Source: Chloroflexota bacterium
GTDB lineage: Bacteria; Chloroflexota; Dehalococcoidia; E44-bin15
Direction of reading: 5' to 3'
DNA length: 64,000 bases
Assembly (NCBI GenBank): GCA_034189695.1
Contig: JAXHUA010000141.1
Coordinates: 3,341-67,340, forward strand
Shown here: positions 1-64,000 of the stretch, piece after piece
How positions within the stretch are numbered: the first letter of the stretch is position 1
Layout of the letters: every line of letters begins with the position of its first letter
Position numbers and translations under genes: made by a program
Notes under the pieces: model-generated
Databases searched by the model: none
What the model saw: the letters and a program-made list of their open reading frames with translations, nothing else
Told to the model about the DNA's origin: nothing

Positions 1-2179
<2,179 letters not shown>

Positions 2180-2219
2180 CTTCCCCAGCCGTTTCCTTTA
2201 GCGTTGCACCCACACCACG

Positions 2220-2888
2220 ATGGAGAACGGCGAGAACGAGACAGTCGTTGAGGGTGGAGAGGCGGAGGCCAGTGTCCCCTCGAACCAGCAGGCAAACGTT
2301 GTTGCCACGGGTGAAGAGACTGCCCAGGTGCCGAGAAAGAGGCGCTGGACGAAGCAGCACTGGGTCAGTCTCTTCATCGTGTTGGGCATCGCCGTTGTCT
2401 TCATCATCGTGTACATCCTCAGCAAGGCCCTCGACGACGCCTGGCTCTACGGCTACTTCGGCGTGTTCGTCGTCAGCCTCATGGCCAGCGCCACGCTCAT
2501 CATACCCATCCCCGGCTTCGCGGTGGTATTCGTCATGGGCGCGGTGCTCAACCCGTGGCTGGTGGGGCTGATGGTCGGCCTGGCCGAGCCGTTCGGCGAG
2601 TTGACCGGCTACATGGCGGGCTACAGCGGCAAGGTGGCGCTCCAGAACCGGCGGTTCTACCCCCGGCTGGAACGCTGGATGAAGCGGCGCGGTCCAGTCG
2701 TCCTGTTCGGCTTCTCGGCCCTGCCCAACCCCTTCACTGACGTCGCCGGGGTGGCCGCCGGCGCCATCCGCTACCCCATATGGAAATTCCTCCTGGTCAT
2801 GTTCATCGGCAAGACCGTCAAGGGGTGGATAGTGGCCTTTGCCGGCTACTGGACCCTTCGGCTGGTCGTGCAGATGCTGGTGGGATAG
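2220..2888 (+). CDS. DedA/YqaA-family (VTT domain) integral membrane protein
   Basis: About 60-aa hydrophilic N-terminus followed by four or five TM helices; the motif GYSGKVALQ...FGFSALPNPFTDVAGVAAGA is typical of SNARE-associated/DedA proteins. Confidence 0.6.
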   Translation: MENGENETVVEGGEAEASVPSNQQANVVATGEETAQVPRKRRWTKQHWVSLFIVLGIAVVFIIVYILSKALDDAWLYGYFGVFVVSLMASATLIIPIPGFAVVFVMGAVLNPWLVGLMVGLAEPFGELTGYMAGYSGKVALQNRRFYPRLERWMKRRGPVVLFGFSALPNPFTDVAGVAAGAIRYPIWKFLLVMFIGKTVKGWIVAFAGYWTLRLVVQMLVG

Positions 2889-3065
2889 TCAGCCGCCTGC
2901 TTCTCGGGCCTCAACACAGCTTCTTCCCCGCTATCGCCGTATGCCACGTTCAATGACCCTCCAGGCAAGTAGCAGGTCAAGTTCAATCCTGGTGAGCGCC
3001 GAAGTTGGCTCCTCTTTTCCAACGAGTTTCAACCACAACTTGGCTAATCCCGAGAGCGCGGTCAT

Positions 3066-3094
3066 TTGACACCCCAATCGGGGTGGCGTATAAT
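3066..3094 (+). promoter_or_regulatory. consensus sigma-70 promoter (TTGACA-17-TATAAT) whose predicted TSS coincides with the rpmH ATG, giving a leaderless mRNA
   Basis: TTGACA at 3066-3071, a 17-nt spacer, TATAAT at 3089-3094, and the ATG at 3101 only 6 nt downstream with no SD. Confidence 0.6.
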
Positions 3095-3100
3095 TCAGCA

Positions 3101-3238
3101 ATGCCCAAGCGGACATATCAACCCAAGAGAATACCAAGGAAGCGCAAACACGGCTTCCTGAAGCGAATGAGCACCCGTGGCGGTAGAGCAGTGCTGAAGA
3201 GGAGGAGGCTAAGGGGTCGGGTACGGCTCGCTGTGTAG
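3101..3238 (+). CDS. rpmH: 50S ribosomal protein L34
   Basis: [40 protein letters not shown] is the canonical L34 sequence; the ORF tool starts earlier at 3005, but the conserved N-terminus begins at 3101. Confidence 0.9.
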
Positions 3239-3239
3239 A

Positions 3240-3605
3240 ATGAGGAGAGAACAGCGACTTGCCAGTAAGAAGGACTTCGAGGCTGTATATAAGAGAGGGA
3301 GAACACGCTCCAACAGGCTGCTTGTACTGAGGGTTGTGCCCAACGAGCTTGGGCGGAACCGCTACGGCTTCGCGGTGGGCAAGCGGCTCGGCGGGGCGGT
3401 GGTGAGGAACCGCGTCAAGAGACGGCTACGAGAAGGGGCAAGGCTCGCACCGACCGAACAGGGCTGGGACATAGTGCTCATTGCGCGTCACGATGCCGTC
3501 GACGCCGACTATCAGACTTTGAAGAGGGCAATGGAGGAATTGCTGGACCGGGCGCACCTACTGTGCAACGGGGGGAAGAGGGGCTTTGACGACTCTGGCC
3601 CGTGA
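3240..3605 (+). CDS. rnpA: RNase P protein component
   Basis: 121 aa, basic, with an RnpA-like N-terminus ([11 protein letters not shown]...[22 protein letters not shown]); located immediately after rpmH as in the conserved operon. Confidence 0.85.
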
Positions 3606-3837
3606 GCGTTGCAGTTTCGCGGAAGTCCCGATGCGGGTTGCTTTGGGGCTGATTCGCTTCTATCAGATGACCGTATCGCAGGTAATGCCGCATTCGTGCC
3701 GCTTCGTCCCCTCCTGCTCTCAGTACACTTTTGAGGCGATTGCTAAACACGGCCTGTTAAGGGGCATTTGGCTGGGGTCGAAACGGCTTGCCCGTTGTCA
3801 TCCCTTCAATCCAGGGGGATACGACCCCGTCCCCTGA
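3586..3837 (+). CDS. yidD: membrane protein insertion efficiency factor YidD
   Basis: LIRFYQ...SPxxxxSCRFxPSCSQY...HG...G..LGxKRLxRCHPF is the YidD signature; the true start may be the internal Met at 3631. Confidence 0.85.
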
Positions 3838-3870
3838 TGTCCCTTCTCCTGCCGCTCATATGATGCCTTC

Positions 3871-5007
3871 ATGAAAACGAAGCTGTCGATCGTATTCGCT
3901 TTGCTGCTTGCAGGCTGCTTGTTGCTCACAGGATGCTTTCCTGGCGCCGGAGGCAGTCTGTTCTCCTGCGGCGGCGCTGCCCCAGCAGGATGGTCGGGAC
4001 CGGTCCTTGGCAACGACACCCTGTACGTGGGGACAATGACCGGCCAGGTCATCGCCCTTGAGAACGTGGGCGAGCCTATCGTAAAGTTCAAGTGGATGTA
4101 CCCCCCCGGAGGCGAGACAGCGCTGGCCAGCGTCTACGGCAACCCCGCCATCGGAGAGGACTCCATCTTCGTTGGGACGTACGACGGGAAGGTTTACGCT
4201 TTCTACACCGAGAACGGATTGCCCCAGTGGCTCACCTCATACAAGACCGGCGGCGCCATAGTAGGCAGCCCGGCCATCAGCGACGGCACCGTCTACATTG
4301 GCACGTCCCAAGGGGGACTCCACGCTATCGACGCCGCGACAGGCACGGCTAAGCTGGGGTTCGCCATGTTCCAGACGGAGGGACACGACGAGATCTGGGC
4401 TACGCCGGTGGTGCATGACGGCGTGGTCTACGTCGCTGCCTTCGACGGAAGGCTATACGCCCTGGACGCCGCCTCCGGCGACCAGGTATGGGAGCCCTTC
4501 CAGACTGGGGGAGCCATCGCCTGCACCCCGTTGATCCACGACGACGTCATCTATTTCGGCTCTTTTGACCGCAAGTTCTACGCCCTCAACAAAGATGGCA
4601 GCCAGAAGTGGGCCGAGCCTTTCGAGGCCGACGGCTGGTTCTGGGCGAAGGCGGTTGCATACGACGGTACCGTGATTGTGGCCTCTCTCGACGGCCGGGT
4701 GTACGCGTTGAACGCCGACACGGGGGCGTTGGTCTGGCAGTATCCCGAGGACGGCCAGGTCGGCTCCATCCGGGGTGACCCGGCACTCGTGGGAGACCTG
4801 TTCGTCCTTGGCTCCGAGGACGGAAAGGTGTATGCCCTTGACGCGGTGACCGGAGTGGAGAAGTGGCAGCGTGACCTGGAAAGCCCGGTTCGGGCCTCCC
4901 TCTACGGCGGAGACGGCGTAGTCTTCGTCCAGGCTTCGAACCAGAAAGTCTACGCAATCGAGACGGAGGATGCACGCCCGAGGTGGGTCTTCTCCACCAA
5001 GGAGTGA
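3871..5007 (+). CDS. PQQ-repeat beta-propeller lipoprotein (BamB-like fold)
   Basis: Signal peptide plus lipobox LLAGC; repeated PQQ-like blades (DGxVYAxD/ALNADTGALVWQY motifs). Confidence 0.65.
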   Translation: MKTKLSIVFALLLAGCLLLTGCFPGAGGSLFSCGGAAPAGWSGPVLGNDTLYVGTMTGQVIALENVGEPIVKFKWMYPPGGETALASVYGNPAIGEDSIFVGTYDGKVYAFYTENGLPQWLTSYKTGGAIVGSPAISDGTVYIGTSQGGLHAIDAATGTAKLGFAMFQTEGHDEIWATPVVHDGVVYVAAFDGRLYALDAASGDQVWEPFQTGGAIACTPLIHDDVIYFGSFDRKFYALNKDGSQKWAEPFEADGWFWAKAVAYDGTVIVASLDGRVYALNADTGALVWQYPEDGQVGSIRGDPALVGDLFVLGSEDGKVYALDAVTGVEKWQRDLESPVRASLYGGDGVVFVQASNQKVYAIETEDARPRWVFSTKE

Positions 5008-5027
5008 TGTAGCGCAGCGCTGTATCG

Positions 5028-6023
5028 ATGTTTAAGCTGAGCAGAAACACCATCATCGTGATCGCGGTCGCAGTGGCCATCATCGTTGTTCTGGCGGTGT
5101 TCGGGCCGGTTGAGGTATGGAACAACGTCCTCCTGCGGCCGATGATGAACTTCCTCGTCCTGCTGTCTTATGTCTTCTTCGGCAGCTTCGGAGTGGCCAT
5201 CATCGTCCTCACCATAATCGTTCGTTTGCTGACATTCCCGCTGACCCTGAGACAGATGAAGGCCACCAAGTCCATGAGCACCCTGGCCCCCAAGATGCAG
5301 GAGCTTCAGAAGAAGTACGCCAAGGACCAGGAGAAGCTGAGGAAGGAAGTGGCCGCCCTGTACAAGGAGGCGGGGGTTAATCCCATAGGCTGCACGTGGC
5401 CAATGCTGGTGCAGTTCCCCATCTGGATCGCGCTGTACCAGTCTGTAACGCGCACCCTCGCCACGTCGCCCGAGGAACTCATCAGCCTGTCCCAGAATCT
5501 CTATTCCCTCCCGATCATCCAGCAGTCGGTCCCTCTGGAGGCAAGCTTTCTCTGGCTGAACCTGGGCGTTCCTGACACGTACTTCGTTCTTGCCATCCTT
5601 TGCGGTGCATCCATGTGGGTGTTGCAGAAGATGTCCACCGTCCCGGCGGCGGACCCGAAACAGCAGTCCATGACCAAGACGATGGTGTGGATGATGCCGC
5701 TCATATTCGCCATGTTCACCTTGATGGTCCCCAGCGGACTTGGCCTTTTCTGGGTAGTCTCAAACATCATCGGTATCATAATGCAGTACTTCGTGACCGG
5801 TTGGGGGGGACTCTTCTCCCGCGCGCCCGCCGCGGCGCCAGCCGCTGCCACCGAGCAACCAAAGCAACTGGAGACACCGCTGGGGGCTGAGCAAGAGGCG
5901 CAACTGGAGACCGAGAGAACGAAACAGGAGAAGAGGTCGGAGCATGGAAAGTCTCGAGATAAGCGCAAAGACCGAAGAGGAAGCCGTCGCGACCGCTCTC
6001 GAAAAGCTCGGCGCCGCTCGTGA
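5028..6023 (+). CDS. yidC: membrane protein insertase YidC (short Gram-positive/YidC2-like form with basic C-tail)
   Basis: Five TMs; conserved LTxPLxxxQxKSMxxMxxLxPKMQELQKKY region; Lys/Arg-rich C-terminus. Confidence 0.85.
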   Translation: MFKLSRNTIIVIAVAVAIIVVLAVFGPVEVWNNVLLRPMMNFLVLLSYVFFGSFGVAIIVLTIIVRLLTFPLTLRQMKATKSMSTLAPKMQELQKKYAKDQEKLRKEVAALYKEAGVNPIGCTWPMLVQFPIWIALYQSVTRTLATSPEELISLSQNLYSLPIIQQSVPLEASFLWLNLGVPDTYFVLAILCGASMWVLQKMSTVPAADPKQQSMTKTMVWMMPLIFAMFTLMVPSGLGLFWVVSNIIGIIMQYFVTGWGGLFSRAPAAAPAAATEQPKQLETPLGAEQEAQLETERTKQEKRSEHGKSRDKRKDRRGSRRDRSRKARRRS

Positions 6024-6588
6024 TGAGGTCGACATAGAGGTCGTCAAGAAAGGCAAAGCGGGGTTCCTCGGCATCGGTGGGGAAGAGGCGACGGTGAGGG
6101 TATCTCGGCGCCAGCCGGGAGTGCCGACCGAAGAGGCCGTCGATATGGCAGAGGAGGTCCTGGAGAAACTCCTCTCGCTGATGGACATCTCGGGCACCAT
6201 TGAAAGAAGGGTGGCTGAATCTGAGAGCGAAGGTATGGAGGTGCTCGATATTACCGGCCAGAACCTGGGTCTCCTCATCGGCAGAAGGGGTCAGACCCTG
6301 TTCTCCTTGCAGCACCTGATATACCTGATGGTGAGTCACAAGACGAAGGCACGTGTGCCGGTGATTATCGACGTTGAGGGATACCGAGAGCGACGCCGGG
6401 AATCCCTTACCCATCTGGCGCGCCGCATGGCGGAGTCTGTTGAATCCAGCGGCCAGTCGGTCAGCCTCGAACCAATGCCCGCATTCGAACGAAGAATCGT
6501 ACACCTGGCGTTGCAGGACTTCCCAGGAGTTGTCACCGAGAGCGAGGGTGACGGTGAGTCGCGCAAGGTCATCATCAAGAAGCGGTAG
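5944..6588 (+). CDS. jag: Jag/KhpB (EloR) RNA-binding protein with Jag_N, KH and R3H domains
   Basis: GFLGIGGEEA, KH-like GLLIGRRGQTL and R3H EPMPAFERRIVHLAL motifs; a GGAG RBS lies 4 nt upstream; the gene overlaps the yidC 3' end by 80 nt. Confidence 0.8.
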   Translation: MESLEISAKTEEEAVATALEKLGAARDEVDIEVVKKGKAGFLGIGGEEATVRVSRRQPGVPTEEAVDMAEEVLEKLLSLMDISGTIERRVAESESEGMEVLDITGQNLGLLIGRRGQTLFSLQHLIYLMVSHKTKARVPVIIDVEGYRERRRESLTHLARRMAESVESSGQSVSLEPMPAFERRIVHLALQDFPGVVTESEGDGESRKVIIKKR

Positions 6589-6624
6589 CCCTTGACGGCA
6601 CCCTCACCATTTGCTACTTTGCAT

Positions 6625-6890
6625 AGGAAAAGGCGACGACGGAGACGAGTACGGGGGACACGGCGCTCAGCGAGTCTGGTCCGGTGAGAGCAGACGCGAC
6701 CCTCCCTCTGAAAATCCCTCCCGAGCTGCCAACCGAACGCGGCACGTCAGTGCGCCAGTAGACTTGGCCGGCCTCGTCAGCCGTTATCCCGACGGAGGCA
6801 TGAATGTGCCTTCAACGAGTGCCCCGCACGCGGGGAAGTAGGGTGGTACCGCGGGCTATGAGCTCGTCCCTTGAGGACGGGCTTTTCTTA
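6625..6890 (+). ncRNA. T-box riboswitch leader (Ile-tRNA-responsive, inferred) with intrinsic terminator, upstream of ileS
   Basis: The T-box consensus AAGUAGGGUGGUACCGCGG lies at 6836-6854, directly followed by an 8-bp GC hairpin (6862-6882) and a T-tract (6883-6888). The 5' boundary is approximate. Confidence 0.7.
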
Positions 6891-6950
6891 TAGGTGGCTA
6901 CGCCAGGCGCATTCGAATCAAGACTGCACATGCAGAAGCGAGAGAACCGC

Positions 6951-9900
6951 ATGTTTGAACCGGTATCCAGCAAGGCAAGCTTCCCGGAACTCGAGAAGCG
7001 CATCATCGAGCTCTGGAAGGAGAGGCGCATCTTCGAGAGGAGCGTTGAAGAGCGCCGGGCGGGGCCTCTGTTCGTGCTCTACGAAGGGCCGCCCACGGCC
7101 AACGCCAGCCCGGGCGTGCACCACGTATTGTCGCGTGTCTTCAAGGACGCGATACCCCGCTACAAGACCATGAAAGGCTACTGCTGCCCGCGCAAGGCCG
7201 GCTGGGACACGCACGGGCTGCCGGTGGAGCTTGAAATCGAGAGGGAACTGGGCCTGTCGAGCAAGGCCGAGATCGAGGCCTACGGCGTTGCCAGGTTCAA
7301 TGCCAGGTGCCGCGACAGCGTATTCCGCTATGTCAGGGAGTGGGATGACCTGACCGAGCGCATCGCCTTCTGGGTGGATATGGAGCACCCGTACATAACG
7401 CTCCACAACGAGTACATCGAGTCCTGCTGGTGGATTGTGAAACAGCTATGGGACAGCGGCCTCATGTACCAGGGGTATCGCGTGACGCCGCACTGCCCCC
7501 GCTGCGGCACATCGCTCTCATCCCACGAAGTGGCCCTGGGGTACGATGAAGCCGACGACCCGTCGGTGTACATCAAGTTCAGGGTCGACCCGGCGTCAAT
7601 ACCCGACACACCGCTCGATTCGCTTCTCCAAGCTGCCGGCCCGGGCCTCAAGCCGGTCTACCTGCTGGCGTGGACGACGACTCCGTGGACGCTGCCGGGC
7701 AACACCGCCCTGGCAGTCGCCCCGGATGCCGACTACTCCGTGATGGAGGGAGAGAACGACTATCTCATCATGGCTTCGGCGCTCGTCAGCCTGGTGGGGC
7801 TCGAAGACTACCGCGAGGCAGGCAGGGTTGCCGGGGAAGCGATCGCGGGCACGCTGACGTATGAACCGCTGTACAACCCTCATACCTTCGACATAGAGCG
7901 CAAGCGTTTCCGGGACGACCACTTGACGGTGGAGGACCCGGACGACCGGTTGCGGTACAGGGTCATTGACGCCGGCTTCGTCTCGATGGAGGACGGCACC
8001 GGCATCGTCCACGTTGCGCCCTCCTTCGGCGATGTGGACTACGAAGCCGGTCAGGACAGGGGCCTTGACTTCGTGAGGGACTACGTGGACCTCCAGGGCA
8101 TGGTGCGTGGTACCTACCCCTTCGCCGGCAGGTTCGTGAAGGAGGCCGACCCGCTGATCCTGGAAGACCTGAAGTCGCGCGGGCTGCTGTACCGCAGCGA
8201 GACCGTCCGCCACACCTACCCGTTCTGCTGGCGCTGCCGGACGCCGCTGCTCTACTACGCCAAGCCGTCGTGGTACATCCGTACCACGGCCCGGAAGGAC
8301 CGCCTCATCTCGGGCAACGACGAGATCAACTGGTACCCGGAGCACATCAAGCGCGGACGCTTCGGTGACTGGCTGGAGAACAACGTGGACTGGGCGGTCT
8401 CCCGCGAGCGATACTGGGGAACGCCTCTGCCCATCTGGCGCTGCGACGGCTGTGGCAGGGAGGAATGCGTCGGGAGCGTGGCGGAGCTGAAAGCCAAGCC
8501 AGGGTTCCGCGGTCTCGAGGAGCCCCTCGACCTCCACCGGCCCTTCGTGGACGCGGTGTCATTCGAATGCAACGAGTGCCACGGCCGGATGCAGCGATTG
8601 CCCGACGTCCTCGACGCCTGGTTCGATTCTGGAGCGATGCCGGTGTGCCAGTGGCACTATCCCTTCGAGAACGCCGACACGTTCAAACGCTTCTTCCCCG
8701 CCGACTACATCTGCGAGGCAGTCGACCAGACGAGAGGCTGGTTCTACACCCTGCACGCGCTGTCCACCCTCCTCTTCGACCAGCCCTGCTTCAGGAACGT
8801 CATCTGCCTGGGGCACATCCTCGACGCCCAGGGCGAGAAGATGAGCAAGTCGAAGGGCAACGTGGTGGACCCGTGGTCGGTGATAGACAAGCACGGGGCC
8901 GACGCCCTGAGGTGGTATCTGGTGACCTCCTCACCGGCGGGCAGCGTGCGCCGCTTCTCGGCCCAGCTCGTCGGCGAAGGACTGAAGAGGTTCATCCTCA
9001 CCCTGTGGAACGTGTACTCGTTCTTCGTCACCTACGCCAACATCGACAGCTTCGACCCGCGTGCGGCGACCGGTGCCGCGTGCGACGCAGAGCTGGACCG
9101 CTGGATACTGTCCGAGCTGAACCAGGTCGTCGACAGGGTGACGAGGGCGCTCGAAGGGTACGACCCGACCGATGCCGGACGGGCCGTTCAGGACCTCGTA
9201 GAGGACCTGTCGAACTGGTACGTGAGAAGGAGCCGCAGGCGCTTCTGGAAGAGCGAGAACGACGCCGACAAACTGGCGGCGTACGCCACGCTGTACCACT
9301 GCCTGGTGACGGTGGCCAAGCTGCTCGCCCCGCTGACCCCGTTCCTGGCCGAGGAGCTGTACCAGAACCTGGTCCGCTCCGTCTACCCCGATGAACCCGA
9401 GAGCGTGCACCTGGCCACCTTCCCCGAGGCTGACCTCTCCCGGGTCGACGAGCAACTGACCGGGGATACTCACCTGGCGATGAAGGTATCCAGCCTGGGC
9501 AGGTCGGCAAGGAGCAAGGCCGGCATCAAGGTGCGCCAGCCGCTGGCGAGGGTGGTCGTCGGGGCGAGGCCAAAGGGCGAGCGCGAAGGGCTGGCGAGGG
9601 TGAGAGCCCAGGTGCTGGAGGAGCTCAACGTCAAGGAGATGGAGTTCGCCGACTCCCTCGACTCGCCCGACCTGGTAAGTGCCGAGGACGGGGGTTTCGC
9701 TGTCGCCATCGACACGCACCTCACGCCCGAGCTGGCGGACGAGGGGCTGGCCCGCGAGATCGTCCACCGCCTTCAGACGATGCGCAAGCAGGCCGGCTTC
9801 GACATCGCCGACTACATTGTGACCTATTTCGAGGGAGGCGAAGCGCTCCGCCGCGTGGTGAGCGGGTTCGCCGACTATATCAAGCAGGAGACGCTGTCGC

Positions 9901-9998
9901 GCGATCTCGCCCAGAGCATACCCCCGGACGCCTACCGGGAGACGCACCGGCTAGCTGGCGAGGAAATGGTGTTCGGGGTGAAGAAGCTCCCTCTCTAA
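6951..9998 (+). CDS. ileS: isoleucine--tRNA ligase (type 2, HxxH variant HHVL, KMSKS present)
   Basis: PPTANASPGVHHVL class-I motif, KMSKSKGNVVDP, CP1 editing domain and anticodon-binding C-terminus. The ORF opens at 6894, but the conserved N-terminus begins at Met 6951. Confidence 0.9.
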   Translation: MFEPVSSKASFPELEKRIIELWKERRIFERSVEERRAGPLFVLYEGPPTANASPGVHHVLSRVFKDAIPRYKTMKGYCCPRKAGWDTHGLPVELEIERELGLSSKAEIEAYGVARFNARCRDSVFRYVREWDDLTERIAFWVDMEHPYITLHNEYIESCWWIVKQLWDSGLMYQGYRVTPHCPRCGTSLSSHEVALGYDEADDPSVYIKFRVDPASIPDTPLDSLLQAAGPGLKPVYLLAWTTTPWTLPGNTALAVAPDADYSVMEGENDYLIMASALVSLVGLEDYREAGRVAGEAIAGTLTYEPLYNPHTFDIERKRFRDDHLTVEDPDDRLRYRVIDAGFVSMEDGTGIVHVAPSFGDVDYEAGQDRGLDFVRDYVDLQGMVRGTYPFAGRFVKEADPLILEDLKSRGLLYRSETVRHTYPFCWRCRTPLLYYAKPSWYIRTTARKDRLISGNDEINWYPEHIKRGRFGDWLENNVDWAVSRERYWGTPLPIWRCDGCGREECVGSVAELKAKPGFRGLEEPLDLHRPFVDAVSFECNECHGRMQRLPDVLDAWFDSGAMPVCQWHYPFENADTFKRFFPADYICEAVDQTRGWFYTLHALSTLLFDQPCFRNVICLGHILDAQGEKMSKSKGNVVDPWSVIDKHGADALRWYLVTSSPAGSVRRFSAQLVGEGLKRFILTLWNVYSFFVTYANIDSFDPRAATGAACDAELDRWILSELNQVVDRVTRALEGYDPTDAGRAVQDLVEDLSNWYVRRSRRRFWKSENDADKLAAYATLYHCLVTVAKLLAPLTPFLAEELYQNLVRSVYPDEPESVHLATFPEADLSRVDEQLTGDTHLAMKVSSLGRSARSKAGIKVRQPLARVVVGARPKGEREGLARVRAQVLEELNVKEMEFADSLDSPDLVSAEDGGFAVAIDTHLTPELADEGLAREIVHRLQTMRKQAGFDIADYIVTYFEGGEALRRVVSGFADYIKQETLSRDLAQSIPPDAYRETHRLAGEEMVFGVKKLPL

Positions 9999-11068
9999 CC
10001 CTGTGCCCTCTCTACCAGGGTTGCAGTCGTAGTGCGCCGACTGCTGCCGCGATAGTAGGTAATGGATACCCTGTCCCCTATCTCGTGGGCCCGAATGGCC
10101 AGCACCGCGTCATCCGCTGTCGCCACCGCCTCGTCGCCTATGGCCACGATAACATCGCCCACCCTGAGCCCGGAGCGGTCGGCCGGGCTTCCGCTCGCCA
10201 GAGTGCTCACCAGTGCCCCTTCGTCGACCGCCAGACTGTAGTTGCGGGCGATGGTGGGGGTCACCGTGACCATTGAGACGCCGAGGTAGGGGCGCGTGAC
10301 GTAGCCTCTGGCTATCAGTTCCTCGGTCACGCCCCTGGCGGTGTTCGAGCTGACGGCGAAGCCAACGCCGGAGACCTCGACGGCGGCTATCTTGGCGGTA
10401 TTGATGCCCACCACCTCGCCTTTGAGGTTGACCAGCGGTCCGCCGCTGTTCCCGGGATTGATGGCGGCATCGGTCTGCACCAGGTCGTAGAGCGTCACGC
10501 CGGTGCTCTCCTGCAAGATGCGGCCCACGGCGCTCACCACGCCCACGGTAACCGTGGGCCCGCCGGGCAGGCCGAGGGCGTTGCCGATGGCGATTACCCA
10601 CTCGCCAACCCCGAGGCTGGCCGAATCGCCGAAGCTCACCACCGGCAAGTCCTGGCCCTCGATCTTGATCACCGCCAGGTCGCTGAGCGGGTCAGCCCCG
10701 ACGAGAGAGGCGTCGAAGCTGCGCCCATCCGGGAGGGTCACCGATATGGTCTCGGCCCCACGGACGACGTGGTTGTTGGTGACTATGTACCCCGCCTCGT
10801 CGATGATGAACCCGGAGCCAGCCGCCTCCTGGGGAACCGGCTGGAGGAAGATATTGTACCCAACCTTGCCGACAACAACCGAGGCCACTGCCGGCTTCAC
10901 CGCCTCCACAACCTCGGTTATCGAGGGCAACGCTGTGTACGAAGTTGTGGAGGCGGTCAGCGTGGCTGTCGGTGTGGGCGTCGGGGTGCTGGTGGTGGTA
11001 CCGGTGCACCCAGCAAGCAGACCCAGTGCCAGAATCAAGACCGCAAGGATCACCCTCATCCTGGTCAT
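9995..11068 (-). CDS. htrA: HtrA/DegP-family trypsin-like serine protease with PDZ domain, lipoprotein signal
   Basis: Signal peptide/lipobox LLAGCTG; Thr/Pro linker; catalytic triad context TNNHVV...DLAVIK...GNSGGPL; C-terminal PDZ. Confidence 0.85.
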   Translation of the reverse strand: MTRMRVILAVLILALGLLAGCTGTTTSTPTPTPTATLTASTTSYTALPSITEVVEAVKPAVASVVVGKVGYNIFLQPVPQEAAGSGFIIDEAGYIVTNNHVVRGAETISVTLPDGRSFDASLVGADPLSDLAVIKIEGQDLPVVSFGDSASLGVGEWVIAIGNALGLPGGPTVTVGVVSAVGRILQESTGVTLYDLVQTDAAINPGNSGGPLVNLKGEVVGINTAKIAAVEVSGVGFAVSSNTARGVTEELIARGYVTRPYLGVSMVTVTPTIARNYSLAVDEGALVSTLASGSPADRSGLRVGDVIVAIGDEAVATADDAVLAIRAHEIGDRVSITYYRGSSRRTTTATLVERAQG

Positions 11069-11135
11069 GACTTCCTCCGGCCCATAGTATACTATCGGCC
11101 GTAAAGGGTCTGTAAACCCGCCGGTCTACCGTCGC

Positions 11136-12503
11136 CTAGGCACCAGGTACTTTCGGCAACTGTTCGAGCGCTTGCCTGACCTTCTCCTCAGGATAGGCGA
11201 AGTCCACAAGCTTGCCCGACAGGTAAGCATCATAGGCTGCGAGATCCAGATAGCCATGCCCGCTGTGGGCAATCAGGATGGTTTTTGCCTCGCCTGACTC
11301 CTTGCAGCGGAGTGCCTCATCGATACCTGCTCTGATGTTATGGCACGGCTCAGGGGCGCTGATGATGCCCTCGCTTCGGGCGAACTGTATCCCCGCGTCG
11401 AAGGTGCCTACCTGATGCTCGGCGCGCGCCTCGACCAGGCCCAGGTTGTGAAGGTGGCAGATGATGGGCGCCATCCCGTGGTAGCGCAGCCCACCGGCGT
11501 GAATCGGGGACGGAATGAAGGAATGCCCCAGGGTGTACATCTTCAGAAGCGGGGTCAGACCGGCTACGTCGCCGAAGTCATAGGCATAGGGCCCTTTGGT
11601 CAGGCTGGGTGCGGCCGTAGGCTCGACACAGATGATGCGGAGGTCTGGCTTCGCCCCGCTGATCTTGTCTCTAATCCACGGCAGGAATTGCCCGCCGAAG
11701 TTCGACCCGCCGCCGATGTTGCCCACGATGATGTCGGGGTAAGCATCGGCCATCTCCATTTGCTTCCTGGTCTCCTCACCTATAATGGTCTGATGAAGCA
11801 GGACATGGTTGAGGACGCTCCCCAGCGAGTACTTGGTATCCTCGCGGCTGGCGGCATCCTCCACTGCCTCACTGATAGCCATGCCCAGGCTCCCAGTGCA
11901 GTCGGGGTCTTCCTTGAGGATACGGCGGCCAACTTCAGTATCCTCGCTGGGGCTGGCCACACACTTGGCTCCCCAGGCCTCCATCAAGATGCGGCGATAC
12001 GGCTTCTGGTTGAAGCTGATCTTGACCATGTAGACCTTGATCTCAATGCCGAACATGGCGCCAGCCATGCTCAGGGCGCTTCCCCATTGCCCGGCACCGG
12101 TCTCGGTGGAGATCCGCTTGACGCCCTCCTTCTTGTTGTAGTAGCACTGCGCGACAGCGGTGTTGGGCTTGTGACTGCCCGCCTGGCTCGTTCCTTCGTA
12201 CTTGTAGAAGATCTTCGCCGGCGTGTCCAAAGCCTTCTCAAGCCGGTGCGCTCGATGCAGGCCCGTTGGTCTCCAGGTGCGGTAGATCTCCTGCACCTCC
12301 TCAGGGATTTCAATCCAGCGCTCCTGACTCATCTCCTGCTTGATGAGCTCCATGGGAAAAAGCGGCGCCAGGTCATCGGGCCCCAAGGGCTTACCTGTAC
12401 CAGGATGGAGCGGCGGCGGCAGCGGCTCCGGCAGGTCAGGCTGGATGTTGTACCAATGAGTCGGCATGTCCTTCTGGTCTAGAAAGTACATTCCCTTCTC
12501 CAC
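11136..12503 (-). CDS. trpB: TrpB2-type tryptophan synthase beta-like PLP enzyme
   Basis: 455 aa (long TrpB2 form); the PLP lysine region HKPNTA...GAGQWG...GGGSNFGG resembles the TrpB glycine loop; stand-alone, with no trpA adjacent. Confidence 0.8.
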
Positions 12504-12639
12504 TTCTACCTCCTTTTTCTGTTTCTTCGACGATCCCCTGCGGTTCCTCTAAAGGCTGCTCGTTCTCTCATCCCCCCCTTATCTTCCAGACTGGTGGCTG
12601 CGACACACTACAGCCTCCCCTCGGCTCTCCGCCTCTTGG

Positions 12640-12840
12640 GCCGAAAGAAAACCCCGCCCCCATGAAGGGGCGGGGTTCATTTCCGCGGTGCCACCCTTCT
12701 TGACCCTCTCCCATATGCCGGAGGAAGGGAAAAGGCCATCTCATCAATCAGCTACAAAGGCAAAATCCTCTCTTTGCCCAACTATAGCCTGGACTCTGAT
12801 AACGGTGTCCCTCCGTCAAAGCCTACTCCCCCAACAGGGT
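12640..12840 (-). ncRNA. T-box riboswitch leader with terminator upstream of trpB2 (Trp-tRNA specifier inferred)
   Basis: On the minus strand AGGGUGGCACCGCG (plus-strand coordinates 12684-12697) is followed by the hairpin AACCCCGCCCC/GGGGCGGGGUU (12650-12677) and a U-tract (12642-12649). An AGAGA Stem-I element lies at about 12767. The 5' end is approximate. Confidence 0.65.
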
Positions 12841-13105
12841 TTCGGTTCACAGCTCCCAAGCCCATTCACCCTCTGCGCTGGCATCGGCTCACACCTAACC
12901 CGACTCTCTGAGCCTCGCTGAAGGGCTACTACTCCTGTTCATAGCCTTTGGTTATTCCTGTTCACCGCCGCACCTGGGTCCTGCCCCAGCCTGCGCGGCT
13001 ATGTTAATGAGCAAGTCGCTCGGATTCTACCACAGCCCCACAGCCCCGTCAATACCTGTAGTCCGACTGAGCCCTGTGACCCGCGAACGAGAGGCGGACT
13101 GTGTG

Positions 13106-13876
13106 CTACTCGGCGACGGAGTAGGAAGTCAGCTCGAAGACATCCGCCTCGTCCCAGTAGATGTCCTCGACCTTCTTCACCACGCCCTTGACGTCCGCAG
13201 AGAACCACTCCTCCAGTATGACGTCGCCGCCGCTGTAGGAGGTGACGATCTTGACACAACTGAAGGTCCCTGCCGCCACAGTGACGTCCTCCATGCCCTC
13301 AACCATGACCTCTATGTCGCCGCCCGCACTCAGCAGGCCACCGACATCGATATCCAGATTGCCAGTCCACTCGGCACCCTCGGTGAGAGGCCATTTCGCA
13401 GCAGCGTGCTCATACGTGCCTTCCAGCACAACCACGAGGTCCATTCCCATGGCGGTGATCCCGGTCTCCATCCCCACCATGTCCAGGTCGGCATCGACCA
13501 TCCTGGTCTGCGCCCCCTTCCACTCCGCGTCCAGGGCCATGCCGGACAGGCGCTCCTTGCGCATGATGTTGCTGAAGCTCACCTCCGTGGTGAAGCCATC
13601 TGCACTGGCATCCGTCACCGTCTCGGTGAACTCCGTTGTCTCGCCCTTGTAGGTCACGTCATAGACCCATTGATCGCCGACAGTCAGCGTCGGTGCCTCA
13701 CCACCGGCGGCTGGCTCGGTCGGTGTCGCCTCCTCGGTGGGTGTGGCCTCTTCGGTGGCCGTGGGGGTAGGCGTGGGCTCCTCATCCCCAGCCGGACAGC
13801 ACCCGATCGCGCCGCCCACGAGCAGACTGACCACCACTAGGACTACAATCCCCAATAAGAGCTTTCTGCAGGCCAT
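13106..13876 (-). CDS. hypothetical secreted/lipo-protein with Thr-Pro-Glu-rich linker
   Basis: N-terminal TM/signal peptide with Cys at the cleavage site; PTPTPTATEEATPTEEATPTE low-complexity linker; acidic beta-rich C-domain; no recognisable family. Confidence 0.5.
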   Translation of the reverse strand: MACRKLLLGIVVLVVVSLLVGGAIGCCPAGDEEPTPTPTATEEATPTEEATPTEPAAGGEAPTLTVGDQWVYDVTYKGETTEFTETVTDASADGFTTEVSFSNIMRKERLSGMALDAEWKGAQTRMVDADLDMVGMETGITAMGMDLVVVLEGTYEHAAAKWPLTEGAEWTGNLDIDVGGLLSAGGDIEVMVEGMEDVTVAAGTFSCVKIVTSYSGGDVILEEWFSADVKGVVKKVEDIYWDEADVFELTSYSVAE

Positions 13877-13939
13877 TGTCCCCCCTTTCGCTAGTTTTGA
13901 GCCATGTTAACCAAGTTTCTCCTCCTTTGTCAAGGCATT

Positions 13940-16900
13940 TCACCCTTGAGACGAAGGAGATTCGAGCCTCGCGAGGACAGCTTCAAGCGTACTGCGCCAC
14001 GTGGCGCCGAGACGCTTGAGGCTGAGGCGAAGCTGTGTCGTGCCCACCTTGATACCAGCGGTCTCCGGCACGAGTCCCTTCCCGATTCTGCCGCCGTCCG
14101 CCATCCGAACGACGATGTGGCCGTCCTCAGTGCCGACTGACTCGACTCCCGCTGCGGCAGCCAGCGCCTTGATCCTGACCGCATACAGCAGGTTCCTCAC
14201 CTGGGGCGGCAACGGTCCGAACCTGTCCGCAAGCTCGCCGGCCATTTCATCCACCGCAGGAGACACACATTCCACCAGCCTCTGATAGACGGATATGCGC
14301 ACGTCCAGGTCGGATATGTATGCCGCGGGGACATAGGCACGCAGCGGCAGGTCAATCGTCGGCGACAGCGATTCGGCCGGCTTCTTCACGACGCCGGTCT
14401 TCACCTCCTCCACAGCCTCCTGGAGAAGGCGGCCGTAGAGGTCGAAACCCACCGCGCCGATGTGCCCGCTCTGCTCCGCCCCCAGGATGTTGCCCGCCCC
14501 GCGTATCTCCAGATCCCTCATCGCGATGTGGAACCCGGCGCCCAGCTCGGTGGCGAGGAAGATGGTCTCCAGCCGTCTCCTGGCCTGCGGCGTGAGCCGC
14601 TTGCCTCTCTGATACAGGAAGTAGGCATACGCCCTGTTGGCGCTTCTCCCGACCCGCCCCCTCAACTGATAGAGCTGGGCCAGCCCGAGCCTGTCAGCAT
14701 CATTCACCATGAGCGTGTTCACATTCGGTATGTCCAGGCCCGATTCGATGATGGTAGTGGACAACAGAATGTCGACCTTTCCCTGCGAGAACTTGAGCAT
14801 TACTGATTCAAGCTGCTCCTCCGGCATCTGTCCATGGGCAATGGCGATCTCTGCCTCCGGCACGAGCTCGGCGACCTGAGAGGCAACACGGCCAATGCTG
14901 TGCACTCGATTGTGTACGAAGAAGACCTGCCCGCCCCGGTCCAGCTCGCGCAGAATCGCCTCCCTGATCAGGCGTTCGCTGTATTCGGCAACGTACGTCT
15001 TGATCGGCAGGCGCTCCTCCGGCGGGGTCTCCATCGTGCTCAGATCGCGCACGCCCGAAAGAGCCATGTGCAGAGTGCGGGGGATGGGGGTCGCCGTAAG
15101 GGTGAGCACATCCACCTCGGTCCGTATCTGCTTCAGATGCTCCTTGTGGGCCACCCCGAACCTCTGCTCCTCATCGACGATAACGAGCCCCAGGTTCTTG
15201 AAGCCGACGTCCTTTTGCAGCAGGCGGTGCGTGCCGATGACGATATCCGTTGTCCCCCGCTTGAGGCTCTCGATGACCTGGCGTTGCTCCGAATCGGAGC
15301 GGAAACGGCTCAGAACGTCCACGTTCACCGGGAATGCGCTGAGGCGCTCGTTGAAGGTCTGGAAGTGCTGCTGCGCCAGCACTGTGGTCGGCACCAGAAT
15401 GGCCACCTGAACGCCATCCATTACGGCTTTGAATGCCGCCCTCACCGCCAGCTCCGTCTTGCCGTAGCCGACATCGCCGCACACCAGCCTGTCCATCGGC
15501 TTTGGCCTCTCCATATCGCCCTTGATATCCAGTGTGGCCTTGACCTGGTCCGGCGTCTCCACGTGGGGGAATGCCGCCTCGAGCTCCTCCTGCCACGTGG
15601 TGTCCGGCGAGAAGGCGAAGCCCGCAAGTACCTCTCTGGCGGCGTAGAGAGAGAGCAATTCCTTCACCATCTCCCTGGCCGACTGCTTCACGCGCTGCTT
15701 CGCCCTGGCCCACTCCTGAGTGCCCAGCCGGCTGAGGGCCGGCGGCCCGGCGCCCCCTCCCACATAGCGCCTCACGCGGTCCACCTGGTCCGTTGGCACG
15801 TAGAGTCTGTCGCCGGCGGCGTATTCCAGGACCAGGTACTCTCTTTCCGCCTCGCCGGCGGTCCTCGTTCTCACGCCGGCGAACCTGCCGATCCCGTGTT
15901 CGATGTGCACCACGTAGTCTCCCACGGTCAACCCGGACAGGAATCCCGCCTTCTGCACTGCGTGGCGCCTGACGCGGCGCCTTCTCTTCATGAACCCGAA
16001 GAGCTCGGCGTCGGTAAAGAGCGCCGTCGAGTCCAGAACCCACCCCCGGTCCAGAGACCCCTCGACAAGCGAGACCGACCCGGCGGGGGGCAGTCCCTCC
16101 AGCCCGGGCGATGGCGGGGCGATGACGTCTGTCTCCTCCAGTAGCTCAGAGAGCCTCCTCGCCTGACGGGACACGATGATGACGCGTCGCCTTCTCTTGA
16201 GCATGTCATCGATATCATCGAGGAAGGCCCGGAGCTGTCCGCCGTAGGCGGGCGCCGGTCGGAATCCAACCAAGGGCTCGTCAGGCTCTTCCTGCCAGGG
16301 AAGGAGCGAGAGACGCCGTCTCGTCTTCTCGACGAGCTGCCGAAGCTCAGGCCATTCCAGATATGGGACCGGGAAGCCGTCGGGCAGCTCGCCCCGCCGG
16401 ACCTGCTCGCGCCGTATCTCCTCGGCCTGGGCACTCATCTCACCCAGAGCCTGTTCGATCTCGCCCGGCCGGTCGAGGACGACCAGGCTCTCCTCTGGCA
16501 GGTAGTGGAGCACACTGCCGCCGTCGAACAGCGGGACGTAGAACTCGGCCTCCTCCACGTGCTCGCCGTTGAGCAGCGCCTCGATGTCACGCTCAAATCT
16601 CGACCGCGTTTCAGCGCTGCACCCTGACAGGTCAAGACGGTCGAGCACTTCTGCTGCACGCGGGCCGGCGTTGGCGAGGACGAGCTCTCTTGGCGGGACT
16701 ATCACGACCGAGTCCACCAGCATCACCGAACGCTGGCTCGCCGGGTCAAACAGGCGAATGCTCTCAACGTCGTTGCCGAGAAGCTCAATCCGTGACGGCA
16801 ACTCGCTGGCCGGGGGATAGACATCGATGATGCCACCCCGCCGGCTGAAGCTCCCCGGCAGCTCAACCACGCTCTCCCACTCGTAGCCCATGCCGGTCCA

Positions 16901-17371
16901 CCTGGCCAGCAACTCCTCGGGGTCGATCGCCTCGCCTGTCGAGACCCGGTGACAGACCGATTCGAAGGCCGCAGGACTGGGCGTCCTGCGGGCGGCGGCA
17001 TGGGCTGAAACGACGACCAGGGGCGTGGACCCACCAGCCGCCAGAACCGAAAGCGTCCTTATCCGTTGCTGAGTGGTGTAGGGCACGGGCGAGAGACGCT
17101 CATAGGGCAGCGAGTCTGGCTCCGGGAAGAGCAGCACCGACTCCTCGTCCAGCCAGCATTCGAGCTGGTCCTGGAGATGCCTCGCCTCATGGGGATGGGG
17201 GGCTACCACCACCAGCGGCACATGCAGCGCACGATGGAGCGCCGCCAGAAGGAAGGGCCTGGCCGCTTCCGGCACCACCAGGCGGCGCTCCCGCCCCTGC
17301 CGGACCGCGTCGAGGAGGTCATGATAGGCGGTTATGTCGCTCAGTATGGAGAACAGCGGCCCCAGGTCCAC
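13940..17371 (-). CDS. mfd: transcription-repair coupling factor Mfd
   Basis: 1143 aa; UvrB-homology N-terminus, RNAP-interaction domain, and a superfamily-2 helicase with GDVGYGKTE Walker A and DEEQRFGV DExx box; TRG and C-terminal domains. Confidence 0.9.
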   Translation of the reverse strand: MDLGPLFSILSDITAYHDLLDAVRQGRERRLVVPEAARPFLLAALHRALHVPLVVVAPHPHEARHLQDQLECWLDEESVLLFPEPDSLPYERLSPVPYTTQQRIRTLSVLAAGGSTPLVVVSAHAAARRTPSPAAFESVCHRVSTGEAIDPEELLARWTGMGYEWESVVELPGSFSRRGGIIDVYPPASELPSRIELLGNDVESIRLFDPASQRSVMLVDSVVIVPPRELVLANAGPRAAEVLDRLDLSGCSAETRSRFERDIEALLNGEHVEEAEFYVPLFDGGSVLHYLPEESLVVLDRPGEIEQALGEMSAQAEEIRREQVRRGELPDGFPVPYLEWPELRQLVEKTRRRLSLLPWQEEPDEPLVGFRPAPAYGGQLRAFLDDIDDMLKRRRRVIIVSRQARRLSELLEETDVIAPPSPGLEGLPPAGSVSLVEGSLDRGWVLDSTALFTDAELFGFMKRRRRVRRHAVQKAGFLSGLTVGDYVVHIEHGIGRFAGVRTRTAGEAEREYLVLEYAAGDRLYVPTDQVDRVRRYVGGGAGPPALSRLGTQEWARAKQRVKQSAREMVKELLSLYAAREVLAGFAFSPDTTWQEELEAAFPHVETPDQVKATLDIKGDMERPKPMDRLVCGDVGYGKTELAVRAAFKAVMDGVQVAILVPTTVLAQQHFQTFNERLSAFPVNVDVLSRFRSDSEQRQVIESLKRGTTDIVIGTHRLLQKDVGFKNLGLVIVDEEQRFGVAHKEHLKQIRTEVDVLTLTATPIPRTLHMALSGVRDLSTMETPPEERLPIKTYVAEYSERLIREAILRELDRGGQVFFVHNRVHSIGRVASQVAELVPEAEIAIAHGQMPEEQLESVMLKFSQGKVDILLSTTIIESGLDIPNVNTLMVNDADRLGLAQLYQLRGRVGRSANRAYAYFLYQRGKRLTPQARRRLETIFLATELGAGFHIAMRDLEIRGAGNILGAEQSGHIGAVGFDLYGRLLQEAVEEVKTGVVKKPAESLSPTIDLPLRAYVPAAYISDLDVRISVYQRLVECVSPAVDEMAGELADRFGPLPPQVRNLLYAVRIKALAAAAGVESVGTEDGHIVVRMADGGRIGKGLVPETAGIKVGTTQLRLSLKRLGATWRSTLEAVLARLESPSSQG

Positions 17372-17565
17372 ACAAACACCTCCAGGGCTAGCCGCTCCAG
17401 ACTAGCCCCGCCCCGATTCTAGCACTGGGCCCCCCTCCAGGCAATTCGAACGGCCCCCCAACGACCCACACACCTTCACCTTCCCTTCACCCTCACCCCT
17501 TCGCCGCGCGAGACCCGCAAGGGAGTGGGTGATAGAGGCGTCCCCTGCCCCGGGCGCGCGTTTGC

Positions 17566-17594
17566 TTGTTGCGCCCATGCCTAGCTGCTATAAT
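17566..17594 (+). promoter_or_regulatory. sigma-70 promoter for proBA (TTGTTG-17-TATAAT)
   Basis: -35 TTGTTG at 17566-71, a 17-nt spacer, and -10 TATAAT at 17589-94; the RBS GAAGGGGAGG precedes the ATG at 17613. Confidence 0.55.
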
Positions 17595-17612
17595 CTCGGC
17601 GAAGGGGAGGCC

Positions 17613-18722
17613 ATGGGCTACCGCCGCATAATCGCCAAGTTCGGAACCAACCTGCTCACCGCCGGCACCGACCGTCTCGACCTTGAGGTCATGGCCTCGC
17701 TGGTGGGCCAGGTGGCGCGCCTGCACCAGCGTGGGCTGGAGGTCATGATTGTCACCTCGGGCGCCGTCGCCGCGGGGCGGCAGAAGCTGGGCATGCCCAG
17801 GGTTGGCAAGGACGTGCCCACACGCCAGGTCATGGCCGCCGTAGGGCAGAACGCCCTAATACAGTCCTACGAGCAGCTTTTCGCCTGGCACGGCATCCAC
17901 GTCGCCCAGACGCTCCTAACCAAGCACGACCTCGCCGACCGCCTGGGCTATCTCAACGCGCGAAACACCCTGCTCGCCCTTCTCGAGCTCCGCGTCGTGC
18001 CCATCGTCAACGAGAACGATGTCGTCTGGGTCGACGAGCTTGAAGGAGCACACTTCGGGGACAACGACAACCTTTCGGCTATGGTAGCCAACCTGGTGGA
18101 CGCCGACCTGCTGGTGCTGCTCGGCGATGTGGCCGGCCTTTTCACCGCCGACCCGGGCAAAGACGCCGCTGCCAAGCTCATCAGCCGTGTCGACAAGATC
18201 GTGGCGGGGATTGAGCGCATCGCCGGCGGGACTCGTGGCAAGGGGATCGGCGGCATGGTGACCAAGGTCCAGGCCGCCAAGCTGGCCACGGCCTCGGGCA
18301 CCACAGTGGTTATCGCCGAAGGCCGCGACCCGGACGTGCTCCTGCGATTGGTGGACGGCGAAGCGCTGGGCACGCTCTTCGCGCCAGCTACGAGCAGAAT
18401 GGAGAGCAAGAAGCGCTTCCTGCGGGCCGGGCTGGCGGCCAAGGGCAAGCTGGTAGTCGATGACGGAGCGGTCACCGCGCTGGTCGAGCAGAACAAGAGC
18501 CTTCTCCCGGCAGGCGTCAAGGAGGTGGAGGGTTCTTTCAAGCGCGGCGACGCGGTGAACATCGTCACCGCCGAAGGGAAGAACATCGCTCGTGGCATAT
18601 CCAACTACTCCTCGTCCGATGTCGCCAGGATCAGAGGGGCCCGCTCGGACAAGATCGAGCAGCTCCTCGGGTACGGATACGGCGAGGAGGTAGTGCACCG
18701 CAACAACCTGGTTGTGTTGTAG
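17613..18722 (+). CDS. proB: glutamate 5-kinase with PUA domain
   Basis: IIAKFGTNLL...VTSGAV amino-acid-kinase fold plus a C-terminal PUA domain. The ORF tool starts at 17529, but the start with an RBS is 17613. Confidence 0.85.
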   Translation: MGYRRIIAKFGTNLLTAGTDRLDLEVMASLVGQVARLHQRGLEVMIVTSGAVAAGRQKLGMPRVGKDVPTRQVMAAVGQNALIQSYEQLFAWHGIHVAQTLLTKHDLADRLGYLNARNTLLALLELRVVPIVNENDVVWVDELEGAHFGDNDNLSAMVANLVDADLLVLLGDVAGLFTADPGKDAAAKLISRVDKIVAGIERIAGGTRGKGIGGMVTKVQAAKLATASGTTVVIAEGRDPDVLLRLVDGEALGTLFAPATSRMESKKRFLRAGLAAKGKLVVDDGAVTALVEQNKSLLPAGVKEVEGSFKRGDAVNIVTAEGKNIARGISNYSSSDVARIRGARSDKIEQLLGYGYGEEVVHRNNLVVL

Positions 18723-18735
18723 CAGGAGGGACGAC

Positions 18736-20001
18736 ATGACAGCAACCGCAGAGGAGCTTGAGGGCAAGGCGAAGGCAGCCAAGGCCGCGTCGCGCAAGCT
18801 GGCGCACATGGCCTCGGACGTCAAGAACCGGGCGTTGCTCAAGATGGCCGACGCCCTGGTGTCGCGGGAGAAGGAGATACTCGACGCCAATCGCCTCGAC
18901 TGCGAGGCGGCGAGGGCGGCGGGCATGGACGCCGCCATGCTGGACCGGCTGCTCCTCGATGCCGGCCGCCTCGCGGCCATCGCGTCGGACGTGCGCACCG
19001 TGGCCGCTTTGCCTGACCCGATAGGGGAGGCGTTCGATACCAGGACGCTGCCAAACGGGATGCGCATCGAGAGGAGACGGGTACCTCTGGGCGTCATCGG
19101 CGTCATCTACGAGAGCCGGCCCAACGTCACCGTGGACATATCCTCGCTATGCCTCAAGTCGGGCAACGCGGTCATCCTCCGGGGCGGCAAAGAGGCGCTC
19201 CACTCCAACAGCGCCCTCGCCCGCGTGATACGCGAGTCCATCCAGGAGGCAGGTATCCCTCAGGACGCGGTGCAGTTCATCGAGTCGACCGAGCGAGAGC
19301 TGGTGAGCCAGATGCTCAAGATGAACCACGTCATCGACCTGATAATCCCGCGCGGTGGCGAGGGGCTCGTCAGCTTCGTGACTCAGAACGCCACCATGGC
19401 GGTGCTGGCCAGCGGCGTGGGAATCTGCCACACGTATGTGGATGAGTCCGCCGACCTGCGAAAAGCCGTTCCCATCGCCTTCAACGCCAAGGTCCAGCGG
19501 CCCACCGTGTGTAATGCGCTGGACTGCCTGCTGGTGCACAGCGCGGTGGCCGGTGACTACCTGCCAATGATCGCCACGGAGTGGCAGAAGGCAGGCGTCG
19601 AGATGCACTGCGATGAGCGATCGCGGAAGGTGCTGTCCTCCTACAACCCGGTCGCCGCGACCGACGCCGACTGGGGCAAGGAGTTCCTGGCGCTCATTGC
19701 AGCGGTGAAGGTAGTCGATTCCCTCGACGAGGCGCTGGAGCACATCGAGCGCTACAGCTCAGGGCATTCCGAGGCCATAATCACCGAGGACTACACTGCG
19801 GCGATGCGCTTTCTGGAGGAGGTCGACGCTTCGTGCGTGTACGTCAATGCCAGCACGCGCTTCACCGATGGGGGGCAGTTCGGGCTGGGAGCCGAGGTGG
19901 GCATAAGCACCAACAAGTTTCACGCACGCGGCCCGATGGGGTTGAAGGAGCTGACGACCTACAAGTGGGTCATCATGGGGAGCGGCCAGGTCAGACCCTA
20001 G
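18736..20001 (+). CDS. proA: gamma-glutamyl phosphate reductase
   Basis: Aldehyde dehydrogenase-fold ProA signature (VIYESRPNVTVD, catalytic Cys in the VCNALDCLLVH region); operonic with proB. Confidence 0.85.
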   Translation: MTATAEELEGKAKAAKAASRKLAHMASDVKNRALLKMADALVSREKEILDANRLDCEAARAAGMDAAMLDRLLLDAGRLAAIASDVRTVAALPDPIGEAFDTRTLPNGMRIERRRVPLGVIGVIYESRPNVTVDISSLCLKSGNAVILRGGKEALHSNSALARVIRESIQEAGIPQDAVQFIESTERELVSQMLKMNHVIDLIIPRGGEGLVSFVTQNATMAVLASGVGICHTYVDESADLRKAVPIAFNAKVQRPTVCNALDCLLVHSAVAGDYLPMIATEWQKAGVEMHCDERSRKVLSSYNPVAATDADWGKEFLALIAAVKVVDSLDEALEHIERYSSGHSEAIITEDYTAAMRFLEEVDASCVYVNASTRFTDGGQFGLGAEVGISTNKFHARGPMGLKELTTYKWVIMGSGQVRP

Positions 20002-20942
20002 CGCTTCCTCGCCACGAGGGCGCGTACCTCTTTCTGGATCCCCTCCGCCGTGAGGCCATGCTGCTGCAGCAGCTCCTCCGACTTCGCCGACGGCGAGTAT
20101 GAGTTCTGCACCGTGACGAATGACATGGGCACCGGATGGTGCATGGCTACCACCTGGGCCACGGCACTTCCCAGCCCACCACGGAGAAGGTGCTCCTCAG
20201 CGCACAGTATGGCCCCCGTTTCCCTGGCTGCCCTGACGATCGACTCCTCGTCGAGCGGCTTGACCGTCGACACGTTGAGGACGCGCAGGTCGATGCCCTC
20301 CTTCGCCAGGGCGTCAGCGGCGACGAGCGCCCGGTGCACCATGATGCCGCAGGCTGCAACCGTGGCGTCCCATCCACCTCTCATGGCCACTGCTTTTCCC
20401 AGCACGAAGCGGTAGTGACTATCGCAGACGACGGGCGTTTTCGGCCGTGACAGCCTGATGTAGAAGGGCCCGGCTGTGGCGGCGGCGGTGCTCACCACCT
20501 GGACCGTCTCGGCGGCATCCGCCGGGACGACAACGGCGAGGCTGGGAAAGGACGTGTACAGCGCCAGGTCCTCGATGCAGTGATGGGAGAAACCATCTTC
20601 CCCCACGGTTATGCCGCCGTGAGTGGCGACTATCTTGACATTCGACCGGGGCTGCGCGATGCACATGCGCACCTGGTCATAGCAGCGGGCCGAAGCGAAG
20701 ACGGCGAAGGTGCTGGCGAAGACCGTCTTCCCCGACGCGGCAAGGCCGGCGGCGATTCCCATCATGTTCTGCTCGGCTATGCCGCAGTCGAAGAACCGTT
20801 CGGGGAACTGTTTGGCGAAGAGGTGGGTAAAGGTGGACCGGGAGAGGTCGGCATCCAGCACGACGATATTCTCGTTCTCCCGACCCAGCTCGACGAGGGT
20901 CTTGCCATAGGCCTCCCTCGTGGACATGCCGGCGGCCATCAC
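19998..20942 (-). CDS. tktB: transketolase, C-terminal (pyrimidine-binding/C-domain) subunit
   Basis: MSTREAYGKTLVELG...DLSRST...FFDCGIAEQNMMGIAAGLAASG is typical of a split-transketolase B subunit. Confidence 0.85.
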   Translation of the reverse strand: MMAAGMSTREAYGKTLVELGRENENIVVLDADLSRSTFTHLFAKQFPERFFDCGIAEQNMMGIAAGLAASGKTVFASTFAVFASARCYDQVRMCIAQPRSNVKIVATHGGITVGEDGFSHHCIEDLALYTSFPSLAVVVPADAAETVQVVSTAAATAGPFYIRLSRPKTPVVCDSHYRFVLGKAVAMRGGWDATVAACGIMVHRALVAADALAKEGIDLRVLNVSTVKPLDEESIVRAARETGAILCAEEHLLRGGLGSAVAQVVAMHHPVPMSFVTVQNSYSPSAKSEELLQQHGLTAEGIQKEVRALVARKR

Positions 20943-21853
20943 GCCAGCTCCTTGAGGGCACGTTCGGCCTCCTCAGCGGTGGGCGCCTTGCCGTGAAAGT
21001 CCAGGTTGTTCTCCATGAAGCTGACCCCTTTGCCCTTCACGGTACGGGCGACTATGGCCGTCGGCTTCGTCTTCACCGTCCGCGCCTCCTCAAGGGCGGC
21101 CAATACTTGCTTCAGGTCGTGGCCGTCCACCTCCAGCACGTGCCACCCGAAGGAACTCCATTTCTCGGCCAGGGGCTCGGTACTCATAATCTCGTGGGTC
21201 CAGCCATCGATCTGCTGGCCGTTGCGGTCGACAATGGCGACCAGGTTGTCGACCTTGAAGTGGGCCGCGGCCATCGCCGCCTCCCACACCTGGCCCTCCT
21301 CACACTCCCCGTCGCCGAGGACGACGTACACGCGGTAGTCCCGCCGGTCAAGGCGGGCGGCCAGAGCGATGCCAACGGCGAAGGAGAGCCCCTGCCCCAG
21401 CGAGCCAGAGGACATCTCGACTCCCGGGGTAACGCACATGTTCGTGTGGCCATGGAGGCGACTGTTCAGCGACCTGAGGGTCAGCAGTTCCTCCGTGGGG
21501 AAGTAGCCGGCCTCGGCGAGGGCGGCATACAGCAGCGGTGCGGCATGTCCCTTGCTGAGGACGAAGCGGTCCCGGTCAGGCCACCGTGGATTCGACGGGT
21601 CGTAGCGAAGGTGGTTGAAGTAGAGCGCAGTGACAATCTCCACTGAGGACAGTGAGCCACCCGGGTGGCCGCTGCCCGCCTTGGCCGTCATGCGGATGAT
21701 GTGGCGGCGCAGTCTCTTGGCCATGTCCGTCATCTGTTCAACCGACAGGGCCGGCCCCACCCTCTCAGAATGATTAGCCCCGGCTGCGACACGCGAAGCC
21801 GAGGCTGAAATGCGTCCTGTTTCCTTATTCAATCTCTCCTTTGACACAGGCAA
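20939..21853 (-). CDS. tktA: transketolase, N-terminal (TPP-binding) subunit
   Basis: GSGHPGGSLSSVEIVTALYF and GDGECEEGQVWEA motifs. The start is uncertain: TTG at 21853 or ATG at 21733. Confidence 0.8.
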   Translation of the reverse strand: MPVSKERLNKETGRISASASRVAAGANHSERVGPALSVEQMTDMAKRLRRHIIRMTAKAGSGHPGGSLSSVEIVTALYFNHLRYDPSNPRWPDRDRFVLSKGHAAPLLYAALAEAGYFPTEELLTLRSLNSRLHGHTNMCVTPGVEMSSGSLGQGLSFAVGIALAARLDRRDYRVYVVLGDGECEEGQVWEAAMAAAHFKVDNLVAIVDRNGQQIDGWTHEIMSTEPLAEKWSSFGWHVLEVDGHDLKQVLAALEEARTVKTKPTAIVARTVKGKGVSFMENNLDFHGKAPTAEEAERALKELA

Positions 21854-22161
21854 TTCGCCACCCCTTGTGCTCAGGTCTTATTATACGGGAAGCCCCCTCC
21901 ACTGTCCAGAATGGCCCTCGCGTGACATGGTCGTCGATGCTCAGGCAGGAGCCGGTTGACAGCGACGCTCTGGTCCGCCCGTCACCCGAAGCCAAGGCCA
22001 AAAGGTCAGTCCGCTATGCGGTAACGTGTCCCGGTGAGAGGAATGCCGCGTTGCGCCCACGAGTGAAGGGATGGTTGCCCCCGAAGGTACTACATTCCTA
22101 ATATCATAGCCAAAGGGCTCGTGTCAAGAGCCCGACAGTCTACCGGCAAATCTACCGGCCG

Positions 22162-23103
22162 ATGGCCGCCCCCGTCGCCCCATCCCCGCACACGCCCGGC
22201 ATCGCCAACGCGGCCACGGAATGCTGCTTGACCAAGGGCGTCATAGCCCCTAAAATCCGGCTTGTGATTGTCGATTTCCATACGCACATCGTGCCACCGT
22301 GGATCAAGGAGCGCCGACAGGACTATCTCGGTCGTGACGCGCTGTTCGACCACCTGTACGCCAATCCCAAGGCGAAGCTGGCGACTGCCGAGGACCTGGT
22401 GACCAGCATGGACGAGGAGAGCATAGACGTCTCGGTGGCCCTGAACCTGGGCTGGATCAGCCACGAGCTGTGCGTGGAGACCAACGACTACATTATGGAG
22501 GCGATTGCCCGCCATCCCAGGCGCCTGGTGGGGTTCGGCGCGGTCCAGCCGACCGCCGGCGACGCCGCTGTCGCCGAGGTGGAGCGCTGCGCCAGCGGAG
22601 GCCTGAAGGGCATCGGCGAGCTTCGCCCCGATGTCCAGGGGTTTGACCCCGGAGATGAAGCGCTCATGGCTCCGCTCGTCGAGATGGCCGCTCGCCACGA
22701 CATGATCCTGCTCACCCACGCGTCAGAGCCCGTGGGCCATCAGTATGCCGGCAAGGGGGAGGTCACGCCGGACGTGCTGTACAGGTTCATCACCCGCTTT
22801 CCGCAGCTTCCTTTCGTGTGCGCGCACTGGGGTGGGGGCCTGCCCTTCTACGCCCTCATGCCGGAGGTGGCAGCCGCTCTGAAGAATGTCTACTTCGACA
22901 CGGCCGCCACTCCCTTCCTTTACAGACCGGACATTTTCCGATACGTTGCCGACATCGCCGGCGTGGACAAGGTCCTCTTTGGCACCGACTACCCACTGAT
23001 GCGCCAGAGCCGGGTCATGGACCAGGTGCGTTCAGTCGGCATGGGAGAGAAGGCTGAAGGCCTGATTCTCGGGGGCAACGCCAGGCGGCTTCTGGGGGTG
23101 TGA
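22162..23103 (+). CDS. amidohydrolase-2 family (TIM-barrel metal-dependent hydrolase)
   Basis: VIVDFHTHIVPP...HxH/D metal ligands (HASEP, CAHWGGG...D). The true start is probably an internal TTG/GTG near 22231-22267. Confidence 0.65.
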   Translation: MAAPVAPSPHTPGIANAATECCLTKGVIAPKIRLVIVDFHTHIVPPWIKERRQDYLGRDALFDHLYANPKAKLATAEDLVTSMDEESIDVSVALNLGWISHELCVETNDYIMEAIARHPRRLVGFGAVQPTAGDAAVAEVERCASGGLKGIGELRPDVQGFDPGDEALMAPLVEMAARHDMILLTHASEPVGHQYAGKGEVTPDVLYRFITRFPQLPFVCAHWGGGLPFYALMPEVAAALKNVYFDTAATPFLYRPDIFRYVADIAGVDKVLFGTDYPLMRQSRVMDQVRSVGMGEKAEGLILGGNARRLLGV

Positions 23104-23687
23104 TGGAACGGATCCGCGCCTTCATCGCCATCGAGATGCCGGAGACGGTAAGAGCCGCTCTTTCGGCTCTCGAGACCTCATTGCAGCCCGAGCAGCACAC
23201 CTACGTCAAGTGGGTGGCCCCTTCGAGCATACACCTCACGCTCAAGTTCCTGGGCAACATCCCCCAGCGGCAGGTGCCGGAGATAGTCGAAGCAGTGACG
23301 CATGCGTCAACAGGCATTCCCCCGTTCCAGCTCCATCTTGGTGAGCTGGGAGCCTTCCCCAACCTGGGGCGGCCGCGCGTCATATGGGTGGGCCTGACCG
23401 GTGAGGTGGACGCCGTTATGAGGCTCCAGAGGAGCATCGACCAGGCCCTCGTCCCTCTCGGATTCGACATGGAGGCCCGGCCCTTCACCGCCCACCTTAC
23501 CCTGGGGCGCCTGCGGGAGCGGGCGACGCATGAGGAGCGGAGGCGGATCGGGGGCCTTGTCACGGCGACCCAGTTCGAGGCGGCGACTCCCATGAGCGTG
23601 AGGGAGGTGAGCCTGATGAGGAGCCGCCTGACCCCGGCGGGTGCCATCTACAGCCGCCTCGCCAGCGTTGAGCTGAAGGACGCGTAG
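23100..23687 (+). CDS. thpR: RNA 2',3'-cyclic phosphodiesterase (2H phosphoesterase, ThpR/LigT)
   Basis: Two H-x-T-x motifs (IHLTLKFLG and AHLTLGRL) in a 195-aa protein. Confidence 0.8.
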   Translation: MMERIRAFIAIEMPETVRAALSALETSLQPEQHTYVKWVAPSSIHLTLKFLGNIPQRQVPEIVEAVTHASTGIPPFQLHLGELGAFPNLGRPRVIWVGLTGEVDAVMRLQRSIDQALVPLGFDMEARPFTAHLTLGRLRERATHEERRRIGGLVTATQFEAATPMSVREVSLMRSRLTPAGAIYSRLASVELKDA

Positions 23688-23798
23688 GGCGGCACGCGCA
23701 TACGACACCTGGCACGAGAAACCTCGGCACGGACGGGTTGTAAACGCCCACTGCTTTGGTGTATACTTAATTTTTGATTCCAGGCTGGGAGGTGGTTC

Positions 23799-24011
23799 TT
23801 GGAGAACAACTCGCTACCGAAATGCCAGAAGTGCAATGACGGACTCCTTGTTCCGCTCTCCGATTTCGGAGGGCAGGGAGCACCGATACACTATAAGGCA
23901 TGGGTGTGCACCAATCCAGAGTGCGGTTTCAACATCAAGATCCGAAACGGCGACATATATGTGAACGAGCCGATCCTAAGCGGCGTGGGGCATAGCCCCA
24001 GGCAACGCTAG
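23799..24011 (+). CDS. small zinc-ribbon protein (CxxC...CxxxxC), hypothetical
   Basis: 70 aa, KCQKC...CTNPEC; lower GC than its surroundings; TTG start after a GGGAGGTGG RBS; a promoter-like TTGTAA...TATACT lies upstream. Confidence 0.4.
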   Translation: MENNSLPKCQKCNDGLLVPLSDFGGQGAPIHYKAWVCTNPECGFNIKIRNGDIYVNEPILSGVGHSPRQR

Positions 24012-24294
24012 CCAATAGGCTACTTCCCGTACCAAACCATACGGACCTTAAGGTTACAGTCCTATTAGCCCGGCAGTATCGCTAAGGCAGCTGAAAGAGG
24101 CGGCCCTCGATCTCGTATTTCCAGCTACTTGTGTAGGTTGCGGGAGAGGGGGCGCTTTTCTTTGTTCCTCGTGTGTTTCAGCACTGCCACACCTCAGAGT
24201 CCCGCTCTGCGCCAGATGCGGCAAGTCGATATCCTCCGGTCTGCTCTGCTCTGAGTGCCGGGCTCGAACGCCGGACATCGACGGCATACGCTCT

Positions 24295-24786
24295 GTGTAC
24301 CGCTTCGAGGGGGCCCTGCGGCAGGCCATCCTCCAGTTCAAATACAGGAACGTGAAAGCCCTCGCGCCGTCGCTCGGCTCGCTCATGGCGCGGTACCTGA
24401 GGGCTCACCCCCTGCCCGCCGACGTCCTTGTACCGGTGCCGCTTCACCCACGTCGAGTCCGTGAGCGGGGGTACAACCAATCGGCGCTGCTGGCGACCGA
24501 GGTGGGCCGGGCCAGCACATTGCCCGTGGTTGACGGATGCCTCGTCCGGCGCAAAGACACCCCGCCACAGACACGGACGAGGAGCGCCGCGGAGCGCCGC
24601 CGCAATATCGTCGATGCGTTCGCCTGCCACGACTCCCGATTGAAGGGAAGGCGCATTCTGCTCATCGACGATGTCTGCACCTCGGGGGCTACTCTGAATG
24701 CATGTGCCCAGGCCCTTCGGGCTGGCGGCGCGGCCTCCGTCTGGGCTCTGACCCTGGCGAGAGAGACCTGGGGAACCGCGGACTGA
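24295..24786 (+). CDS. comFC: ComF family protein (ComFC-like phosphoribosyltransferase-domain competence protein)
   Basis: PRTase fold with ILLIDDVCTSGATL. The ComFC N-terminal zinc-finger segment (LDLVFPATCVGCG...CARCG...CSEC) lies in-frame upstream at 24052-24294 but has no ATG/GTG/TTG start. Confidence 0.7.
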   Translation: MYRFEGALRQAILQFKYRNVKALAPSLGSLMARYLRAHPLPADVLVPVPLHPRRVRERGYNQSALLATEVGRASTLPVVDGCLVRRKDTPPQTRTRSAAERRRNIVDAFACHDSRLKGRRILLIDDVCTSGATLNACAQALRAGGAASVWALTLARETWGTAD

Positions 24787-24970
24787 CGATTGCGTGCGGC
24801 ATACGTTGGAGTTGTTGACGGGTCAGCCGGCAGTGAAGTAAACTGACCGACAAGCGGGGTCGAGCAGCCATTGAAGCGGGGATGGTGGAGTTGGTAGTCT
24901 ATCAGGGTGCGTCGATCAGTCCCGGAAGCCACGCCCGTACGTCGCGTGGTTTCGTTTTTCGAGGATTACC

Positions 24971-26212
24971 ATGCATGCATTAGAGAAGAGTGACCCCGAG
25001 GTCTATGAGGTGATTCGCGGGGAGCAGGAGCGACAGAGACGTAACATCGAGCTCATCGCCTCAGAGAACCACGCCTCGCGCGCCGTTCTTGAAGCCCAGG
25101 GGTCGGTCCTCACTGACAAGTACGCCGAGGGGTACCCTCAGCACCGCTATTACGGCGGGTGCCAGCAGGTCGACCGGGTCGAGAACCTGGCTCGAGAGCG
25201 GGCGAAGGCGCTCTTCGGTGCGGAACATGCCAATGTGCAGGCCCACAGCGGGACGCAGGCCAACATGGCCGCCTACTTCACGTTACTCGACCATGGCGAC
25301 ACCGTAATGGCCACCAAGTATGAGCACGGCGGGCATCTGACTCACGGAAGCCCGGTGAACTTCTCAGGAAGGCTCTACAGTTTCGTTTTCTATGGCGTCA
25401 GCCAGGAGACAGAGCGGTTCGATTACGACGAGATAGAGCGGCTTGCCACTGAATACAGACCGAAGCTCATCGTGACCGGAACCAGCACCTACCCCCGGAT
25501 CATCGATTTCGAGCGGTTCGGTGCCATCGCCAAGCGCGTCGGGGCGCGTCTCATGGTGGACATGGCGCACACGGCAGGCCTGGTCGCCGCGGGCGTGCAT
25601 CCGACTCCAGTGCCACATGCAGACGTCGTGACCGCCACAACGCACAAGACGCTCAGGGGCCCCAGAGGAGGCTTCATTCTCTGCAAGAGCGAGTTCGCCA
25701 CTCGCATTGACCAATCGGTCTTCCCCGAGATACAGGGGGGGCCAATGATGCACGCCATCGCCGCGAAGGCGGTGGCCTTCGGCGAGGCGATGAGACCCGA
25801 ATTCGTGCGCTATCAACAGGCGGTTGTGGAGAATGCGCAGGTACTTGCGGGGGAACTGGAGAAGGGCGGCCTCCGCATCGTTTCCGGAGGCACGGACACG
25901 CACCTCTTGCTCGTGGACCTGCGCAACCTGGGAATCAGCGGAAGGCGGGCCGAGGAGGCGCTGGACCGCGTTCACATCACGGTGAACAAGAACAACATAC
26001 CGTTCGACACCAACCCACCCCAGGTGACCGGCGGCATCAGGCTGGGTACTCCGGCGGTGACGACGCGCGGGTTTGGCCCGGACCAGATGAGGCAGGTGGC
26101 GCGGATGCTCCTGAAGACGCTCTCCAACCTGGATGACGAGAAGACCTACGAGGAAGTCCGCCAGGAGGTGGAGCGCCTGACCAGCGGCTTTCCCGTGCCA
26201 GGCCGCGAGTAG
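24971..26212 (+). CDS. glyA: serine hydroxymethyltransferase
   Basis: 413 aa; [18 protein letters not shown], the PLP lysine [12 protein letters not shown], and a conserved C-terminus. Confidence 0.92.
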
Positions 26213-26241
26213 TTGTTGCTGGGGTCGTTACGTGCTATAAT
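26213..26241 (+). promoter_or_regulatory. sigma-70 promoter for rpsF-ssb-rpsR (TTGTTG-17-TATAAT)
   Basis: -35 at 26213-18, -10 TATAAT at 26236-41, immediately after the glyA stop. Confidence 0.55.
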
Positions 26242-26294
26242 AGCCGACATCCGTCATGGCCCAAGCAGAGTTAGGTTATCCGGGAGGGAATCGA

Positions 26295-26579
26295 TTGCGA
26301 GACTACGAGATGGTGGTTATCATCAGCCCCGAGTTGACTGATGAGGAGACCGCTGTCATCTTGGACAAGATAAGCCAGTTCATCACCGACCGGGGCGGTA
26401 CTGTTACCGATGTGAACCAATGGGGAAGGAGGAAGCTCGCCTATCCGATACAGCGCCAGATGGAAGGGCAGTATGTGTTGACGCAGTTCAAGATGGAGCC
26501 GCAGATGACAGCCGAGTTCGAGGCCAGTCTCAGGCTGACCGAGGGGATACTGCGTCACCTTCTCGTCAGGATGGAGTGA
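26295..26579 (+). CDS. rpsF: 30S ribosomal protein S6
   Basis: The conserved N-terminus (M)RDYEMVVIISPEL begins at TTG 26295 after a GGGAGGG RBS; the ORF tool calls 26256. Confidence 0.85.
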   Translation: MRDYEMVVIISPELTDEETAVILDKISQFITDRGGTVTDVNQWGRRKLAYPIQRQMEGQYVLTQFKMEPQMTAEFEASLRLTEGILRHLLVRME

Positions 26580-26602
26580 ACGGAGAGAAGGAGCTTTGAG
26601 AG

Positions 26603-26998
26603 ATGGCAAGCCTGAACAAGGTGATGATCATCGGCAATCTCGGCACTGACCCGGAGATGCGTTTCACGGCCGACGGCAACCCGGTGACGACCTTCCGTAT
26701 CGCGGCCTCATTTGGCTACACCAGCCCCGAAGGGGAAAGGAAACAGGAGACGGAATGGTTCACCGTAGTCACCTGGAGGAAGCTCGCGGAGACCTGCAAC
26801 CAGTTCCTGGCTAAGGGCAGGCGGGCCTACGTGGAAGGAAGGATACGTAGCCACACGTGGGAGGGGCAGGACGGCCAGCGACGTTTCCGCAACGAGATAG
26901 TGGCCAACAGGGTAATATTCCTCGACCGCCCCGGCGTGGCTCCGCTGCCGGAGGACGTCGGCGGTGAGGAAGTGGCACCGGACGAATTGCCCTTCTAG
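26603..26998 (+). CDS. ssb: single-stranded DNA-binding protein
   Basis: OB-fold with NKVMIIGNLGTDPEMRFT...WFTVVTWRKLAE and an acidic tail ending DELPF. Confidence 0.9.
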   Translation: MASLNKVMIIGNLGTDPEMRFTADGNPVTTFRIAASFGYTSPEGERKQETEWFTVVTWRKLAETCNQFLAKGRRAYVEGRIRSHTWEGQDGQRRFRNEIVANRVIFLDRPGVAPLPEDVGGEEVAPDELPF

Positions 26999-27038
26999 GG
27001 AAGACGTGACAAGAGTGAGGGAGTAGGTAGCGTATCAC

Positions 27039-27347
27039 ATGGCGAGGAGACCAGCGAAACCAACGAAACAAAGGCACGGCGGCAGGGGCCACCGGCGGTT
27101 TGTACCGAAACGCAAGGTGTGCGCCTTCTGCGTTGAGCGCACTGAGACAATCGATTACAAGAACCCCAATAAGCTCCGCCGCTATATATCGGATCGTGGA
27201 AAAATCGAGCCTCGGCGCAGAACGGGGACCTGCGCCAAGCATCAGCGAGAACTGGCGATGGCGATCAAGCGGGCGCGGCTCCTTGCCCTGCTCCCCTTTA
27301 CCCCAGCCCACATCCGCAAGACCGGCGGTGTCGGCGTCCGGGACTGA
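27039..27347 (+). CDS. rpsR: 30S ribosomal protein S18
   Basis: CAFC...[43 protein letters not shown] matches S18. Confidence 0.9.
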
Positions 27348-27420
27348 CCGCCGTTTCCGCAACCAGTTCCCATATCGATGACCGGCGAGCCTTCACCGCA
27401 TGTGGGTTTAGTATGCTGTA

Positions 27421-28407
27421 ATGGCGAGAAAGGCGAAGACACCTGTATCAGGGCCAGTCACCAGGCGCCGTCTAGCTCGCTGGCAACGCGAGAGACGGCG
27501 GCGGCGGATCACCCTTCTGATTGGCTCCATCGTCATCGTTGTGACCGCCCTGATAATTGCCTACGGGTTCTACAGCTCAAGCTGCGCGCCACAGCGGCAG
27601 TGGATAACCAGAGTCGGAACGAACGAGACCTACACCGTGTTTCGCAGTTCCGACTACGTCCACGCACTGCGCCTCATTGAGCTTGGCTTCTACAGCCCCG
27701 AGACAACGTATGCAGCAGAGGGCCCCCTCGTCGTCCTTGAGAGCAACGAACTGGTCAGACAGGGCGCTGATGAGGCTGGTGTCGGCGCACCCACCGATGC
27801 GGAGATCAAGGAGCGGGTCAAAGAGATGATGTCCTCGGAGGGGGAGGAACTCACCGACGAGGAGTATCGCCAGGCTTTGCAGAACGTCGTGGCAAACACC
27901 GGCCTCTCCGAGAGTGAGTTCCTGAAGATCGTGGAGCAAGACCTCCTGGGGGATAAGCTCGACCAGTACCTGAGGGATAGCGTTCCTGAAGTCGGTGAGA
28001 TTCTGCCGCACGTGCACCTGGAGGCGATCGTGGCGGAGAGTGAAGAGCTGGCCGGTGAGGCTATGGACAGGCTCAACGCCGGCGAGGACTTTACCGACCT
28101 CACGCTGGAGTATGGAGGCGGCGACCTGGGCTGGATGCCGGAGGGCCTCATGAGCGCCGACATACAAGCCCTGGTGTATTCCCTGGAGATTGGCAATGTG
28201 ACCGAGCCCATTCAGACCGAGCTGGGCTTTACCATCATACAGTTGCTCGGCAAGGAGGACCGCGCGCTCGAAGAGGGCGCACGCGCTACACTTCAGGAGA
28301 ATGCGTTCAGCCTGTGGCTCGAGGAGATGGCGGAGGAGAGAGTGCAGCGCAACCCAGGGGTCGACTGGGACGCGAAGTACAGTTGGGCGCTCGCGCAGCT
28401 CAGCTAG
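27421..28407 (+). CDS. membrane-anchored PpiC/parvulin-type peptidyl-prolyl isomerase (PrsA/SurA-like)
   Basis: N-terminal basic segment plus a TM; a C-terminal parvulin domain (HLEAIVAESEELA...GGDLGWMPEG...ELGFTIIQL). Confidence 0.75.
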   Translation: MARKAKTPVSGPVTRRRLARWQRERRRRRITLLIGSIVIVVTALIIAYGFYSSSCAPQRQWITRVGTNETYTVFRSSDYVHALRLIELGFYSPETTYAAEGPLVVLESNELVRQGADEAGVGAPTDAEIKERVKEMMSSEGEELTDEEYRQALQNVVANTGLSESEFLKIVEQDLLGDKLDQYLRDSVPEVGEILPHVHLEAIVAESEELAGEAMDRLNAGEDFTDLTLEYGGGDLGWMPEGLMSADIQALVYSLEIGNVTEPIQTELGFTIIQLLGKEDRALEEGARATLQENAFSLWLEEMAEERVQRNPGVDWDAKYSWALAQLS

Positions 28408-28418
28408 CGAGGCTATCG

Positions 28419-29717
28419 GTGGCAGGGAAAAAGAGCATCGGCATTGGAGTGCTCGGCTTCGGAGTAATCGGCAGTGCAGTGTCCAGAGCACTGATTGAGA
28501 GGGGGCAGTCCCTGGCCACCCAGGTCGGCTGTCCACTCCGTCTCAGGAAGGTGTTGGAGAAGGATGCAGCCAAGACCCGGTCGTCGGGTCTTGACCCCGA
28601 CCTGTTCACCACCGACGCCACAGAGGTTCTCGCCCATCCCGAGATCGACATCGTGGTTGAGGTTCTGGGCGGCGAATACCCGGCCTTCGATTTCATTATG
28701 GAGGCCCTGAGCAGTGGCAAGCACGTGGTCACCTCCAACAAGGAGGTCATGGCAAAGCACGGCCATGAGTTCCTGAACCGGGCCCGGGACACGGGGGTGG
28801 ACATCCACTACGAAGCGAGCGTGGGTGGGGGAATCCCCCTCATCGCCCCGTTCAAACAGGACCTTCTGGCGAATGAGATCATGGCGATCCACGCCATCAT
28901 TAACGGCACGACCAACTACATCCTCACCAGAATGGCGTCGGGGGGGCTTGACTTCGCCACGGCCCTCAAGGAGGCCCAGAGCCTTGGCTACGCCGAAGCC
29001 GACCCGACCAACGATGTCGAGGGCATTGACGCGGCATACAAGCTCACCATACTGGCGACGCTCGCCTTTCATGTGCTCGTCCGCCCCGAGGACGTTTATC
29101 ACGAGGGTATTTCACGCCTTTCGTCCCGCGACTTCCGCTACGCGCGGGAGCTGGGCTACGAGATAAAGCTGCTCGCCATAGCCAAAGAGACGGACGGGTC
29201 CATAGAGGTTCGGGTCCACCCGGTGTTCCTCCCGCAAGACCTGTTGCTGGCAAAGGTGGATGGCGTGTACAACGCAGTGCAGGTGGAGGGCGACCTGGTG
29301 GGAAGGGTGCTGTTCTACGGGCAGGGCGCCGGCCCTTCCGCCACATCGAGCGCAGTTATCGCTGACGTCATCGACTTCGCCCAGCGGCTCAACCTGGGAG
29401 TCAACATCTCGCCTCAACTGAAGCTGAATTCCACCAAGAGGCTCAAACCCATCTCGGATATCGAGACGCGCTACTACCTTCGTATGGCCACCGCCGACCG
29501 CCCCGGGGTGCTCGCCAACATCTCGCGCATACTGGGCGACCTCGGCATCAGCATCTCATCGGTCATTCAGAAGGAGAGCGACGTGTCGGCTGATGCGGCG
29601 GAGATCGTTCTGATGACATACCCCGCCCAGGAGAGCGCGATGCGGAAGGCAATGTCTCAGATCGAGCGCCTCGATGTGGTGCGGGAGATATCGAACTTCG
29701 TCCGTGTCGAAGACTGA
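28419..29717 (+). CDS. hom: homoserine dehydrogenase with C-terminal ACT domain
   Basis: IGIGVLGFGVIGSAV Rossmann motif, a catalytic domain, and a C-terminal ACT (RYYLRMATADRPGVLANISRILGD). The GTG start at 28419 follows the PPIase stop; the ORF tool begins at 28314, inside the upstream gene. Confidence 0.85.
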   Translation: MAGKKSIGIGVLGFGVIGSAVSRALIERGQSLATQVGCPLRLRKVLEKDAAKTRSSGLDPDLFTTDATEVLAHPEIDIVVEVLGGEYPAFDFIMEALSSGKHVVTSNKEVMAKHGHEFLNRARDTGVDIHYEASVGGGIPLIAPFKQDLLANEIMAIHAIINGTTNYILTRMASGGLDFATALKEAQSLGYAEADPTNDVEGIDAAYKLTILATLAFHVLVRPEDVYHEGISRLSSRDFRYARELGYEIKLLAIAKETDGSIEVRVHPVFLPQDLLLAKVDGVYNAVQVEGDLVGRVLFYGQGAGPSATSSAVIADVIDFAQRLNLGVNISPQLKLNSTKRLKPISDIETRYYLRMATADRPGVLANISRILGDLGISISSVIQKESDVSADAAEIVLMTYPAQESAMRKAMSQIERLDVVREISNFVRVED

Positions 29718-29731
29718 TTGGGAGGCACGAG

Positions 29732-30124
29732 GTGGGCTATCTGTCCCCGACCATCGCCGTACGCGATATGAAGAGGGCCATCGAGTTCTACCGGGACGTC
29801 CTCGGCTTCGACCTGGGCGCCGTCTTCCCCAGCGTGGATGATTTGCAGAACGCCGCATACGCCGACCTTTCCAAGGACGGGATGGTCCTGATGCTGATTC
29901 CCGCGGCCAGCACCGGCGTTGGCGCGGACGAAAGGTTGGGCATAGGGGTGAACTTCTACATGGAGATCGACGGCAACCTCGATGACTACTATGCCGAGTT
30001 GAAGCGGCGGGGCGTGGCCGTCGCCGTCGACATAAAGGACGAGCCGTTCGGCATCCGGGACTTCACCGTCAAGGACGCCGACGGCTACCACCTGACATTC
30101 GTGAATCGCTTGCAGGAGCGCTAG
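29732..30124 (+). CDS. glyoxalase/bleomycin-resistance (VOC) family protein
   Basis: 130 aa with paired beta-alpha-beta-beta-beta VOC modules (IAVRDMKRAIEFYRDVLGF...DADGYHLTF). Confidence 0.7.
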   Translation: MGYLSPTIAVRDMKRAIEFYRDVLGFDLGAVFPSVDDLQNAAYADLSKDGMVLMLIPAASTGVGADERLGIGVNFYMEIDGNLDDYYAELKRRGVAVAVDIKDEPFGIRDFTVKDADGYHLTFVNRLQER

Positions 30125-30192
30125 CTGCGCTGGCAGACCAAGAGAAAGGGGGCCCACCCGCAGCCCATCAACCATCCGCAGGGTGAGCTGAG

Positions 30193-31248
30193 ATGAAACA
30201 AGGAGTGCTGGAACGTTATCGTGACTTCCTCCCAATCACGGCGCAGACGCCGATAATTACGCTCGGGGAGGGAGACACGCCCTTGGTGCGCTCACAGCGC
30301 ATCGAACGCGAGTTTGGCTGTGAGCTGTACTTCAAGCTCGAAGGCTGCAATCCCACCGGCTCCTTCAAGGATAGAGGCATGGTGGTCGCTGTGGCCAAGG
30401 CGGTTGAGGAGGGTGCCAGCGCCATCATCTGTGCCTCGACCGGCAATACCAGCGCGTCGGCGGCCGCTTTCGGGGCGCGGTTCGGCCTCAAGACAATCGT
30501 GGTCATCCCTGAGGGCAAGATCGCCCAGGGGAAACTGGCCCAGGCTCTCATTTATGGAGCGCAGATCCTTTCCATCGACGGCAACTTCGACCAGGCTCTT
30601 CAGATTGTCCGCGCCTTGACCGAGAAGTATCCCATCACCCTGGTCAATTCGCTCAACCCGAACCGCATCCAGGGGCAGAAGACTGCGGCGTTTGAGGTCA
30701 TCGACGCCCTGGGAGACGCTCCAGACTACCTCTTCATTCCAGTGGGCAACGCCGGCAACATAACCGCGTACTGGAAGGGCTTCGTGGAGTACCACCAGGC
30801 GGGCCGTTCCACTAGGAGGCCCAGCATGATGGGTTTCCAGGCGGCCGGGGCAGCGCCCATCGTGCGCGGGAAGGTCGTTGAGAACCCGGAGACGGTTGCC
30901 ACAGCGATAAGGATCGGCAATCCGGCCAGTTGGATGGGGGCTGTAGCGGCACGAGATGAGTCGGGCGGCCTCATCGATGCGGTAACCGACGACGAGATCC
31001 TGTCGGCCTTCCGCCTGCTCGCCCAAGAGGAAGGCGTCTTTGGCGAGCCGGCATCTCCTGCATCGGTGGCCGGCCTTCTGAAGGTGGTCCGGGCCGGACG
31101 CGTCGACCTCAATGGCAAGACCGCAGTCTGCATCATAACGGGAACGGGGTTGAAGGACCCTGATACCGCCATCAGCTACGCGCCGCCGCCGCAGATGCTT
31201 CCAGCCGACCTCGCCGCAGTTGAGCGAGCACTCGGTCTGGTCGCGTGA
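30193..31248 (+). CDS. thrC: threonine synthase
   Basis: PLP lysine motif [18 protein letters not shown], 351 aa. Confidence 0.9.
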
Positions 31249-31443
31249 CGTGTCGCGTCGTGGTGACGGTCAACGCCGCCGGTGTGCAGAGGTGCTGTCC
31301 GGACTCAGGCCAGGTCAGCGTTAACGTCGTGTCCGCCGCGCGAGCAGTCTGCCGAAACCGGGTGCGGCGCTTGCACTGGAATAGCGCAGAACCGGGATTT
31401 GATGCTGCGGCACCAGCTGTCGCTCTACTAAAAGGAGGAGGCA

Positions 31444-32022
31444 ATGGCTAGAAGAAGCACAGAGGGAGCAGCGGGCTTCGCCCACCACTACCCCAAGGTG
31501 GCGACAATAGTCACCGCCCATGCCAAGGGAAAGGACAATGGGATGGCGGTGGCGTGGCACTCCGCCATCTCAGCGAATCCACCCTTATACGGCGTGTCCA
31601 TCGCAGCCAGCAGGTTCACCCTAGAGCTGATCCTGGAGGCCCGCGAGTTCGGTATCAACTTCATGCCCATGGAGAAGGCGCACCTCGTCGCCGCTGTCGG
31701 GGGCAGCTCGGGCAGGAAGACGGACAAGTTCGGTACGTTCGGTCTAACGAAGGACAAGTCGCTGAAGACATCGGCGCCGATCCTCAAGGACGCGTATGCG
31801 GCCTATGAGTGCAAGCTTGTGGACTACAGCACCTACGGCGACCACGTGTGGGTGGTCGGCGTGATAATGGCCACTCACTACGAGCAGGACTTCTTCACCG
31901 AACAGGAAGGGCCAAACATGAAGCTGTTCTCGCCGGCCCTCTACCTGGGCACCGAGCGGTATACGACCGTGGCCGGCGACGTACTGAAGCACCTTGACCG
32001 CAAGGAGTATGGGAAAGGCTAA
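31444..32022 (+). CDS. flavin reductase-like FMN-binding domain protein
   Basis: Flavin_Reduct-domain topology ([25 protein letters not shown]...). Confidence 0.6.
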
Positions 32023-32593
32023 AGGGGGGGCGTTGGTCGACAAGCAGAAGATTGAGCAAGCGGTGCTCTCCATCATTGAGGCGATAGGGGAAGACCCACG
32101 AAGAGAGGGTCTGGTAGGTACTCCGCGGCGTATCGCCGAGATGTACGTGGACCTCTTCAGCGGCCTGGACGTCGATCCCAAGAAGGCATTGACGGTCAGC
32201 TTCGATGAGGGTCACCACGAGATGGTCATTCTGAAGGATATCCCGTTCCACTCGATGTGCGAGCACCACTTCCTCCCGTTCGTCGGTGTGGCGCACGTGG
32301 GGTACATCCCGAAGGGACGCGTTGTCGGCGCGTCGAAGCTGGCGCGCGCGGTGGAGACGCTGGCCAGGCGTCCTCAGATACAGGAGCGGCTCACCAGCCA
32401 GATAGCTGAGGCAGTCGTCGACGCGCTGGCTCCAACGGGCGTGGGCGTGGTCATTGAGGCGGAGCACATGTGCATGACCCTCAGGGGAGTGCGTAAGCCT
32501 GGTTCGAAGATAGTGACGTCAGCCATGAGGGGCCTCTTCCGGACGAACGCGGCGACCAGGGCCGAGTTCATGTCGCTGGTGGAAGGTAAGTAG
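32009..32593 (+). CDS. folE: GTP cyclohydrolase I
   Basis: [23 protein letters not shown]...[22 protein letters not shown] is the canonical FolE sequence. The start is ATG 32009 or TTG 32033; the ORF tool opens at 31994. Confidence 0.88.
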
Positions 32594-32594
32594 C

Positions 32595-33392
32595 CTACTC
32601 CTGATTCCGAAAAGACCAGACGGCCAGCGAGGCCATCACGGCGCCGAACACCACCAGCACCGCCACGTCCTCCGCGATGGACATTGTATGCCCGAACACG
32701 GTTATTCCGAGGGCCGGCATCCCCTCGGAGGGCGCGAGCACGGACTGACGCAGCGAGTCCACCCCATAGCTCACCGGATTGAGCCGCACAGGGACTCCCA
32801 ACCACGAAGGGAGCCGGTCAGTCGGGAATAGCGCTGGTGACAGGAAGAACAGCGGGAAGAGTAGCAACTGCATCACCACCTGGAACGATTCCATCGTCTT
32901 GATGCGCGATGCAATCAGGATCCCCAGAGACGTCATGGAAAAAGCGAACACGAACATGAGTGGGATCAGCAGGAACACCTGCGCCACGGATATGCTCACC
33001 CCGACGAAGGGCACGAATACAAGCATCACCGCCCCTTGAACGCATGCAATCGTGGCCCCGCCCAGGGCCTTGCCGATGGCCACGGCCGTGCGGCTAATGG
33101 GTGCTACCAGGACCTCCTTCAGGAAGCCGAACTCACGGTCCCAGACAATCGACACCCCACCCATTATGGCTGTGAAGAATACTACCATGCCGATGATGCC
33201 CGGGAACATGAACTGAATATAGCTGTAGCCGCTCTCGCCGCCGAGGAGCATCATCCCGGCCGACAGACCGGTGCCGATGATAACCAGGAACAGGAATGGC
33301 TGGGCGAAGCTGGCCACGAGCCGCGCTCTGTCTCGCCAGAAGCGCAGAAGGTCGCGATACCATATGATGTATATTGCCCTCAGGTTCCTCAA
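32595..33392 (-). CDS. ABC-2 type transporter permease
   Basis: Six TM helices; ABC-2 family signature positions; translationally coupled to the ATPase upstream. Confidence 0.75.
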   Translation of the reverse strand: MRNLRAIYIIWYRDLLRFWRDRARLVASFAQPFLFLVIIGTGLSAGMMLLGGESGYSYIQFMFPGIIGMVVFFTAIMGGVSIVWDREFGFLKEVLVAPISRTAVAIGKALGGATIACVQGAVMLVFVPFVGVSISVAQVFLLIPLMFVFAFSMTSLGILIASRIKTMESFQVVMQLLLFPLFFLSPALFPTDRLPSWLGVPVRLNPVSYGVDSLRQSVLAPSEGMPALGITVFGHTMSIAEDVAVLVVFGAVMASLAVWSFRNQE

Positions 33393-34384
33393 CGGAATCT
33401 ACCTCCCCTGCCCCCCGCCTGGCGCATCGTCCACTGCCGCTTCATGACCGCCTCTCCACCAGCCTCGTCGCGGATTTCGCGGCCGGTGAGCTTCAGGAAG
33501 ACGTCCTCCAGCGTCGGGCGCCTCATGCTTACGCTGCGGATCTCGGTGCTCAGGGTGCTGACCAGCGACGGTATGAACTGCTCCCCGTCCGCAACCTCGA
33601 AGTAGAACCCCTCCCTGTCCTGCTTCGCATCTATGCCGTGCCTCTGGTGGATCTCCTCCATTGCCCGGTCGTCGTCCAGCGTTCTCAGCGTGATGACGTC
33701 ACCGCCTACCTCTCTCTTGAGCGCGTCGGCGGTGTCCAGGGCCACGATCTTGCCGTAGTCGATAATCGCTATGCGGTCGGCGACCTCGGCCTCGTCCATG
33801 TAGTGCGTAGTCAGAAAGATCGTGATATTCTCACGCTCCCGCAGTTCCAAAATGTAGCTCCAGATGTGGTTCCTCGTCTGAGGGTCCAGTCCGAGGGTGG
33901 GCTCGTCCAGGAAAAGAACCCTGGGGTGATGGAGCAGGCCCCTGGCGATCTCCAAGCGCCGCCTCATACCCCCCGAGTAGACCCGTACCTCCTCATGGCG
34001 CCTGTCCCACAGCTCCACCATGCGCAGGACCTCTTCGATGCGTTGCTTGACCACACTCCGGGGCACGCTGTAAACAAATGCGTGGAACCTCAAGTTCTGA
34101 AGAGCGGTGAGCCGGATATCAAGGCTAGGGTCCTGGAACACCAGGCCCAGCGACTGCCGTACCTGGTTTTGCTGGCGCGTTACATCGAATCCGTTCAGCC
34201 TGGCCGTTCCCGAGGTGGGCTTGGTGAGAGTGCACAGTATGTTTATCGTCGTGGTCTTCCCCGCCCCATTGGGGCCCAGAAAGCCGAAGATCTCCCCTTC
34301 TTGGACTTCAAACGATATGCCGTCTACAGCTACAAGCGGGCCAAACCTCTTGACCAGGTGGTCGACCTCGATGATCTTCTTCAT
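33389..34384 (-). CDS. ABC transporter ATP-binding protein (ABC-2 exporter ATPase with C-terminal extension)
   Basis: Walker A GPNGAGKTT, signature LSGGMRRRLEIA, Walker B VLFLDEPT. Start at ATG 34384 with a GGAAG RBS; the ORF tool extends to 34579. Confidence 0.85.
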   Translation of the reverse strand: MKKIIEVDHLVKRFGPLVAVDGISFEVQEGEIFGFLGPNGAGKTTTINILCTLTKPTSGTARLNGFDVTRQQNQVRQSLGLVFQDPSLDIRLTALQNLRFHAFVYSVPRSVVKQRIEEVLRMVELWDRRHEEVRVYSGGMRRRLEIARGLLHHPRVLFLDEPTLGLDPQTRNHIWSYILELRERENITIFLTTHYMDEAEVADRIAIIDYGKIVALDTADALKREVGGDVITLRTLDDDRAMEEIHQRHGIDAKQDREGFYFEVADGEQFIPSLVSTLSTEIRSVSMRRPTLEDVFLKLTGREIRDEAGGEAVMKRQWTMRQAGGRGGRFR

Positions 34385-34874
34385 TGTGCTTCCGCCGGGC
34401 TTCATCGTCCCCATTGTACCACGCCACTGCCTGCGGCGAACATTCCTCACCCGTCGGCGCTGCCCATGCTCAACTCGGTGCACATACTGTGTGCAATCAC
34501 CCCCTTTGCCCTGTGCCATCCGTTGGCCCCCGACCTGCGACCCCCACAAGCATCTGCCCCCTGACATGCCATGCCCCACTCACTGGCCCAGCCCCTCCGG
34601 AACGCTTCCCCATTATGCACGCCGTTGCACCGTGTAATGCAGCATGTTGCGCACCACACCACTCTACTGCCCCTCCACACCATCTGCACCCACCGCGCCA
34701 CAGCCAATGCACTGATTCGCCCTCGACATCACGCGTCGCCAAGTTTTATTCCACCCGAACCCTTATTACTATCGTTACACTTATCTATATACCCTCTGTT
34801 GTATAATGACAGTACAATGACTCTCGAGACTGTGCAGTGACTTTTCTACCGCGATTGGATATGAGGATTGGCTG

Positions 34875-36134
34875 GTGATAGACAGGGCTGAGATTCACGT
34901 CAAGGCAGGCGATGGTGGGAACGGAGCAGTGAGCTTCCGGCGGGAGAAATACGTTCCGTTCGGTGGGCCCGACGGCGGTGATGGCGGCAACGGGGGGAGT
35001 GTGTACCTTGTGGCGAATAGCCAGTTGTCGAGTCTCCACACGCTGTCGAGGAGAAGGCACTGGAAGGCCGAGCGGGGTGGCGACGGTGGTGGCAGGAAGA
35101 TGCATGGGAGGAAGGGAGCGGACCTGATGATTGAGGTGCCAGCCGGTACAGTGGTGTACCGTAGCCAGGATGACGGCACGGAGGAGTTGGCTGACCTGTC
35201 GGAGGATGGCAGGGCGAAGGTGGTAGCTCATGGTGGCCGGGGCGGGCGGGGGAATGCGCGGTTCGCGACTGCCACCAATCAGGCGCCGCGCATAGCGGAG
35301 AAGGGGGACGTGGGAGAGGAAGTACATCTGCTTCTGGATCTGAAGCTCATTGCAGACGTTGGCATAGTCGGCTATCCCAGCGTGGGCAAGTCCACGCTTC
35401 TGGCAGCAGCATCGGCGGCGAGACCGAAAATAGCGGAGTATCCATTCACTACAACTGAGCCGGCACTCGGGGTTGTGGAGGTGGGGCGTGACACGTTTGT
35501 GCTCGCCGAGATACCCGGTCTCATTGAGGGAGCGCACACGGGAGTGGGATTGGGGGACGAGTTCCTACGACATGCAGAGCGGACAAGGGTGTTGATTCAT
35601 CTGGTCGACGGCACGACGACCAGTGTGGTACATGACATCGCCGCGGTCAACCAGGAACTGCAGCTATACAACGAAGCGCTCGGACGCAGGCCGCAGATAC
35701 TTGCTGTGAACAAAATCGACCTGCCTGAGGTTGAAGGGCGCATGCGCGAACTCAGGGAGACTCTTTCGCGCGAAGGGCAGAAGGTGATGTTCGTGTCGGC
35801 GGCAACCGGGAGGGGTGTCGCGGAGCTGATGGCGAAGGCAGCCGAGATGCTGCAGCGGGTGGCGGGCGAATCCACCGCAGCGCCGGCAAAGGTGGTATTG
35901 CAGCCACCAAGCGTGAGGCCGGCCGTTTCGGTTCGGGAAGAGGGGGGTGTGTTTGTGGTATCGTGCGAGGACGCGGAGCGGCTGGTCGCTCGAATGGACC
36001 TGGCCAGCACTGAAGCCCGCTCCTATGTGAGGCGGCAACTGGGGCGACTGGGAGTGGCACAAGCATTGCGGCGGGCTGGTGCGAAGCCCGGGGATCGCAT
36101 CCGTGTGGCCGACACTGAATTGGAGTGGCAGTAG
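34875..36134 (+). CDS. obg: GTPase Obg
   Basis: Glycine-rich Obg fold (GDGGNGAVSFRREK...GGDGGNGG), G-domain GYPSVGKSTLL, and a C-terminal OCT domain; GTG start. Confidence 0.9.
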   Translation: MIDRAEIHVKAGDGGNGAVSFRREKYVPFGGPDGGDGGNGGSVYLVANSQLSSLHTLSRRRHWKAERGGDGGGRKMHGRKGADLMIEVPAGTVVYRSQDDGTEELADLSEDGRAKVVAHGGRGGRGNARFATATNQAPRIAEKGDVGEEVHLLLDLKLIADVGIVGYPSVGKSTLLAAASAARPKIAEYPFTTTEPALGVVEVGRDTFVLAEIPGLIEGAHTGVGLGDEFLRHAERTRVLIHLVDGTTTSVVHDIAAVNQELQLYNEALGRRPQILAVNKIDLPEVEGRMRELRETLSREGQKVMFVSAATGRGVAELMAKAAEMLQRVAGESTAAPAKVVLQPPSVRPAVSVREEGGVFVVSCEDAERLVARMDLASTEARSYVRRQLGRLGVAQALRRAGAKPGDRIRVADTELEWQ

Positions 36135-36739
36135 TGCGCGTTGGAGTGCTTGGGGGAACCTTCGACCCGATTCACAATGGGCACGTGAAGGTCGCCGAGG
36201 AAGCCAGCGAGAAGCTGAGCCTCGCTCGCGTGCTGTTCGTGCCGGCTGGCGAACCGTGGCTCAAGGGCCACAGGATGCTGACAGGCGCCAGCCATCGGCT
36301 GCAAATGGTGAAGCTTGCGGTCGCGCTCGACAAGCGCTTCGAGGTATCGACCGTGGATCTTGACCGAGCCGGGCCGTCATACACCGAGGACACGCTCTCT
36401 GCACTGCAACGCCGGCTTGGAGCAGACGCCGAGCTGTATTTCATCCTGGGCGCTGATGCGCTCAAGGAGTTCGACAAATGGAGGAACCCGCATCGCATTG
36501 TAGCGATGTGCCACCTCGTGGCACTGAAGAGGCCTCGCTGCCCCTTGCCAGACCTGGCGGGTCTGGAGAGCGCAGTGCCGGGCATCTCAGAGCGCACCAT
36601 CGTCCTCGATAATCAGCCCATCGACATAACATCGAGCGATATCCGGAATCGCGTTCAGCAGGGCCTTCCTATAGCTGACCTGGTGCCGCAGCCTGTGGAG
36701 CGATACATTCGGGAATACTGTCTCTACGGGAATACGTAG
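36134..36739 (+). CDS. nadD: nicotinate-nucleotide adenylyltransferase
   Basis: GGTFDPIHNGH (H/T-x-G-H) and the ISSTxIR-like SSDIRNRV motif; the start overlaps the obg stop (TAGTG). Confidence 0.88.
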   Translation: MRVGVLGGTFDPIHNGHVKVAEEASEKLSLARVLFVPAGEPWLKGHRMLTGASHRLQMVKLAVALDKRFEVSTVDLDRAGPSYTEDTLSALQRRLGADAELYFILGADALKEFDKWRNPHRIVAMCHLVALKRPRCPLPDLAGLESAVPGISERTIVLDNQPIDITSSDIRNRVQQGLPIADLVPQPVERYIREYCLYGNT

Positions 36740-36783
36740 ATGGCCGGAGGTGGCCGCGAGGCACCTTGAGCGGCCCGCATGGC

Positions 36784-37194
36784 CTACGTGTCCGGGGGAG
36801 ACGACACTCCGGAGACCGTTGCTGCGAAGCGCAGATAAAGGAGGTACCGCGCCAGTTCCTCTGTCTCCCGGGGGGATGCACTCCGGAGAAGCTCTTCGCT
36901 GCTCAGCGGCGCTGGCGCAGCCAGGGAGGCGTACCAGTCGAACTCTGGAGTGCAGCCAGCCAGTTGCTGAAGTTGTTGCACGGGCACGGCCAGAATCTTC
37001 GAAAGCTCAAGCATGTCACGCTGGCTAGGGCGCCTCGTCCCGCTCTCGAAGCGGGAGACGAGACTTGATGACCTGCGAAGAGACTCGGCCAACTGCAACT
37101 GCGTCATGCCCTGATCATGCCTTCGCCGTCTAATCAACTCTCCACATTGACTCCACTGATTGGTCATGATGAAGTACCTTCCTTGATGCGCCAA
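36784..37194 (-). CDS. XRE-family helix-turn-helix transcriptional regulator
   Basis: HTH_XRE (IRRRRHDQGMTQLQLAESLRRSSSLVSRFESGTRRPS); transcribed divergently from pyrE. Confidence 0.75.
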   Translation of the reverse strand: MAHQGRYFIMTNQWSQCGELIRRRRHDQGMTQLQLAESLRRSSSLVSRFESGTRRPSQRDMLELSKILAVPVQQLQQLAGCTPEFDWYASLAAPAPLSSEELLRSASPRETEELARYLLYLRFAATVSGVSSPPDT

Positions 37195-37214
37195 CTAGCT
37201 ATTCTACAGAGGCA

Positions 37215-37257
37215 TGACAATTTGTCAATGCTTTTACTGTAAGGACTTGACAATCCA
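37215..37257. promoter_or_regulatory. operator-like palindrome TGACAA-T-TTGTCA plus a TTGACAAT half-site in the divergent XRE/pyrE intergenic region
   Basis: A perfect 13-bp palindrome at 37215-37227 and a repeat of TTGACAAT at 37247-37254, within an AT-rich 80-bp region between divergent genes. Confidence 0.5.
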
Positions 37258-37317
37258 TCATCAAACACCGTAGAATTGGCGAGACAGGTTTGCGGGGCAC
37301 AGGTTCGGAGGTGTATA

Positions 37318-37956
37318 ATGGTTGTATCTTCCTTGAGGTGCAACGTGGGCCATGACCGCAGGCGGCTGATCCAAGAGGTGGTGACGGAGCACGCGCTGCT
37401 GCGCGGCGACTTCACTCTGTCATCCGGCGAGCAGTCGGACTACTACTTCGATGGTAAGATGGCGACGACGTTGCCCCAAGCCGCCTACCTCATTGCGCAG
37501 GAGGTATTTGAACTCATCAGGGGACAGGGCATTTCGGCCGTGGGAGGGTTGGCCATCGGGGCGGATCTCATTGTGGCGGCGGTTGCCATCGTCAGCTACC
37601 TGGAAGGCGAACCCATGCCCGCCTTCGTCATAAGGCACCAGGCAAAAGGGCACGGAACCGGGAAGCTGATCGAAGGCCAGTTCCCCAAGGTCAAGGGCGC
37701 GAGGGTAGCAGTAGTTGATGACGTCATGACGAAGGGCGGCTCGGTATTGAAGGGCATAAGGGCTGTGGAAGAGGAAGGCGCGCAAGTCGCGAAGGTCGTC
37801 GTGCTGCTCGACCGGCGCCAAGGGGGAACGGAGAGGCTCCTTGCCGAAGGCTATGATGTGGTGGCGATCCTTCATGGAAGCGAACACGGGGACGTAAGAG
37901 CCAATGAGTGTATGGAAGTTGCGCGACAAGCTACAGGAGGGTCTGCACCAAGATAA
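37318..37956 (+). CDS. pyrE: orotate phosphoribosyltransferase
   Basis: GDFTLSSGEQSDYYFDG, the PRPP-binding VAVVDDVMTKGGS, and conservation relative to E. coli PyrE. The ATG at 37318 follows a GGAGGTG RBS; the ORF tool opens at 37276. Confidence 0.8.
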   Translation: MVVSSLRCNVGHDRRRLIQEVVTEHALLRGDFTLSSGEQSDYYFDGKMATTLPQAAYLIAQEVFELIRGQGISAVGGLAIGADLIVAAVAIVSYLEGEPMPAFVIRHQAKGHGTGKLIEGQFPKVKGARVAVVDDVMTKGGSVLKGIRAVEEEGAQVAKVVVLLDRRQGGTERLLAEGYDVVAILHGSEHGDVRANECMEVARQATGGSAPR

Positions 37957-38236
37957 TCTTTGGAAGCTTGGTTCGCTTGCCCGCGAATTGGCAATGGATG
38001 ATCCGCATCCATTGCCATTCTTTGTCCTTAGCGAGGTGTTCCTCGAGATTGCCCAGCAGTGGGATGAGGTGCCTGTAGTTGCTGAAGTCGCCAGCCAAGT
38101 GAGGTCGTCTGTCCAGGCGCCGCTTGCAGAGGTTCTTGACGGACTGGAGAACGGTATCCCTCAAGACGACCTGTTCGATTGTCTGGAGAGACTTGTATCG
38201 GCATTGCTGTCGGTCCTTCGCGTATCGAACACCTAG
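37904..38236 (+). CDS. hypothetical small acidic protein (lower-GC); start uncertain
   Basis: 110-aa ORF overlapping the pyrE 3' end; an alternative ATG is at 37994; no recognisable domain; local GC is lower than in flanking genes. Confidence 0.3.
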   Translation: MSVWKLRDKLQEGLHQDNLWKLGSLARELAMDDPHPLPFFVLSEVFLEIAQQWDEVPVVAEVASQVRSSVQAPLAEVLDGLENGIPQDDLFDCLERLVSALLSVLRVSNT

Positions 38237-38408
38237 GTTCGTGCCGGGCATCTCAGAGCGCACTATCGTCCTCGACAATCAGCCCATCGACATAACATCG
38301 AGCGGTATCCGCAATCGCGTTGAGCAGGGCCTTCCTATAGCTGACCTGGTGCCGCCAGCTGTGAATGACTACATCGCCAAGCACAGCCTGTACACGCGCT
38401 CACCCTAG
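38237..38408 (+). pseudogene. duplicated 3'-terminal fragment of nadD (about 96% nt identity to 36575-36695)
   Basis: The DNA at 38241-38361 nearly duplicates the nadD 3' end; the translated fragment VPGISERTIVLDNQPIDITSSGIRNRVEQGLPIADLVP matches NadD residues 150-190; there is no N-terminal catalytic part. Confidence 0.8.
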
Positions 38409-38536
38409 CGAGCCCGGCGGGGAGAAGCGCCAGCGGACCCCGTCGTTCCCCATACTCACCCCAGAGAGCCACAATACACACTCCCTATTCCTGTAGTCCC
38501 ATAGCGACCAGTGTGTGCTTTTCAGGTCTCTACCTA

Positions 38537-38565
38537 TTGACAACGAAAGTTAAATATGCTATATC
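38537..38565 (+). promoter_or_regulatory. sigma-70 promoter (TTGACA-17-TATATC) with an approximately 225-nt leader upstream of the giant PAS-GGDEF gene
   Basis: TTGACA at 38537-42, a 17-nt spacer, and TATATC at 38560-65, in an AT-rich stretch; a short uORF (MEYQVPQFG) lies in the leader. Confidence 0.5.
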
Positions 38566-38793
38566 TTATCTGATACTACTTGTTGTTATCATGGAATACC
38601 AGGTGCCTCAATTCGGATGAAGGAGGCAGCGCGAATAAGGGGGAGAGGGAGGTGTTACAGGTATAGCGAGCGGGCGGGAGCTAATGGCCAAGGATGAAGC
38701 TGGCGAGGGGCATGCTGCGGCGTTGGCCGTTGTGTCATCTGGCTGGACAGGCCACACCGCACGGCGGGGCAATGTCCGTTGGAGGGGTCGCGG

Positions 38794-41700
38794 ATGCAGC
38801 ATGACGGCACGAAAAACCGAATAGCGCCTGATCAAAACGGCAAAGACGACAGCCACAGTGCCGACGAGGTGCTGATGCTGTCGCGATGCGCCATGGACCT
38901 GGTGGAGCTGTCGCCAGATGATGACGTTTTCCACTTCATTGGTGAGCGGCTTCTTGAACTGGCCGGGGACTGCTACATTGTCGTGAACTCTTTTGATGAG
39001 GCGACAGGACAATTCTGCCTTCGACACGTGCTCGGTGCGAGGCAGCCAGTGCAGGCGATAGCGAGGGTAATGGGCCGACACCCCGTCGGCCTGTCAGTCC
39101 CCATCCGCAGCGAGGGGCGCCGGGGACTGACAACCGGCAGGCTGGAGCTGGTGCCGGGAGGACTGTATGAGATTGGCGCCGGCAGTATGCCCCGGCGTGT
39201 GTGCAGAGGTATCGAGATGGCACTGGGCGTGGCCCATTGGCATGCCATCGGTTTCGCGTGGCGAGGGCAGCTCTTCGGCAGCGCCATTGTGGCAACGCGC
39301 AAGCCGCCGCCGCCGAGGACAGTCAGGCTTATCGAGGCTTTCATCAAGGAGGCCTCAGTGGCATTGCAGCGCTGGCTGGCCGAAGAGGCCCTGAGGAAGG
39401 CGCATGCAGATTTGGAGCAGCGCGTTGAGGAGCGCACCAGGGAGCTATCCGATGCCGTGTCGCGACTGGAGGCGGAGATCGCGGAGCGCGCCAAGGCGGA
39501 GGAGCAGTTGAAGCGGGAGCGCACCGCCCGTGACGCCATAGTCAGTTTGAACCCCTACGCTATATCGATGTACGACTCTGAGGGGCACTTCACCAGCGGG
39601 AATCAGGCGTTCCAGGAGCTGTTCGGGTCAACGCCGCCCAGTGACTACTCCCTTTTCACCGACCCGATCCTCCTGGCCAACGGCTATCTGGAAGAACTCC
39701 TGAAGCTGAAGAAGGGCGAAGCGGTTCCCCTTCCCGCTGTGTGGTACAACCCGCACTTGGTCAGGGCCGACGTGCCCGATGCCCCGCGCTACGTGCGCGG
39801 CGTGGCATTCCCCATCAAGGGCGGCGGCGACGAGATCCGCGGCATAGTCGCTATGCATGAGGACGTCAGCGAGAGCACGCGTCGCGACGAGGAGTTGCAC
39901 CTGAAAGACTGCGCGCTCGCGGCGTCAATCAATGCCATCGCCCTGGCCGACTCAGATGGAAGGCTGACCTACGTCAATGCGGCGTTCCTGAAGCTGTGGG
40001 GGTACGATGACGACAAGCAGGTCATCGGGCGCCCCTCCAGGGAGTTCTGGCAGGCGAGCAGGAACCTCGCCGGGCATGCCGGGGCGAAGCCCGGCGGATG
40101 GCGCGGCGAGGCGATTGGAGTGAACAGGGAAGGCGCTGCCTTCGTTGTCGAGCTTTCGGCAAGCGTCGTGACTGACGGCGACGGCCAACCCGGCTTCACG
40201 ATGGCCTCGTTCATCGATGTGACGGAACGGAGGCGGCTGGAGGACGTCCTTCGGGAGTCGGAGGAGCTCTCAAGGGGGATGCTCAGCGCAGCCCGCGCCG
40301 CTGTATACATCGTGCAGGACGGCTGTTTCCTGTATGTCAATCCTCAGTTTGAGCAGATAACGGGTCGCGCCATGGCCGAGCTGTCTGGAGCGCATTGTCT
40401 CGAACATGTCCACCCCGACGACAGGAAGGCGGTGAGGCAGAAGGCCGTAGAGCAGCTCAAGGGTCAGAGCACCCCCCCATACGAGTTCAGGTACATGTGC
40501 AAGGACGGCAGGACGCTGCATCTCATGGAGAAGGTGGCGTCCATCATGTACAAGGGGAAGCCCACCACCGTTGGAAGCTTCATGGATGTCACCGACCTGA
40601 AGCGTGCCCAGGACGAACTGTCGCGGAGCGAGGAACGGTATCGCAGCCTCATCGAAACGGCGGGAGCGGGGGTGGCTACGGTGGACCATGAGGGGAGACT
40701 GGCGTTCGTCAACGGCGCTCTCTGCGCCATGGTGGGCCGAGCCGAAGACGAGCTTCTTGGAGAACCCGTGACCGACCTGGTGCATGCTGACGACCGGCCC
40801 AAGATCGCCGGTCTGCTCGGCAAGGTGTCCGGGACACTTCTATCGGGCAGGGTGGTTGAGTTCAGGGCGATTCACCGGGACGGGCATGTAGTATGGTGCC
40901 ACACGTGTCCCACCATGGTCCGGCGGGAGGACGGGACGGCTGGCTTCAACGCCATCATCCATGACGTCACCGAACGGAAGCTGCTTGAGGACCGCTTCAG
41001 GTCGCTCATTGAGCACGCGTTCGACGTGATCGAGATCCTGGACGAGAGTGGCATTATCCAGTACGCGAGCCCGGCGGTGGAGAGCGGGCTGGGGTACAAG
41101 CCCGAGGAGGTGCTGGGGCAGAACGCCCGCGCCTTTCTGCACCCAGATGACGCGGGGAGACTGGGAAGCCTCCTGGCGGAGCTGGTTGAAGACCCTGGGG
41201 GCACCAGCCGCACTCAGTTCAGGTGCCGCCACAAGGACGGGTCGTGGCGCCACCTCGCCGTCGTGGGGCAGAACCATCTTGACGACCCGGCAGTAGCCGG
41301 CATCGTCGTGAACGCCCGGGATATCACGGAAAGCAAGCTGGCTGATGAGGCGGTCAGGCGGAGCCAGAGGGAACTGCTGCAGATTGTCGATGGAAGTTCC
41401 ATTCCCATGTTTGTCGTCAACAGTGAGCATGTTGTCACGCACTGGAACAGGGCGTGCGAGAACCTCACCGGCATGCTCGCGGCGGATGTAGTAGGCACCA
41501 GCGAGCACTGGGCCCCGTTCTACCCTGAGTCACGGCCCCTGATGGCCGATCTGGTAGCCGACAACGTGCCACAGGGCGAGATGGCCGAGCACTACAACGG
41601 CCGGTTCGCTCGCTCCACCCTGGTAGAGGGCGCGTTCGAAGCGGAGGGCTTCTTCCCGAAACTTGGGGAGCAGGGCAAGTGGCTGTACTTCACCGCAGCG

Positions 41701-44700
41701 CCGTTGCGAGACGACGACGGCCACACTGTCGGCGCCATAGAGACGCTGCACGACACCACGGACCGAAGGCGAGCAGAGGAAGACCTCTTCGAGAGCGAGG
41801 AGAAGTACCGGCACCTGTTTGGCAATGCCCAGGCAGCGCTCTACCGGACCAGCGTATCCGACGGCAGGGTCCTTGAGTGCAATGAGGTTTACGCGCGGCT
41901 CCTCGGCTATGACAGCCGCGAGCAGTGCCTCGCCGAGCGCGTCGCATCGCACCACTACTTGGACCACGGCACCCGTGACCGCCTGTTGCGACAACTCCGA
42001 GAACAGGGCGAGATCAGGGACGCCGAGGTCGAGGTCACTCGCCGTGACGGTACACCAGTCTGGTTGAGCTACTCGGCGCGGCTCTACGCCGAGAGAGACT
42101 GCATCGAAGGGGCCGTCATAGACATTACGGAAAGCAAGAAGGCGCAGGAAGCCCTTCGTCTCTCCGAAGAGCGATACCGGCTGCTCATCGAGAATGCCAA
42201 CGAGGCCATCATAGTGGCCCAGGACGGGGCATTCAAGTACGCCAACGCCAAAGCCGGAGAGATGACGGGCCTCTCGCTGGAGGAACTGGCGGCAACACCC
42301 TTCATGGATGTTATCCACCCGGACGACCGCCAGCTGGTGGCCGAGCGTCACATGCGCCGTCTCCAGGGCGAAGAGTTCGAACACGTCTACTCCTTCCGGA
42401 TGGTGGACCGGGAGGGGAACATCAAGTGGGTGCAGATAAACGCAGTGCTGATGGAATGGCAAGGCAGGCCGGCCACTCTGAATCTCCTCACCGACGTCAC
42501 GGAGAAGAAGGAGGCGGAGAACCAGCTGCGCGAGAGCGAAAGCCGCTACCGCCTTCTCGCTGAGAACGTGACCGATGTCATCTGGACGCTGGATGACAAG
42601 CTCAAGTACACGTATCTGAGTCCTTCTGTCGAACGTCTGCTGGGCTTCACCGTTGAGGAGGCCTGTGCCAAGACCCTTGAAGACAGGCTGACGCCGGACT
42701 CGCTGGGAGTGGTGAGGAAGGCGATGGAGGAGGAGTTGCTCAAGGCGGGCCCGCCGTATCGGACGACGTCGACCATGGAACTGGAGCAGTACCGAAAGGA
42801 CGGCTCGACAGTGTGGACTGAGGCCAGCATGACTCTTCTCCGCGACGCGAATGACGAAGTGCAGGGAATGCTGGGCATCACGCGTGACATCAGCGAGCGC
42901 AAGCAGGCCGAGGAGGCGGTGCGTGAGAGCGAGGCGCGCTTCCGGCGGTTTGTAGGGAACGCCCCCGACATCACCTTTCGCTGGTCGGTGGAGGAGGGCC
43001 TCGAGTACGTAAGTGCCAGTGCACTCCGTGTGACAGGCTACACGCCTGAGGAGCTGCTCACCGACCCGGAGCTGGCGGCGGGGATATCCAGGGCCCGCGA
43101 CCTCGACATGGGGCTTGACTACCGCCAGGCAGCCGCGGAGGGACATGCGCTGCCGCCACGGGAGTTTGCCTTCGCGCGGCGCGGTGGCGGCGAGGCGTAT
43201 CTGGAGATACGGGCCGTGCCTCTGGTTGACGGCAGCGGGGAACTTACCGCCTTCGAAGGCATCCTGCGGGACATCACCGAGCGCAAACAGGTCGAGGAAG
43301 CGCTGCGGCGCAGCGAGGAATTCAGTTCAAGCCTGCTGGCGAACGCGCCGAGCGCCATTCTGGTGGTCAATCCGGATAGCTCCATACGCTACGTCAATCC
43401 GGCGTTGGAGGAACTCACTGGCTTCTCCGCAGGTGAACTCATGGGCAGCGGGCCTCCCTACCCCTGGTGGACCGTAGACGCCCTCGAGCGAACGGGGCGA
43501 GACCTGATGGATGCCATCCCGAGGGGCGCTCGAGGGCTCGAGCAGTTGTACCGGAAGAAGAACGGGGAGGACTTCTGGGTCGAGCTCACCGCCGTTCCCA
43601 TCATCGAGACCGACGGAGAGCTGAAGTATCATCTGGTCACCTGGGTCGATATCACCGAGCGCAAGCAGGGAGAGGAAGCGCTGCGGCACTCCGAGTACAA
43701 GTATCGCACCGCCATCGAGTCGGCCAGAGACGGGGTGCTTATCCTCAACCGCGATTGGGTCATCGTTGATGCCAACAGGATGTCCGTCAGCAGCGTGGGC
43801 TACGACTACAAAGAGCAGCTAGTTGGGAGGAGTATCGCCGATGTCGTGGACGACGATACTGCAGGTGGGCTGGGCGAGACGCTGCGGGGGACCCTGGAGA
43901 AACACGGCTACCTGGCGAACCTTGAGGTGACGGCGCGCACCAGGGACGCGAGAAGCTTGCCGGTGCAGGTGAACATCTCACAGGTTCTTGACCGCTGGGG
44001 TGAGCCGACCAGCTACATGGTTGTGGTGAGGGACGTCAGCGAGCGCAAGCGGGCCGAAGAGGCGGCCCAGCGGTACACCAGAAACCTCGAGGCGCTGCAC
44101 GCTATCAGTATTGCTGTGAGCCAGACTTTGGACCTGGACGAGATGCTGGAGAGCGCGCTGGACAAGGTGCTCAAGGTGACCGGGACGGACGCCGGCTACA
44201 TACATCTCTTCGATGCCGAACGCCGGGAGTTGGTGCTTAAGGCGCATCGTGGGTTGTCCGAGCGCTACGTGGCCGCCATTGAGACCATGGGCGTGAGCGA
44301 GGAAGCCATGAAGCGCTGGCACGACGCCTATCCGGAGCCGGCCTTCAGGATGCGGCGCATTCTGAGCGAGCCGTCTTTCGCAGCTGCGAACTCTGCTGGG
44401 CGGGAGGAGAGCATTCACACCAGCGTGGCGGTCCCGCTCTGGTCCAAGTCAGTGATGCACGGGGGACTGACCCTTGTTTCGCATGCGCGTCGTCGGTTCA
44501 AGCCCGAGGAGCTGGAGCTTCTCGAGGCCATCGGCAACGAGATAGCGGTGGGGATTGAGAATGCCAAGCTGTTGGAGAGGACGAAGGAGCTTTCCGCTAC
44601 CGACGAGTTGACCGGCCTGTACAACCGCCGCCAGTTCTTCGAGCTACTGGAAGGCGAGTTGAACCGGATGCACCGCTACGGCGGCTCGTTCACTCTGGCC

Positions 44701-45714
44701 ATGGTGGACCTGGACGAGTTCAAGGAGTACAACGACAGGTTCGGGCACAGCAACGGCGATGCCCTGCTCAGGTCCGTGGCGCAGGCGCTGAGGTCCGAAC
44801 TCAGGAAGCCCGACATGGCGTTTCGCTACGGGGGCGACGAGTTCACCATCATCCTGCCGGAGACAGACGCGGAGAAGGCCAAGGGCATCATCGACCGCCT
44901 GAGGTTGGCCCGGATGGAAGTGCTCCAGACAGACGGCTACACTTCACGCCTTTTCCTCAACTTCAGTGCCGGGATCGCCGAGTTCCCGCAGAATGCCGAG
45001 ACAGCCGATGGCCTGGTGTTCCTGGCTGACACCGCGCTCTATCATTCGAAGAGGGCCGGGGGCAACCGGTCGACGCTGGTGTCGGATTTGGGTGAGCTGG
45101 CGGCAGACGTCGTCGACAGTGCCACTATGGACCAGGTATACGCCCTGGCCGCAACGGTCGACGCGAGAGATCCCCACACCTACGGTCACTCGAAGCGGGT
45201 GGCGACAGTATCCGAGATGATCGGCACGGCGATCGGGCTTCGGCCGAAGCAGATAAGTGACCTGCGGGCCGGGGCGCTTCTTCATGATATCGGCAAGGTG
45301 GGCGTGCCCGACTCGATCCTGACCAAGCCCGATAGGCCTTCGGAGCCTGAGTGGATGATTATTCGCAAGCACCCGGTCGAAGGCGCGAAGATCGTGGGAT
45401 ACGTGAAGGAGCTGGAGGGGCTGGTGCCTCTGATACGGCATCACCACGAGTGGTACGATGGCAGCGGCTACCCCGACGGACTCAGGGGAGAGAAAATACC
45501 TTTGGGTGCTCGAATCATCAGTGTTGCCGACGCGTACGACACAATGACCACGCCGCGCCCTTACCGGCAGGTCGTATCGTCGGACGAGGCCTGTAGGGAG
45601 CTGGAGCGCTGCTCAGGCACTCAGTTCGATCCGCGCCTGGTTAAGGCATTCCAGGCGGCGTTGAAGGAAAAAGCGCAGGTTGAAGCGCGTCAGGCAGAGC
45701 ACTTCCCCCTGTAG
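38794..45714 (+). CDS. giant multi-PAS (about 13 PAS/PAC) - GAF - GGDEF - HD-GYP signalling protein (bifunctional c-di-GMP cyclase/phosphodiesterase candidate)
   Basis: About 2306 aa. Repeated PAS/PAC blocks (SEERYRxL..., ITERKxAEEAL linkers); GAF (LEALHAISIAVSQTLDLDEML); GGDEF with an intact RKPD I-site and a GGDEF motif (FRYGGDEFTII); HD-GYP (HDIGKVGVPD...HHEWYDGSGYPDGL). The ATG at 38794 follows a GGAGGGG RBS; the ORF tool opens at TTG 38779. Confidence 0.85.
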   Translation: MQHDGTKNRIAPDQNGKDDSHSADEVLMLSRCAMDLVELSPDDDVFHFIGERLLELAGDCYIVVNSFDEATGQFCLRHVLGARQPVQAIARVMGRHPVGLSVPIRSEGRRGLTTGRLELVPGGLYEIGAGSMPRRVCRGIEMALGVAHWHAIGFAWRGQLFGSAIVATRKPPPPRTVRLIEAFIKEASVALQRWLAEEALRKAHADLEQRVEERTRELSDAVSRLEAEIAERAKAEEQLKRERTARDAIVSLNPYAISMYDSEGHFTSGNQAFQELFGSTPPSDYSLFTDPILLANGYLEELLKLKKGEAVPLPAVWYNPHLVRADVPDAPRYVRGVAFPIKGGGDEIRGIVAMHEDVSESTRRDEELHLKDCALAASINAIALADSDGRLTYVNAAFLKLWGYDDDKQVIGRPSREFWQASRNLAGHAGAKPGGWRGEAIGVNREGAAFVVELSASVVTDGDGQPGFTMASFIDVTERRRLEDVLRESEELSRGMLSAARAAVYIVQDGCFLYVNPQFEQITGRAMAELSGAHCLEHVHPDDRKAVRQKAVEQLKGQSTPPYEFRYMCKDGRTLHLMEKVASIMYKGKPTTVGSFMDVTDLKRAQDELSRSEERYRSLIETAGAGVATVDHEGRLAFVNGALCAMVGRAEDELLGEPVTDLVHADDRPKIAGLLGKVSGTLLSGRVVEFRAIHRDGHVVWCHTCPTMVRREDGTAGFNAIIHDVTERKLLEDRFRSLIEHAFDVIEILDESGIIQYASPAVESGLGYKPEEVLGQNARAFLHPDDAGRLGSLLAELVEDPGGTSRTQFRCRHKDGSWRHLAVVGQNHLDDPAVAGIVVNARDITESKLADEAVRRSQRELLQIVDGSSIPMFVVNSEHVVTHWNRACENLTGMLAADVVGTSEHWAPFYPESRPLMADLVADNVPQGEMAEHYNGRFARSTLVEGAFEAEGFFPKLGEQGKWLYFTAAPLRDDDGHTVGAIETLHDTTDRRRAEEDLFESEEKYRHLFGNAQAALYRTSVSDGRVLECNEVYARLLGYDSREQCLAERVASHHYLDHGTRDRLLRQLREQGEIRDAEVEVTRRDGTPVWLSYSARLYAERDCIEGAVIDITESKKAQEALRLSEERYRLLIENANEAIIVAQDGAFKYANAKAGEMTGLSLEELAATPFMDVIHPDDRQLVAERHMRRLQGEEFEHVYSFRMVDREGNIKWVQINAVLMEWQGRPATLNLLTDVTEKKEAENQLRESESRYRLLAENVTDVIWTLDDKLKYTYLSPSVERLLGFTVEEACAKTLEDRLTPDSLGVVRKAMEEELLKAGPPYRTTSTMELEQYRKDGSTVWTEASMTLLRDANDEVQGMLGITRDISERKQAEEAVRESEARFRRFVGNAPDITFRWSVEEGLEYVSASALRVTGYTPEELLTDPELAAGISRARDLDMGLDYRQAAAEGHALPPREFAFARRGGGEAYLEIRAVPLVDGSGELTAFEGILRDITERKQVEEALRRSEEFSSSLLANAPSAILVVNPDSSIRYVNPALEELTGFSAGELMGSGPPYPWWTVDALERTGRDLMDAIPRGARGLEQLYRKKNGEDFWVELTAVPIIETDGELKYHLVTWVDITERKQGEEALRHSEYKYRTAIESARDGVLILNRDWVIVDANRMSVSSVGYDYKEQLVGRSIADVVDDDTAGGLGETLRGTLEKHGYLANLEVTARTRDARSLPVQVNISQVLDRWGEPTSYMVVVRDVSERKRAEEAAQRYTRNLEALHAISIAVSQTLDLDEMLESALDKVLKVTGTDAGYIHLFDAERRELVLKAHRGLSERYVAAIETMGVSEEAMKRWHDAYPEPAFRMRRILSEPSFAAANSAGREESIHTSVAVPLWSKSVMHGGLTLVSHARRRFKPEELELLEAIGNEIAVGIENAKLLERTKELSATDELTGLYNRRQFFELLEGELNRMHRYGGSFTLAMVDLDEFKEYNDRFGHSNGDALLRSVAQALRSELRKPDMAFRYGGDEFTIILPETDAEKAKGIIDRLRLARMEVLQTDGYTSRLFLNFSAGIAEFPQNAETADGLVFLADTALYHSKRAGGNRSTLVSDLGELAADVVDSATMDQVYALAATVDARDPHTYGHSKRVATVSEMIGTAIGLRPKQISDLRAGALLHDIGKVGVPDSILTKPDRPSEPEWMIIRKHPVEGAKIVGYVKELEGLVPLIRHHHEWYDGSGYPDGLRGEKIPLGARIISVADAYDTMTTPRPYRQVVSSDEACRELERCSGTQFDPRLVKAFQAALKEKAQVEARQAEHFPL

Positions 45715-45828
45715 GGCGAATCCGTGAAAGCCAGTCATCCGCCAGACAAGCGAACTGAGAGTCACGACGGCTCCGCACACGGGCGGGGGCGGCAGGTGTA
45801 CGGAGCAAAGAGGACTGAGGGACAACCG

Positions 45829-48800
45829 ATGGACGAACTGACGAACACAGGACAGCGAGCTGCCGCATCGGCGGAAACGCATTCCGCTGGGTCGGTGACG
45901 CCGGACGATGGGCTGTACCGCTCTTTTGCCGAGTACGCCTCCGATTTCATCTGGACCATGGACATGAGCCTGCGCTACACCTACGTCAGTCCATCCGTGA
46001 CAAGCCTCCTGGGCTACACTGTCGAGGAGGCGAAGGACCTGAGGCTGGAAGACTTGATGGACCAACAGTACATTGACCTGGCTGCCAGCGTGCTGGCTGA
46101 GGAGTTGTCGGTCCAGCAGACACCTGACCTGGGGAAGTCGCGAACCTTGGAGTCCGAGCTGAAGCGCAAGGATGGTTCGACCGTGTGGGTCGAGTCAAGG
46201 ATGAAGTTCGTGCGAGATGCGAACGGGGAGCGAGTAGGCATCTCGGGGATCTCGCGTGACATAACGGAGCGGAAGCAGGCTCAGCAGAAGATAGAGCACC
46301 TCACACGGTTGTTGCGTGCCATCCGCAATGTCAATCGGCTCATTACGAAAGAGAGGGACCGCGACGCGCTGCTGGAGGCGGCGTGTCGCAATCTCGTTGA
46401 CACCCCGGGCTATGACAGCGCGTGGGTCTGTGTGTTTGGCGAACGTGGACGGCCGGTGTCCGTTGCTCAGGCCGGTCTGGGGGCGTGTTTCGTGCCGATG
46501 GAGGAGTGGCTGGTCGGGGGCAACCTGTCGAGCTGTGGTGAGAAGGCTTCGAAGGGGCCTGGTGTGGTAGTAACCAGGGCCTCGACTCGCGCCTGCGGCG
46601 ATTGCCCGTTGCTCTCCTGTTGTGCCAGCAGCTTGGCTGTGACGACTCGACTGGAGTGCGACGGGAAAGTCTACGGCGTGCTGTCGATCGTAGCCCCCTT
46701 GTGGCTCAAACCAGACACGGAGGAGCGGATGCTGCTCCAGGAGGTGGCGATGGACATCGCCTTCGCTCTCCAGACCATGGAATCGGAGGAGGAGCGCCGG
46801 GGTGCGGAGGAGGCGCTGAAGGAGTCAGAGGAACTCTCCCGGGGCCTGCTGGAGGCGGTGACGGTCGGGACGTACATTGTCCAGGACGGCAAGTTCCAGT
46901 ACGTGAACCCGCGGTTCCAGGAGATAACAGGTTACACCGGGCACGAGCTCCTCGGTACCCAGTCTCTGGACTACGTGCATACCGAGGACAGGGAGACGGT
47001 CCGTGGGAAGGCGATAGACTGTCTCAAGGGCAGGAGCAGTTCGGCCTACGAGTACCGGTACCTGCGCAAGGACGGCGACGTACTGTGGATTCTGGAGAGG
47101 GTGGCATCCATCGTGCATCGGGGGCGCCTGGCTACGGTGGGCAGCTTCATGGACATCACCGAGCGCAAACGCGCAGAGCACGCGCTGCGCGATAGCGAGG
47201 AGAAATACCGCAACCTGGTCGAACGAGCCAACGACGGTATCCTGATCATCCAGGGGGGCATCATCAAGTACGCCAACCAACGGTTGGCCGAGATGGGCGG
47301 GTATACGCTGAGCGACCTGATCGGGGTCCCATTCATCAGCTTCGTCCACCCTGACGAAGTCCGCAATGCGGCCAATCGCTACAAGCGACGGATGGCGGGA
47401 GAGACCCTTGAATCCGTGTACGAGACTGTTCTCAGGCGCAAGGACCGGTCCGACCTCCACGCCGAGATCAATGCCGGGGTGGTCACATACGATGACAGTG
47501 CCGCCGACCTGGTCTTCGTCCGCGACACCACAGAGCGCAGGATGGCTGAGGAGAACGCGCGGCAGTCCGAGATCAAGTATCACACCGCTCTCGAATCGGC
47601 GCGGGACGGTATCATCATAATCGACTCGGACGGCATCGTCGTTGATGTCAATCAAACGTGCCTGGGTGCGTTGGGATGCAACTCCAAAGACGAGGTGGTG
47701 GGGTCCCATGTTGTCGGCCTGCTGGCGCCGGAAACCCAGCGGCAAATGGAGCGGGGACTGCGGGGGAGTCTTGAAAAGACGCTGGTCGAGGGCAAGGGGT
47801 ACGTCACCAATCTCGAACTGGTGGCGCGCTCCGCAGACGGAAGGCAGTTCCCCATTGAGGTGAACGTTTCGCGCCTGAGCGATGAAAGGGGTCAGGGGAG
47901 AGGGAGCGTGATCGTGATTAGAGACATCACGGAGCGCAAGCGCGTGGAGAAGCAGCTCCTCGACCACACGATGCGCCTCGAGGCCCTTCATGCCATAAGC
48001 GCCGCGGTGATCCAGTCGCTCGATCTGGACACCATGCTGAAGAGCGCGCTCGACAAGGTGGTCGAGGTCATCGGAGCGAACGCTGGGTACATACACCTGT
48101 TCGACACTGAAAGCAGGGAACTGGTCCTGAAGGCGCAGCGCGGCCTCTCACAGCGGTACATTGAAGCGATAGGCAGACTCAGCGTGCGTGAGGAGGCGAT
48201 GCAGCGCTGGGCGACATACCCGGAGCCATCGTTCCGACCGGACGGCATCGTCGACCAGTTGGGCGACCGGTCGGTGGGCGCTGCCGACGGGTCCGACATG
48301 CTGCGGATTCTGGTGTCCATACCGCTGTGGTCGAAATCAGGAATGCAGGGGGGCCTTACGCTTGTTGGGAACACGTCGCGCCACTTCCCCCCCGAGGAAC
48401 TCGACCTCCTCAAGGCCATCGGCAACGAGATAGCGGTAGGAATAGAGAACGCCAGATTGCTTGGAAAGACCAAGCAGCTCTCCATAACGGATGAGCTGAC
48501 GGCGCTGCACAATCGCCGCCACTTCTATGAGGTGCTGGAGAACGAGATGAACCGCACCCAGCGCTACGGTCACTCCTTCTCACTGGTGATGGTCGACCTC
48601 GATGGTTTCAAGGAGTACAACGACAAGTACGGCCACACCAACGGTGATACCGTGCTGAGGTCGCTTGCCCAGATGCTCAAATCGTTGCTGAGGAAGAGCG
48701 ACACCGCGTTCCGCTACGGTGGAGATGAGTTCACCATCATTCTCCCTGGTACCGAGGTAGAGAAGGCGAAGAAGATAGTCGACCGGATACGGGACAGATG

Positions 48801-49611
48801 GCCGGAGATACCGAAGGCGGAATCGGCGGCACTGGATAACCCGCTGGGGTTCAGCGCCGGCATCGGCCAGTACCCCGACGATGCCGAAACCGCCGATGGA
48901 CTGATATTCCTCGCCGACACCGCCCTGTATCACTCCAAGAGGACCGGCGGGTACAGGTCAACCGTTGTGTCCGACCTGCCGAGCCTGGCGTTGAAGCATC
49001 ACGACAGAGCCACGCTGGACCACGTGTACGCCCTCTCGGCGACGGTGGACGCCAGGGACCCGTTCACTTACGGCCACTCCGAACGAGTCGCCACGATAGC
49101 GGAGATGATTGGGAGGGCGGCGGGTCTGCCCCCGGAAGAACTCGCCGACCTGGAGTTTGGCGCTCTGCTGCATGACATTGGCAAGGTTGGCGTTCCCGAC
49201 TCGATTCTCACCAAACCCGACAAACTCACTGAAAAGGAGTGGAGGGTGATGCGTAAGCATCCGGGTGAGGGAGCGAAGATAATCGGGCATGTCAAGGAGC
49301 TGGCTTCCGTGGTTCCCATGGTGCGGCACCATCACGAGTGGTACGATGGCAGCGGGTATCCGGACGGGATCAAGGGTGAAGAGATTCCCATCTGCGCTCG
49401 AATCATCAGCATAGCGGACGCCTATGACACCATGACCACGCTGCGTCCCTATCGGGTGCCAATGTCGCAGAGGGCGGCGTTGGAGGAACTGCGGCGCTGC
49501 TCCGGCACTCAGTTTGACCCGGAGCTGGTCGAGCACTTCGCCAGCGTTCTGAGTGAGGCGGATGCCCATGACGCAACGGGGGCGAAGTCGGTGTTCCCAG
49601 CGCGAAAATAG
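45829..49611 (+). CDS. paralogous multi-PAS - Cys-rich GAF-like - PAS - GAF - GGDEF - HD-GYP signalling protein
   Basis: About 1260 aa (1295 aa if the GTG at 45724 is used). The C-terminal 600 aa are highly similar to the upstream gene (LEALHAISAAVIQSLDLDTML, RKSD I-site, FRYGGDEFTIILPG, HDIGKVGVPD...HHEWYDGSGYPDGI). There is a Cys-rich insert (CGDCPLLSCC...LECDG) at about 46380-46700. Confidence 0.85.
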   Translation: MDELTNTGQRAAASAETHSAGSVTPDDGLYRSFAEYASDFIWTMDMSLRYTYVSPSVTSLLGYTVEEAKDLRLEDLMDQQYIDLAASVLAEELSVQQTPDLGKSRTLESELKRKDGSTVWVESRMKFVRDANGERVGISGISRDITERKQAQQKIEHLTRLLRAIRNVNRLITKERDRDALLEAACRNLVDTPGYDSAWVCVFGERGRPVSVAQAGLGACFVPMEEWLVGGNLSSCGEKASKGPGVVVTRASTRACGDCPLLSCCASSLAVTTRLECDGKVYGVLSIVAPLWLKPDTEERMLLQEVAMDIAFALQTMESEEERRGAEEALKESEELSRGLLEAVTVGTYIVQDGKFQYVNPRFQEITGYTGHELLGTQSLDYVHTEDRETVRGKAIDCLKGRSSSAYEYRYLRKDGDVLWILERVASIVHRGRLATVGSFMDITERKRAEHALRDSEEKYRNLVERANDGILIIQGGIIKYANQRLAEMGGYTLSDLIGVPFISFVHPDEVRNAANRYKRRMAGETLESVYETVLRRKDRSDLHAEINAGVVTYDDSAADLVFVRDTTERRMAEENARQSEIKYHTALESARDGIIIIDSDGIVVDVNQTCLGALGCNSKDEVVGSHVVGLLAPETQRQMERGLRGSLEKTLVEGKGYVTNLELVARSADGRQFPIEVNVSRLSDERGQGRGSVIVIRDITERKRVEKQLLDHTMRLEALHAISAAVIQSLDLDTMLKSALDKVVEVIGANAGYIHLFDTESRELVLKAQRGLSQRYIEAIGRLSVREEAMQRWATYPEPSFRPDGIVDQLGDRSVGAADGSDMLRILVSIPLWSKSGMQGGLTLVGNTSRHFPPEELDLLKAIGNEIAVGIENARLLGKTKQLSITDELTALHNRRHFYEVLENEMNRTQRYGHSFSLVMVDLDGFKEYNDKYGHTNGDTVLRSLAQMLKSLLRKSDTAFRYGGDEFTIILPGTEVEKAKKIVDRIRDRWPEIPKAESAALDNPLGFSAGIGQYPDDAETADGLIFLADTALYHSKRTGGYRSTVVSDLPSLALKHHDRATLDHVYALSATVDARDPFTYGHSERVATIAEMIGRAAGLPPEELADLEFGALLHDIGKVGVPDSILTKPDKLTEKEWRVMRKHPGEGAKIIGHVKELASVVPMVRHHHEWYDGSGYPDGIKGEEIPICARIISIADAYDTMTTLRPYRVPMSQRAALEELRRCSGTQFDPELVEHFASVLSEADAHDATGAKSVFPARK

Positions 49612-49649
49612 CGATGGCTGGTGGGGCGTGCTGCCGGGCGGCGTGACGG

Positions 49650-51560
<1,911 letters not shown>

Positions 51561-51644
51561 TCAGGCTCCGCCGATGCCATAGAACGGCTAGAGCGAAGCG
51601 TGCGGGAAATACTGAAGAACGGTCAAAAAGGGTTCCTCCCATAA

Positions 51645-52082
51645 TTATAGCACAGAGCCCCGTTCATTGGAAGTTGCCGCCTCTTGACTTAGCTTCCACC
51701 GGACGTAGCTCAGGTAGGGCAAAAGCTCCACCTTCTCTTGCTCGCTCAACTGTGAGAAGGGATCAACCGCACTGGGGATTTCGTCCTTAAGCGAAGCCAC
51801 CAGGTCCATGGGTATGCGGTTGAGGGCTTTGCACAGCTCGACGTAGCGCACCCCATACACACTGGCCCACATAGCCAGCGCTCCGTCCTTGGGCTTCTTC
51901 CACCCCCCTTCTACTTGGTACACGAAACCGGGCGAGACGCTGAGCTTCGTGGCTATGTCCGCCACGCGCGGAATACGTCCACTGACGTCTTCACGCAAGC
52001 GGCTTCTGGCGTCCCGTAACCGGTTGCCAAGCACCGCGTAGGGGCGTCGCTTCCTGGAGCCCGTGTCCAACACGTGGGACAT
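51645..52082 (-). CDS. XRE-family HTH transcriptional regulator (phage-repressor-like) with leaderless start
   Basis: HTH_XRE (LGNRLRDARSRLREDVSGRIPRVADIATKLSVSPGFVYQVEGG). The ATG at 52082 lies immediately downstream of a -10 TAATAAT; the ORF tool extends to TTG 52109. Confidence 0.7.
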   Translation of the reverse strand: MSHVLDTGSRKRRPYAVLGNRLRDARSRLREDVSGRIPRVADIATKLSVSPGFVYQVEGGWKKPKDGALAMWASVYGVRYVELCKALNRIPMDLVASLKDEIPSAVDPFSQLSEQEKVELLPYLSYVRWKLSQEAATSNERGSVL

Positions 52083-52083
52083 T

Positions 52084-52148
52084 ATTACACCAAATTGTGC
52101 AAAAGTCAAGCTTATGTATTGACATTTTCAACCATTTGGTGTAGTATG
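52084..52148. promoter_or_regulatory. divergent promoter/operator region: inverted repeat ACACCAAAT...ATTTGGTGT flanking face-to-face promoters
   Basis: 9-bp arms at 52087-95 and 52134-42. Minus-strand -35 TTGACT/-10 TAATAAT serves the XRE gene. Plus-strand -35 TTGACA (52119-24), 17 nt, TAGTAT (52143-48) points rightward. Confidence 0.5.
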
Positions 52149-52260
52149 TATCCGCAATCCCCATCAGAGTTGTTGTTCTGGGGACACCCCCAGACCCCCG
52201 CCAGAGGGGAGCCTCCTCCAGGCTCCCCTCCGTGATTTGACCGGCGGTTGGGTCTCCGCT

Positions 52261-52977
52261 TCACTTCCTCACCCCGTCCAGGATGAACATGGAGCCGGCG
52301 TATATCTGGCCGATGACAGGCGTGACGGTGATCCTGGATATCCTCGAGGTGGTGTTGTTCCACCTGCCGGTAATGTGGCGTAGAGAGGAGCTTCCCAGGC
52401 CGGCAAAGCTGAGCCACTCCTTTTGCACTGTGGCGTCGCGGTTCTGGATGTAGATGAAGGCAACTCCGTAGTGGAGGTCGTCGAACATACCGAGCACGCC
52501 GAAGGTGTTCGCCTCTACCAGCGTGGTGCGTACACCGCTCGAGTCGGCGAGAAGGTCGCGGAAATCGTAGTTCTGTCCGTCGTCGTCGTTGAAGCGAAGG
52601 CCGGTGGACATGGGGCCGCCGTACGTTGACCTTCTGATGAGGGCGAGAAGCCTGAAGGCGGCGTGGTCCGCGGAGAGTCCCTCGAAGTCCACCGCCGTGG
52701 CGTTCTCGTCGAGGACTCTTGTCTCGATGTGTTCCCAGGGCCAGCCGCGCTGGCTGTGGCCCGAGGTGGAGAAGACGGCGGTCACCACGGCATCGTGCGG
52801 GTTGGACTCGTCCAGGAAGATGACGGCGCAGGGCAGGCCGGGGACCATCGTCGCCGGGGGTATGGCGCGTGACACGGGCACCCCTTCGAGCCACACCGAA
52901 AGACTGCCGGCAACCTGTACTGTGGCGGTGTAGGACTGGGGATCGAAGCCCTGTATGATTCCCTTTCTGATCATCAT
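52261..52977 (-). CDS. phage-like structural protein with N-terminal gpV/gp5-type OB-fold (baseplate spike-like), tentative
   Basis: The N-terminus GIIQGFDPQSYTATVQVAGSLSVWLEGVPV...GLPCAVIFLDESNPHDAVV resembles the Phage_base_V/VgrG OB-fold pattern; 238 aa. Confidence 0.35.
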   Translation of the reverse strand: MMIRKGIIQGFDPQSYTATVQVAGSLSVWLEGVPVSRAIPPATMVPGLPCAVIFLDESNPHDAVVTAVFSTSGHSQRGWPWEHIETRVLDENATAVDFEGLSADHAAFRLLALIRRSTYGGPMSTGLRFNDDDGQNYDFRDLLADSSGVRTTLVEANTFGVLGMFDDLHYGVAFIYIQNRDATVQKEWLSFAGLGSSSLRHITGRWNNTTSRISRITVTPVIGQIYAGSMFILDGVRK

Positions 52978-53019
52978 GGCGCTCCCTTCGTGTTGCTCGG
53001 GGCAAGCCCTTCACATTCC

Positions 53020-54969
53020 TCAGGGCAGGCCCAAGGCCATTCTCAGCGTGTAGTCGGCGGTGGCTGGGCCCCATCCATGCGCGAGGGCCAGGACGCGGCG
53101 TCTTGCGCCGCACAGGCCCGCCTGAGGGGACGTCACGTCGATGACGTCGAACAGGTCCTGGCCGCAGTTCATCGGGGCCAGGAGTTCGCCCCCGAGCCTC
53201 TCCATCTCGGCGTCTCTGATGACTGCAACGCCCCGCTGATGCGCCTTGTCGGTCGTGTCGAGGTTGATGTCCTGTACCTGCACGAGCCGGTCGCAGACAT
53301 CTTCGATGTCGTTCCAGCTCCACTCCTCGGTCATCAGGGCATCGCCGAATACCTGGGCTCGGTTGGCGGAAGCGATCTCCTCCCGGTAGCGCCCGCGAAG
53401 GATGGCATGGTCCGTGCCGTAGCTGTACGTGCTCTCGTCGCTTGCCTGCGGGTTCGTCAGGTAGGCCTTCTGGGCGATGAACAGTATGACGTCGGGGACC
53501 ATGTCGAGCAGGCGCTGCACGGCGGTGAGGGCGCTCTGGCCGGGATGAATGGTGAAGGCGGGCGTCTGGATTATGGCGCTGGAGGGCGAGTACGAGGTGA
53601 GTTCGAGACCGGCCCGGGCGAAGAGGAAGGAGAGAAGCTGGAAGATGTTGCGTGCGCCTGCCTGCCAGGTGAACTGCCTCCTGGCGCGCCAGCGTTCCAG
53701 CAGTGACCACCCATCGCGGGCATGCAGGACGAAGGTGCTGTGCCCGGGCGCGGTGACGTGCTCCCACGCTTCCAGCCAGAAGGCGGGCGCGGTTGCGGAC
53801 TTGGGGCCTTCGGAGGTGTGGTAGCCCAGGCGGAGGACGGCCTCGCTGCCCGGAGTGATTGGGGACTGGGGGTCGTTGTAGCGGCCGTCGTCGTTGCGCA
53901 GGGTGAGTTGAAGGCGCCCCGAGAAAGGCCGGATGGCGGTTGTCAGGGCGATGACGTCGTCGGAGAGCTCTACGGACTGGGGGAGTATTCGGGCGCGCCA
54001 CACGGCGTACGGGGCGCAGAGCCAGGCGTGGGAGGCGTCGTGGGTCAGGACGACGCCGTAGGCGCTGTCGAGGTTGAAGGGCACCGGCTCGCGCCACAGG
54101 CTGGAGATGAAATCGGCGCTGGGGAGTGAATGGCTCCAGTGGGGGCGCGAGTATGGCTCGTCGCCGGCGTAGCGTTCGACGAAGAAGAGCCGGCAGACGT
54201 CGGGGATGTCCAGCGAGGGTGCGAGGTACTCGGTGTACGAGTCGGCGCTGGCGGCGATGACCTCCTGCAGCTCGGACCACGAGTCGGGGGCCATGGTGTA
54301 GCCGTCGCCCAGGACGCACGTCCACAGCCCTGGCCCGCCGGCGGCGTCAACGCCGCTCACCGCCGCGTTCCAGTCTCCAAAATGGACCACGGCGATGCCG
54401 GTCACGGCGGTGAGCGTGCTAGTCCAGGGTGCCGGCTGCTCCCAGACGCCTCCGATGCGGCGGCGCCGGTAGACTGTCGCCCCGTCGGAATACAGGACCA
54501 GCGCATCGCCGTTCGCCTTGAAGCAGGCGGCCACGCGGTAGTCGGCGCAGTCGCCGCCGATGTAGGTCATGTCGATGGGGTCGCCCCAGGTGTCGCCGCA
54601 GGTTGTGCTCTCCCTGCGCCGCAGCCAGCCGGTGCTCTGCACCCAGAAGGCGAGGACCTCATTGCCCCGCGAGCATACGGCCACGTCGGAGCCGGTGTAG
54701 CCCCAGTAGTACCAGTGTGAGAAGTCGCTCTCCGGCCCGGGGTCGGGGACGCGCTGGCGATAGATGCCGCCTCCGCCCCTGAGCCGTACCAGGCTGCCGT
54801 CGCCGGGCATGGTGGCGTCCGTGTGGCAGTCGGGCTCCTCGCCGCTGTACAGCCGCTCCCATCGCAGGCGGGTGGCTGCCCCGAGCTTCTCGACCAGTTC
54901 TACCCTGAGGTACGGCCTGGCCGTGGCGCTCCTCTGGGCGGCCAGCAAAGCGCTCGGCAGTGCTCTCAT
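53020..54969 (-). CDS. large phage-like structural protein (649 aa), beta-rich, possible tail/host-interaction or glycosidase-like protein
   Basis: No Walker motifs; Trp/Tyr/Gly-rich repeats (WYYWGYTGSD, YSDGATVYRRR) suggest a beta-propeller/BNR-like fold; positioned after the head genes. Confidence 0.35.
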   Translation of the reverse strand: MRALPSALLAAQRSATARPYLRVELVEKLGAATRLRWERLYSGEEPDCHTDATMPGDGSLVRLRGGGGIYRQRVPDPGPESDFSHWYYWGYTGSDVAVCSRGNEVLAFWVQSTGWLRRRESTTCGDTWGDPIDMTYIGGDCADYRVAACFKANGDALVLYSDGATVYRRRRIGGVWEQPAPWTSTLTAVTGIAVVHFGDWNAAVSGVDAAGGPGLWTCVLGDGYTMAPDSWSELQEVIAASADSYTEYLAPSLDIPDVCRLFFVERYAGDEPYSRPHWSHSLPSADFISSLWREPVPFNLDSAYGVVLTHDASHAWLCAPYAVWRARILPQSVELSDDVIALTTAIRPFSGRLQLTLRNDDGRYNDPQSPITPGSEAVLRLGYHTSEGPKSATAPAFWLEAWEHVTAPGHSTFVLHARDGWSLLERWRARRQFTWQAGARNIFQLLSFLFARAGLELTSYSPSSAIIQTPAFTIHPGQSALTAVQRLLDMVPDVILFIAQKAYLTNPQASDESTYSYGTDHAILRGRYREEIASANRAQVFGDALMTEEWSWNDIEDVCDRLVQVQDINLDTTDKAHQRGVAVIRDAEMERLGGELLAPMNCGQDLFDVIDVTSPQAGLCGARRRVLALAHGWGPATADYTLRMALGLP

Positions 54970-54978
54970 GTCGCCGCC

Positions 54979-55254
54979 TCAGCGGGAGGCGAGATCTCGA
55001 GCGGCGGCTATCGCCTCGCTGAACTCGCGGCCCACGTTCTCGAACGCCTGCGTTATCTCACGGCGTTGCTCCGGAGTCGTGGTCGGCTCCTCGAGGGCGT
55101 GGTGCATGCTCAGGCCGCACACGCCGAGGGCCACCACGGCCTCGGAGGTCTCCTTGAGCAGCGTCAGGCCCTTGCGCCATTTTGCCCCCAGGAGCCCCGA
55201 CACGATGCCCAGCAGGGGCACGATGATGGTGGCTGCGATCTCCCATGCGCTCAT
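54979..55254 (-). CDS. small membrane protein (holin-like), 91 aa
   Basis: The N-terminal TM (IAATIIVPLLGIVSGLLGA) is followed by a charged C-terminus; a perfect AAGGAGG RBS lies 6 nt upstream of the ATG at 55254. The listed 251-aa ORF is an Arg/Pro-rich artefact upstream. Confidence 0.55.
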   Translation of the reverse strand: MSAWEIAATIIVPLLGIVSGLLGAKWRKGLTLLKETSEAVVALGVCGLSMHHALEEPTTTPEQRREITQAFENVGREFSEAIAAARDLASR

Positions 55255-55335
55255 GTTCTGTTCCTCCTTTCGTTTGGTGCTGGTTGTCGGTTTACGGCCT
55301 TTCGATGGGGCGGTGGGTGATTGAGGTGGGGGCCT

Positions 55336-55423
55336 GGGGCCGTTCATGCCCCTCACTTCGCTCGGGACAAGGTTCGACAGGCCTGCCCTGAGCTTGTCGA
55401 AGGGCTCACCACGAACGGCTGGG
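55336..55423. repeat. 88-bp repeat unit (MITE/REP-like), a perfect inverted copy of 58135-58222
   Basis: GGGGCCGTTCATGCCCCTCACTTCGCTCGGGACAAGGTTCGACAGGCCTGCCCTGAGCTTGTCGAAGGGCTCACCACGAACGGCTGGG. It contains an internal hairpin TTCGACA...TGTCGAA and imperfect terminal inverted repeats CCGTTC/GAACGG. Confidence 0.9.
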
Positions 55424-55493
55424 GTGTGGCCACTGGGCGACGTGGGCCGTTGATGCCTCTGAGTTCGTCCACTGCTGCCTCGCCGTTCATGGG

Positions 55494-55832
55494 TCACACC
55501 AGGGCGAGCAGGGTGTCGGGCACCGGGCGCGCGGCGTGGCGGTAGTGACCTGCCAGGTGCCTGGCCGCGCTGAGTATCCGCTCGGGCGCTGCGCTGACTC
55601 TCTCGCCTCGGTGGCCGCCGGGGGACAGCGCCGCCACCGCGGCCGGCATGCGGTCCCAGTCGACGGTCTTCTCGACGTCGAGCTTCCCCTTGAGGGCGCG
55701 GAAGATGGCCCGGGTGTGGTGTGGCAGCTTCCACGTGTCGGGGTCGTCCGGGTCGCCCACGATGGCGAACGCGTCGCTGGGAAGGCCGTCCTTGGTCGGC
55801 GGGAGACCTTCTTTCACTCTGGCGTTGGACAT
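55494..55832 (-). CDS. hypothetical phage-module protein (112 aa)
   Basis: Conserved position between the connector-like gene and the small membrane protein; no recognisable motif. Confidence 0.35.
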   Translation of the reverse strand: MSNARVKEGLPPTKDGLPSDAFAIVGDPDDPDTWKLPHHTRAIFRALKGKLDVEKTVDWDRMPAAVAALSPGGHRGERVSAAPERILSAARHLAGHYRHAARPVPDTLLALV

Positions 55833-55885
55833 CGCTACCTCCTTTCCAGGCCGGGGCGGAGCTGATGCTCCTCCCTAACCGGATG

Positions 55886-56518
55886 CTATGGCCCTGGGTC
55901 TGTGGAGAGGCCCCTGATGGGTGCCGCCGGAGTGTAGAGGCGGGTGCCCCTCACCTTGCCGCGTCGCCCGAGCCTCCTCAGTTCCTCCCTGAAGTGGGAC
56001 AGCCTTTGCCGTCCCTCGACGGCAAAGCGGTCGGGCGTGTCGATGCCGCCAAGGTTGACCTGGTTGATGGCGAAGGCGGCCCACTCCACCAGGGCATACC
56101 CTTCGGCGCCGTTGGCTATCAGGTCCTCAAAAGGTGGTGGGATGGTCGAGGTGTCGCCGTCGAGGGTGTGGAGCTTGCCGTAGGCGACGCGGCAGTCGGA
56201 GCCGTCGGGCACTTCGTCGCCGAGCACCGTGAGCGTGTCTTTCCAGATGGCGAAGCGCTGGTAGCACGGCGGGAAGCGGCCCACGGGGTACTCGGCCGCC
56301 TGGACGAGGACGCGGTCGGACAGGGTCGAGATGTCGATCTCACGCGAGCCCTCGGTGGTGGGCAGGAGCGCCGTTTGCTCCTGCGGCACCGCCAGCGAGA
56401 ACTCCCGCACCGCGTGGGCGATGTGGCGGTCGAGTTCGTCGTCGCTCCAGCGTCGGTTCTCCGGGTCCTCGTCGTGCAGGTCCCGTCTGACTGTGCAGCG
56501 CATCTCGCTCAGGTCCAT
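55886..56518 (-). CDS. putative head-tail connector/adaptor protein (gp6-like), tentative
   Basis: 210 aa, acidic, helical N-terminus (MDLSEMRCTVRRDLHDEDPENRRWSDDELDRHIAHAVREF), directly downstream of the capsid gene as in HK97-type head modules. Confidence 0.4.
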   Translation of the reverse strand: MDLSEMRCTVRRDLHDEDPENRRWSDDELDRHIAHAVREFSLAVPQEQTALLPTTEGSREIDISTLSDRVLVQAAEYPVGRFPPCYQRFAIWKDTLTVLGDEVPDGSDCRVAYGKLHTLDGDTSTIPPPFEDLIANGAEGYALVEWAAFAINQVNLGGIDTPDRFAVEGRQRLSHFREELRRLGRRGKVRGTRLYTPAAPIRGLSTDPGP

Positions 56519-56529
56519 CTACGCTCTCC

Positions 56530-56660
56530 TTCTGTCTTCACTCCCCCCTCCCTCCCGCTTCCTCCCTCCCGCGAGGGGAGGGAGGAACCGCTCCACACTC
56601 CCTTGAGGGAGAGGGCAAGGCCTGCCCTGAGCTTGTCGAAGGGGTGAGGGTGAAACGCCC
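56530..56660. repeat. composite intergenic repeat: GA/CT palindromes (TTCCTCCCTCCC-GCGA-GGGGAGGGAGGAA; CTCCCTTGAGGGAGAGGG) plus a CCTGCCCTGAGCTTGTCGAAGGGG unit
   Basis: Shares the CTTCGACAAGCTCAGGGC core with copies at 55379, 58083, 58153, 61697, 61789 and a diverged copy at about 17490-17515. Confidence 0.8.
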
Positions 56661-56674
56661 GCATGGGCGAGTCG

Positions 56675-57577
56675 CTACGAGCCAACCGGCCTCACGCCGA
56701 TGAGGCGCGCCAGCTTCACGGTGCTGAAGAGCGCCAGGCCGACGTACCACTTGATGCGCGTCCGCGTGGCGTCCTTGGCCTCGAGCTGGCCGACGCGCTC
56801 CACCTGTATCCCGCCGGGCGCGGTCAACCCGCACAGCGCCCCCTCGCCCATCTGGAAGGCGTAGATGGTGGAACAGTCGGAGCTGGTGCCGACGACCTTG
56901 TTGTCGCCTACCCAGTCGCTGATGGCCACCGGGATGCCGTTGTACAGCTCGATGAACGCGCCCCAGTCGTCGCGCTCCACCTGGAGGTACGAGCCGGCGG
57001 CGCGGGAGAGCTGGTTGAGGCTTCGGCGGGTGCGTCGGCTCATGAGCAGCAGCTCCGGCTTGCCCCCTTTGACCATGTCTACCAGCTCATCGAGCTTGTC
57101 GAGCGTGAGTGCTCCGCCGTTGTCGCCCATGGAGAGCGTCTGGCCGGTGGTCTGGCATATCTTGTCGACGCCCTCGAAGTCCTTGGATGCCCCGGTGCCC
57201 AGCCCGTTGATGAAGGTGTCCTCGAACTCGTGGCGCACCGCCTTGGCGTTCAGCTCGACCACCGCCGCCTCGACGTCCTGGAGATTGGAGCGGGTCGCCT
57301 TGATGAAGTTGTCCACGTCGGCGTTGGCCCCGACGATCTCCAGCCCGGCGGTCACCTGCTCGAGGGTGGGCGCCGTCTCCGCGCTCCACTCCTCGTTCTC
57401 GTCGTACCACGCCACGGTGGGCAGGGTGCTCTCACGGTTGTACGTCAGGCCGTTGCCCACGATCTCAATGAAGGGCAGCTTCTGAAGGACGGGGGAGTCC
57501 TTGATGATGGTCTCGATGACGCCCAGAAGCAGGACGTCGTTCGACAGTTTGGATGCTTCGGCGAGTGTGATAGCCAT
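56675..57577 (-). CDS. putative major capsid protein (HK97-fold-like)
   Basis: 300 aa; translationally coupled (3-nt gap) to an upstream coiled-coil scaffold-like protein; C-terminal region alpha/beta-rich, like MCPs. The family assignment rests on context and composition only. Confidence 0.5.
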   Translation of the reverse strand: MAITLAEASKLSNDVLLLGVIETIIKDSPVLQKLPFIEIVGNGLTYNRESTLPTVAWYDENEEWSAETAPTLEQVTAGLEIVGANADVDNFIKATRSNLQDVEAAVVELNAKAVRHEFEDTFINGLGTGASKDFEGVDKICQTTGQTLSMGDNGGALTLDKLDELVDMVKGGKPELLLMSRRTRRSLNQLSRAAGSYLQVERDDWGAFIELYNGIPVAISDWVGDNKVVGTSSDCSTIYAFQMGEGALCGLTAPGGIQVERVGQLEAKDATRTRIKWYVGLALFSTVKLARLIGVRPVGS

Positions 57578-57580
57578 CGG

Positions 57581-58051
57581 CTATGCCTCCTTTCCCAGTG
57601 CGTAGTGGATCTTCTCCCTGGGGGACATGGCGGACAGATCGGGGACGGCGCGCTCCGGGGCGCCGGCCGGCACGTGCGTCGCCTTGAGGTCTTCCTCCAG
57701 TGTTTGCCGCACCCGCCCCGCCATATCCCGTGCCCGGTCGAGTGACGCGTCGATGTCGGCGATGGTCGCGCCGGCGACCATCTCCTCCGGGATCTGCGGG
57801 TTGGCGGCGACGAGCGCCGCGCGGTAGCTGGCCACCGCCTCATGCAGCGTTTCGGTCGCCGCCGCCAGCTCGGCGTCCCTCTCATCGAGCGCCGCCTTCA
57901 TCGAGGTCAGCTCCTGCTGGCCGGCGTCGTTCGCCGCCAGCGCCTCGGCAAGCTGCGCCTGGAGTTCGCCGAGCCTGGCGTCTCTCTCCCCAAGCTGCGC
58001 TTTCAAGCCCTCCAGTTCCGTCTGTACCATTGCAGTCTCTTCCTCGTTCAT
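57581..58051 (-). CDS. putative scaffolding protein (coiled-coil)
   Basis: 156 aa, strongly helical Ala/Glu/Leu-rich (LEGLKAQLGERDARLGELQAQLAEALAAND...), immediately upstream of the capsid gene. Confidence 0.5.
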   Translation of the reverse strand: MNEEETAMVQTELEGLKAQLGERDARLGELQAQLAEALAANDAGQQELTSMKAALDERDAELAAATETLHEAVASYRAALVAANPQIPEEMVAGATIADIDASLDRARDMAGRVRQTLEEDLKATHVPAGAPERAVPDLSAMSPREKIHYALGKEA

Positions 58052-58059
58052 TCCTGGCC

Positions 58060-58340
58060 TCCTTGAAAGTCTTCGCTTTCACCCCTTCGACAAGCTCAGG
58101 GCGAACCGTTGGCAAGGTCGTGGTGAGCCGCCGGCCCAGCCGTTCGTGGTGAGCCCTTCGACAAGCTCAGGGCAGGCCTGTCGAACCTTGTCCCGAGCGA
58201 AGTGAGGGGCATGAACGGCCCCGGGCGAACGCTTGGCACTCACCCTAGCCCTCTCCCGTCAAGGGAGAGGGAATGTGCTGCCGCGAGCCGCGGGAGGTGC
58301 AACTGTCCTCCCTCCCCCAGAAGGAGGGGGATGCCTCCTT
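58060..58340. repeat. repeat-dense intergenic region (two CCCTTCGACAAGCTCAGGGC units, a CCCTCTCCC-GTCAA-GGGAGAGGG hairpin, and a CCTCCCTCCCCC/GGAGGGGG hairpin)
   Basis: Direct inspection. The units recur at 61683-61860 and 56530-56660. Confidence 0.8.
58135..58222. repeat. 88-bp repeat unit, reverse-complement copy of 55336-55423 (100% identity)
   Basis: Exact reverse complement over 88 bp. Together the two copies bracket 55424-58134 (scaffold, capsid and two small head genes). Confidence 0.9.
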
Positions 58341-58395
58341 CACTCGCCAGCGTGCCACGCACTCTCACGCTCCCCGCTGGCGACTGCACCGAGGA

Positions 58396-58411
58396 TAGAA
58401 CACATGTTCTA
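58396..58411. promoter_or_regulatory. operator-like palindrome TAGAAC-ACAT-GTTCTA, 26 nt upstream of the -35 of the R-M gene promoter
   Basis: 6-bp perfect arms. The same TAGAAC-N4-GTTCTA motif occurs at 63497-63512 and nowhere else in the window. The downstream promoter is TTGACA (58438-43)-17-TACCAT (58461-66), followed by an AGGAGG RBS. Confidence 0.55.
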
Positions 58412-58492
58412 CGCGCGTCAAGCCAGAAATGTCACGGTTGACATGCTTGAGAGCGGCCACTACCATTGTGGTGCTCGCATAGGAGGCGTTGG

Positions 58493-61400
58493 ATGGCAGC
58501 GGACCTCAAGCCGCTCCGGGAGTACGCACGCGCGGTGGCGCGGGAACTGGGGGTGGGCAACACCACGGAGCACAGCCACCGGCCGGCGCTGAAGGGCCTG
58601 CTCGAGGCGCTCGACGGCAGGGTCGTGGCGACCAATGAGCCGAAGCGCATAGCCTGTGGTGCCCCAGACTTCGTGGTCACACGTGGTGCCTCGGTGGTGG
58701 GCTACATCGAGGGCAAGGACGTCGGCAGCAGCCTCGACGACGCCGAGCGTTCGGAGCAGATGGAGCGCTACCTCCCATCGCTGAGCAACCTGGTGCTCAC
58801 CGACTACCTCAGCTTCCGCTGGTACGTCGACGGCCACCTGAGGCTATCCGCCCGCCTGGGCCGGGCGTCACTGTCGGGCAAGGTGCTCGTGGACAGGGAC
58901 GGCCTCAACGCCGTGGCCGATCTGCTCGCCTCCTTCCTGTGCCACACCGCCGAGGGCGTCGGCACACCGAGGGAGCTGGCCGAGCGCCTGGCGCGCCTGG
59001 CCCGCCTGGCCCGCGGCCTTATCGCCAACGCGATTGCCAGCGAGGCCGAGGCCGGCCCCCTCCACGGCCAACTGGCCGCGTTCCGTGACAACCTCATTCC
59101 CGACCTGAGCCCGGAGCGGTTCGCCGACATGTATGCCCAGACCATGGCCTACGGCCTGTTCGCCGCGCGCTGCGCCGCGGACGGCGGCTGCTTCACTCGC
59201 CAGAACGCCGGGTACCTCCTGCCCCGGACCAACCCCTTCCTGCGCAACCTCTTCGGCGACATCGCCGGCCCGAACCTCGACGACCGAGTCGCCTGGCTCG
59301 CCGACGACCTGGCGCAGGTGCTGGCGCAGGCCGACATGGACGCCGTGCTGCGCGATTTCGGGCGGAGGACGGCCACCGAGGACCCGGTGGTGCATTTCTA
59401 TGAGACCTTCCTGGGCCGGTACGACCCGAGGGAGCGCCAGGTACGCGGGGTGTACTACACCCCCGAGCCGGTGGTGTCCTACATCGTGCGCTCGGTCGAC
59501 CACCTGCTCAGGACGCGCTTCAACAGCCCCGAGGGCCTGGCCGACCCCCGCGTCCTCATCCTCGACCCCGCTGTGGGCACCGGCACCTTCCTCTACAGCA
59601 TAGTCCGGAAGATCCACGAGGCCTTCGTGCGCCAGGGGCAGGGTGGCCTCTGGAACGACTACGTGGCCGACCGTCTCCTGCGGCGCCTGTTCGGCTTCGA
59701 GCTGCTGATGGCCCCCTACGCCGTGGCCCACCTCAAGCTGGGGCTGCTGCTCCGCGAGACCGGCTACCGGTTCCAGGCCGACCAGCGCCTTGGCGTATAC
59801 CTGACCAACACCCTGGAGGAGGCCTTCACCCGCTCCCAGCTCCTCGCCGGGTTCAACCGCTACATCGTTGACGAGGCCAACGCCGCCGCGCGCATCAAGA
59901 AGGAGAAGCCCATCATGGTGGTGCTGGGCAATCCACCCTACGCGGGCTTCTCCGCCAACGCGAGCACGCGCATGGTGAAGGAGGGCAGGAGCAAGCGGAT
60001 GAAGCGTGACTTGACCTGGATTGGCCGCCTCATCCAGGACTACAAGCAGGTCGATGGCGGGCCGCTGGGAGAGAGGAACCCCAAGTGGTTGCAGGACGAC
60101 TACGTCAAGTTCATCCGCTTCGGCCAGTGGCGCATCGAGCAGACCGGCCACGGCATCCTCGCGTTCATCACTAACCACGGCTACCTGGACAACCCGACCT
60201 TCCGCGGCATGCGCCAGTCGCTGATGAATACGTTCAGTGACATCTACGTCCTGGATCTCCACGGCAACGTGAAGAAGCGCGAGAGCGCGCCCGACGGCGG
60301 CCCCGACCAGAACGTGTTCGATATCCAGCAGGGGGTCGCCATCGGCATCTTCGTCAGGGAGCCTGGCCGGGAGAGGCCCGGGCGGGTGCAGCATGCCGAC
60401 CTTTGGGGGGCGCGTGGTGACTGGCCCGATCCCGAAGAGGGGACGAAGTACCGCGCGCTCGCGGAGACGGACGTCTCAACGACCTCTTGGGAGCCCTTGG
60501 CCCCCGCGACACCGGCCTATTTCTTCGTGCCCCGGGACGAGGTGCTGGCTGCCGAGTACCATCAGGGGTGGAAGGTAACGGACATCTTTCCGCTCCACAG
60601 CGCGGGCATCGTCACCGCGCGCGACAGCCTCGCGGTGGCATGGAGCGCGCAGGAAATGTGGCACACACTTGCGGACTTCGCTTCGCTGGAACCCGAGGCC
60701 GCGCGAGAGAAGTACAGGCTCGGTGCCGACGCCCGGGACTGGAGCGTGTCAATGGCCCAGGCGGACGTCACGGCCAGCGGTCCCACCCCCGACCGCGTGG
60801 TACCCCTGCTGTATCGGCCCTTCGACGTCAGGTTCACCTACTACACCGGGCGCTCCCGTGGCTTCCAGTGCATGCCGCGCCCAGACGTCATGCGCCACAT
60901 GCTGGGCGGCGCCAATGTTGCGCTCATCACTGTTCGCAAGGTGCCCCGCGGCCAGGCGGCGGGCTACTTCTCTGCTGCGCGCTTTCCGGCGAGCAATGGG
61001 GCGATACGCTCCGACAACCAGAGTATCGACTACGTTATCCCGCTGTACGCTTGGGCCGCACAAGGCGAGATGCAGTTTCAGGGAGAGCCGCGCCGGGCCA
61101 ATTTGAACCCGGCCTTCAGCAACGCCGTTTCGGACGCGCTAGCGCTGCGCTTCGTGGCCCACGGCAGCGGTGACCTGGAGCAGTCTTTCGGCCCGGAGGA
61201 CGTGTTCCACTACATCTACGCAGTGCTCCACTCGCCGGCGTACCGCAGCCGCTACGCGGACTTCCTCAAGACCGACTTCCCGCGCGTTCCCCTGACCTCG
61301 GAAAGGGGGCTCTTCGCGGCGCTCGCCGCCAAGGGCGCCCAGCTGGTCGCGCTGCACCTCATGGAGTCGCCCCTCCCGGCCACCCTCATCACCGGCTATC

Positions 61401-61681
61401 CGGTGGCGGGCACCGACATAGTGGAAAGGGTGAGCTACGACGCCGCGACCGGCCGCGTCCACATCAACAAGACGCAGTACTTCGATGGCGTGCCCCGCGA
61501 CGTCTGGGAGTTCCACGTAGGCGGCTACCAGGTGTGCCATAAATGGCTCAAGGACCGCAAGGGACGCAAGCTGGCCTACGATGACAAGACCCACTACCAG
61601 CGGGTTGTGGTGGCGCTGAACGAAACCGTACGCCTGATGGCTGAGATCGACGCCCTCATCCCGTCGTGGCCCATCGACTAG
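58493..61681 (+). CDS. Type IIG (MmeI-like) restriction-modification fusion enzyme: N-terminal PD-ExK nuclease, N6-adenine methyltransferase and C-terminal specificity domain
   Basis: The N-terminus has PDFVV...GYIEGKD (a D...ExK nuclease motif like MmeI). MTase motif I is LDPAVGTGTFL; motif IV is VLGNPPYAGFS (NPPY). The C-terminal HVGGYQVCHKWLKDRKGRKL...ETVRLMAEIDALI block is the TRD/coupler seen in MmeI/Type ISP C-termini. There is no helicase. ATG 58493 follows an AGGAGG RBS; the ORF tool opens at TTG 58466. Confidence 0.75.
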   Translation: MAADLKPLREYARAVARELGVGNTTEHSHRPALKGLLEALDGRVVATNEPKRIACGAPDFVVTRGASVVGYIEGKDVGSSLDDAERSEQMERYLPSLSNLVLTDYLSFRWYVDGHLRLSARLGRASLSGKVLVDRDGLNAVADLLASFLCHTAEGVGTPRELAERLARLARLARGLIANAIASEAEAGPLHGQLAAFRDNLIPDLSPERFADMYAQTMAYGLFAARCAADGGCFTRQNAGYLLPRTNPFLRNLFGDIAGPNLDDRVAWLADDLAQVLAQADMDAVLRDFGRRTATEDPVVHFYETFLGRYDPRERQVRGVYYTPEPVVSYIVRSVDHLLRTRFNSPEGLADPRVLILDPAVGTGTFLYSIVRKIHEAFVRQGQGGLWNDYVADRLLRRLFGFELLMAPYAVAHLKLGLLLRETGYRFQADQRLGVYLTNTLEEAFTRSQLLAGFNRYIVDEANAAARIKKEKPIMVVLGNPPYAGFSANASTRMVKEGRSKRMKRDLTWIGRLIQDYKQVDGGPLGERNPKWLQDDYVKFIRFGQWRIEQTGHGILAFITNHGYLDNPTFRGMRQSLMNTFSDIYVLDLHGNVKKRESAPDGGPDQNVFDIQQGVAIGIFVREPGRERPGRVQHADLWGARGDWPDPEEGTKYRALAETDVSTTSWEPLAPATPAYFFVPRDEVLAAEYHQGWKVTDIFPLHSAGIVTARDSLAVAWSAQEMWHTLADFASLEPEAAREKYRLGADARDWSVSMAQADVTASGPTPDRVVPLLYRPFDVRFTYYTGRSRGFQCMPRPDVMRHMLGGANVALITVRKVPRGQAAGYFSAARFPASNGAIRSDNQSIDYVIPLYAWAAQGEMQFQGEPRRANLNPAFSNAVSDALALRFVAHGSGDLEQSFGPEDVFHYIYAVLHSPAYRSRYADFLKTDFPRVPLTSERGLFAALAAKGAQLVALHLMESPLPATLITGYPVAGTDIVERVSYDAATGRVHINKTQYFDGVPRDVWEFHVGGYQVCHKWLKDRKGRKLAYDDKTHYQRVVVALNETVRLMAEIDALIPSWPID

Positions 61682-61682
61682 G

Positions 61683-61870
61683 CGGCCTCACCCTCACCCC
61701 TTCGACAAGCTCAGGGCTGGCCTTGCCCTCTCCTCGCCACGGTCGAGTCTTCGACCCTCGAGGGAGAGGGGATGTGCCCCCGCACCGTTCACCCTTCGAC
61801 AGGCTCAGGGCGAACGGTGATGGCCGCCGTTCGCGGTGAGGCCTTCGCCCCGGCTGAGGGCAGGCCCTCA
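61683..61870. repeat. repeat-dense intergenic region between the R-M gene and the portal gene (units CTCACCCTCACCCCTTCGACAAGCTCAGGGC, CCCTCTCC...GGGAGAGGG, CACCCTTCGACAGGCTCAGGGCGAACGG)
   Basis: Same repeat family as at 55.3, 56.6 and 58.1 kb. Confidence 0.8.
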
Positions 61871-63238
61871 TCCACCCTCTGCCCCGCTCTGGCGGGCGTT
61901 GAGGTCGCGGTTCATCTGGAGGATGCGCTTTCGCTCCTCCAGCCAGGCGTCGAACTCGAGTCCGGGGCTGTCCACCCCGAGGTACTCCATGGCGCGGCGG
62001 CGCGAGTGGACGCCGCTCTGGATGAGCGCCACCTCGGTGGCCGCCTCCCGCTCGCGGTCGCGGGGCAGCACCGGTCCCCACACGATGCGGTGCGACAGGC
62101 GGCCGAAGCGCTCGCCGGTGAAGCGCTCAATGAGCGCCAGCACCATCTCGTTGCGCCGGCGGTAGGCCGCAGTGCGCACCAGGCGCTTGCGGGCCACCTT
62201 CTGGAGCAGCGGCTGCATCTCGATCTCCAGCGCCACCCCTGACAGGTCGCGGCCGGCGGTGCCGAAGGCGGCGCGGGGGGACTCGGAGATGTCGTGCAGC
62301 GTGCGGTACAGTAGGTCGATGTAGTCGATGTGGAGCCGCACCCCACCTCCCTGGAGCAGGTCGAGCAGGTACGCCCGCGCCTCCTCGGGAATGTTCCACA
62401 CCGCCCCGGGCTGCACCGCGATGTCCTGCGACGACTCCACGTTCTCCAGCACGGCGATGGGGTTGCCCGAAAGCTCCAAGATGCGTGAGAGCTGCGACAG
62501 CGCCCGGTTCAGCTCGCGCTGCGCCTCCATCAGCACTGGAATGTCCGACACGCCCCAGAAACGCTTCGGCTGGCACAGGTTGGGGAATATGACGAACGGG
62601 ATGAAGCCATATGGGTTGGGCGCCGTCGTGATGCACTCGTCGTCGAGCCACAGCTCGAAGGCCCTGTCGGTCCACACCTCCGCCACCCACGCCGTCCTTC
62701 CTGACGGCCTGCTGCCGTGGAGCAACTCCACCTCGTCGGCGCTGAGCTGGTAGCGAGAGGCGACCCGGTACACCGTGCCGACATCGTCTGGCAGCCACCA
62801 GGCGTAGAGCCCCTGCACGTCGGGCGCGGTCACCCGGACGCGCCCGTCGGCCACGTCCCAGGTCACCTTGTATGCTGCGTCGCCGAGGACAGCGCAGTCG
62901 GTCTCGGTGTCGAAGTCGAGGGCTTCCAGGTTGTTGTCGCGGTACACCTGGTGCAGCGCCGCCTCCGCCGCCACGGCGCGCTGCCGCGCGTCGTCACCGT
63001 CCTCGACGGGATCGACGGTGAAGCCCATGCCGGACATGAGGTACGAGGTCGTCTTGTCGACGATGGCCTTGGCGTAGTTGAAGGTGAGGTGCTTCTCGCC
63101 CCTGGTGGCCCGCGCCGGCCACTGCGCGCCGTTGTAGAAGGCCAGGCTCCCGGCATAGCGCTTCATCCGGTCGCGGTCCGTGCGCGCGAGCTGCTGCGGC
63201 AGGGCTGGACCGTTCATCCTCCACCCCCCGCGGCGCAC
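61868..63238 (-). CDS. phage portal protein (SPP1/HK97-like portal family)
   Basis: 456 aa; N-terminal FNYAKAIVDKTTSYLMG-type portal motif, central GFIPFVIFPN, and an acidic C-terminus. The start is GTG 63238 or ATG 63217, overlapping the upstream HTH gene stop. Confidence 0.6.
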   Translation of the reverse strand: MRRGGWRMNGPALPQQLARTDRDRMKRYAGSLAFYNGAQWPARATRGEKHLTFNYAKAIVDKTTSYLMSGMGFTVDPVEDGDDARQRAVAAEAALHQVYRDNNLEALDFDTETDCAVLGDAAYKVTWDVADGRVRVTAPDVQGLYAWWLPDDVGTVYRVASRYQLSADEVELLHGSRPSGRTAWVAEVWTDRAFELWLDDECITTAPNPYGFIPFVIFPNLCQPKRFWGVSDIPVLMEAQRELNRALSQLSRILELSGNPIAVLENVESSQDIAVQPGAVWNIPEEARAYLLDLLQGGGVRLHIDYIDLLYRTLHDISESPRAAFGTAGRDLSGVALEIEMQPLLQKVARKRLVRTAAYRRRNEMVLALIERFTGERFGRLSHRIVWGPVLPRDREREAATEVALIQSGVHSRRRAMEYLGVDSPGLEFDAWLEERKRILQMNRDLNARQSGAEGG

Positions 63239-63486
63239 GCCTGCGGTCTGCGTCCGGCGATGACGCGATAGACGGTGCGCCGGCTCACGCCGAAGCGCCG
63301 CGCCAGCTCGTGCACCGCCACGCCATCACCATAAAGCCGCACCATCCGCTCGTTCCTCAGCTCCTTGGCGGTCTGCTTGCCCGGTCGGTCGTAGCGGCAG
63401 GTCGCCAGGGGGCAGTTGAGGCAGGAGGGGAAGAGGTCGCACCCCTCGTCGCGGTAGGCGCAATGCTCGGGCACGAAGTCGTCCAT
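63214..63486 (-). CDS. small Cys-rich (CX6CX5CX2CX4C) HTH DNA-binding protein; candidate controller or terminase-small-subunit-like protein
   Basis: 90 aa; five Cys near the N-terminus in HCAYRDEGCDLFPSCLNCPLATC; a C-terminal HTH ELARRFGVSRRTVYRVI. It is the first gene of the portal operon, and its mRNA appears leaderless. Confidence 0.55.
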   Translation of the reverse strand: MDDFVPEHCAYRDEGCDLFPSCLNCPLATCRYDRPGKQTAKELRNERMVRLYGDGVAVHELARRFGVSRRTVYRVIAGRRPQACAAGGGG

Positions 63487-63492
63487 GCCCCG

Positions 63493-63521
63493 ATGATAGA
63501 ACTAATGTTCTATACTGTCAA
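63493..63521 (-). promoter_or_regulatory. minus-strand promoter TTGACA-17-TATCAT for the HTH-portal operon, with the TAGAAC-TAAT-GTTCTA palindrome inside the spacer
   Basis: The -35 is the reverse complement of 63516-21 and the -10 the reverse complement of 63493-98. The palindrome at 63497-63512 overlaps the -10 and spacer. The ATG at 63486 is 6 nt downstream of the -10, which implies a leaderless transcript. Confidence 0.55.
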
Positions 63522-63635
63522 TGGTATTCTGTCACTGACGCGCTCCACCCCGGGCTTTCCTCTGCTGTTGCGAGCGGAGCCGCAGGCTTCGCGAAGCGAT
63601 CTCAGCGGCGGGCGGCAGGGAGCAGTGCACGGTGG

Positions 63636-63766
63636 TTGACGCGGCGGGCGTCCTGTGGTATTCTTACTGCTCCAGCAAGCGGGGGCGAAGAAGCGGGGCC
63701 TTCATTTGGGCGCTTGGGCTCCGTGGAGTCAGTAGCGAAACCGACCGCAGGGTCGGTTTCTTTTTT
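63636..63766 (+). ncRNA. candidate small RNA or attenuator leader: an extended -10 promoter, an approximately 95-nt transcript, and a strong intrinsic terminator
   Basis: TTGACG (63636-41), 17 nt, a TG-n-TATTCT extended -10 (63656-64); then the hairpin GAAACCGACC-GCAG-GGTCGGTTTC (63737-60) plus a TTTTTT tract (63761-66). There is no ORF of 30 aa or more in between. Confidence 0.35.
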
Positions 63767-63772
63767 ACTCAA

Positions 63773-64000
63773 GTGACCGCAGGCATCAGGCGACGTTTAG
63801 GCTATCTCGGGCCGGCGGCAGTGGTGATGGCGCTGGTCATGTCGCTCGTGCTGCTCACCGTGGTGCGAGCGGCTTCCGGCGTATGGCCGGACTGCAACTT
63901 CCAGTGCACCGCCAACGATGTCACCGTGACCCGGGCGTGGCTGGGCAATGCGACCGGCGGTGACCTGGAGCAGTGCGTGCCCGGGCAGCCCAACGGCTCG
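63773..64000 (+). CDS. 5' part of a gene encoding a secreted/membrane protein (signal-peptide-like N-terminus), running off the window
   Basis: In-frame from GTG 63773 or ATG 63826 with no stop before the window end: RRRLGYLGPAAVVMALVMSLVLLTVVRAASG, then a Cys-containing mature region. Confidence 0.3.
   Translation, partial: MTAGIRRRLGYLGPAAVVMALVMSLVLLTVVRAASGVWPDCNFQCTANDVTVTRAWLGNATGGDLEQCVPGQPNGS

Follow-up and report, generated by a model that had tools for sequence, protein, structure and literature searches.

Two stretches of 88 nt, each the exact reverse complement of the other, enclose the scaffold and major capsid genes of a prophage in a Chloroflexota contig, and the question which this locus raises is whether they constitute a dedicated pair, such as the arms of an inversion switch, or copies of a dispersed repeat that happen to lie in opposite orientation. 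The window, i.e., the whole stretch of 64,000 nt that was analysed, belongs to a short-read MAG contig of 72 kb, and an independent Logan assembly of the run SRR24907504 was used as a check.

The two arms and the head genes between them

By direct comparison, positions 55336-55423 match the reverse complement of 58135-58222 in 88 of 88 nucleotides, exactly as had been read from the letters, and the identity ends sharply on both sides. A repeat search of the window widened the arms to 55332-55423 and 58135-58226 (92 nt, 99%), with a spacer of 2711 nt. The 20-nt core of the repeat alone occurs six times in the window against 0.00 expected, so that an inverted repeat of 88 nt without mismatch is far beyond what chance would give in 64 kb. 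The enclosed genes were also named correctly by the sequence-only reading, namely the scaffold, the major capsid and two small head genes:

55332..55423, minus strand: copy A, composite palindromic element of 88-92 nt (88/88 with copy D, hairpin fold, nested architecture)
55494..55832, minus strand: small head-module ORF of 112 aa, within A/D (conserved in the relatives L209, L211 and L212)
55886..56518, minus strand: SU10-adaptor-like gene, within A/D (profile match)
56675..57577, minus strand: major capsid protein gene of the HK97 fold family, within A/D (PHROG 212, 3e-66)
57581..58051, minus strand: gene of a scaffold-like coiled-coil protein, within A/D (weak Phage_scaffold match; position kept in L209 and L210)
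58135..58226, plus strand: copy D, composite element, inverted with respect to A (repeat search, comparison, fold, nested architecture)
61868..63238, minus strand: portal protein gene (profile match)
63214-63486, strand not given: HTH_7 protein ORF of 90 aa with a resolvase-type HTH (domain search)

Copy A is located in the gap beyond the small head ORF, about 70 nt after its stop, and copy D in the 334-nt leader between the promoter-like site P2 (see below) and the scaffold start codon. The portal, scaffold, capsid and adaptor genes run co-linearly downstream of P2, the same as in relatives, and in this assembly the segment has its canonical and functional orientation. Three Logan contigs match the junctions outer-A, inner-A and inner-D exactly, with 23-32 nt of the repeat each; all three end within the repeat, and therefore the orientation of the enclosed segment and the full-length identity of the arms rest on one assembly. 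The coding DNA of the closest relatives is diverged by about 20-30% at the nucleotide level, against which the perfect identity of A and D fits a recent duplication or homogenisation, in agreement with the recent transposition or active homogenisation suggested from the sequence. Since near-identical repeats can be merged by an assembler, this identity could be partly an assembler effect.

The hairpin unit and its distribution

The basic unit of about 33 nt has the order CCGTTCG-stem-TGAGCYTGTCGAA-stem'-CGAACGG, its base being CCGTTCG...CGAACGG, its upper stem short and variable, and its 13-nt loop, TGAGCYTGTCGAA, conserved. The 88-mer consists of one such unit with two 23-nt pieces nested within it: a second unit is placed in the loop, and the third piece of 23 nt precedes the 3' stem. 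The canonical 33-nt unit, a 56-nt nested form and the 79-nt form of the window align with two clean 23-nt insertions; the 56-nt form occurs independently in 16 metagenome contigs, and a whole unit within the loop of another is found in other contigs (L291, L294, L296). Both the CCGTTC/GAACGG termini and the internal complementarity TTCGACA...TGTCGAA pointed out previously are present in the arms, and the 88-mer forms one long imperfect hairpin of -44 kcal/mol (z = -2.2, minus strand), the fold of the 33-nt unit being of -14 to -16.5 kcal/mol. The composite hairpin is closed by CCGTTCGTG/CATGAACGG, terminal inverted repeats complementary in 8/9 positions, with the 9-nt imperfect consensus CCGTTCRTG / CAYGAACGG. 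Among 352 unique units, the stem positions 1-3 are paired in 95-99% as compared with 58-86% in the control, and many alternative complementary stems surround the conserved loop as compensatory changes. Canonical head-to-head doublets were seen in many loci, such as L014, L121 and L165.

Eight to nine units of the family are spread over five intergenic gaps of the prophage, including the following members besides A and D:

52974..53047, plus strand: cluster H, 2-3 diverged units where the 649-aa and 238-aa phage ORFs meet (repeat and unit search)
56608..56653, minus strand: copy B, 46-nt member (core and AGGCCTTGCCCTCTCC) in the gap past the major capsid gene (repeat and core search)
58072..58102, plus strand: copy C, short unit whose end lies about 20 nt before the scaffold ATG (repeat and core search)
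61688..61733, plus strand: copy E, 46-nt member immediately past the methyltransferase stop (repeat and core search)
61783..61817, plus strand: copy F, near-canonical 33-nt hairpin unit CACCGTTCACCCTTCGACAGGCTCAGGGCGAACGG (core search, fold)
61827..61867, plus strand: copy G, diverged version of the 88-mer's left 41 nt, adjoining the portal stop codon (alignment)

Six further units in both orientations accompany A and D. Copies B and E form a second inverted pair (46 nt, 98%), copy F has a 13-bp stem in the fold of 61684-61830, and copy G is identical to the left part of the 88-mer in 34 of 41 aligned positions. All of the units lie between genes and within the prophage, with 7 of 8 generalised units compared with 0.38 expected. 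The prophage of about 12 kb, with about 1.6 kb of intergenic DNA, holds all 8-9 units. The neighbouring 52 kb of host DNA, of which about 6 kb is intergenic, has none, a pattern that differs from that of a classical REP family spread over the genome. The GC3 of 0.88-0.92 in the prophage versus about 0.78 in the host indicates that the prophage was probably acquired with its repeats.

Outside the window, the exact 20-nt core was found in 88 IMG/VR contigs and in at least 120 species genomes of many phyla, including Actinomycetota and Pseudomonadota isolates and AT-rich genomes, and also on plasmids or chromids of Moraxella, Sphingobium and Comamonas, with 5-12 places per chromid of about 1 Mb in the last two genera. 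The family sites elsewhere are mostly intergenic, unbiased in orientation relative to transcription (42:39), and convergent in 35 versus divergent in 21 cases. Dozens of copies at unrelated intergenic sites, named by the sequence-only reading among the signs of a simple repeat family, are what the family presents across genomes. Canonical doublets occur in Dehalococcoidia MAGs, the relatives of the host, and none of the cultured phage genomes searched carries family units. The same intergenic positions in relatives, e.g., past the capsid gene, hold other hairpins or diverged superfamily units; the closest viral relative, L209 from another metagenome, has diverged units at the equivalent site, and superfamily hairpins were found in the head modules of about a dozen further relatives. 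The only Rfam family aligning, weakly, to canonical units (L017, L135, L165) is RF02901 (AaHKsRNA41, Aggregatibacter sRNA 41), with scores of 18-31 bits versus the gathering score of 97, and it probably merely contains a copy of the repeat; the Rfam search of the window's own copies gave no match.

The methyltransferase insertion and the origin of the arms

Five of the units lie around a segment that interrupts the head genes, for which the following features were identified:

58052..61867, no strand: 3.8-kb segment missing from the closest relatives (comparison with L209 and L210)
58392..58421, minus strand: promoter-like site P2, TTGACG-18-TATCCT, facing the scaffold and capsid genes (hexamer pattern)
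58466..61681, plus strand: Type ISP-like N6-adenine methyltransferase ORF (Type_ISP_C 1.5e-89, N6_Mtase 3.7e-10)
63493..63521, minus strand: promoter-like site P1, TTGACA-17-TATCAT (hexamer pattern, 11/12)

The gap between portal and scaffold is only 55-57 nt in L209 and L210, and since portal, scaffold and capsid are contiguous in these closest relatives, the unit-bounded segment is regarded as an insertion. Besides the methyltransferase gene and divergent promoters, it contains the units C, D, E, F and G and two other GC-rich hairpins, with C at the left and G at the right edge, so that five direct-oriented (plus-strand) units flank the insertion, C and D on one side and E, F and G on the other. 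The insertion splits the head operon and brings a second head promoter. The methyltransferase ORF is encoded on the strand opposite to the head genes, and its true start is probably downstream of 58466, as this position overlaps the -10 element of the promoter. Between the hexamers of P2 there is the palindrome AGAACACATGTTCT (58397-58410); P1, with the palindrome AGAACTAATGTTCT (63498-63511), precedes both the 90-aa HTH gene and the gene of the portal protein.

It is likely that both arms belong to a dispersed hairpin-forming repeat element and form no dedicated pair, and with the same good confidence they are regarded as copies of one composite non-coding palindromic repeat of the REP/REPIN/BIME type, recently duplicated and inverted only incidentally. 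In a recent event, the complete composite would have been duplicated en bloc into another gap between genes of this prophage. The route may have been a trans-acting transposition that recognises single-strand hairpins and does not duplicate its target, or else recombination or gene conversion among the units already present. Since the element is nearly symmetrical, its orientation would be arbitrary and the inversion around the scaffold and capsid genes incidental. In the polycistronic head mRNA, stable stem-loops are probably formed by D in the 5' leader of P2, by B past the capsid gene and by A past the last small head gene, as hairpins of this kind do in other systems, and these stem-loops, judging from their position, may punctuate or stabilise the transcript. 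The units may also have provided short homologies for DNA exchange at the insertion of the methyltransferase and promoter, where they are observed as boundaries and recombination is the putative mechanism.

A broader and rather doubtful proposal is that the unit represents very small mobile DNA of a pan-bacterial class not described so far, neither a RAYT-type REP nor a DDE-type MITE, that inserts into its own loops and travels with phages. If so, insertion into the loops of its own copies would give nested 'Russian-doll' composites, the 20-nt core would be kept verbatim across phyla, even in AT-rich genomes, gene cassettes such as the one with the methyltransferase would be joined at the phage-borne copies, and A and D would be a fresh transposition product at 100% identity, with RNA pairing or DNA recombination of the arms as possible secondary effects.

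The phase-variation switch that the sequence-only reading derived from the bracketed capsid segment was not supported by the analysis: no invertase was found in the prophage ORFs inspected, the arrangement is not conserved in relatives and the orientation is canonical. In such a switch, RecA-dependent or site-specific recombination between A and D would flip the 2.7-kb scaffold-capsid-adaptor segment off P2 and leave the head proteins off in a subpopulation. As a matter of geometry, the arms do bracket 55424-58134 with P2 (58421->58392) just outside arm D, and flipping would make the enclosed genes antisense to P2; the 88-92 nt of perfect identity are enough substrate for RecA-dependent recombination, and Logan contigs that all end in the repeat are compatible with a mixed population. 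However, the ORFs of 52-64 kb gave no match to a Resolvase, Recombinase or Phage_integrase domain, the only recombinase-like match being HTH_7 in the 90-aa ORF 63214-63486 with no catalytic domain; separated inverted repeats of at least 25 nt are absent from 65 of the 72 related head-module loci; the arms belong to a dispersed family with more units nearby in both orientations; and a capsid OFF state has no obvious benefit to the phage. The known phage invertible segments, such as G of Mu and C of P1, switch tail-fibre genes through sites of about 26-34 bp with an adjacent invertase, and to our knowledge never capsid genes. Two copies of a near-palindromic element are about 50% likely to lie inverted. 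The switch is considered highly improbable. A slim chance is left for a long-range RNA duplex, in which D and A pair over 88-92 bp on the P2 transcript and close a 2.7-kb loop, similarly to the stems flanking 16S and 23S rRNA, thereby providing a cleavage site from which RNase III would release a defined scaffold-capsid-adaptor mRNA, or sealing the ends against exonucleases. One predicted transcription unit covers both arms, with D in its leader and A past the last small gene, the computed bimolecular duplex reaches -218 kcal/mol versus about -89 for both local hairpins together, and such pairing would select for perfect identity; against it, each arm folds locally and would do so co-transcriptionally, 2.7 kb ahead of its partner, relatives have no such bracketing complementarity, the family elsewhere has no orientation bias relative to transcription, P2 read-through of the whole block is itself predicted, and copies of a repeat account for the arms more simply.

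That the units are ordinary REPs of the host, distributed genome-wide and moved by its RAYT, which only spilled over to an old prophage and bear no particular relation to the phage, is improbable, although canonical doublets in Dehalococcoidia MAGs and in many bacterial chromosomes or chromids and the lack of units in cultured phage genomes speak for it, because the host DNA of the window has no unit compared with 8-9 in the prophage, L209 and about a dozen more relatives have diverged units or superfamily hairpins of their own, and the GC3 difference suggests acquisition together with the repeats. The probability is very small that the assembler merged similar but non-identical copies or joined contigs via the repeat, making either the perfect identity or the methyltransferase segment spurious. 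The short-read origin of the contig, the interruption of the independent k-mer assembly of the same run at every repeat copy and the bubble-merging common at repeats below read length point to such an artefact, but all three testable junctions are exact in that assembly, gene order and strand are as in relatives with the exception of the insertion, and the insertion's own promoter is correctly oriented for the downstream head genes, which is not expected from a chimeric join.

Relation to known repeats and switches

The likely repeat origin of the arms can be set against several known systems. The Mu G and P1 C (Gin/Cin) and Hin-type switches similarly have a gene block between inverted repeats with a promoter on one side, whereas here there is no adjacent invertase, the arms are dispersed repeats of 88-92 nt instead of recombination sites of about 26-34 bp, the cargo is formed by capsid and scaffold genes instead of alternative tail-fibre ends, and the arrangement is not conserved in relatives. 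The MITE-like nature proposed earlier was borne out in part, namely by the short non-coding hairpin repeat with inverted termini, more copies nearby and wide spread, but a classical MITE was rejected because neither copy has a target-site duplication, the flanks of A (..CCACAC/AGGCCC..) and D (..GCCGG/GGGCGA..) sharing no direct repeat, and the autonomous parent element was not found; no transposase was seen among the window ORFs, and we know of no related autonomous IS. Bacterial MITEs, such as Correia, Nezha and the mycobacteriophage MPME, are likewise small, non-coding and multicopy, with terminal inverted repeats and hairpin potential, and MPME resides inside a phage genome as the copies do here; however, the element of 79-92 nt is much shorter and of modular nested build.

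The insertion resembles the promoter-early stem-loop cassettes (PeSLs) of T4-type phages (Arbiol et al. 2010, PMC2839356; Comeau et al. 2014, PMC4122927), which flank non-essential inserted genes and for which modular shuffling by recombination was proposed (PMC2839356, PMC4122927). Here, too, short repeated intergenic stem-loop motifs in direct orientation flank a methyltransferase insertion that brings promoters and is absent in L209 and L210. In contrast to PeSLs, whose repeated motif combines a sigma-70 promoter with a terminator stem-loop, the repeat unit has no promoter hexamers, the promoter-like sites (58392-58466) being apart from C and D in the same gap, the hairpins have no T-tracts, the units are also found in bacterial chromosomes of many phyla, the prophage is small, SU10-like or of the HK97 fold, and resides in a Chloroflexota host, and no mini-circles or recombinants were observed.

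REPs, REPINs and BIMEs are repetitive extragenic palindromes, with REP doublets forming hairpins (Bertels & Rainey 2011, PMC3116915; Di Nocera et al. 2013, PMC3733652). The described REPs carry a GTAG (or CGTC) tag (Di Nocera et al. 2013, PMC3733652), which is not in the unit, where the conserved flank CCGTTCG / CGAACGG was found instead; among the loci seen, GTAG precedes a unit in one only (L154). REPs have conserved stems of 5-13 bp with loops mostly of 2-5 nt (PMC3733652), whereas here the conservation resides in the 13-nt loop with a short covarying stem, the 20-mer is verbatim across phyla as opposed to species-specific REPs, the units are nested in one another's loops, and they are concentrated in the prophage with none in the adjoining host DNA. 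A REP family has tens to hundreds of copies scattered through the extragenic DNA of a genome; the 64 kb of this genome covered here has 8-9. No RAYT (Y1 HUH transposase), the gene of which REPs usually flank, is among the matches listed for the window ORFs. The imperfect palindromic stem-loop unit and the inverted doublets forming one hairpin were both found for this family, which shares with the REP/REPIN/BIME elements the short imperfect extragenic palindromes, head-to-head pairs folding to one long hairpin, clusters of mixed units, no coding capacity, insertion without target duplication, conservation above the surroundings and a preference for the 3' ends of genes.

The inverted pair as part of a repeat family

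The arms A and D, which bracket the scaffold-capsid genes, are exact reverse complements over 88 of 88 nt (55336-55423 and 58135-58222), as noticed in the sequence-only reading, and were extended by a repeat finder to 55332-55423 and 58135-58226 (92 nt, 99% identity, spacing of 2711 nt), with the identity ending abruptly on either side. The scaffold, the major capsid and two small head genes were also confirmed inside the pair, all of the ORFs being on the minus strand.

Genes of the head module and its neighbours
49650-51557, gyrB, host side of the window
55494-55832, minus strand, 112-aa ORF, within the A/D pair
55886-56518, minus strand, SU10-adaptor-like protein, within the A/D pair
56675-57577, minus strand, major capsid protein (Pfam Phage_capsid 9e-12, PHROG 212 3e-66)
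57581-58051, minus strand, coiled-coil scaffold-like protein, within the A/D pair
58466-61681, plus strand, Type ISP-like N6-adenine methyltransferase ORF, 1071 aa (Type_ISP_C 1.5e-89)
61868-63238, minus strand, portal gene

Rather than standing alone as a pair, the arms belong to a repeat family. Its 20-nt core, CCCTTCGACAAGCTCAGGGC, is present six times in the window (0.00 expected), all copies being intergenic and within 55.3-61.8 kb, and the inventory of units, which takes in diverged members of the family, comprises the following.

Units of the repeat family
52974-53047, plus strand, unit H
55332-55423, minus strand, unit A
56608-56653, minus strand, unit B
58072-58102, plus strand, unit C
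58135-58226, plus strand, unit D
61688-61733, plus strand, unit E
61783-61817, plus strand, unit F
61827-61867, plus strand, unit G

Units B and E make a second inverted pair (46 nt, 98%). A generalised scan of the window, with a 3-bp Watson-Crick stem around a YGAGC-N3-6-YGAR loop, returned eight units where 0.38 would be expected; seven of them lie in intergenic DNA of the prophage, and the remaining one, chance-like, falls within a host ORF. The units concentrate in the prophage, whose intergenic DNA (about 1.6 kb) accounts for every intergenic member of the family in the window, and none is found in its approximately 6 kb of host intergenic DNA. The diverged units at 52974-53047 overlap the beginning of a 238-aa ORF as well as the 3' end of a 649-aa phage ORF, whose stop codon is at 53020, and therefore the C-terminal residues of the 649-aa protein may be repeat-derived.

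The head module was assigned to a prophage or prophage-like element starting near 52 kb, since the first ~52 kb of the window are ordinary bacterial chromosome, encoding, besides gyrB, a ClpB-type ATPase, SHMT, a class I tRNA synthetase, Obg, YidC and transketolase. The next relatives of the SHMT (~75%) are Dehalococcoidia, and GC3 is 0.88-0.92 in the prophage versus ~0.78 in host genes. The prophage-like block adjoins gyrB, where 51558-52260 contains divergent promoter-like sites and 52081-52147 an inverted repeat of 22 nt; this side showed no integrase, and neither a transposase nor an integrase was among the matches listed for the host-side ORFs in pooled domain scans. The large terminase is absent upstream of the portal, where only a 90-aa HTH_7/Mor-like protein is encoded (63214-63486), and the genes past the head module occupy only ~3 kb; candidates for the nature of the block are a defective prophage, a satellite and a podovirus-like element. 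The prophage region also carries a full-length c-di-GMP-II riboswitch at 63672-63755, plus strand (RF01786, 65.4 bits against a gathering threshold of 53.5, E 4e-13), preceded by a promoter-like site (63636-63664) and ending in a terminator-like hairpin with a T-tract (63737-63760); relative to P1, the promoter-like site facing the portal gene, the riboswitch is divergently oriented, and its regulated gene continues past the window edge. Only ~14 kb away, beside gyrB, a c-di-GMP signalling hub of two adjacent giant multi-PAS/GAF-GGDEF-HD-GYP proteins (2311 and 1295 aa) is encoded at 38779-49611, plus strand.

Anatomy, nesting and distribution of the unit

In 208 fetched loci the canonical flanks of the core are CCGTTCGTGG-TGAGCCTGTCGAA-CCAYGAACGG and CCGTTCRCCC-TTCGACAAGCTCA-GGGCGAACGG, and head-to-head doublets are a very frequent arrangement. 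The stem covaries: among 352 unique units, Watson-Crick pairing is seen at the three positions adjoining the 13-nt loop in 95-99%, versus 58-86% in a control with 3' flanks swapped between units, and the alternative complementary stems include GCCC/GGGC, GGGC/GCCC, GTGC/GCAC, GTGG/CCAC, GTCC/GGAC and ATGG/CCAT. Thus, selection acts on a small stem-loop whose loop is conserved.

A and D represent one nested composite, palindromic in build and identical in the two copies. Compared with the canonical 33-nt unit and a 56-nt metagenome form, the 88-mer contains two clean 23-nt insertions, one within the loop and itself a core-type unit, the other a TGAGCGAAGT-type remnant before the 3' stem. The first, inner nesting junction is common to 16 unrelated JGI contigs, the only junction found in them, and the two junctions specific to the 88-mer are absent from IMG/VR. 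A complete unit lies inside the loop of another in three further loci (L291, L294 and L296); a possible CTTG target-site duplication is seen in L294 and none in other cases, so that no duplication rule can be derived. The internal hairpin potential ascribed to the arms was borne out, the composite folding into a single hairpin closed by CCGTTCGTG/CATGAACGG (-44 kcal/mol). A role of the units as intrinsic terminators is ruled out, as none has a T-tract after it.

The exact core was found in 88 IMG/VR contigs and at least 120 species-representative genomes, among the matches listed in isolates of Actinomycetota and Alpha-, Beta- and Gammaproteobacteria and in MAGs of Chloroflexota, Acidobacteriota, NC10, Saccharibacteria, Chlamydiota, Bacteroidota and others; it is unannotated on plasmids or chromids of Moraxella, Sphingobium, Comamonas and Polaromonas. 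A BLAST search of 50,697 cultured-phage records with the 88-mer and the canonical doublet gave no match. By a crude gene call, 137 of 202 classifiable sites are intergenic, with 35 convergent versus 21 divergent gaps, and co-directional gaps show no preferred orientation with respect to transcription (42:39). This random orientation speaks against a strand-specific RNA element, such as a riboswitch or ribozyme, which was rejected on that ground, and the overall pattern favours a unit acting at the DNA level or as an orientation-independent hairpin. A described structured RNA was likewise rejected on the basis of Rfam, which placed no family on the repeats at 52-64 kb (E<=1; microRNA-like noise only) and solely sub-threshold RF02901 matches on four loci with canonical units (E<=10). 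The motif is absent from the searchable literature, and neither the motif nor the host genera figure in the tagged-REP survey (PMC3733652).

In AT-rich DNA the core appears as a GC-rich island, as in a Coxiellaceae MAG (L111, 36% GC), Saccharibacteria (L138, 38% GC) and Ginsengibacter (L160, 38% GC), and since its immediate flanks there are mutually complementary and locus-specific, it forms a loop whose surrounding local hairpin differs from genome to genome. In such genomes it often stands beside other widespread hairpin motifs, e.g., GTCATCCTGA..GAAGGATC. Tandem arrays occur as well: an Actinomycetota MAG (L162, 7515-7606) has at least four repeats of 24 nt (CCCTTCGACAAGCTCAGGGCACGA), and a Betaproteobacteria MAG (L124, 3786-3953) has repeats of 37 nt.

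The methyltransferase insertion in the head operon

A search of IMG/VR yielded 71 relatives of the capsid protein, of which those in L209 (92% aa) and L210 (90%) are the closest. In both loci the portal, scaffold and capsid genes are contiguous, with gaps of 55-57 nt, and, therefore, 58052-61867 of the window is an insertion relative to them. The insertion is bounded by same-orientation units of the family, C ending ~20 nt before the scaffold ATG and G abutting the portal stop. Going from C to G, its contents are units C and D, a further two GC-rich hairpins, a divergent promoter-like pair, the methyltransferase gene, unit E, one more hairpin and units F and G. The methyltransferase ORF thus stands between portal and scaffold on the strand opposite to both. 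The minus-strand promoter-like site facing the scaffold-capsid genes, P2 (58421->58392), reads TTGACG-18-TATCCT with the palindrome AGAACACATGTTCT between the hexamers, while P1 (63521->63493), upstream of the 90-aa HTH gene and portal, reads TTGACA-17-TATCAT with AGAACTAATGTTCT. The same design recurs upstream of the L209 portal operon (GGAACATATGTTCT), which indicates that the insertion splitting the head operon also brought a phage-type promoter for scaffold and capsid. Palindromes AGAAC-N4-GTTCT (Cheo/LexA-box-like) lie exactly between -35 and -10 at 58397-58410 and 63498-63511, and their placement suggests a structural operon under direct control of a repressor, possibly LexA.

The methyltransferase contains N6_Mtase and Type_ISP_C, with no helicase or nuclease domain detected; an orphan anti-restriction methylase and a BREX-PglX-like gene are both possible identities. 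Its IMG/VR homologues are distant (34-39% identical) and carry no family unit, so that there is no evidence of units travelling with this gene.

The gap of L209 equivalent to that of copy A holds diverged units of the same family and a 33-nt CCCTCTCCC...GGGAGAGGG hairpin that is 100% identical to window 58239-58271, despite coding DNA only ~75-80% identical. A unit lies 34 nt past the capsid stop in L214, and hairpins of the superfamily occupy head-module gaps in about a dozen relatives; being at the same positions and of different sequences, they indicate recurrently occupied sites whose occupants change. Further GC-rich perfect hairpin families share these gaps (TTCCTCCCTCCC..GGGAGGGAGGAA; CCCTCTCCC..GGGAGAGGG followed by CTAGGGTGAGGGTGA), and two hairpin copies in L209 form a 42-nt inverted pair around the whole head module.

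Other GC-rich hairpins
56559-56587, window
58249-58271, window
58320-58341, window
575-616, L209
5192-5232, L209

Origin of the pair and comparison with known systems

The composite would have been copied recently as a block to a second site, either by a trans-acting enzyme recognising hairpins in single-stranded DNA or by recombination or gene conversion between resident units. Hairpins in single-stranded DNA are recognised without target duplication in the REPIN/RAYT and IS200/IS605 systems. The inverted orientation of A and D would be incidental, given the near symmetry of the element. Stable stem-loops are predicted in the head mRNA at D, within the 334-nt leader from P2, at B, behind the capsid gene, and at A, behind the last small gene; these may stabilise or punctuate the transcript, and the units might provide short homologies for cassette exchange, as was proposed for the PeSLs of T4-type phages (PMC2839356).

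The capsid-gene phase switch envisaged from the sequence found no support. An ordinary cause takes its place, a palindromic repeat present in two copies, and repeats of this kind yield inverted pairs like that around the capsid genes as a normal by-product. A programmed inversion is most improbable: its geometry fits, with P2 outside the pair and the genes inside, but no invertase or recombinase was among the matches listed for the ORFs examined for domains, the arrangement is unconserved (separated inverted repeats are missing from 65 of 72 related loci), and its arms are copies of a dispersed repeat. A rare RecA-mediated inversion between them is possible. Pairing of D with A on one transcript, although thermodynamically very favourable (-218 versus about -89 kcal/mol), is very unlikely: kinetics work against it, it is unconserved, and the random orientation of the family gives it no support. 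That the pair is an assembly artefact is highly improbable, because independent Logan contigs of the same run (50191-55363, 55401-56431 and 56812-58164) match three junctions exactly, though none covers a full arm. Spill-over of a host REP family into the prophage is quite unlikely, given its absence from the 52 kb of host DNA in the window and the presence of units in viral relatives.

The family itself, apparently undescribed in the searchable literature, cross-phylum, self-nesting and phage-associated, might repay study more than the capsid-flanking pair. A hairpin with a base-exact conserved loop, scattered through many bacterial phyla and some of their phages, stacks inside itself and marks the edges of a cassette that split a head operon and gave it a replacement promoter. 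Should it prove to be a mobile element in its own right, it would be of use for marking DNA exchange between phage and host, as well as recombination junctions in phages that are uncultured; the repeat is also a recurrent cause of spurious ORFs and broken assemblies in metagenomes. The wider significance is modest but real.

Among the known systems, the element resembles REPIN/BIME in its mode of working, but it lacks the GTAG/CGTC tag of REPs and is conserved in the loop, whereas REPs are conserved in the stem. It differs from MITEs, to which the arms had been likened, in that no target-site duplication is present at A or D. Like PeSLs it flanks cassettes, but without their built-in promoter.

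Follow-up and report, generated by a model that had tools for sequence, protein, structure and literature searches.

A 16-bp palindrome that occurs twice in a 64,000-nt stretch of Chloroflexota DNA (the window, in which all positions are counted) is most likely an ordinary Chloroflexota LexA (SOS) operator and not a private switch linking a restriction-modification (R-M) gene to a capsid module. As a whole, we consider it quite probable that host LexA represses a vertically inherited, phage-derived cluster via two such operators, O1 and O2, and that the Type IIG R-M gene lying within the cluster is inserted cargo. The features of the locus are listed in Table 1.

Table 1. Features of the phage-derived cluster and the R-M gene (window positions)
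Feature	Position	Strand	Remarks
Promoter P1, TTGACA-17-TATCAT	63493..63521	-	Promoter scan, 11/12 match; drives Cys-HTH and portal genes
Operator O1, SOS-box-type (predicted)	63497..63512	.	Minus-strand reading TAGAACATTAGTTCTA; exact match; within P1
90-aa Cys4 + helix-turn-helix (HTH) protein gene	63214..63486	-	First gene of the P1 operon
SPP1-type portal protein gene	61868..63238	-	Pfam SPP1_portal 1.7e-16; PHROG 64 8.8e-32
20-nt repeat CCCTTCGACAAGCTCAGGGC, 2 copies	61698..61811	+	Between R-M stop and portal stop; right bracket of the insertion
Type IIG R-M enzyme gene	58493..61681	+	Opposite orientation to cluster; PADLOC, Pfam and PDB matches
R-M gene's own promoter, TTGACA-17-TACCAT	58438..58466	+	Promoter scan, 10/12 match; divergent from P2
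Promoter P2, TTGACG-18-TATCCT	58392..58421	-	Promoter scan; faces scaffold, capsid and adaptor genes
Operator O2, SOS-box-type (predicted)	58396..58411	.	Minus-strand reading TAGAACATGTGTTCTA; exact match; within P2
20-nt repeat CCCTTCGACAAGCTCAGGGC, 2 copies	58083..58173	+	In P2 leader; left bracket of the insertion
Scaffold protein gene	57581..58051	-	First downstream of P2; weak Phage_scaffold and PHROG 194 matches
Major capsid protein gene (HK97/SU10-like)	56675..57577	-	PHROG 212 3.4e-66; Pfam Phage_capsid, SU10_MCP
SU10-type head-tail adaptor gene	55886..56518	-	Pfam SU10_adaptor 1.7e-6; kept in relatives
Three more cluster genes (126, 652 and 249 aa)	52261..55874	-	Conserved; gyrB next

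The pattern TAGAACNNNNGTTCTA has two exact matches in the window, at 58396-58411 (TAGAACACATGTTCTA) and 63497-63512 (TAGAACTAATGTTCTA). This count, given in a preliminary description of the locus, was reproduced by pattern matching; none of 100 dinucleotide-preserving shuffles of the window contained TAGAAC-N4-GTTCTA, and none is expected by chance. The window contains no perfect GAAC-N4-GTTC core besides O1 and O2, and each of the two has symmetric TA flanks. A promoter scan placed both in the −35/−10 spacer of a minus-strand sigma-70 promoter, overlapping its −10, with one palindrome per promoter at P1 and P2 alike. The repressing position of 63497-63512 between the −35 and −10 of the HTH-gene promoter was thereby confirmed (TTGACA/TATCAT, minus strand). 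Also correct was the placement of 58396-58411 upstream of the R-M −35, since it ends 26 nt before the TTGACA at 58438. The preliminary description had overlooked P2: the same 58396-58411 site also lies inside this minus-strand promoter.

Only 6 nt separate the −10 of P1 from the ATG of the HTH gene, so its transcript is probably leaderless. A P1-homologous promoter with its box is kept upstream of HTH/portal in most related loci. P2, the only sigma-70-like minus-strand site that the scan found between the R-M gene and the scaffold gene, has the architecture of P1, and the two can be aligned beyond the box in a common pattern, GTGACA-N8-TTGAC-N4/5-TAGAACATNNGTTCTATCNTCGGNGCA (alignment A1). We infer that P2 is a diverged copy of P1. 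A repeat-rich leader of ~335 nt separates P2 from the scaffold gene; it could act as a transcription attenuator, which counts against the explanation preferred here.

The LexA motif in Firmicutes and Actinobacteria is GAAC-N4-GTTC, and Chloroflexi have variations of it (PMC4951493). A passage of the same paper, citing Fernandez de Henestrosa 2002 for the LexA motif of Dehalococcoides ethenogenes, reports this box for that organism as well. We scanned metagenomes for loci in which a G-Y-P-P coding motif lies 75-105 nt after the exact 16-mer pattern, which yields a motif-selected set. LexA is encoded in 80 of the 97 loci obtained (chance yield of the scan, ~8 by a back-of-envelope estimate). In this motif-selected set, 69 LexA ORFs have the exact 16-mer pattern 20-81 nt upstream. 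All 69 proteins best-match Chloroflexota-labelled LexA, and the cluster of one of them includes NCBI HLC23721.1 (LexA, Dehalococcoidia bacterium). For a check free of this bias, six named Chloroflexota/Dehalococcoidia lexA genes were chosen without reference to the motif; a perfect GAAC-N4-GTTC core lies just upstream of five. The exception is the lexA promoter of Dehalococcoidales STB_164 (L134), in which no site matched at at least 10 of 12 positions. The box of one of the five, a Chloroflexi lexA gene (L137), lies 17 nt upstream of the gene and is identical to O1 (TAGAACATTAGTTCTA). Three marks of a LexA operator were thus found: (i) a consensus match at both sites, (ii) a position overlapping the core promoter at both sites, and (iii) in the lineage, a motif preceding lexA (the 69 metagenomic and the 5/6 independently chosen promoters). 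With E. coli and B. subtilis LexA as tblastn queries, no lexA was found in the window or in 34 loci. Plasmid tblastn for Chloroflexi LexA gave no Chloroflexi record among the matches listed, and a homologue search with a synthetic Gram-positive-type LexA consensus returned only Firmicutes and Coriobacteriia names.

The link of LexA to the two sites rests on sequence, and the flanking TA...TA extends the canonical core, which could reflect a different specificity. A host or element repressor other than LexA might then read TAGAAC-N4-GTTCTA, the SOS-box likeness being coincidental or the sites being shared with LexA. We regard this as extremely improbable: the extended 16-mer, flanks included, is what precedes Chloroflexota lexA genes, and the annotated cluster loci showed no further regulator gene.

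The box and the cluster are both conserved in relatives. Related loci (391 kb) hold 29 sites matching at 11 or more of the 12 arm positions, nearly all at the starts of HTH/portal or terS operons. Of the 32 related genome loci, only 2 have the box in the strict form AGAAC-N4-GTTCT; with one arm mismatch allowed it is conserved, usually as GTGCTA, a variant whose G creates an extended −10 TGn. Across Dehalococcoidia it is kept at portal and terminase promoters, the terS-terL operon of relatives having the same box. In three Chloroflexia loci (L027, L029 and L031) it lies ~75 nt upstream of the portal gene and is not accompanied by a Cys-HTH gene. The portal relatives (n=32) are found in metagenome-assembled genomes (MAGs) of Dehalococcoidia and Chloroflexia.

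The cluster contains terS, terL, portal, scaffold, major capsid protein, adaptor and unassigned genes; the window stops short of the terminase side. In relatives, scaffold follows portal in the same order. Family searches with the 126-aa, 652-aa and 249-aa proteins gave no matches, and the order of their homologues is preserved in the closest relative, L003, and in other loci. The left flank (pheS, rnpB, rnhA) is conserved, and gyrB is the next gene after the cluster in the window as well as in L003; the same flanks were found in L005, L006, L010, L012, L013 and L018, and housekeeping genes directly flank the cluster in L005 and the window. The major capsid protein is 92% identical to that of L003 (dN/dS 0.06), and cluster dN/dS is 0.06-0.20 with dS similar to that of gyrB. 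Neither an integrase nor a repressor was seen among the annotated loci, and IMG/VR contained the cluster only as 4-10 kb fragments, with no complete phage genome among them. Across Dehalococcoidia, the ~13-kb cluster is conserved, syntenic and under purifying selection. A fixed chromosomal position, vertical inheritance and purifying selection, which are among the features expected of a gene transfer agent (GTA), were found, and the cluster is possibly GTA-like.

The R-M gene has a different distribution. Its Type IIG identity, already recognized in the preliminary description, is well founded (PADLOC REase_MTase_IIG, PDLC03610, E = 5e-285; Pfam Type_ISP_C 1.5e-89 and N6_Mtase; PDB 7LO5, a site-specific adenine DNA methyltransferase, E = 8e-48). 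None of the 32 related genome loci and none of 8 viral-collection fragments carries the gene, which was found only in the window. In L003, the portal-scaffold gap measures 140 nt, and neither a promoter nor a box was found in it. In addition to its own promoter, the R-M gene has a GGAGG upstream of its ATG at 58493. No terminator-like or promoter-like site was found between the R-M stop and the portal stop. The best model treats the R-M gene as inserted cargo, and it is probably not SOS-regulated.

C proteins such as C.PvuII and C.AhdI are encoded by a gene that adjoins, and is co-transcribed with, the R gene, and a two-operator C-box lies upstream of the C gene. The Cys-HTH protein had been proposed to work in a similar way, as a dimeric controller-like regulator that binds both palindromes, represses its own promoter and, through the upstream site, activates or tunes R-M expression. 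Some features do recall C systems: a palindromic operator stands close to the R-M gene, and a small HTH protein is encoded immediately downstream of one palindrome. The other palindrome is 26 nt upstream of the R-M −35, and the HTH family co-occurs with the cluster in Dehalococcoidia. However, the HTH gene is 5 kb off in another operon, that of the portal gene, on the opposite strand and 1.5 kb past the R-M 3′ end. The R-M enzyme, a single-chain Type IIG protein, was found in this genome only. R-M and HTH genes do not co-occur in related loci: 20 genome loci and 3 viral-collection fragments have the HTH gene, and none has the R-M gene. Each site is a single palindrome and not a two-operator C-box, and it corresponds to the LexA box found at lexA promoters across Chloroflexota. 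Chloroflexia loci keep the box without the HTH gene, and the operator is nearly invariant while the HTH proteins diverge down to 40-50% identity. The protein matches HTH_7 and HTH_23 and is not of the Xre type (HTH_3, 18 bits, below the cutoff of 23). Finally, O2 lies within P2 and is centred about 70 bp upstream of the R-M promoter start (near −70). Control by the Cys-HTH protein is very unlikely in view of these data, and the R-M gene does not hold up as the second target. What stands of the proposal is that a single dimeric regulator probably binds both sites. Because the palindrome corresponds to a phylum-wide LexA box upstream of lexA genes, it is not island-specific, a result that the preliminary description itself had named as speaking against its model.

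The description of the 90-aa protein as a Cys-rich HTH protein was accurate: C16, C22, C25 and C30 are invariant in 33 homologues. Pfam searches matched HTH_7 (9e-10) and HTH_23 (8e-8), with Mor (7e-5) below the cutoff, and PHROG matches were to late transcriptional activator and DNA-binding families. An AF2 model is confident for helices 39-79 and of low confidence in the Cys-rich region; a fold search with it gave generic HTH matches only (E > 0.1). The protein is unlikely to be a terminase small subunit because relatives carry a separate terS-like gene.

The HTH protein could nevertheless act together with LexA. LexA would repress via the palindrome, and the HTH protein, made once P1 opens, would activate the cluster promoters via (A/G)TGACAAAA, a conserved element that precedes the −35 by 8 nt; in this it would resemble Mu Mor/C or the auxiliary factors of phage GIL01. 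The position of TGACAAAA is fixed in the HTH and terS promoters of Dehalococcoidia, P1 (GTGACAGAAT) and P2 (GTGACATTTC) included, and the element is missing from Chloroflexia promoters, which lack the HTH gene. The weak Mor and the PHROG late-activator matches point the same way, and GIL01, with host LexA and small phage proteins, offers a precedent (PMC4551915, PMC6182141). On the other hand, the −35 and −10 of P1 and P2 are already near consensus, so an activator is perhaps unneeded; the element lacks dyad symmetry; Mor scored below the Pfam cutoff and the fold-search hits were generic; and the HTH protein could instead have a role in DNA packaging. Such activation, which would extend repression by LexA and does not exclude it, is possible but rather doubtful.

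Repression by host LexA would work as follows. A LexA dimer bound at O1 or O2 would block RNA polymerase, because both operators lie in the spacer of a strong promoter and overlap its −10. P1 would produce the Cys-HTH and portal proteins, and P2 the scaffold, major capsid and adaptor proteins and the products of three more genes, so that the two promoters would jointly express the head part of the packaging/head cluster. After DNA damage, RecA-stimulated self-cleavage of LexA would switch on all operons together. The R-M gene, with its own promoter and bracketing repeats, would have been inserted in reverse between portal and scaffold, splitting an ancestral operon, and P2, as a copy of P1, would give the genes beyond the insertion a LexA-controlled promoter of their own, keeping them expressed. 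LexA binding at O1 and O2, induction by the SOS response and the order in which the R-M gene was inserted and the promoter duplicated are deduced from sequence; the motif identity, the promoter geometry, the conservation and the boxes at lexA promoters in the phylum are direct observations.

The two sites share core and spacing, and a repressing position in or near the promoter, with the Gram-positive-type LexA/SOS box (Cheo box), and the extended 16-mer also lies upstream of Chloroflexota lexA genes (PMC4951493). The predicted targets differ in being two operons (three in relatives) of a phage-derived packaging/head cluster and not DNA-repair genes. The temperate phage GIL01 of Bacillus thuringiensis has promoters that are repressed directly by the LexA of its host (PMC4551915, PMC6182141). 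Like GIL01, the cluster has no CI-type repressor of its own and has host SOS boxes in its promoters, so derepression by DNA damage would be direct. GIL01 differs in being a replicating linear tectivirus whose LexA sites depend on the helpers gp7 and gp6 and lie downstream of its early promoter P1, whereas here the boxes are in the −35/−10 spacer of structural and packaging operons in a syntenic chromosomal cluster, in which no replication or lysogeny genes were seen. The GTA of Rhodobacter capsulatus (RcGTA) is also a small head/packaging cluster at a fixed chromosomal place, vertically inherited, under purifying selection and controlled by a host global regulator. According to a passage of PMC6363796 citing Kuchinski 2016, RcGTA production is affected by LexA. 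RcGTA is siphovirus-like, and the effect of LexA on it is indirect, by way of CckA/CtrA; the present cluster has SU10/podovirus-like genes and predicted LexA boxes directly in its promoters.

Taken together, the data permit a broader reading, which we offer tentatively and consider possible at best. The cluster would be a vertically inherited, podovirus-derived, GTA-like particle system of Dehalococcoidia and, more distantly, Chloroflexia, with terminase and head operons wired to LexA so that DNA damage leads to particles. The portal-scaffold junction would be a hot spot for cargo, each insertion being met by a duplicated LexA-controlled promoter; here, the PKD-domain protein of the cluster would also be under a c-di-GMP-II riboswitch (in 10 related loci, no such riboswitch was found before the equivalent Ig-protein gene). 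In the literature searched, we found no paper tying gene transfer agents to Dehalococcoidia.

Since the flagged site is most likely an SOS box, an ordinary kind of regulatory site, the proposed R-M/capsid controller circuit falls away. In its place stands a clear predicted case of phage packaging and head operons whose promoters host LexA occupies directly, in an apparently domesticated cluster conserved across a poorly cultured class. The locus may also exemplify how an operon can stay expressed when a defence gene inserts into it: its regulated promoter is duplicated. Particle formation by the cluster upon DNA damage, if it occurs, would bear on gene flow in Dehalococcoidia.

The palindrome TAGAACNNNNGTTCTA had been described as occurring exactly twice in the window, once between the -35 and -10 hexamers of the promoter of the gene for a 90-aa, cysteine-rich helix-turn-helix protein (Cys-HTH) and once about 26 nt upstream of the -35 of a Type IIG restriction-modification (R-M) gene. 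Pattern search and promoter scan confirmed these placements. There were two matches (O1 and O2 in the table) and none in 100 shuffles of the window, they contain its only perfect GAAC-N4-GTTC cores, and O2 ends 26 nt before the R-M -35. Overlooked at O2 was a minus-strand promoter, P2, the sole sigma-70-like site on that strand upstream of the scaffold gene. Its hexamers flank O2, which overlaps the -10 in the same way as O1 does in the HTH promoter P1, where the ATG begins just 6 nt after the -10. The two promoters align in a common pattern, GTGACA-N8-TTGAC-N4/5-TAGAACATNNGTTCTATCNTCGGNGCA, by which P2 is judged to be a diverged copy of P1. Because each palindrome sits inside a minus-strand promoter, both were taken as in-promoter operators of the phage-like cluster. 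Beyond the adaptor gene, three more genes follow on the P2 side, and then gyrB.

Coordinates of features in the window and of variable junctions in related loci
Feature	Position	Strand	Remark
O1	63497-63512		palindrome in P1
O2	58396-58411		palindrome in P2
P1	63521..63493	minus	TTGACA / TATCAT
P2	58421..58392	minus	TTGACG-18-TATCCT
R-M promoter	58438-58466	plus	in front of R-M gene
R-M gene	58493-61681		full-length Type IIG enzyme; PADLOC 5e-285; Pfam Type_ISP_C, N6_Mtase; PDB 7LO5 8e-48
Scaffold gene	58051-57581	minus	first gene faced by P2
Major capsid gene	57577-56675	minus	faced by P2
SU10-type adaptor gene	56518-55886	minus	faced by P2
20-nt repeat CCCTTCGACAAGCTCAGGGC	55385-55404, 56624-56643, 58083-58102, 58154-58173, 61698-61717, 61792-61811		six copies
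(A/G)TGACAAAA-like element	63529-63538, 58430-58439	minus
c-di-GMP-II riboswitch	63636-63766	plus	aptamer 63672-63755; intrinsic terminator 63737-63766
PAS/GAF/GGDEF/HD-GYP gene	45715-49611	plus	1298 aa
2338-aa ORF	38698-45714	plus
Portal-scaffold junction, L003	2195-2333
Portal-scaffold junction, L021	11320-13435
Portal-scaffold junction, L022 and L023	~11300-13250

Relatives of the portal protein were found at 32 loci in MAGs of Dehalococcoidia and Chloroflexia, with a conserved order: terS-like, terL-like, an Ig-domain gene on the opposite strand, Cys-HTH, portal, scaffold, capsid, adaptor, and genes of ~89 and ~669 aa. The window ends before the terminase side of its copy, and the terS and terL data are those of the relatives. 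The flanking genes are of the housekeeping kind: on one side pheS, RNase P RNA, rnhA and a CT398-like gene in at least six Dehalococcoidales loci, and after the cluster gyrB, in the window as well as in L003, its closest relative. The annotated loci showed no integrase, repressor or replication genes, and all that IMG/VR yielded of this cluster was short fragments. In the comparison of the window with L003, dN/dS ranged from 0.06 (capsid) to 0.20, and dS was 1.0-1.4 in the cluster versus 1.5 for gyrB, a pattern that fits vertical inheritance under selection. Such inheritance would make the cluster GTA-like.

In the window, the opposite-strand neighbor of the HTH gene encodes a PKD-domain protein, in the same layout as the Ig-domain gene of the relatives. 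Upstream of this gene, which starts at 63827, lies a c-di-GMP-II riboswitch (RF01786; 65.4 bits versus a gathering score of 53.5) with its own promoter, TTGACG-17-TATTCT with a TG. A search of 10 related loci showed no such riboswitch in front of the corresponding Ig-protein gene. A PAS/GAF/GGDEF/HD-GYP protein, predicted to be a c-di-GMP turnover enzyme, is encoded ~14 kb from the riboswitch, adjoining a 2338-aa ORF.

The Type IIG identity of the R-M enzyme was upheld by its PADLOC and PDB matches. Its gene was present in the window only and was not found in the related loci or viral-collection fragments compared. L003 has 140 nt, without promoter or box, between portal and scaffold; the window has instead a 4.6-kb insertion that carries P2 as well as the R-M gene with its promoter. 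Copies of the 20-nt repeat are confined to intergenic gaps of the cluster, with a directly oriented pair on each side of the insertion. Across genomes, the portal-scaffold junction ranges in length from 140 nt to 2.5 kb and its ORFs differ, which suggests an insertion hot spot.

With one arm mismatch allowed, 391 kb of related loci contained 29 copies of the 16-mer, almost all of them just 5' of the HTH/portal operon and at several loci also 5' of terS. The commonest form is TAGAACAT(A/T)TGTGCTA, whose G creates an extended -10 (TGn). Three Chloroflexia loci (L027, L029 and L031) carry the box ~75 nt upstream of portal and have no Cys-HTH gene.

Among the closest precedents for the window palindromes is the Gram-positive/Dehalococcoides SOS box; B. 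subtilis LexA is reported to bind the operator of D. ethenogenes. According to one paper, which cites a D. ethenogenes study, GAAC-N4-GTTC serves as LexA motif in Firmicutes and Actinobacteria, with variations reported in Chloroflexi (PMC4951493). We scanned metagenomes for loci in which the exact 16-mer pattern precedes a G-Y-P-P coding motif by 75-105 nt. LexA was encoded at 80 of the 97 loci obtained. The box lay 20-81 nt upstream of 69 LexA ORFs, a set preselected on the motif, often within TTGACA-...-TATAAT as in the window. All 69 were closest to Chloroflexota-labelled LexA; one clustered with NCBI 'LexA [Dehalococcoidia bacterium]' and another fell in Anaerolineae clusters. Many Anaerolineae-like contigs (L038, L042, L045, L046, L061, L069, L074, L076, L079, L094, L102, L106, L121, L125 and others) carry two adjacent lexA paralogues (~212-215 and ~203-208 aa), each with its own GAAC-N4-GTTC boxes, two in the second promoter.

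Since the metagenomic set had been chosen on the motif, six named Chloroflexota/Dehalococcoidia LexA proteins were taken independently of it from a homologue search, and their contigs were fetched. A perfect core stood directly 5' of lexA in five of the six, all from genomes other than the source genome. The L137 lexA box (TAGAACATTAGTTCTA) is identical to O1. The sole exception was the L134 promoter, where no site reached 10 matches out of 12 positions. L134 (JAQTRN010000011.1) and L033 (JAQTRN010000054.1) belong to one Dehalococcoidales MAG, STB_164, in which the phage-like cluster is present.

The palindromes can be explained without the Cys-HTH protein. The preliminary description had proposed this protein as a C-protein-like regulator of the R-M gene; that model was rejected on adjacency, co-occurrence, C-box structure and HTH type. 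The protein matches Pfam HTH_7 and HTH_23; its matches to Mor and to phage late-activator families are weak. Its C16, C22, C25 and C30 are invariant in 33 homologues. AlphaFold modeled the HTH helices confidently and the Cys-rich part not, and a fold search with the model returned nothing specific. In Dehalococcoidia, the HTH and terS promoters carry a conserved (A/G)TGACAAAA-like element at a fixed distance of 8 nt before the -35. The Chloroflexia promoters, whose loci lack the HTH gene, do not have it. Co-occurring with that gene, the element is a speculative candidate target of the HTH protein, and could be a UP-like element rather than such a site.

Two further close precedents involve LexA: phage GIL01, whose promoters are direct targets of host LexA (PMC4551915, PMC6182141), and RcGTA, a GTA influenced by LexA (PMC6363796). 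The R-M gene would be inserted cargo with its own promoter, relative to which O2 is centered at about -70; a LexA site at that distance should not repress it. With P2, the genes severed by the insertion could be expressed. Host LexA would repress P1 and P2, and in the relatives also the terS promoter, and upon DNA damage this repression would be lifted across the entire cluster.

Follow-up and report, generated by a model that had tools for sequence, protein, structure and literature searches.

The gene at positions 58493..61681 (+) of the DNA stretch analysed here (the window, 64,000 nt in full) is predicted to encode an intact, stand-alone restriction-modification (RM) enzyme of the DrdV lineage, which falls in the Type IIL subclass of Type IIG. 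We consider it likely that this gene is carried as cargo in a phage-derived gene cluster, that it has a promoter of its own, and that a second copy of the cluster promoter re-couples the genes downstream of it.

Coding Evidence and Domain Organization of the RM Protein

An uninterrupted reading frame runs from 58466 to 61681 (+), and the ATG at 58493, with the sequence AGGAGG (58481–58486) 6 nt upstream, opens a single polypeptide of 1062 aa, as the preliminary description had proposed. The protein has the same length and sequence as NCBI protein P0001. Codon-position GC in this frame (0.67/0.46/0.89) marks it as the coding frame, and the pattern is absent from the antisense reading frame at 58868–60394. 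An independent Logan contig is identical over 58242–61810. The protein search returned at least about 8,000 scored homologues, and among the matches listed from the 5.8 billion proteins searched the closest was 65% identical. No full-length homologue was found in GenBank phages, and NCBIfam gave nothing useful for the RM enzyme or its neighbours.

The protein had been described as combining a PD-ExK nuclease, a gamma-class N6-adenine methyltransferase and a C-terminal specificity region. All of the motifs quoted in support were located (P58-D59-F60 ... E73-G74-K75, D358-PAVGTGTFL and N480-PPY), and their residues are invariant in an alignment with 35 homologues. The N-terminal PD-(D/E)xK endonuclease domain (aa 1–135; 58493..58897, +), containing D59, E73 and K75, was assigned from this invariance, an AF2 model and a match to DrdV. 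AF2 pLDDT values in this region were 73–93, and a Foldseek search matched the nuclease-only DrdV chain 7lvv_D with a TM score of 0.71 normalised to the target. The resemblance of the nuclease to DrdV is weak in sequence; in a profile alignment PD and ExK line up with the DrdV segment "PD...GYWESKD," a stretch that is not significant by itself. The next segment is a helical connector (aa 136–296; 58898..59380, +), modelled by AF2 as all-helical from H135 to H289, which occupies the position of the connector described for DrdV (bioRxiv 10.1101/2021.01.06.425610).

The methyltransferase domain (aa 297–640; 59381..60412, +) matches Pfam N6_Mtase (3.6e-10), and its motif I (xGxGxF, here D358PAVGTGTF) precedes motif IV (N480PPY), which is the order of the gamma class. 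It aligns with the methyltransferase domains of DrdV, LlaBIII and LlaGI. The C-terminal half of the enzyme matches Pfam Type_ISP_C (1.5e-89) over 341 of the 342 profile positions and contains the target-recognition domain (aa 697–1050; 60581..61642, +). The core of this domain (aa 701–870) is the most variable segment of the protein, with a mean identity to homologues of 36% compared with 66–71% in other domains. From the AF2 model we used the N-terminal domain and local Foldseek matches only. Because the full-length model is poor beyond residues 1–240 (mean pLDDT 57), the methyltransferase and recognition parts draw their structural support from sequence and profile matches. No Pfam helicase family at E <= 0.01, no Walker A and no DExx motif was detected in the RM protein, in agreement with the earlier statement that helicase motifs are lacking.

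Assignment to the DrdV Lineage

The protein matched the PADLOC model REase_MTase_IIG (PDLC03610) over its full length (5e-285), and its best match in a PDB sequence search was DrdV (7lo5), with 8e-48, or 1.8e-59 when a profile was used. The recognition domain also aligns to that of DrdV. LlaBIII and LlaGI followed, aligned over the methyltransferase and recognition parts only. DrdV, a Type IIL enzyme from Deinococcus wulumuqiensis (PDB 7LO5/7LVV), is likewise a single chain of about 1030–1060 aa with no ATPase, and the order of its domains is the same: PD-(D/E)xK nuclease, helical connector, gamma N6A methyltransferase and Type ISP-type recognition domain. The RM protein shows the following features of the DrdV group: the nuclease, the gamma methyltransferase, the Type ISP/DrdV-type recognition domain and the lack of an ATPase. 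DrdV is known to place its methylation on a single strand of an asymmetric site, to cleave at a fixed distance and to require several bound sites, and its methyltransferase and recognition domains are akin to those of Type ISP enzymes (bioRxiv 10.1101/2021.01.06.425610). The two proteins differ in that they are only about 20–25% identical (22% in the Foldseek alignment) and in that the gene studied here lies inside a phage-derived structural cluster; the recognition core is also divergent, so that CATGNAC, the DrdV target, is not expected as the target of the RM enzyme.

The enzyme had originally been labelled MmeI-like. The comparison with family HMMs upheld the Type IIG class but not the MmeI family, and it identified the specificity domain as one of the Type_ISP_C/DrdV type. 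In its predicted logic the RM protein does resemble the MmeI family (Type IIL, PDB 5HR4): a lone polypeptide, without a separate methyltransferase, would modify a single strand and cleave at a fixed distance. The solitary gene and the order of nuclease, gamma-methyltransferase and recognition domain are also alike, and there are weak matches to MmeI_Mtase (21.3 bits) and, in Foldseek, to 5hr4 (7.5e-3). However, the MmeI_Mtase score is under the cut-off of 27 bits, the four MmeI-specific Pfam domains (MmeI_N, MmeI_hel, MmeI_TRD and MmeI_C) have no match at E <= 0.01, the recognition domain is that of Type_ISP_C, and the matches to DrdV (5e-22 in Foldseek), LlaBIII and LlaGI are 10–20 orders of magnitude better than the one to MmeI. 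The MmeI family is a separate lineage, and it is extremely improbable that the RM protein is a true member of it.

Database names suggest another identity: NCBI/PGAP calls the protein a "type ISP restriction/modification enzyme," and its JGI homologues are called "predicted helicase." Were it a Type ISP enzyme, or the BREX methyltransferase PglX, it should need an ATPase motor or partner proteins to work. [quoted passage not shown] Type ISP enzymes, however, have a RecA-like ATPase motor placed between nuclease and methyltransferase, and they cleave once two translocating enzymes have collided head-on, whereas the protein here carries no helicase signature and is motor-less, is 1062 aa long compared with 1406–1578 aa for LlaGI and LlaBIII, and aligns by profile only to LlaBIII residues ~837–1458. 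The PADLOC PglX model gave 16.2 bits over aa 313–484, the methyltransferase core only. Those neighbouring proteins that were scanned with PADLOC produced no match, whether to BREX partners (brxA/B/C, pglZ, brxL) or to other systems, and Pfam and PHROGs identified the neighbours as structural genes. Both identities, which the preliminary description had already set aside, have next to no chance of being correct.

The DrdV-like enzyme is also solitary, as had been claimed: no separate methyltransferase or specificity gene adjoins it, nor do its homologues have one next to them. In the window it is surrounded by structural genes, the genes beside homologues in three further contexts are unrelated, and no conserved partner gene was found downstream of homologues, where the genes are mutually unrelated and absent from the window.

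The RM Gene Lies in a Recurrent Cargo Slot of a Phage-derived Cluster

The RM gene is located in a phage-derived head/short-tail gene cluster that is placed between gyrB and a c-di-GMP-II riboswitch in a Chloroflexota chromosome. The first gene of the cluster (63214..63486, −) encodes a small HTH protein with matches to HTH_7 (9.4e-10) and to Mor and small-terminase-like PHROGs; this protein is 90 aa long. The portal protein gene (61868–63238, −) was recognised by SPP1_portal (1.7e-16) and phrog_64 (8.8e-32), and the major capsid gene (56675–57577, −) by phrog_212 (3.4e-66). A putative scaffold protein gene encoding a coiled coil (57581–58051, −) was assigned from a sub-threshold Phage_scaffold match and its conserved position; 30 relatives likewise have the putative scaffold flanked by portal and capsid. 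A conserved protein of 649 aa (53020–54969) had no Pfam, PHROG or PDB match. Searching the window with the relatives' proteins turned up neither a terminase nor an integrase, and no tRNA gene marking an attachment site was found. The "phage structural operon" of the preliminary description is, within the window, better called a chromosomal, phage-derived cluster that has no terminase and is not demonstrably a complete prophage. Because of this lack of a terminase in the window, the element that carries the "phage cargo" may be a defective or domesticated one. Clusters of this kind adjoin gyrB in at least three genomes that are Dehalococcoidales-like.

The neighbours and strands agree with the earlier claim that the RM gene lies antisense between portal and scaffold. 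The portal-scaffold gap is 3816 nt here compared with 80–420 nt in relatives without cargo. The two genes are 80–420 nt apart in 7/7 viral and 19/24 genomic relatives showing both of them, and are thus directly adjacent in 26/31. An RM homologue is absent from 66/66 related loci, and these counts together support acquisition of the RM gene. The remaining 5/31 relatives carry other cargo at the junction, so that the place between portal and scaffold has taken up cargo recurrently in this family of clusters. The RM gene itself, absent from the junction in relatives and preceded by a promoter-like site and a Shine-Dalgarno sequence (SD) of its own, has the apparent hallmarks of a cargo gene.

Prophage cargo genes that have their own promoter and terminator are known as morons. 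The RM gene resembles a moron as an apparently independent, oppositely oriented transcription unit between conserved late genes, with a presumed defence function. It differs in that its insertion is accompanied by a second operator-bearing cluster promoter before the downstream structural genes, and in that its host element has no terminase in the window.

Flanking Repeats and Support for the Assembly

Repeats lie on both flanks of the RM gene, as noted before. The motif CCTTCGACAAGCTCAGGGC occurs twice to its left (58084 and 58155) and twice to its right (61699 and 61793), and the six copies in the whole window compare with 0.03 expected by chance. On the left (58072..58284), the repeat search found two units with CCTTCGACAAGCTCAGGGC (58072–58102 and 58143–58173) and a hairpin repeat of the form CCCTCTCCC-N5-GGGAGAGGG (58247–58284). 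On the right, where the RM and portal genes converge, the spacer (61682..61867) holds repeats at 61687–61717, 61746–61783 and 61781–61811. This right spacer is strongly structured (MFE −94.3 kcal/mol, z = −2.84) and is possibly a bidirectional terminator, one without a T-tract. The repeat motif was not found in the first eight viral relatives. Related hairpin repeats are present between genes at other loci in Chloroflexota.

The arrangement of the RM gene is known from one MAG contig, and the Logan contig ends inside the repeats, short of portal and scaffold. Such a placement could in principle be an assembly artefact, a chimeric MAG join through the short flanking repeats, and it would be in keeping with this that the repeats are multi-copy, that the k=31 Logan contig breaks in them at both ends and that the junctions are present in one contig only. 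However, the exact repeat matches are just 19–31 nt long, far under the k-mers of modern metagenome assemblers, and the GC3 of the RM gene (0.89) is in line with that of its neighbours (0.83–0.92). The left flank moreover holds a diverged, non-identical copy of the cluster promoter (23/27), and relatives have cargo in exactly the same slot. We consider an artefact very unlikely.

Candidate Promoters and Operators around the Insertion

By consensus match, the only promoter-like sites in 57900–62000 are a divergent pair at 58392–58466. One of them is a sigma-70-like candidate promoter for the RM gene (TTGACA-17-TACCAT; 58438..58466, +), which agrees with the consensus at 10/12 positions and precedes the SD at 58481–58486. 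The other (TTGACG-18-TATCCT; 58392..58421, −) is directed toward the scaffold gene and overlaps the box AGAACACATGTTCT (58397–58410). It appears to be a second copy of the promoter of the cluster. The first cluster promoter (TTGACA-17-TATCAT; 63493..63521, −) overlaps the box AGAACTAATGTTCT (63498–63511) and lies 6 nt upstream of the HTH gene's ATG, and the 27-nt core of the second copy is identical to it at 23 positions.

The AGAAC-N4-GTTCT box occurs twice in the 64 kb, once per cluster promoter, compared with 0.04 expected. The layout GTGACA..TTGACA..GAAC-N4-GTTC-TATnnT is common to about 16 sites in related loci. The arrangement of the first cluster promoter is conserved before the HTH gene in the related loci L002, L004, L016, L017, L049 and L053, and in L032 the same layout follows the cargo of that locus. 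In Firmicutes and Actinobacteria LexA has GAAC-N4-GTTC as its motif, and variants of it are present in Chloroflexi (PMC4951493). The box is a candidate LexA-type operator, although an element-encoded regulator could bind it instead. For the promoters, operators and terminator alike, we infer function from consensus matches.

Discussion

By analogy with DrdV, the variable core (aa ~701–870) of the RM enzyme would read a short, asymmetric site, and the enzyme would methylate one adenine on one strand of the resident DNA. It would then be enzymatically active and leave the DNA hemimethylated, and its role is presumably one of defence. We propose that the gene was inserted as cargo, in opposite orientation, at the portal-scaffold junction. 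This insertion would have cut scaffold, capsid and downstream genes off from the cluster promoter, and the second promoter copy, back-to-back with the RM promoter, would have re-coupled the genes from scaffold onward to the same control. With a sigma-70-like candidate promoter and a ribosome-binding site to itself, the RM gene is probably on while the structural genes are silent, and the host would then be spared superinfection.

Alternatively, the nuclease might not be there for defence. The protein might chiefly methylate, marking DNA so that related enzymes of its family in other places spare it, or it might be a selfish (addiction) module that stabilises the cluster and prevents its loss. 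Methyltransferases are common on phages and prophages, and the RM gene lies in an element that would gain from self-protection. Against this stands the conservation of the catalytic triad and of the whole nuclease domain in homologues (mean identity 56%), which points to selection on cleavage. A fused enzyme would also lose restriction and modification together, which should weaken classical post-segregational killing. A role outside defence is in our view quite improbable.

As for the cluster, a more far-reaching and rather doubtful idea is that it represents an at least partly vertically inherited, domesticated element, GTA-like or capsid-forming-island-like, locally without a terminase and driven by promoters with LexA-type operators, which would serve as a landing pad for defence genes at its recurrent slots, with the family promoter re-installed after each cargo, ahead of the next structural gene.

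The RM gene is an ordinary defence gene, and its enzyme is of a known kind, one further specificity, as yet uncharacterised, in a family of single-chain RM enzymes that is very large and has long been known as such. Names such as "type ISP" and "predicted helicase" in public annotation mislead when they are given to the motor-less, DrdV-like members of this family. The locus would provide a natural example of a defence gene placed in a late structural operon without silencing the downstream genes, and the features that appear to enable this are the antisense orientation, the gene's own promoter, the structured repeat spacers and the re-installed operon promoter with its operator. With its shared promoters and variable cargo, this family of Chloroflexota clusters may merit a study of its own.

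Family and integrity of the restriction-modification enzyme

The restriction-modification (RM) gene occupies 58493–61681 on the + strand, and an ORF scan of the window placed it within an ORF spanning 58466–61681; its start ATG at 58493 lies 6 nt past AGGAGG (58481–58486). Because GC by codon position was 0.67/0.46/0.89, this frame was taken as the coding one, and a 508-aa antisense ORF overlapping the gene lacked the coding-type signature. All motifs that the preliminary description had quoted for a single 1062-aa polypeptide were located in the product: PDF...EGK (D59, E73, K75), DPAVGTGTFL (residues 358–367) and NPPY (residues 480–483). The gene has neither frameshift nor truncation, and homologue alignments spanned 99–100% of its length. 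A Logan contig (k = 31) is an exact copy of 58242–61810 with its ends broken inside repeats; it backs the RM gene itself, and the junctions are beyond its reach.

The enzyme had been described as MmeI-like, and this label did not survive. Pfam scored MmeI_Mtase at 21.3 bits, under the cut-off of 27, Eco57I was also under its cut-off, and no other MmeI domain was found by Pfam. Pfam did match N6_Mtase and, at residues 697–1050, the Type ISP C-terminal specificity domain (1.5e-89, 341 of 342 profile positions), and the PADLOC Type IIG model PDLC03610 covered the protein end to end (5e-285). Among solved structures the top sequence match was the Type IIL enzyme DrdV (7LO5), at 8e-48 or, using a profile of 35 sequences, 1.8e-59. 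The AlphaFold2 model was poor overall (pLDDT 57) and confident for residues 1–240; with it, Foldseek ranked DrdV first (5e-22), with the nuclease-only DrdV chain 7lvv_D at a TM-score of 0.71 normalised to the target, versus just 7.5e-3 for MmeI.

The Type ISP enzymes LlaBIII and LlaGI came next after DrdV, matched over the methyltransferase and recognition parts only. The RM protein has no helicase family by Pfam and neither a Walker A nor a DExx motif, in agreement with the earlier exclusion of Type ISP. PglX was likewise rejected: PADLOC scored it at 16 bits, a match limited to the methyltransferase core. The identical NCBI entry, from a 72,138-nt contig, is titled [quoted passage not shown] and public annotation names this motor-less family “type ISP restriction/modification enzyme” (NCBI/PGAP) or “predicted helicase” (JGI). 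These names appear to derive from the Type_ISP_C domain, although a helicase/ATPase domain is absent.

DrdV has exactly the same architecture as the RM protein, and in its methyltransferase and recognition domains it is homologous to Type ISP enzymes, whereas its cleavage mechanism differs: DrdV remains on the asymmetric site CATGNAC, where one adenine on one strand is methylated, and cuts 10/8 bp downstream upon assembly of several site-bound molecules (bioRxiv 10.1101/2021.01.06.425610). Based on this architecture and the Pfam, PADLOC and structure matches, the RM protein is predicted to be a DrdV-like Type IIL (Type IIG) enzyme, resembling MmeI in general Type IIL working only and standing outside the MmeI family. 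D59, E73, K75, motif I and NPPY were invariant across 35 homologues. The recognition core (residues 701–870) was least conserved, with a mean identity of 36% compared with 66–71% elsewhere, as would be expected for a specificity determinant.

The family is very large: among the matches listed, all but 2 of at least 8,000 scored candidates passed E ≤ 1e-10. Homologues were found in 41 plasmid records (coverage at least 80%, identity about 40%) and in 7 IMG/VR contigs (39–51% identity), and no full-length copy was found among 50,697 GenBank phage genomes. The enzyme itself is ordinary and probably active, and the family to which it belongs is known and abundant. The gene was also said to have no separate methyltransferase or specificity subunit adjacent to it. 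Its neighbors are indeed structural genes, and three homologues on other Chloroflexota contigs (63–65% identity) have unrelated neighbors, including PIN and HicB toxin-antitoxin genes, with downstream genes showing no kinship to one another. The family stands alone, like Type IIL enzymes generally.

Insertion into a recurrent cargo slot

We compared the surrounding phage-derived cluster with relatives having the same head module: 8 contigs from IMG/VR and 59 loci from Chloroflexota genomes. No RM gene homologue was present in any of them, which bears out the proposed acquisition. The portal and scaffold genes were both visible in 31 loci and lay 80–420 nt apart in 26 of these, including the nearest relatives L002, L016 and L017 (capsid 91–92% identical). 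In the window this distance is 3816 nt, and the RM gene lies antisense to both neighbors, as first described.

The other five loci carry different cargo of 1.9–4.9 kb, mostly antisense, at the same junction (L019, 4820–9427; L029, 7500–9376; L032, 7185–9654; L035, 1704–3725; L038, 4562–9495). It includes a dCTP-deaminase-like protein, PD-(D/E)XK nucleases, an HTH-M78 peptidase, a glycosyltransferase, an HD protein and a phosphotriesterase. Locus L018 has cargo at the capsid-adaptor junction (1713–7692) encoding Fic, a beta-helix protein and an AAA_15/21 ATPase. Some of this cargo is defense-like. The RM gene is a clean antisense insertion in a recurrent cargo slot, or hotspot.

Repeat elements were reported on both sides of the gene, and two copies of CCTTCGACAAGCTCAGGGC do lie on each side. 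The six copies, all intergenic, fall within 55.4–61.8 kb (55385–55403, 56624–56642, 58084–58173 and 61699–61811), and GC-rich intergenic hairpin repeats, CCCTCTCCC-N5-GGGAGAGGG, occur at 58247–58284 and 61746–61783. Within the window, neither kind occurs outside the intergenic DNA of the phage-derived region, and the 51 kb of housekeeping DNA contains none. Because many other Chloroflexota loci have related hairpin repeats between their genes, the repeats are a lineage-wide short interspersed family and not ends specific to the RM cassette. The RM and portal genes converge on a 186-nt spacer that consists of the repeats and is unusually structured (z = -2.84), possibly serving as a two-way terminator. 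The observation in the preliminary description is confirmed and, family label excepted, its interpretation stands.

The phage-derived cluster and its chromosomal surroundings

Positions 1–51.5 kb are housekeeping chromosome (Clp ATPase, IleRS-type tRNA synthetase, Mfd, SHMT and Obg), ending with gyrB (49650–51557). The cluster follows at ~51.6–63.5 kb, on the minus strand throughout with the RM gene as sole exception. It encodes an SU10-type adaptor (55886–56518), the major capsid protein (56675–57577), a putative scaffold (57581–58051), the portal (61868–63238), a small HTH protein (63214–63486) and several conserved proteins of unknown function, one of 649 aa. The capsid gene is ~165–180 nt longer in some relatives (L004, 4307–5419; L031, 10001–11065; L055, 3155–4213); in L004 an in-frame extra segment, possibly an insertion domain, lies between capsid residues ~140 and ~135–295 of the window protein.

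The cluster's right-hand edge appears to be the riboswitch region, because beyond the HTH promoter, on its right, comes a c-di-GMP-II riboswitch (Rfam RF01786; 63672–63755, +; 65.4 bits, E 4.7e-13) whose 3' end overlaps a terminator-like hairpin, GAAACCGACCGCAGGGTCGGTTTC plus T6 (63737–63766, +), and after these a + strand signal-peptide ORF starts at ~63826. The same window holds two adjacent + strand giant signaling proteins of 2311 and 1295 aa (38779–45714 and 45724–49611), in which many PAS domains are combined with GAF, GGDEF and HD-GYP-type HD domains.

Similarity searches with proteins of the relatives matched neither a terminase nor an integrase in the window, and no terminase in L015 or L016, two loci from Dehalococcoidales MAGs. 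In more distant relatives TerS and TerL come before the HTH or portal gene; an integrase is present on one viral contig. L015 (scaffold to gyrB) and L016 (HTH to gyrB) keep the window's right-hand synteny as far as gyrB, with 92–93% capsid and 86–87% gyrB identity; at least three genomes therefore share the chromosomal position of the cluster. This head/short-tail gene cluster beside gyrB could be a defective prophage that has been conserved or an element that has been domesticated, and Chloroflexota phage-derived clusters are a widespread family.

Putative promoters and operators

Promoters, operators and terminators were called as consensus matches, from which we infer function. The region 57900–62000 contained only two promoter-like sites, back to back: TTGACA-17-TACCAT (58438–58466, +) for the RM gene, and TTGACG-18-TATCCT (58392–58421, -), which faces the scaffold gene and overlaps AGAACACATGTTCT. 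AGAAC-N4-GTTCT occurs twice in the 64 kb versus 0.04 expected; the second box overlaps the spacer of the HTH gene promoter-like site TTGACA-17-TATCAT (63493–63521, -), 6 nt before the ATG. The scaffold-facing and HTH promoters were alike at 23 of 27 core positions, with the best of 3,000 random windows well below.

Related loci show the architecture GTGACA-N12-TTGACA-N4/5-GAAC-N4-GTTC-TATnnT at some 16 sites (L016, L017, L019, L020, L024, L029, L032, L033, L034, L040, L049, L052, L053, L059 and L068), ahead of TerS, HTH, scaffold, capsid or portal genes. In L032 it stands before the scaffold gene, past that locus's own cargo, and in the closest cargo-free relatives the stretch from portal to scaffold lacks such a site. 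The scaffold-facing site would be the cluster's own promoter, operator included, installed a second time. The conserved architecture is predicted to head the transcription units throughout this family of phage-derived clusters in Chloroflexota. The putative operator box, which LexA or an element-encoded protein may bind, matches the Gram-positive-type LexA motif, suggesting that the structural genes may be under direct SOS control.
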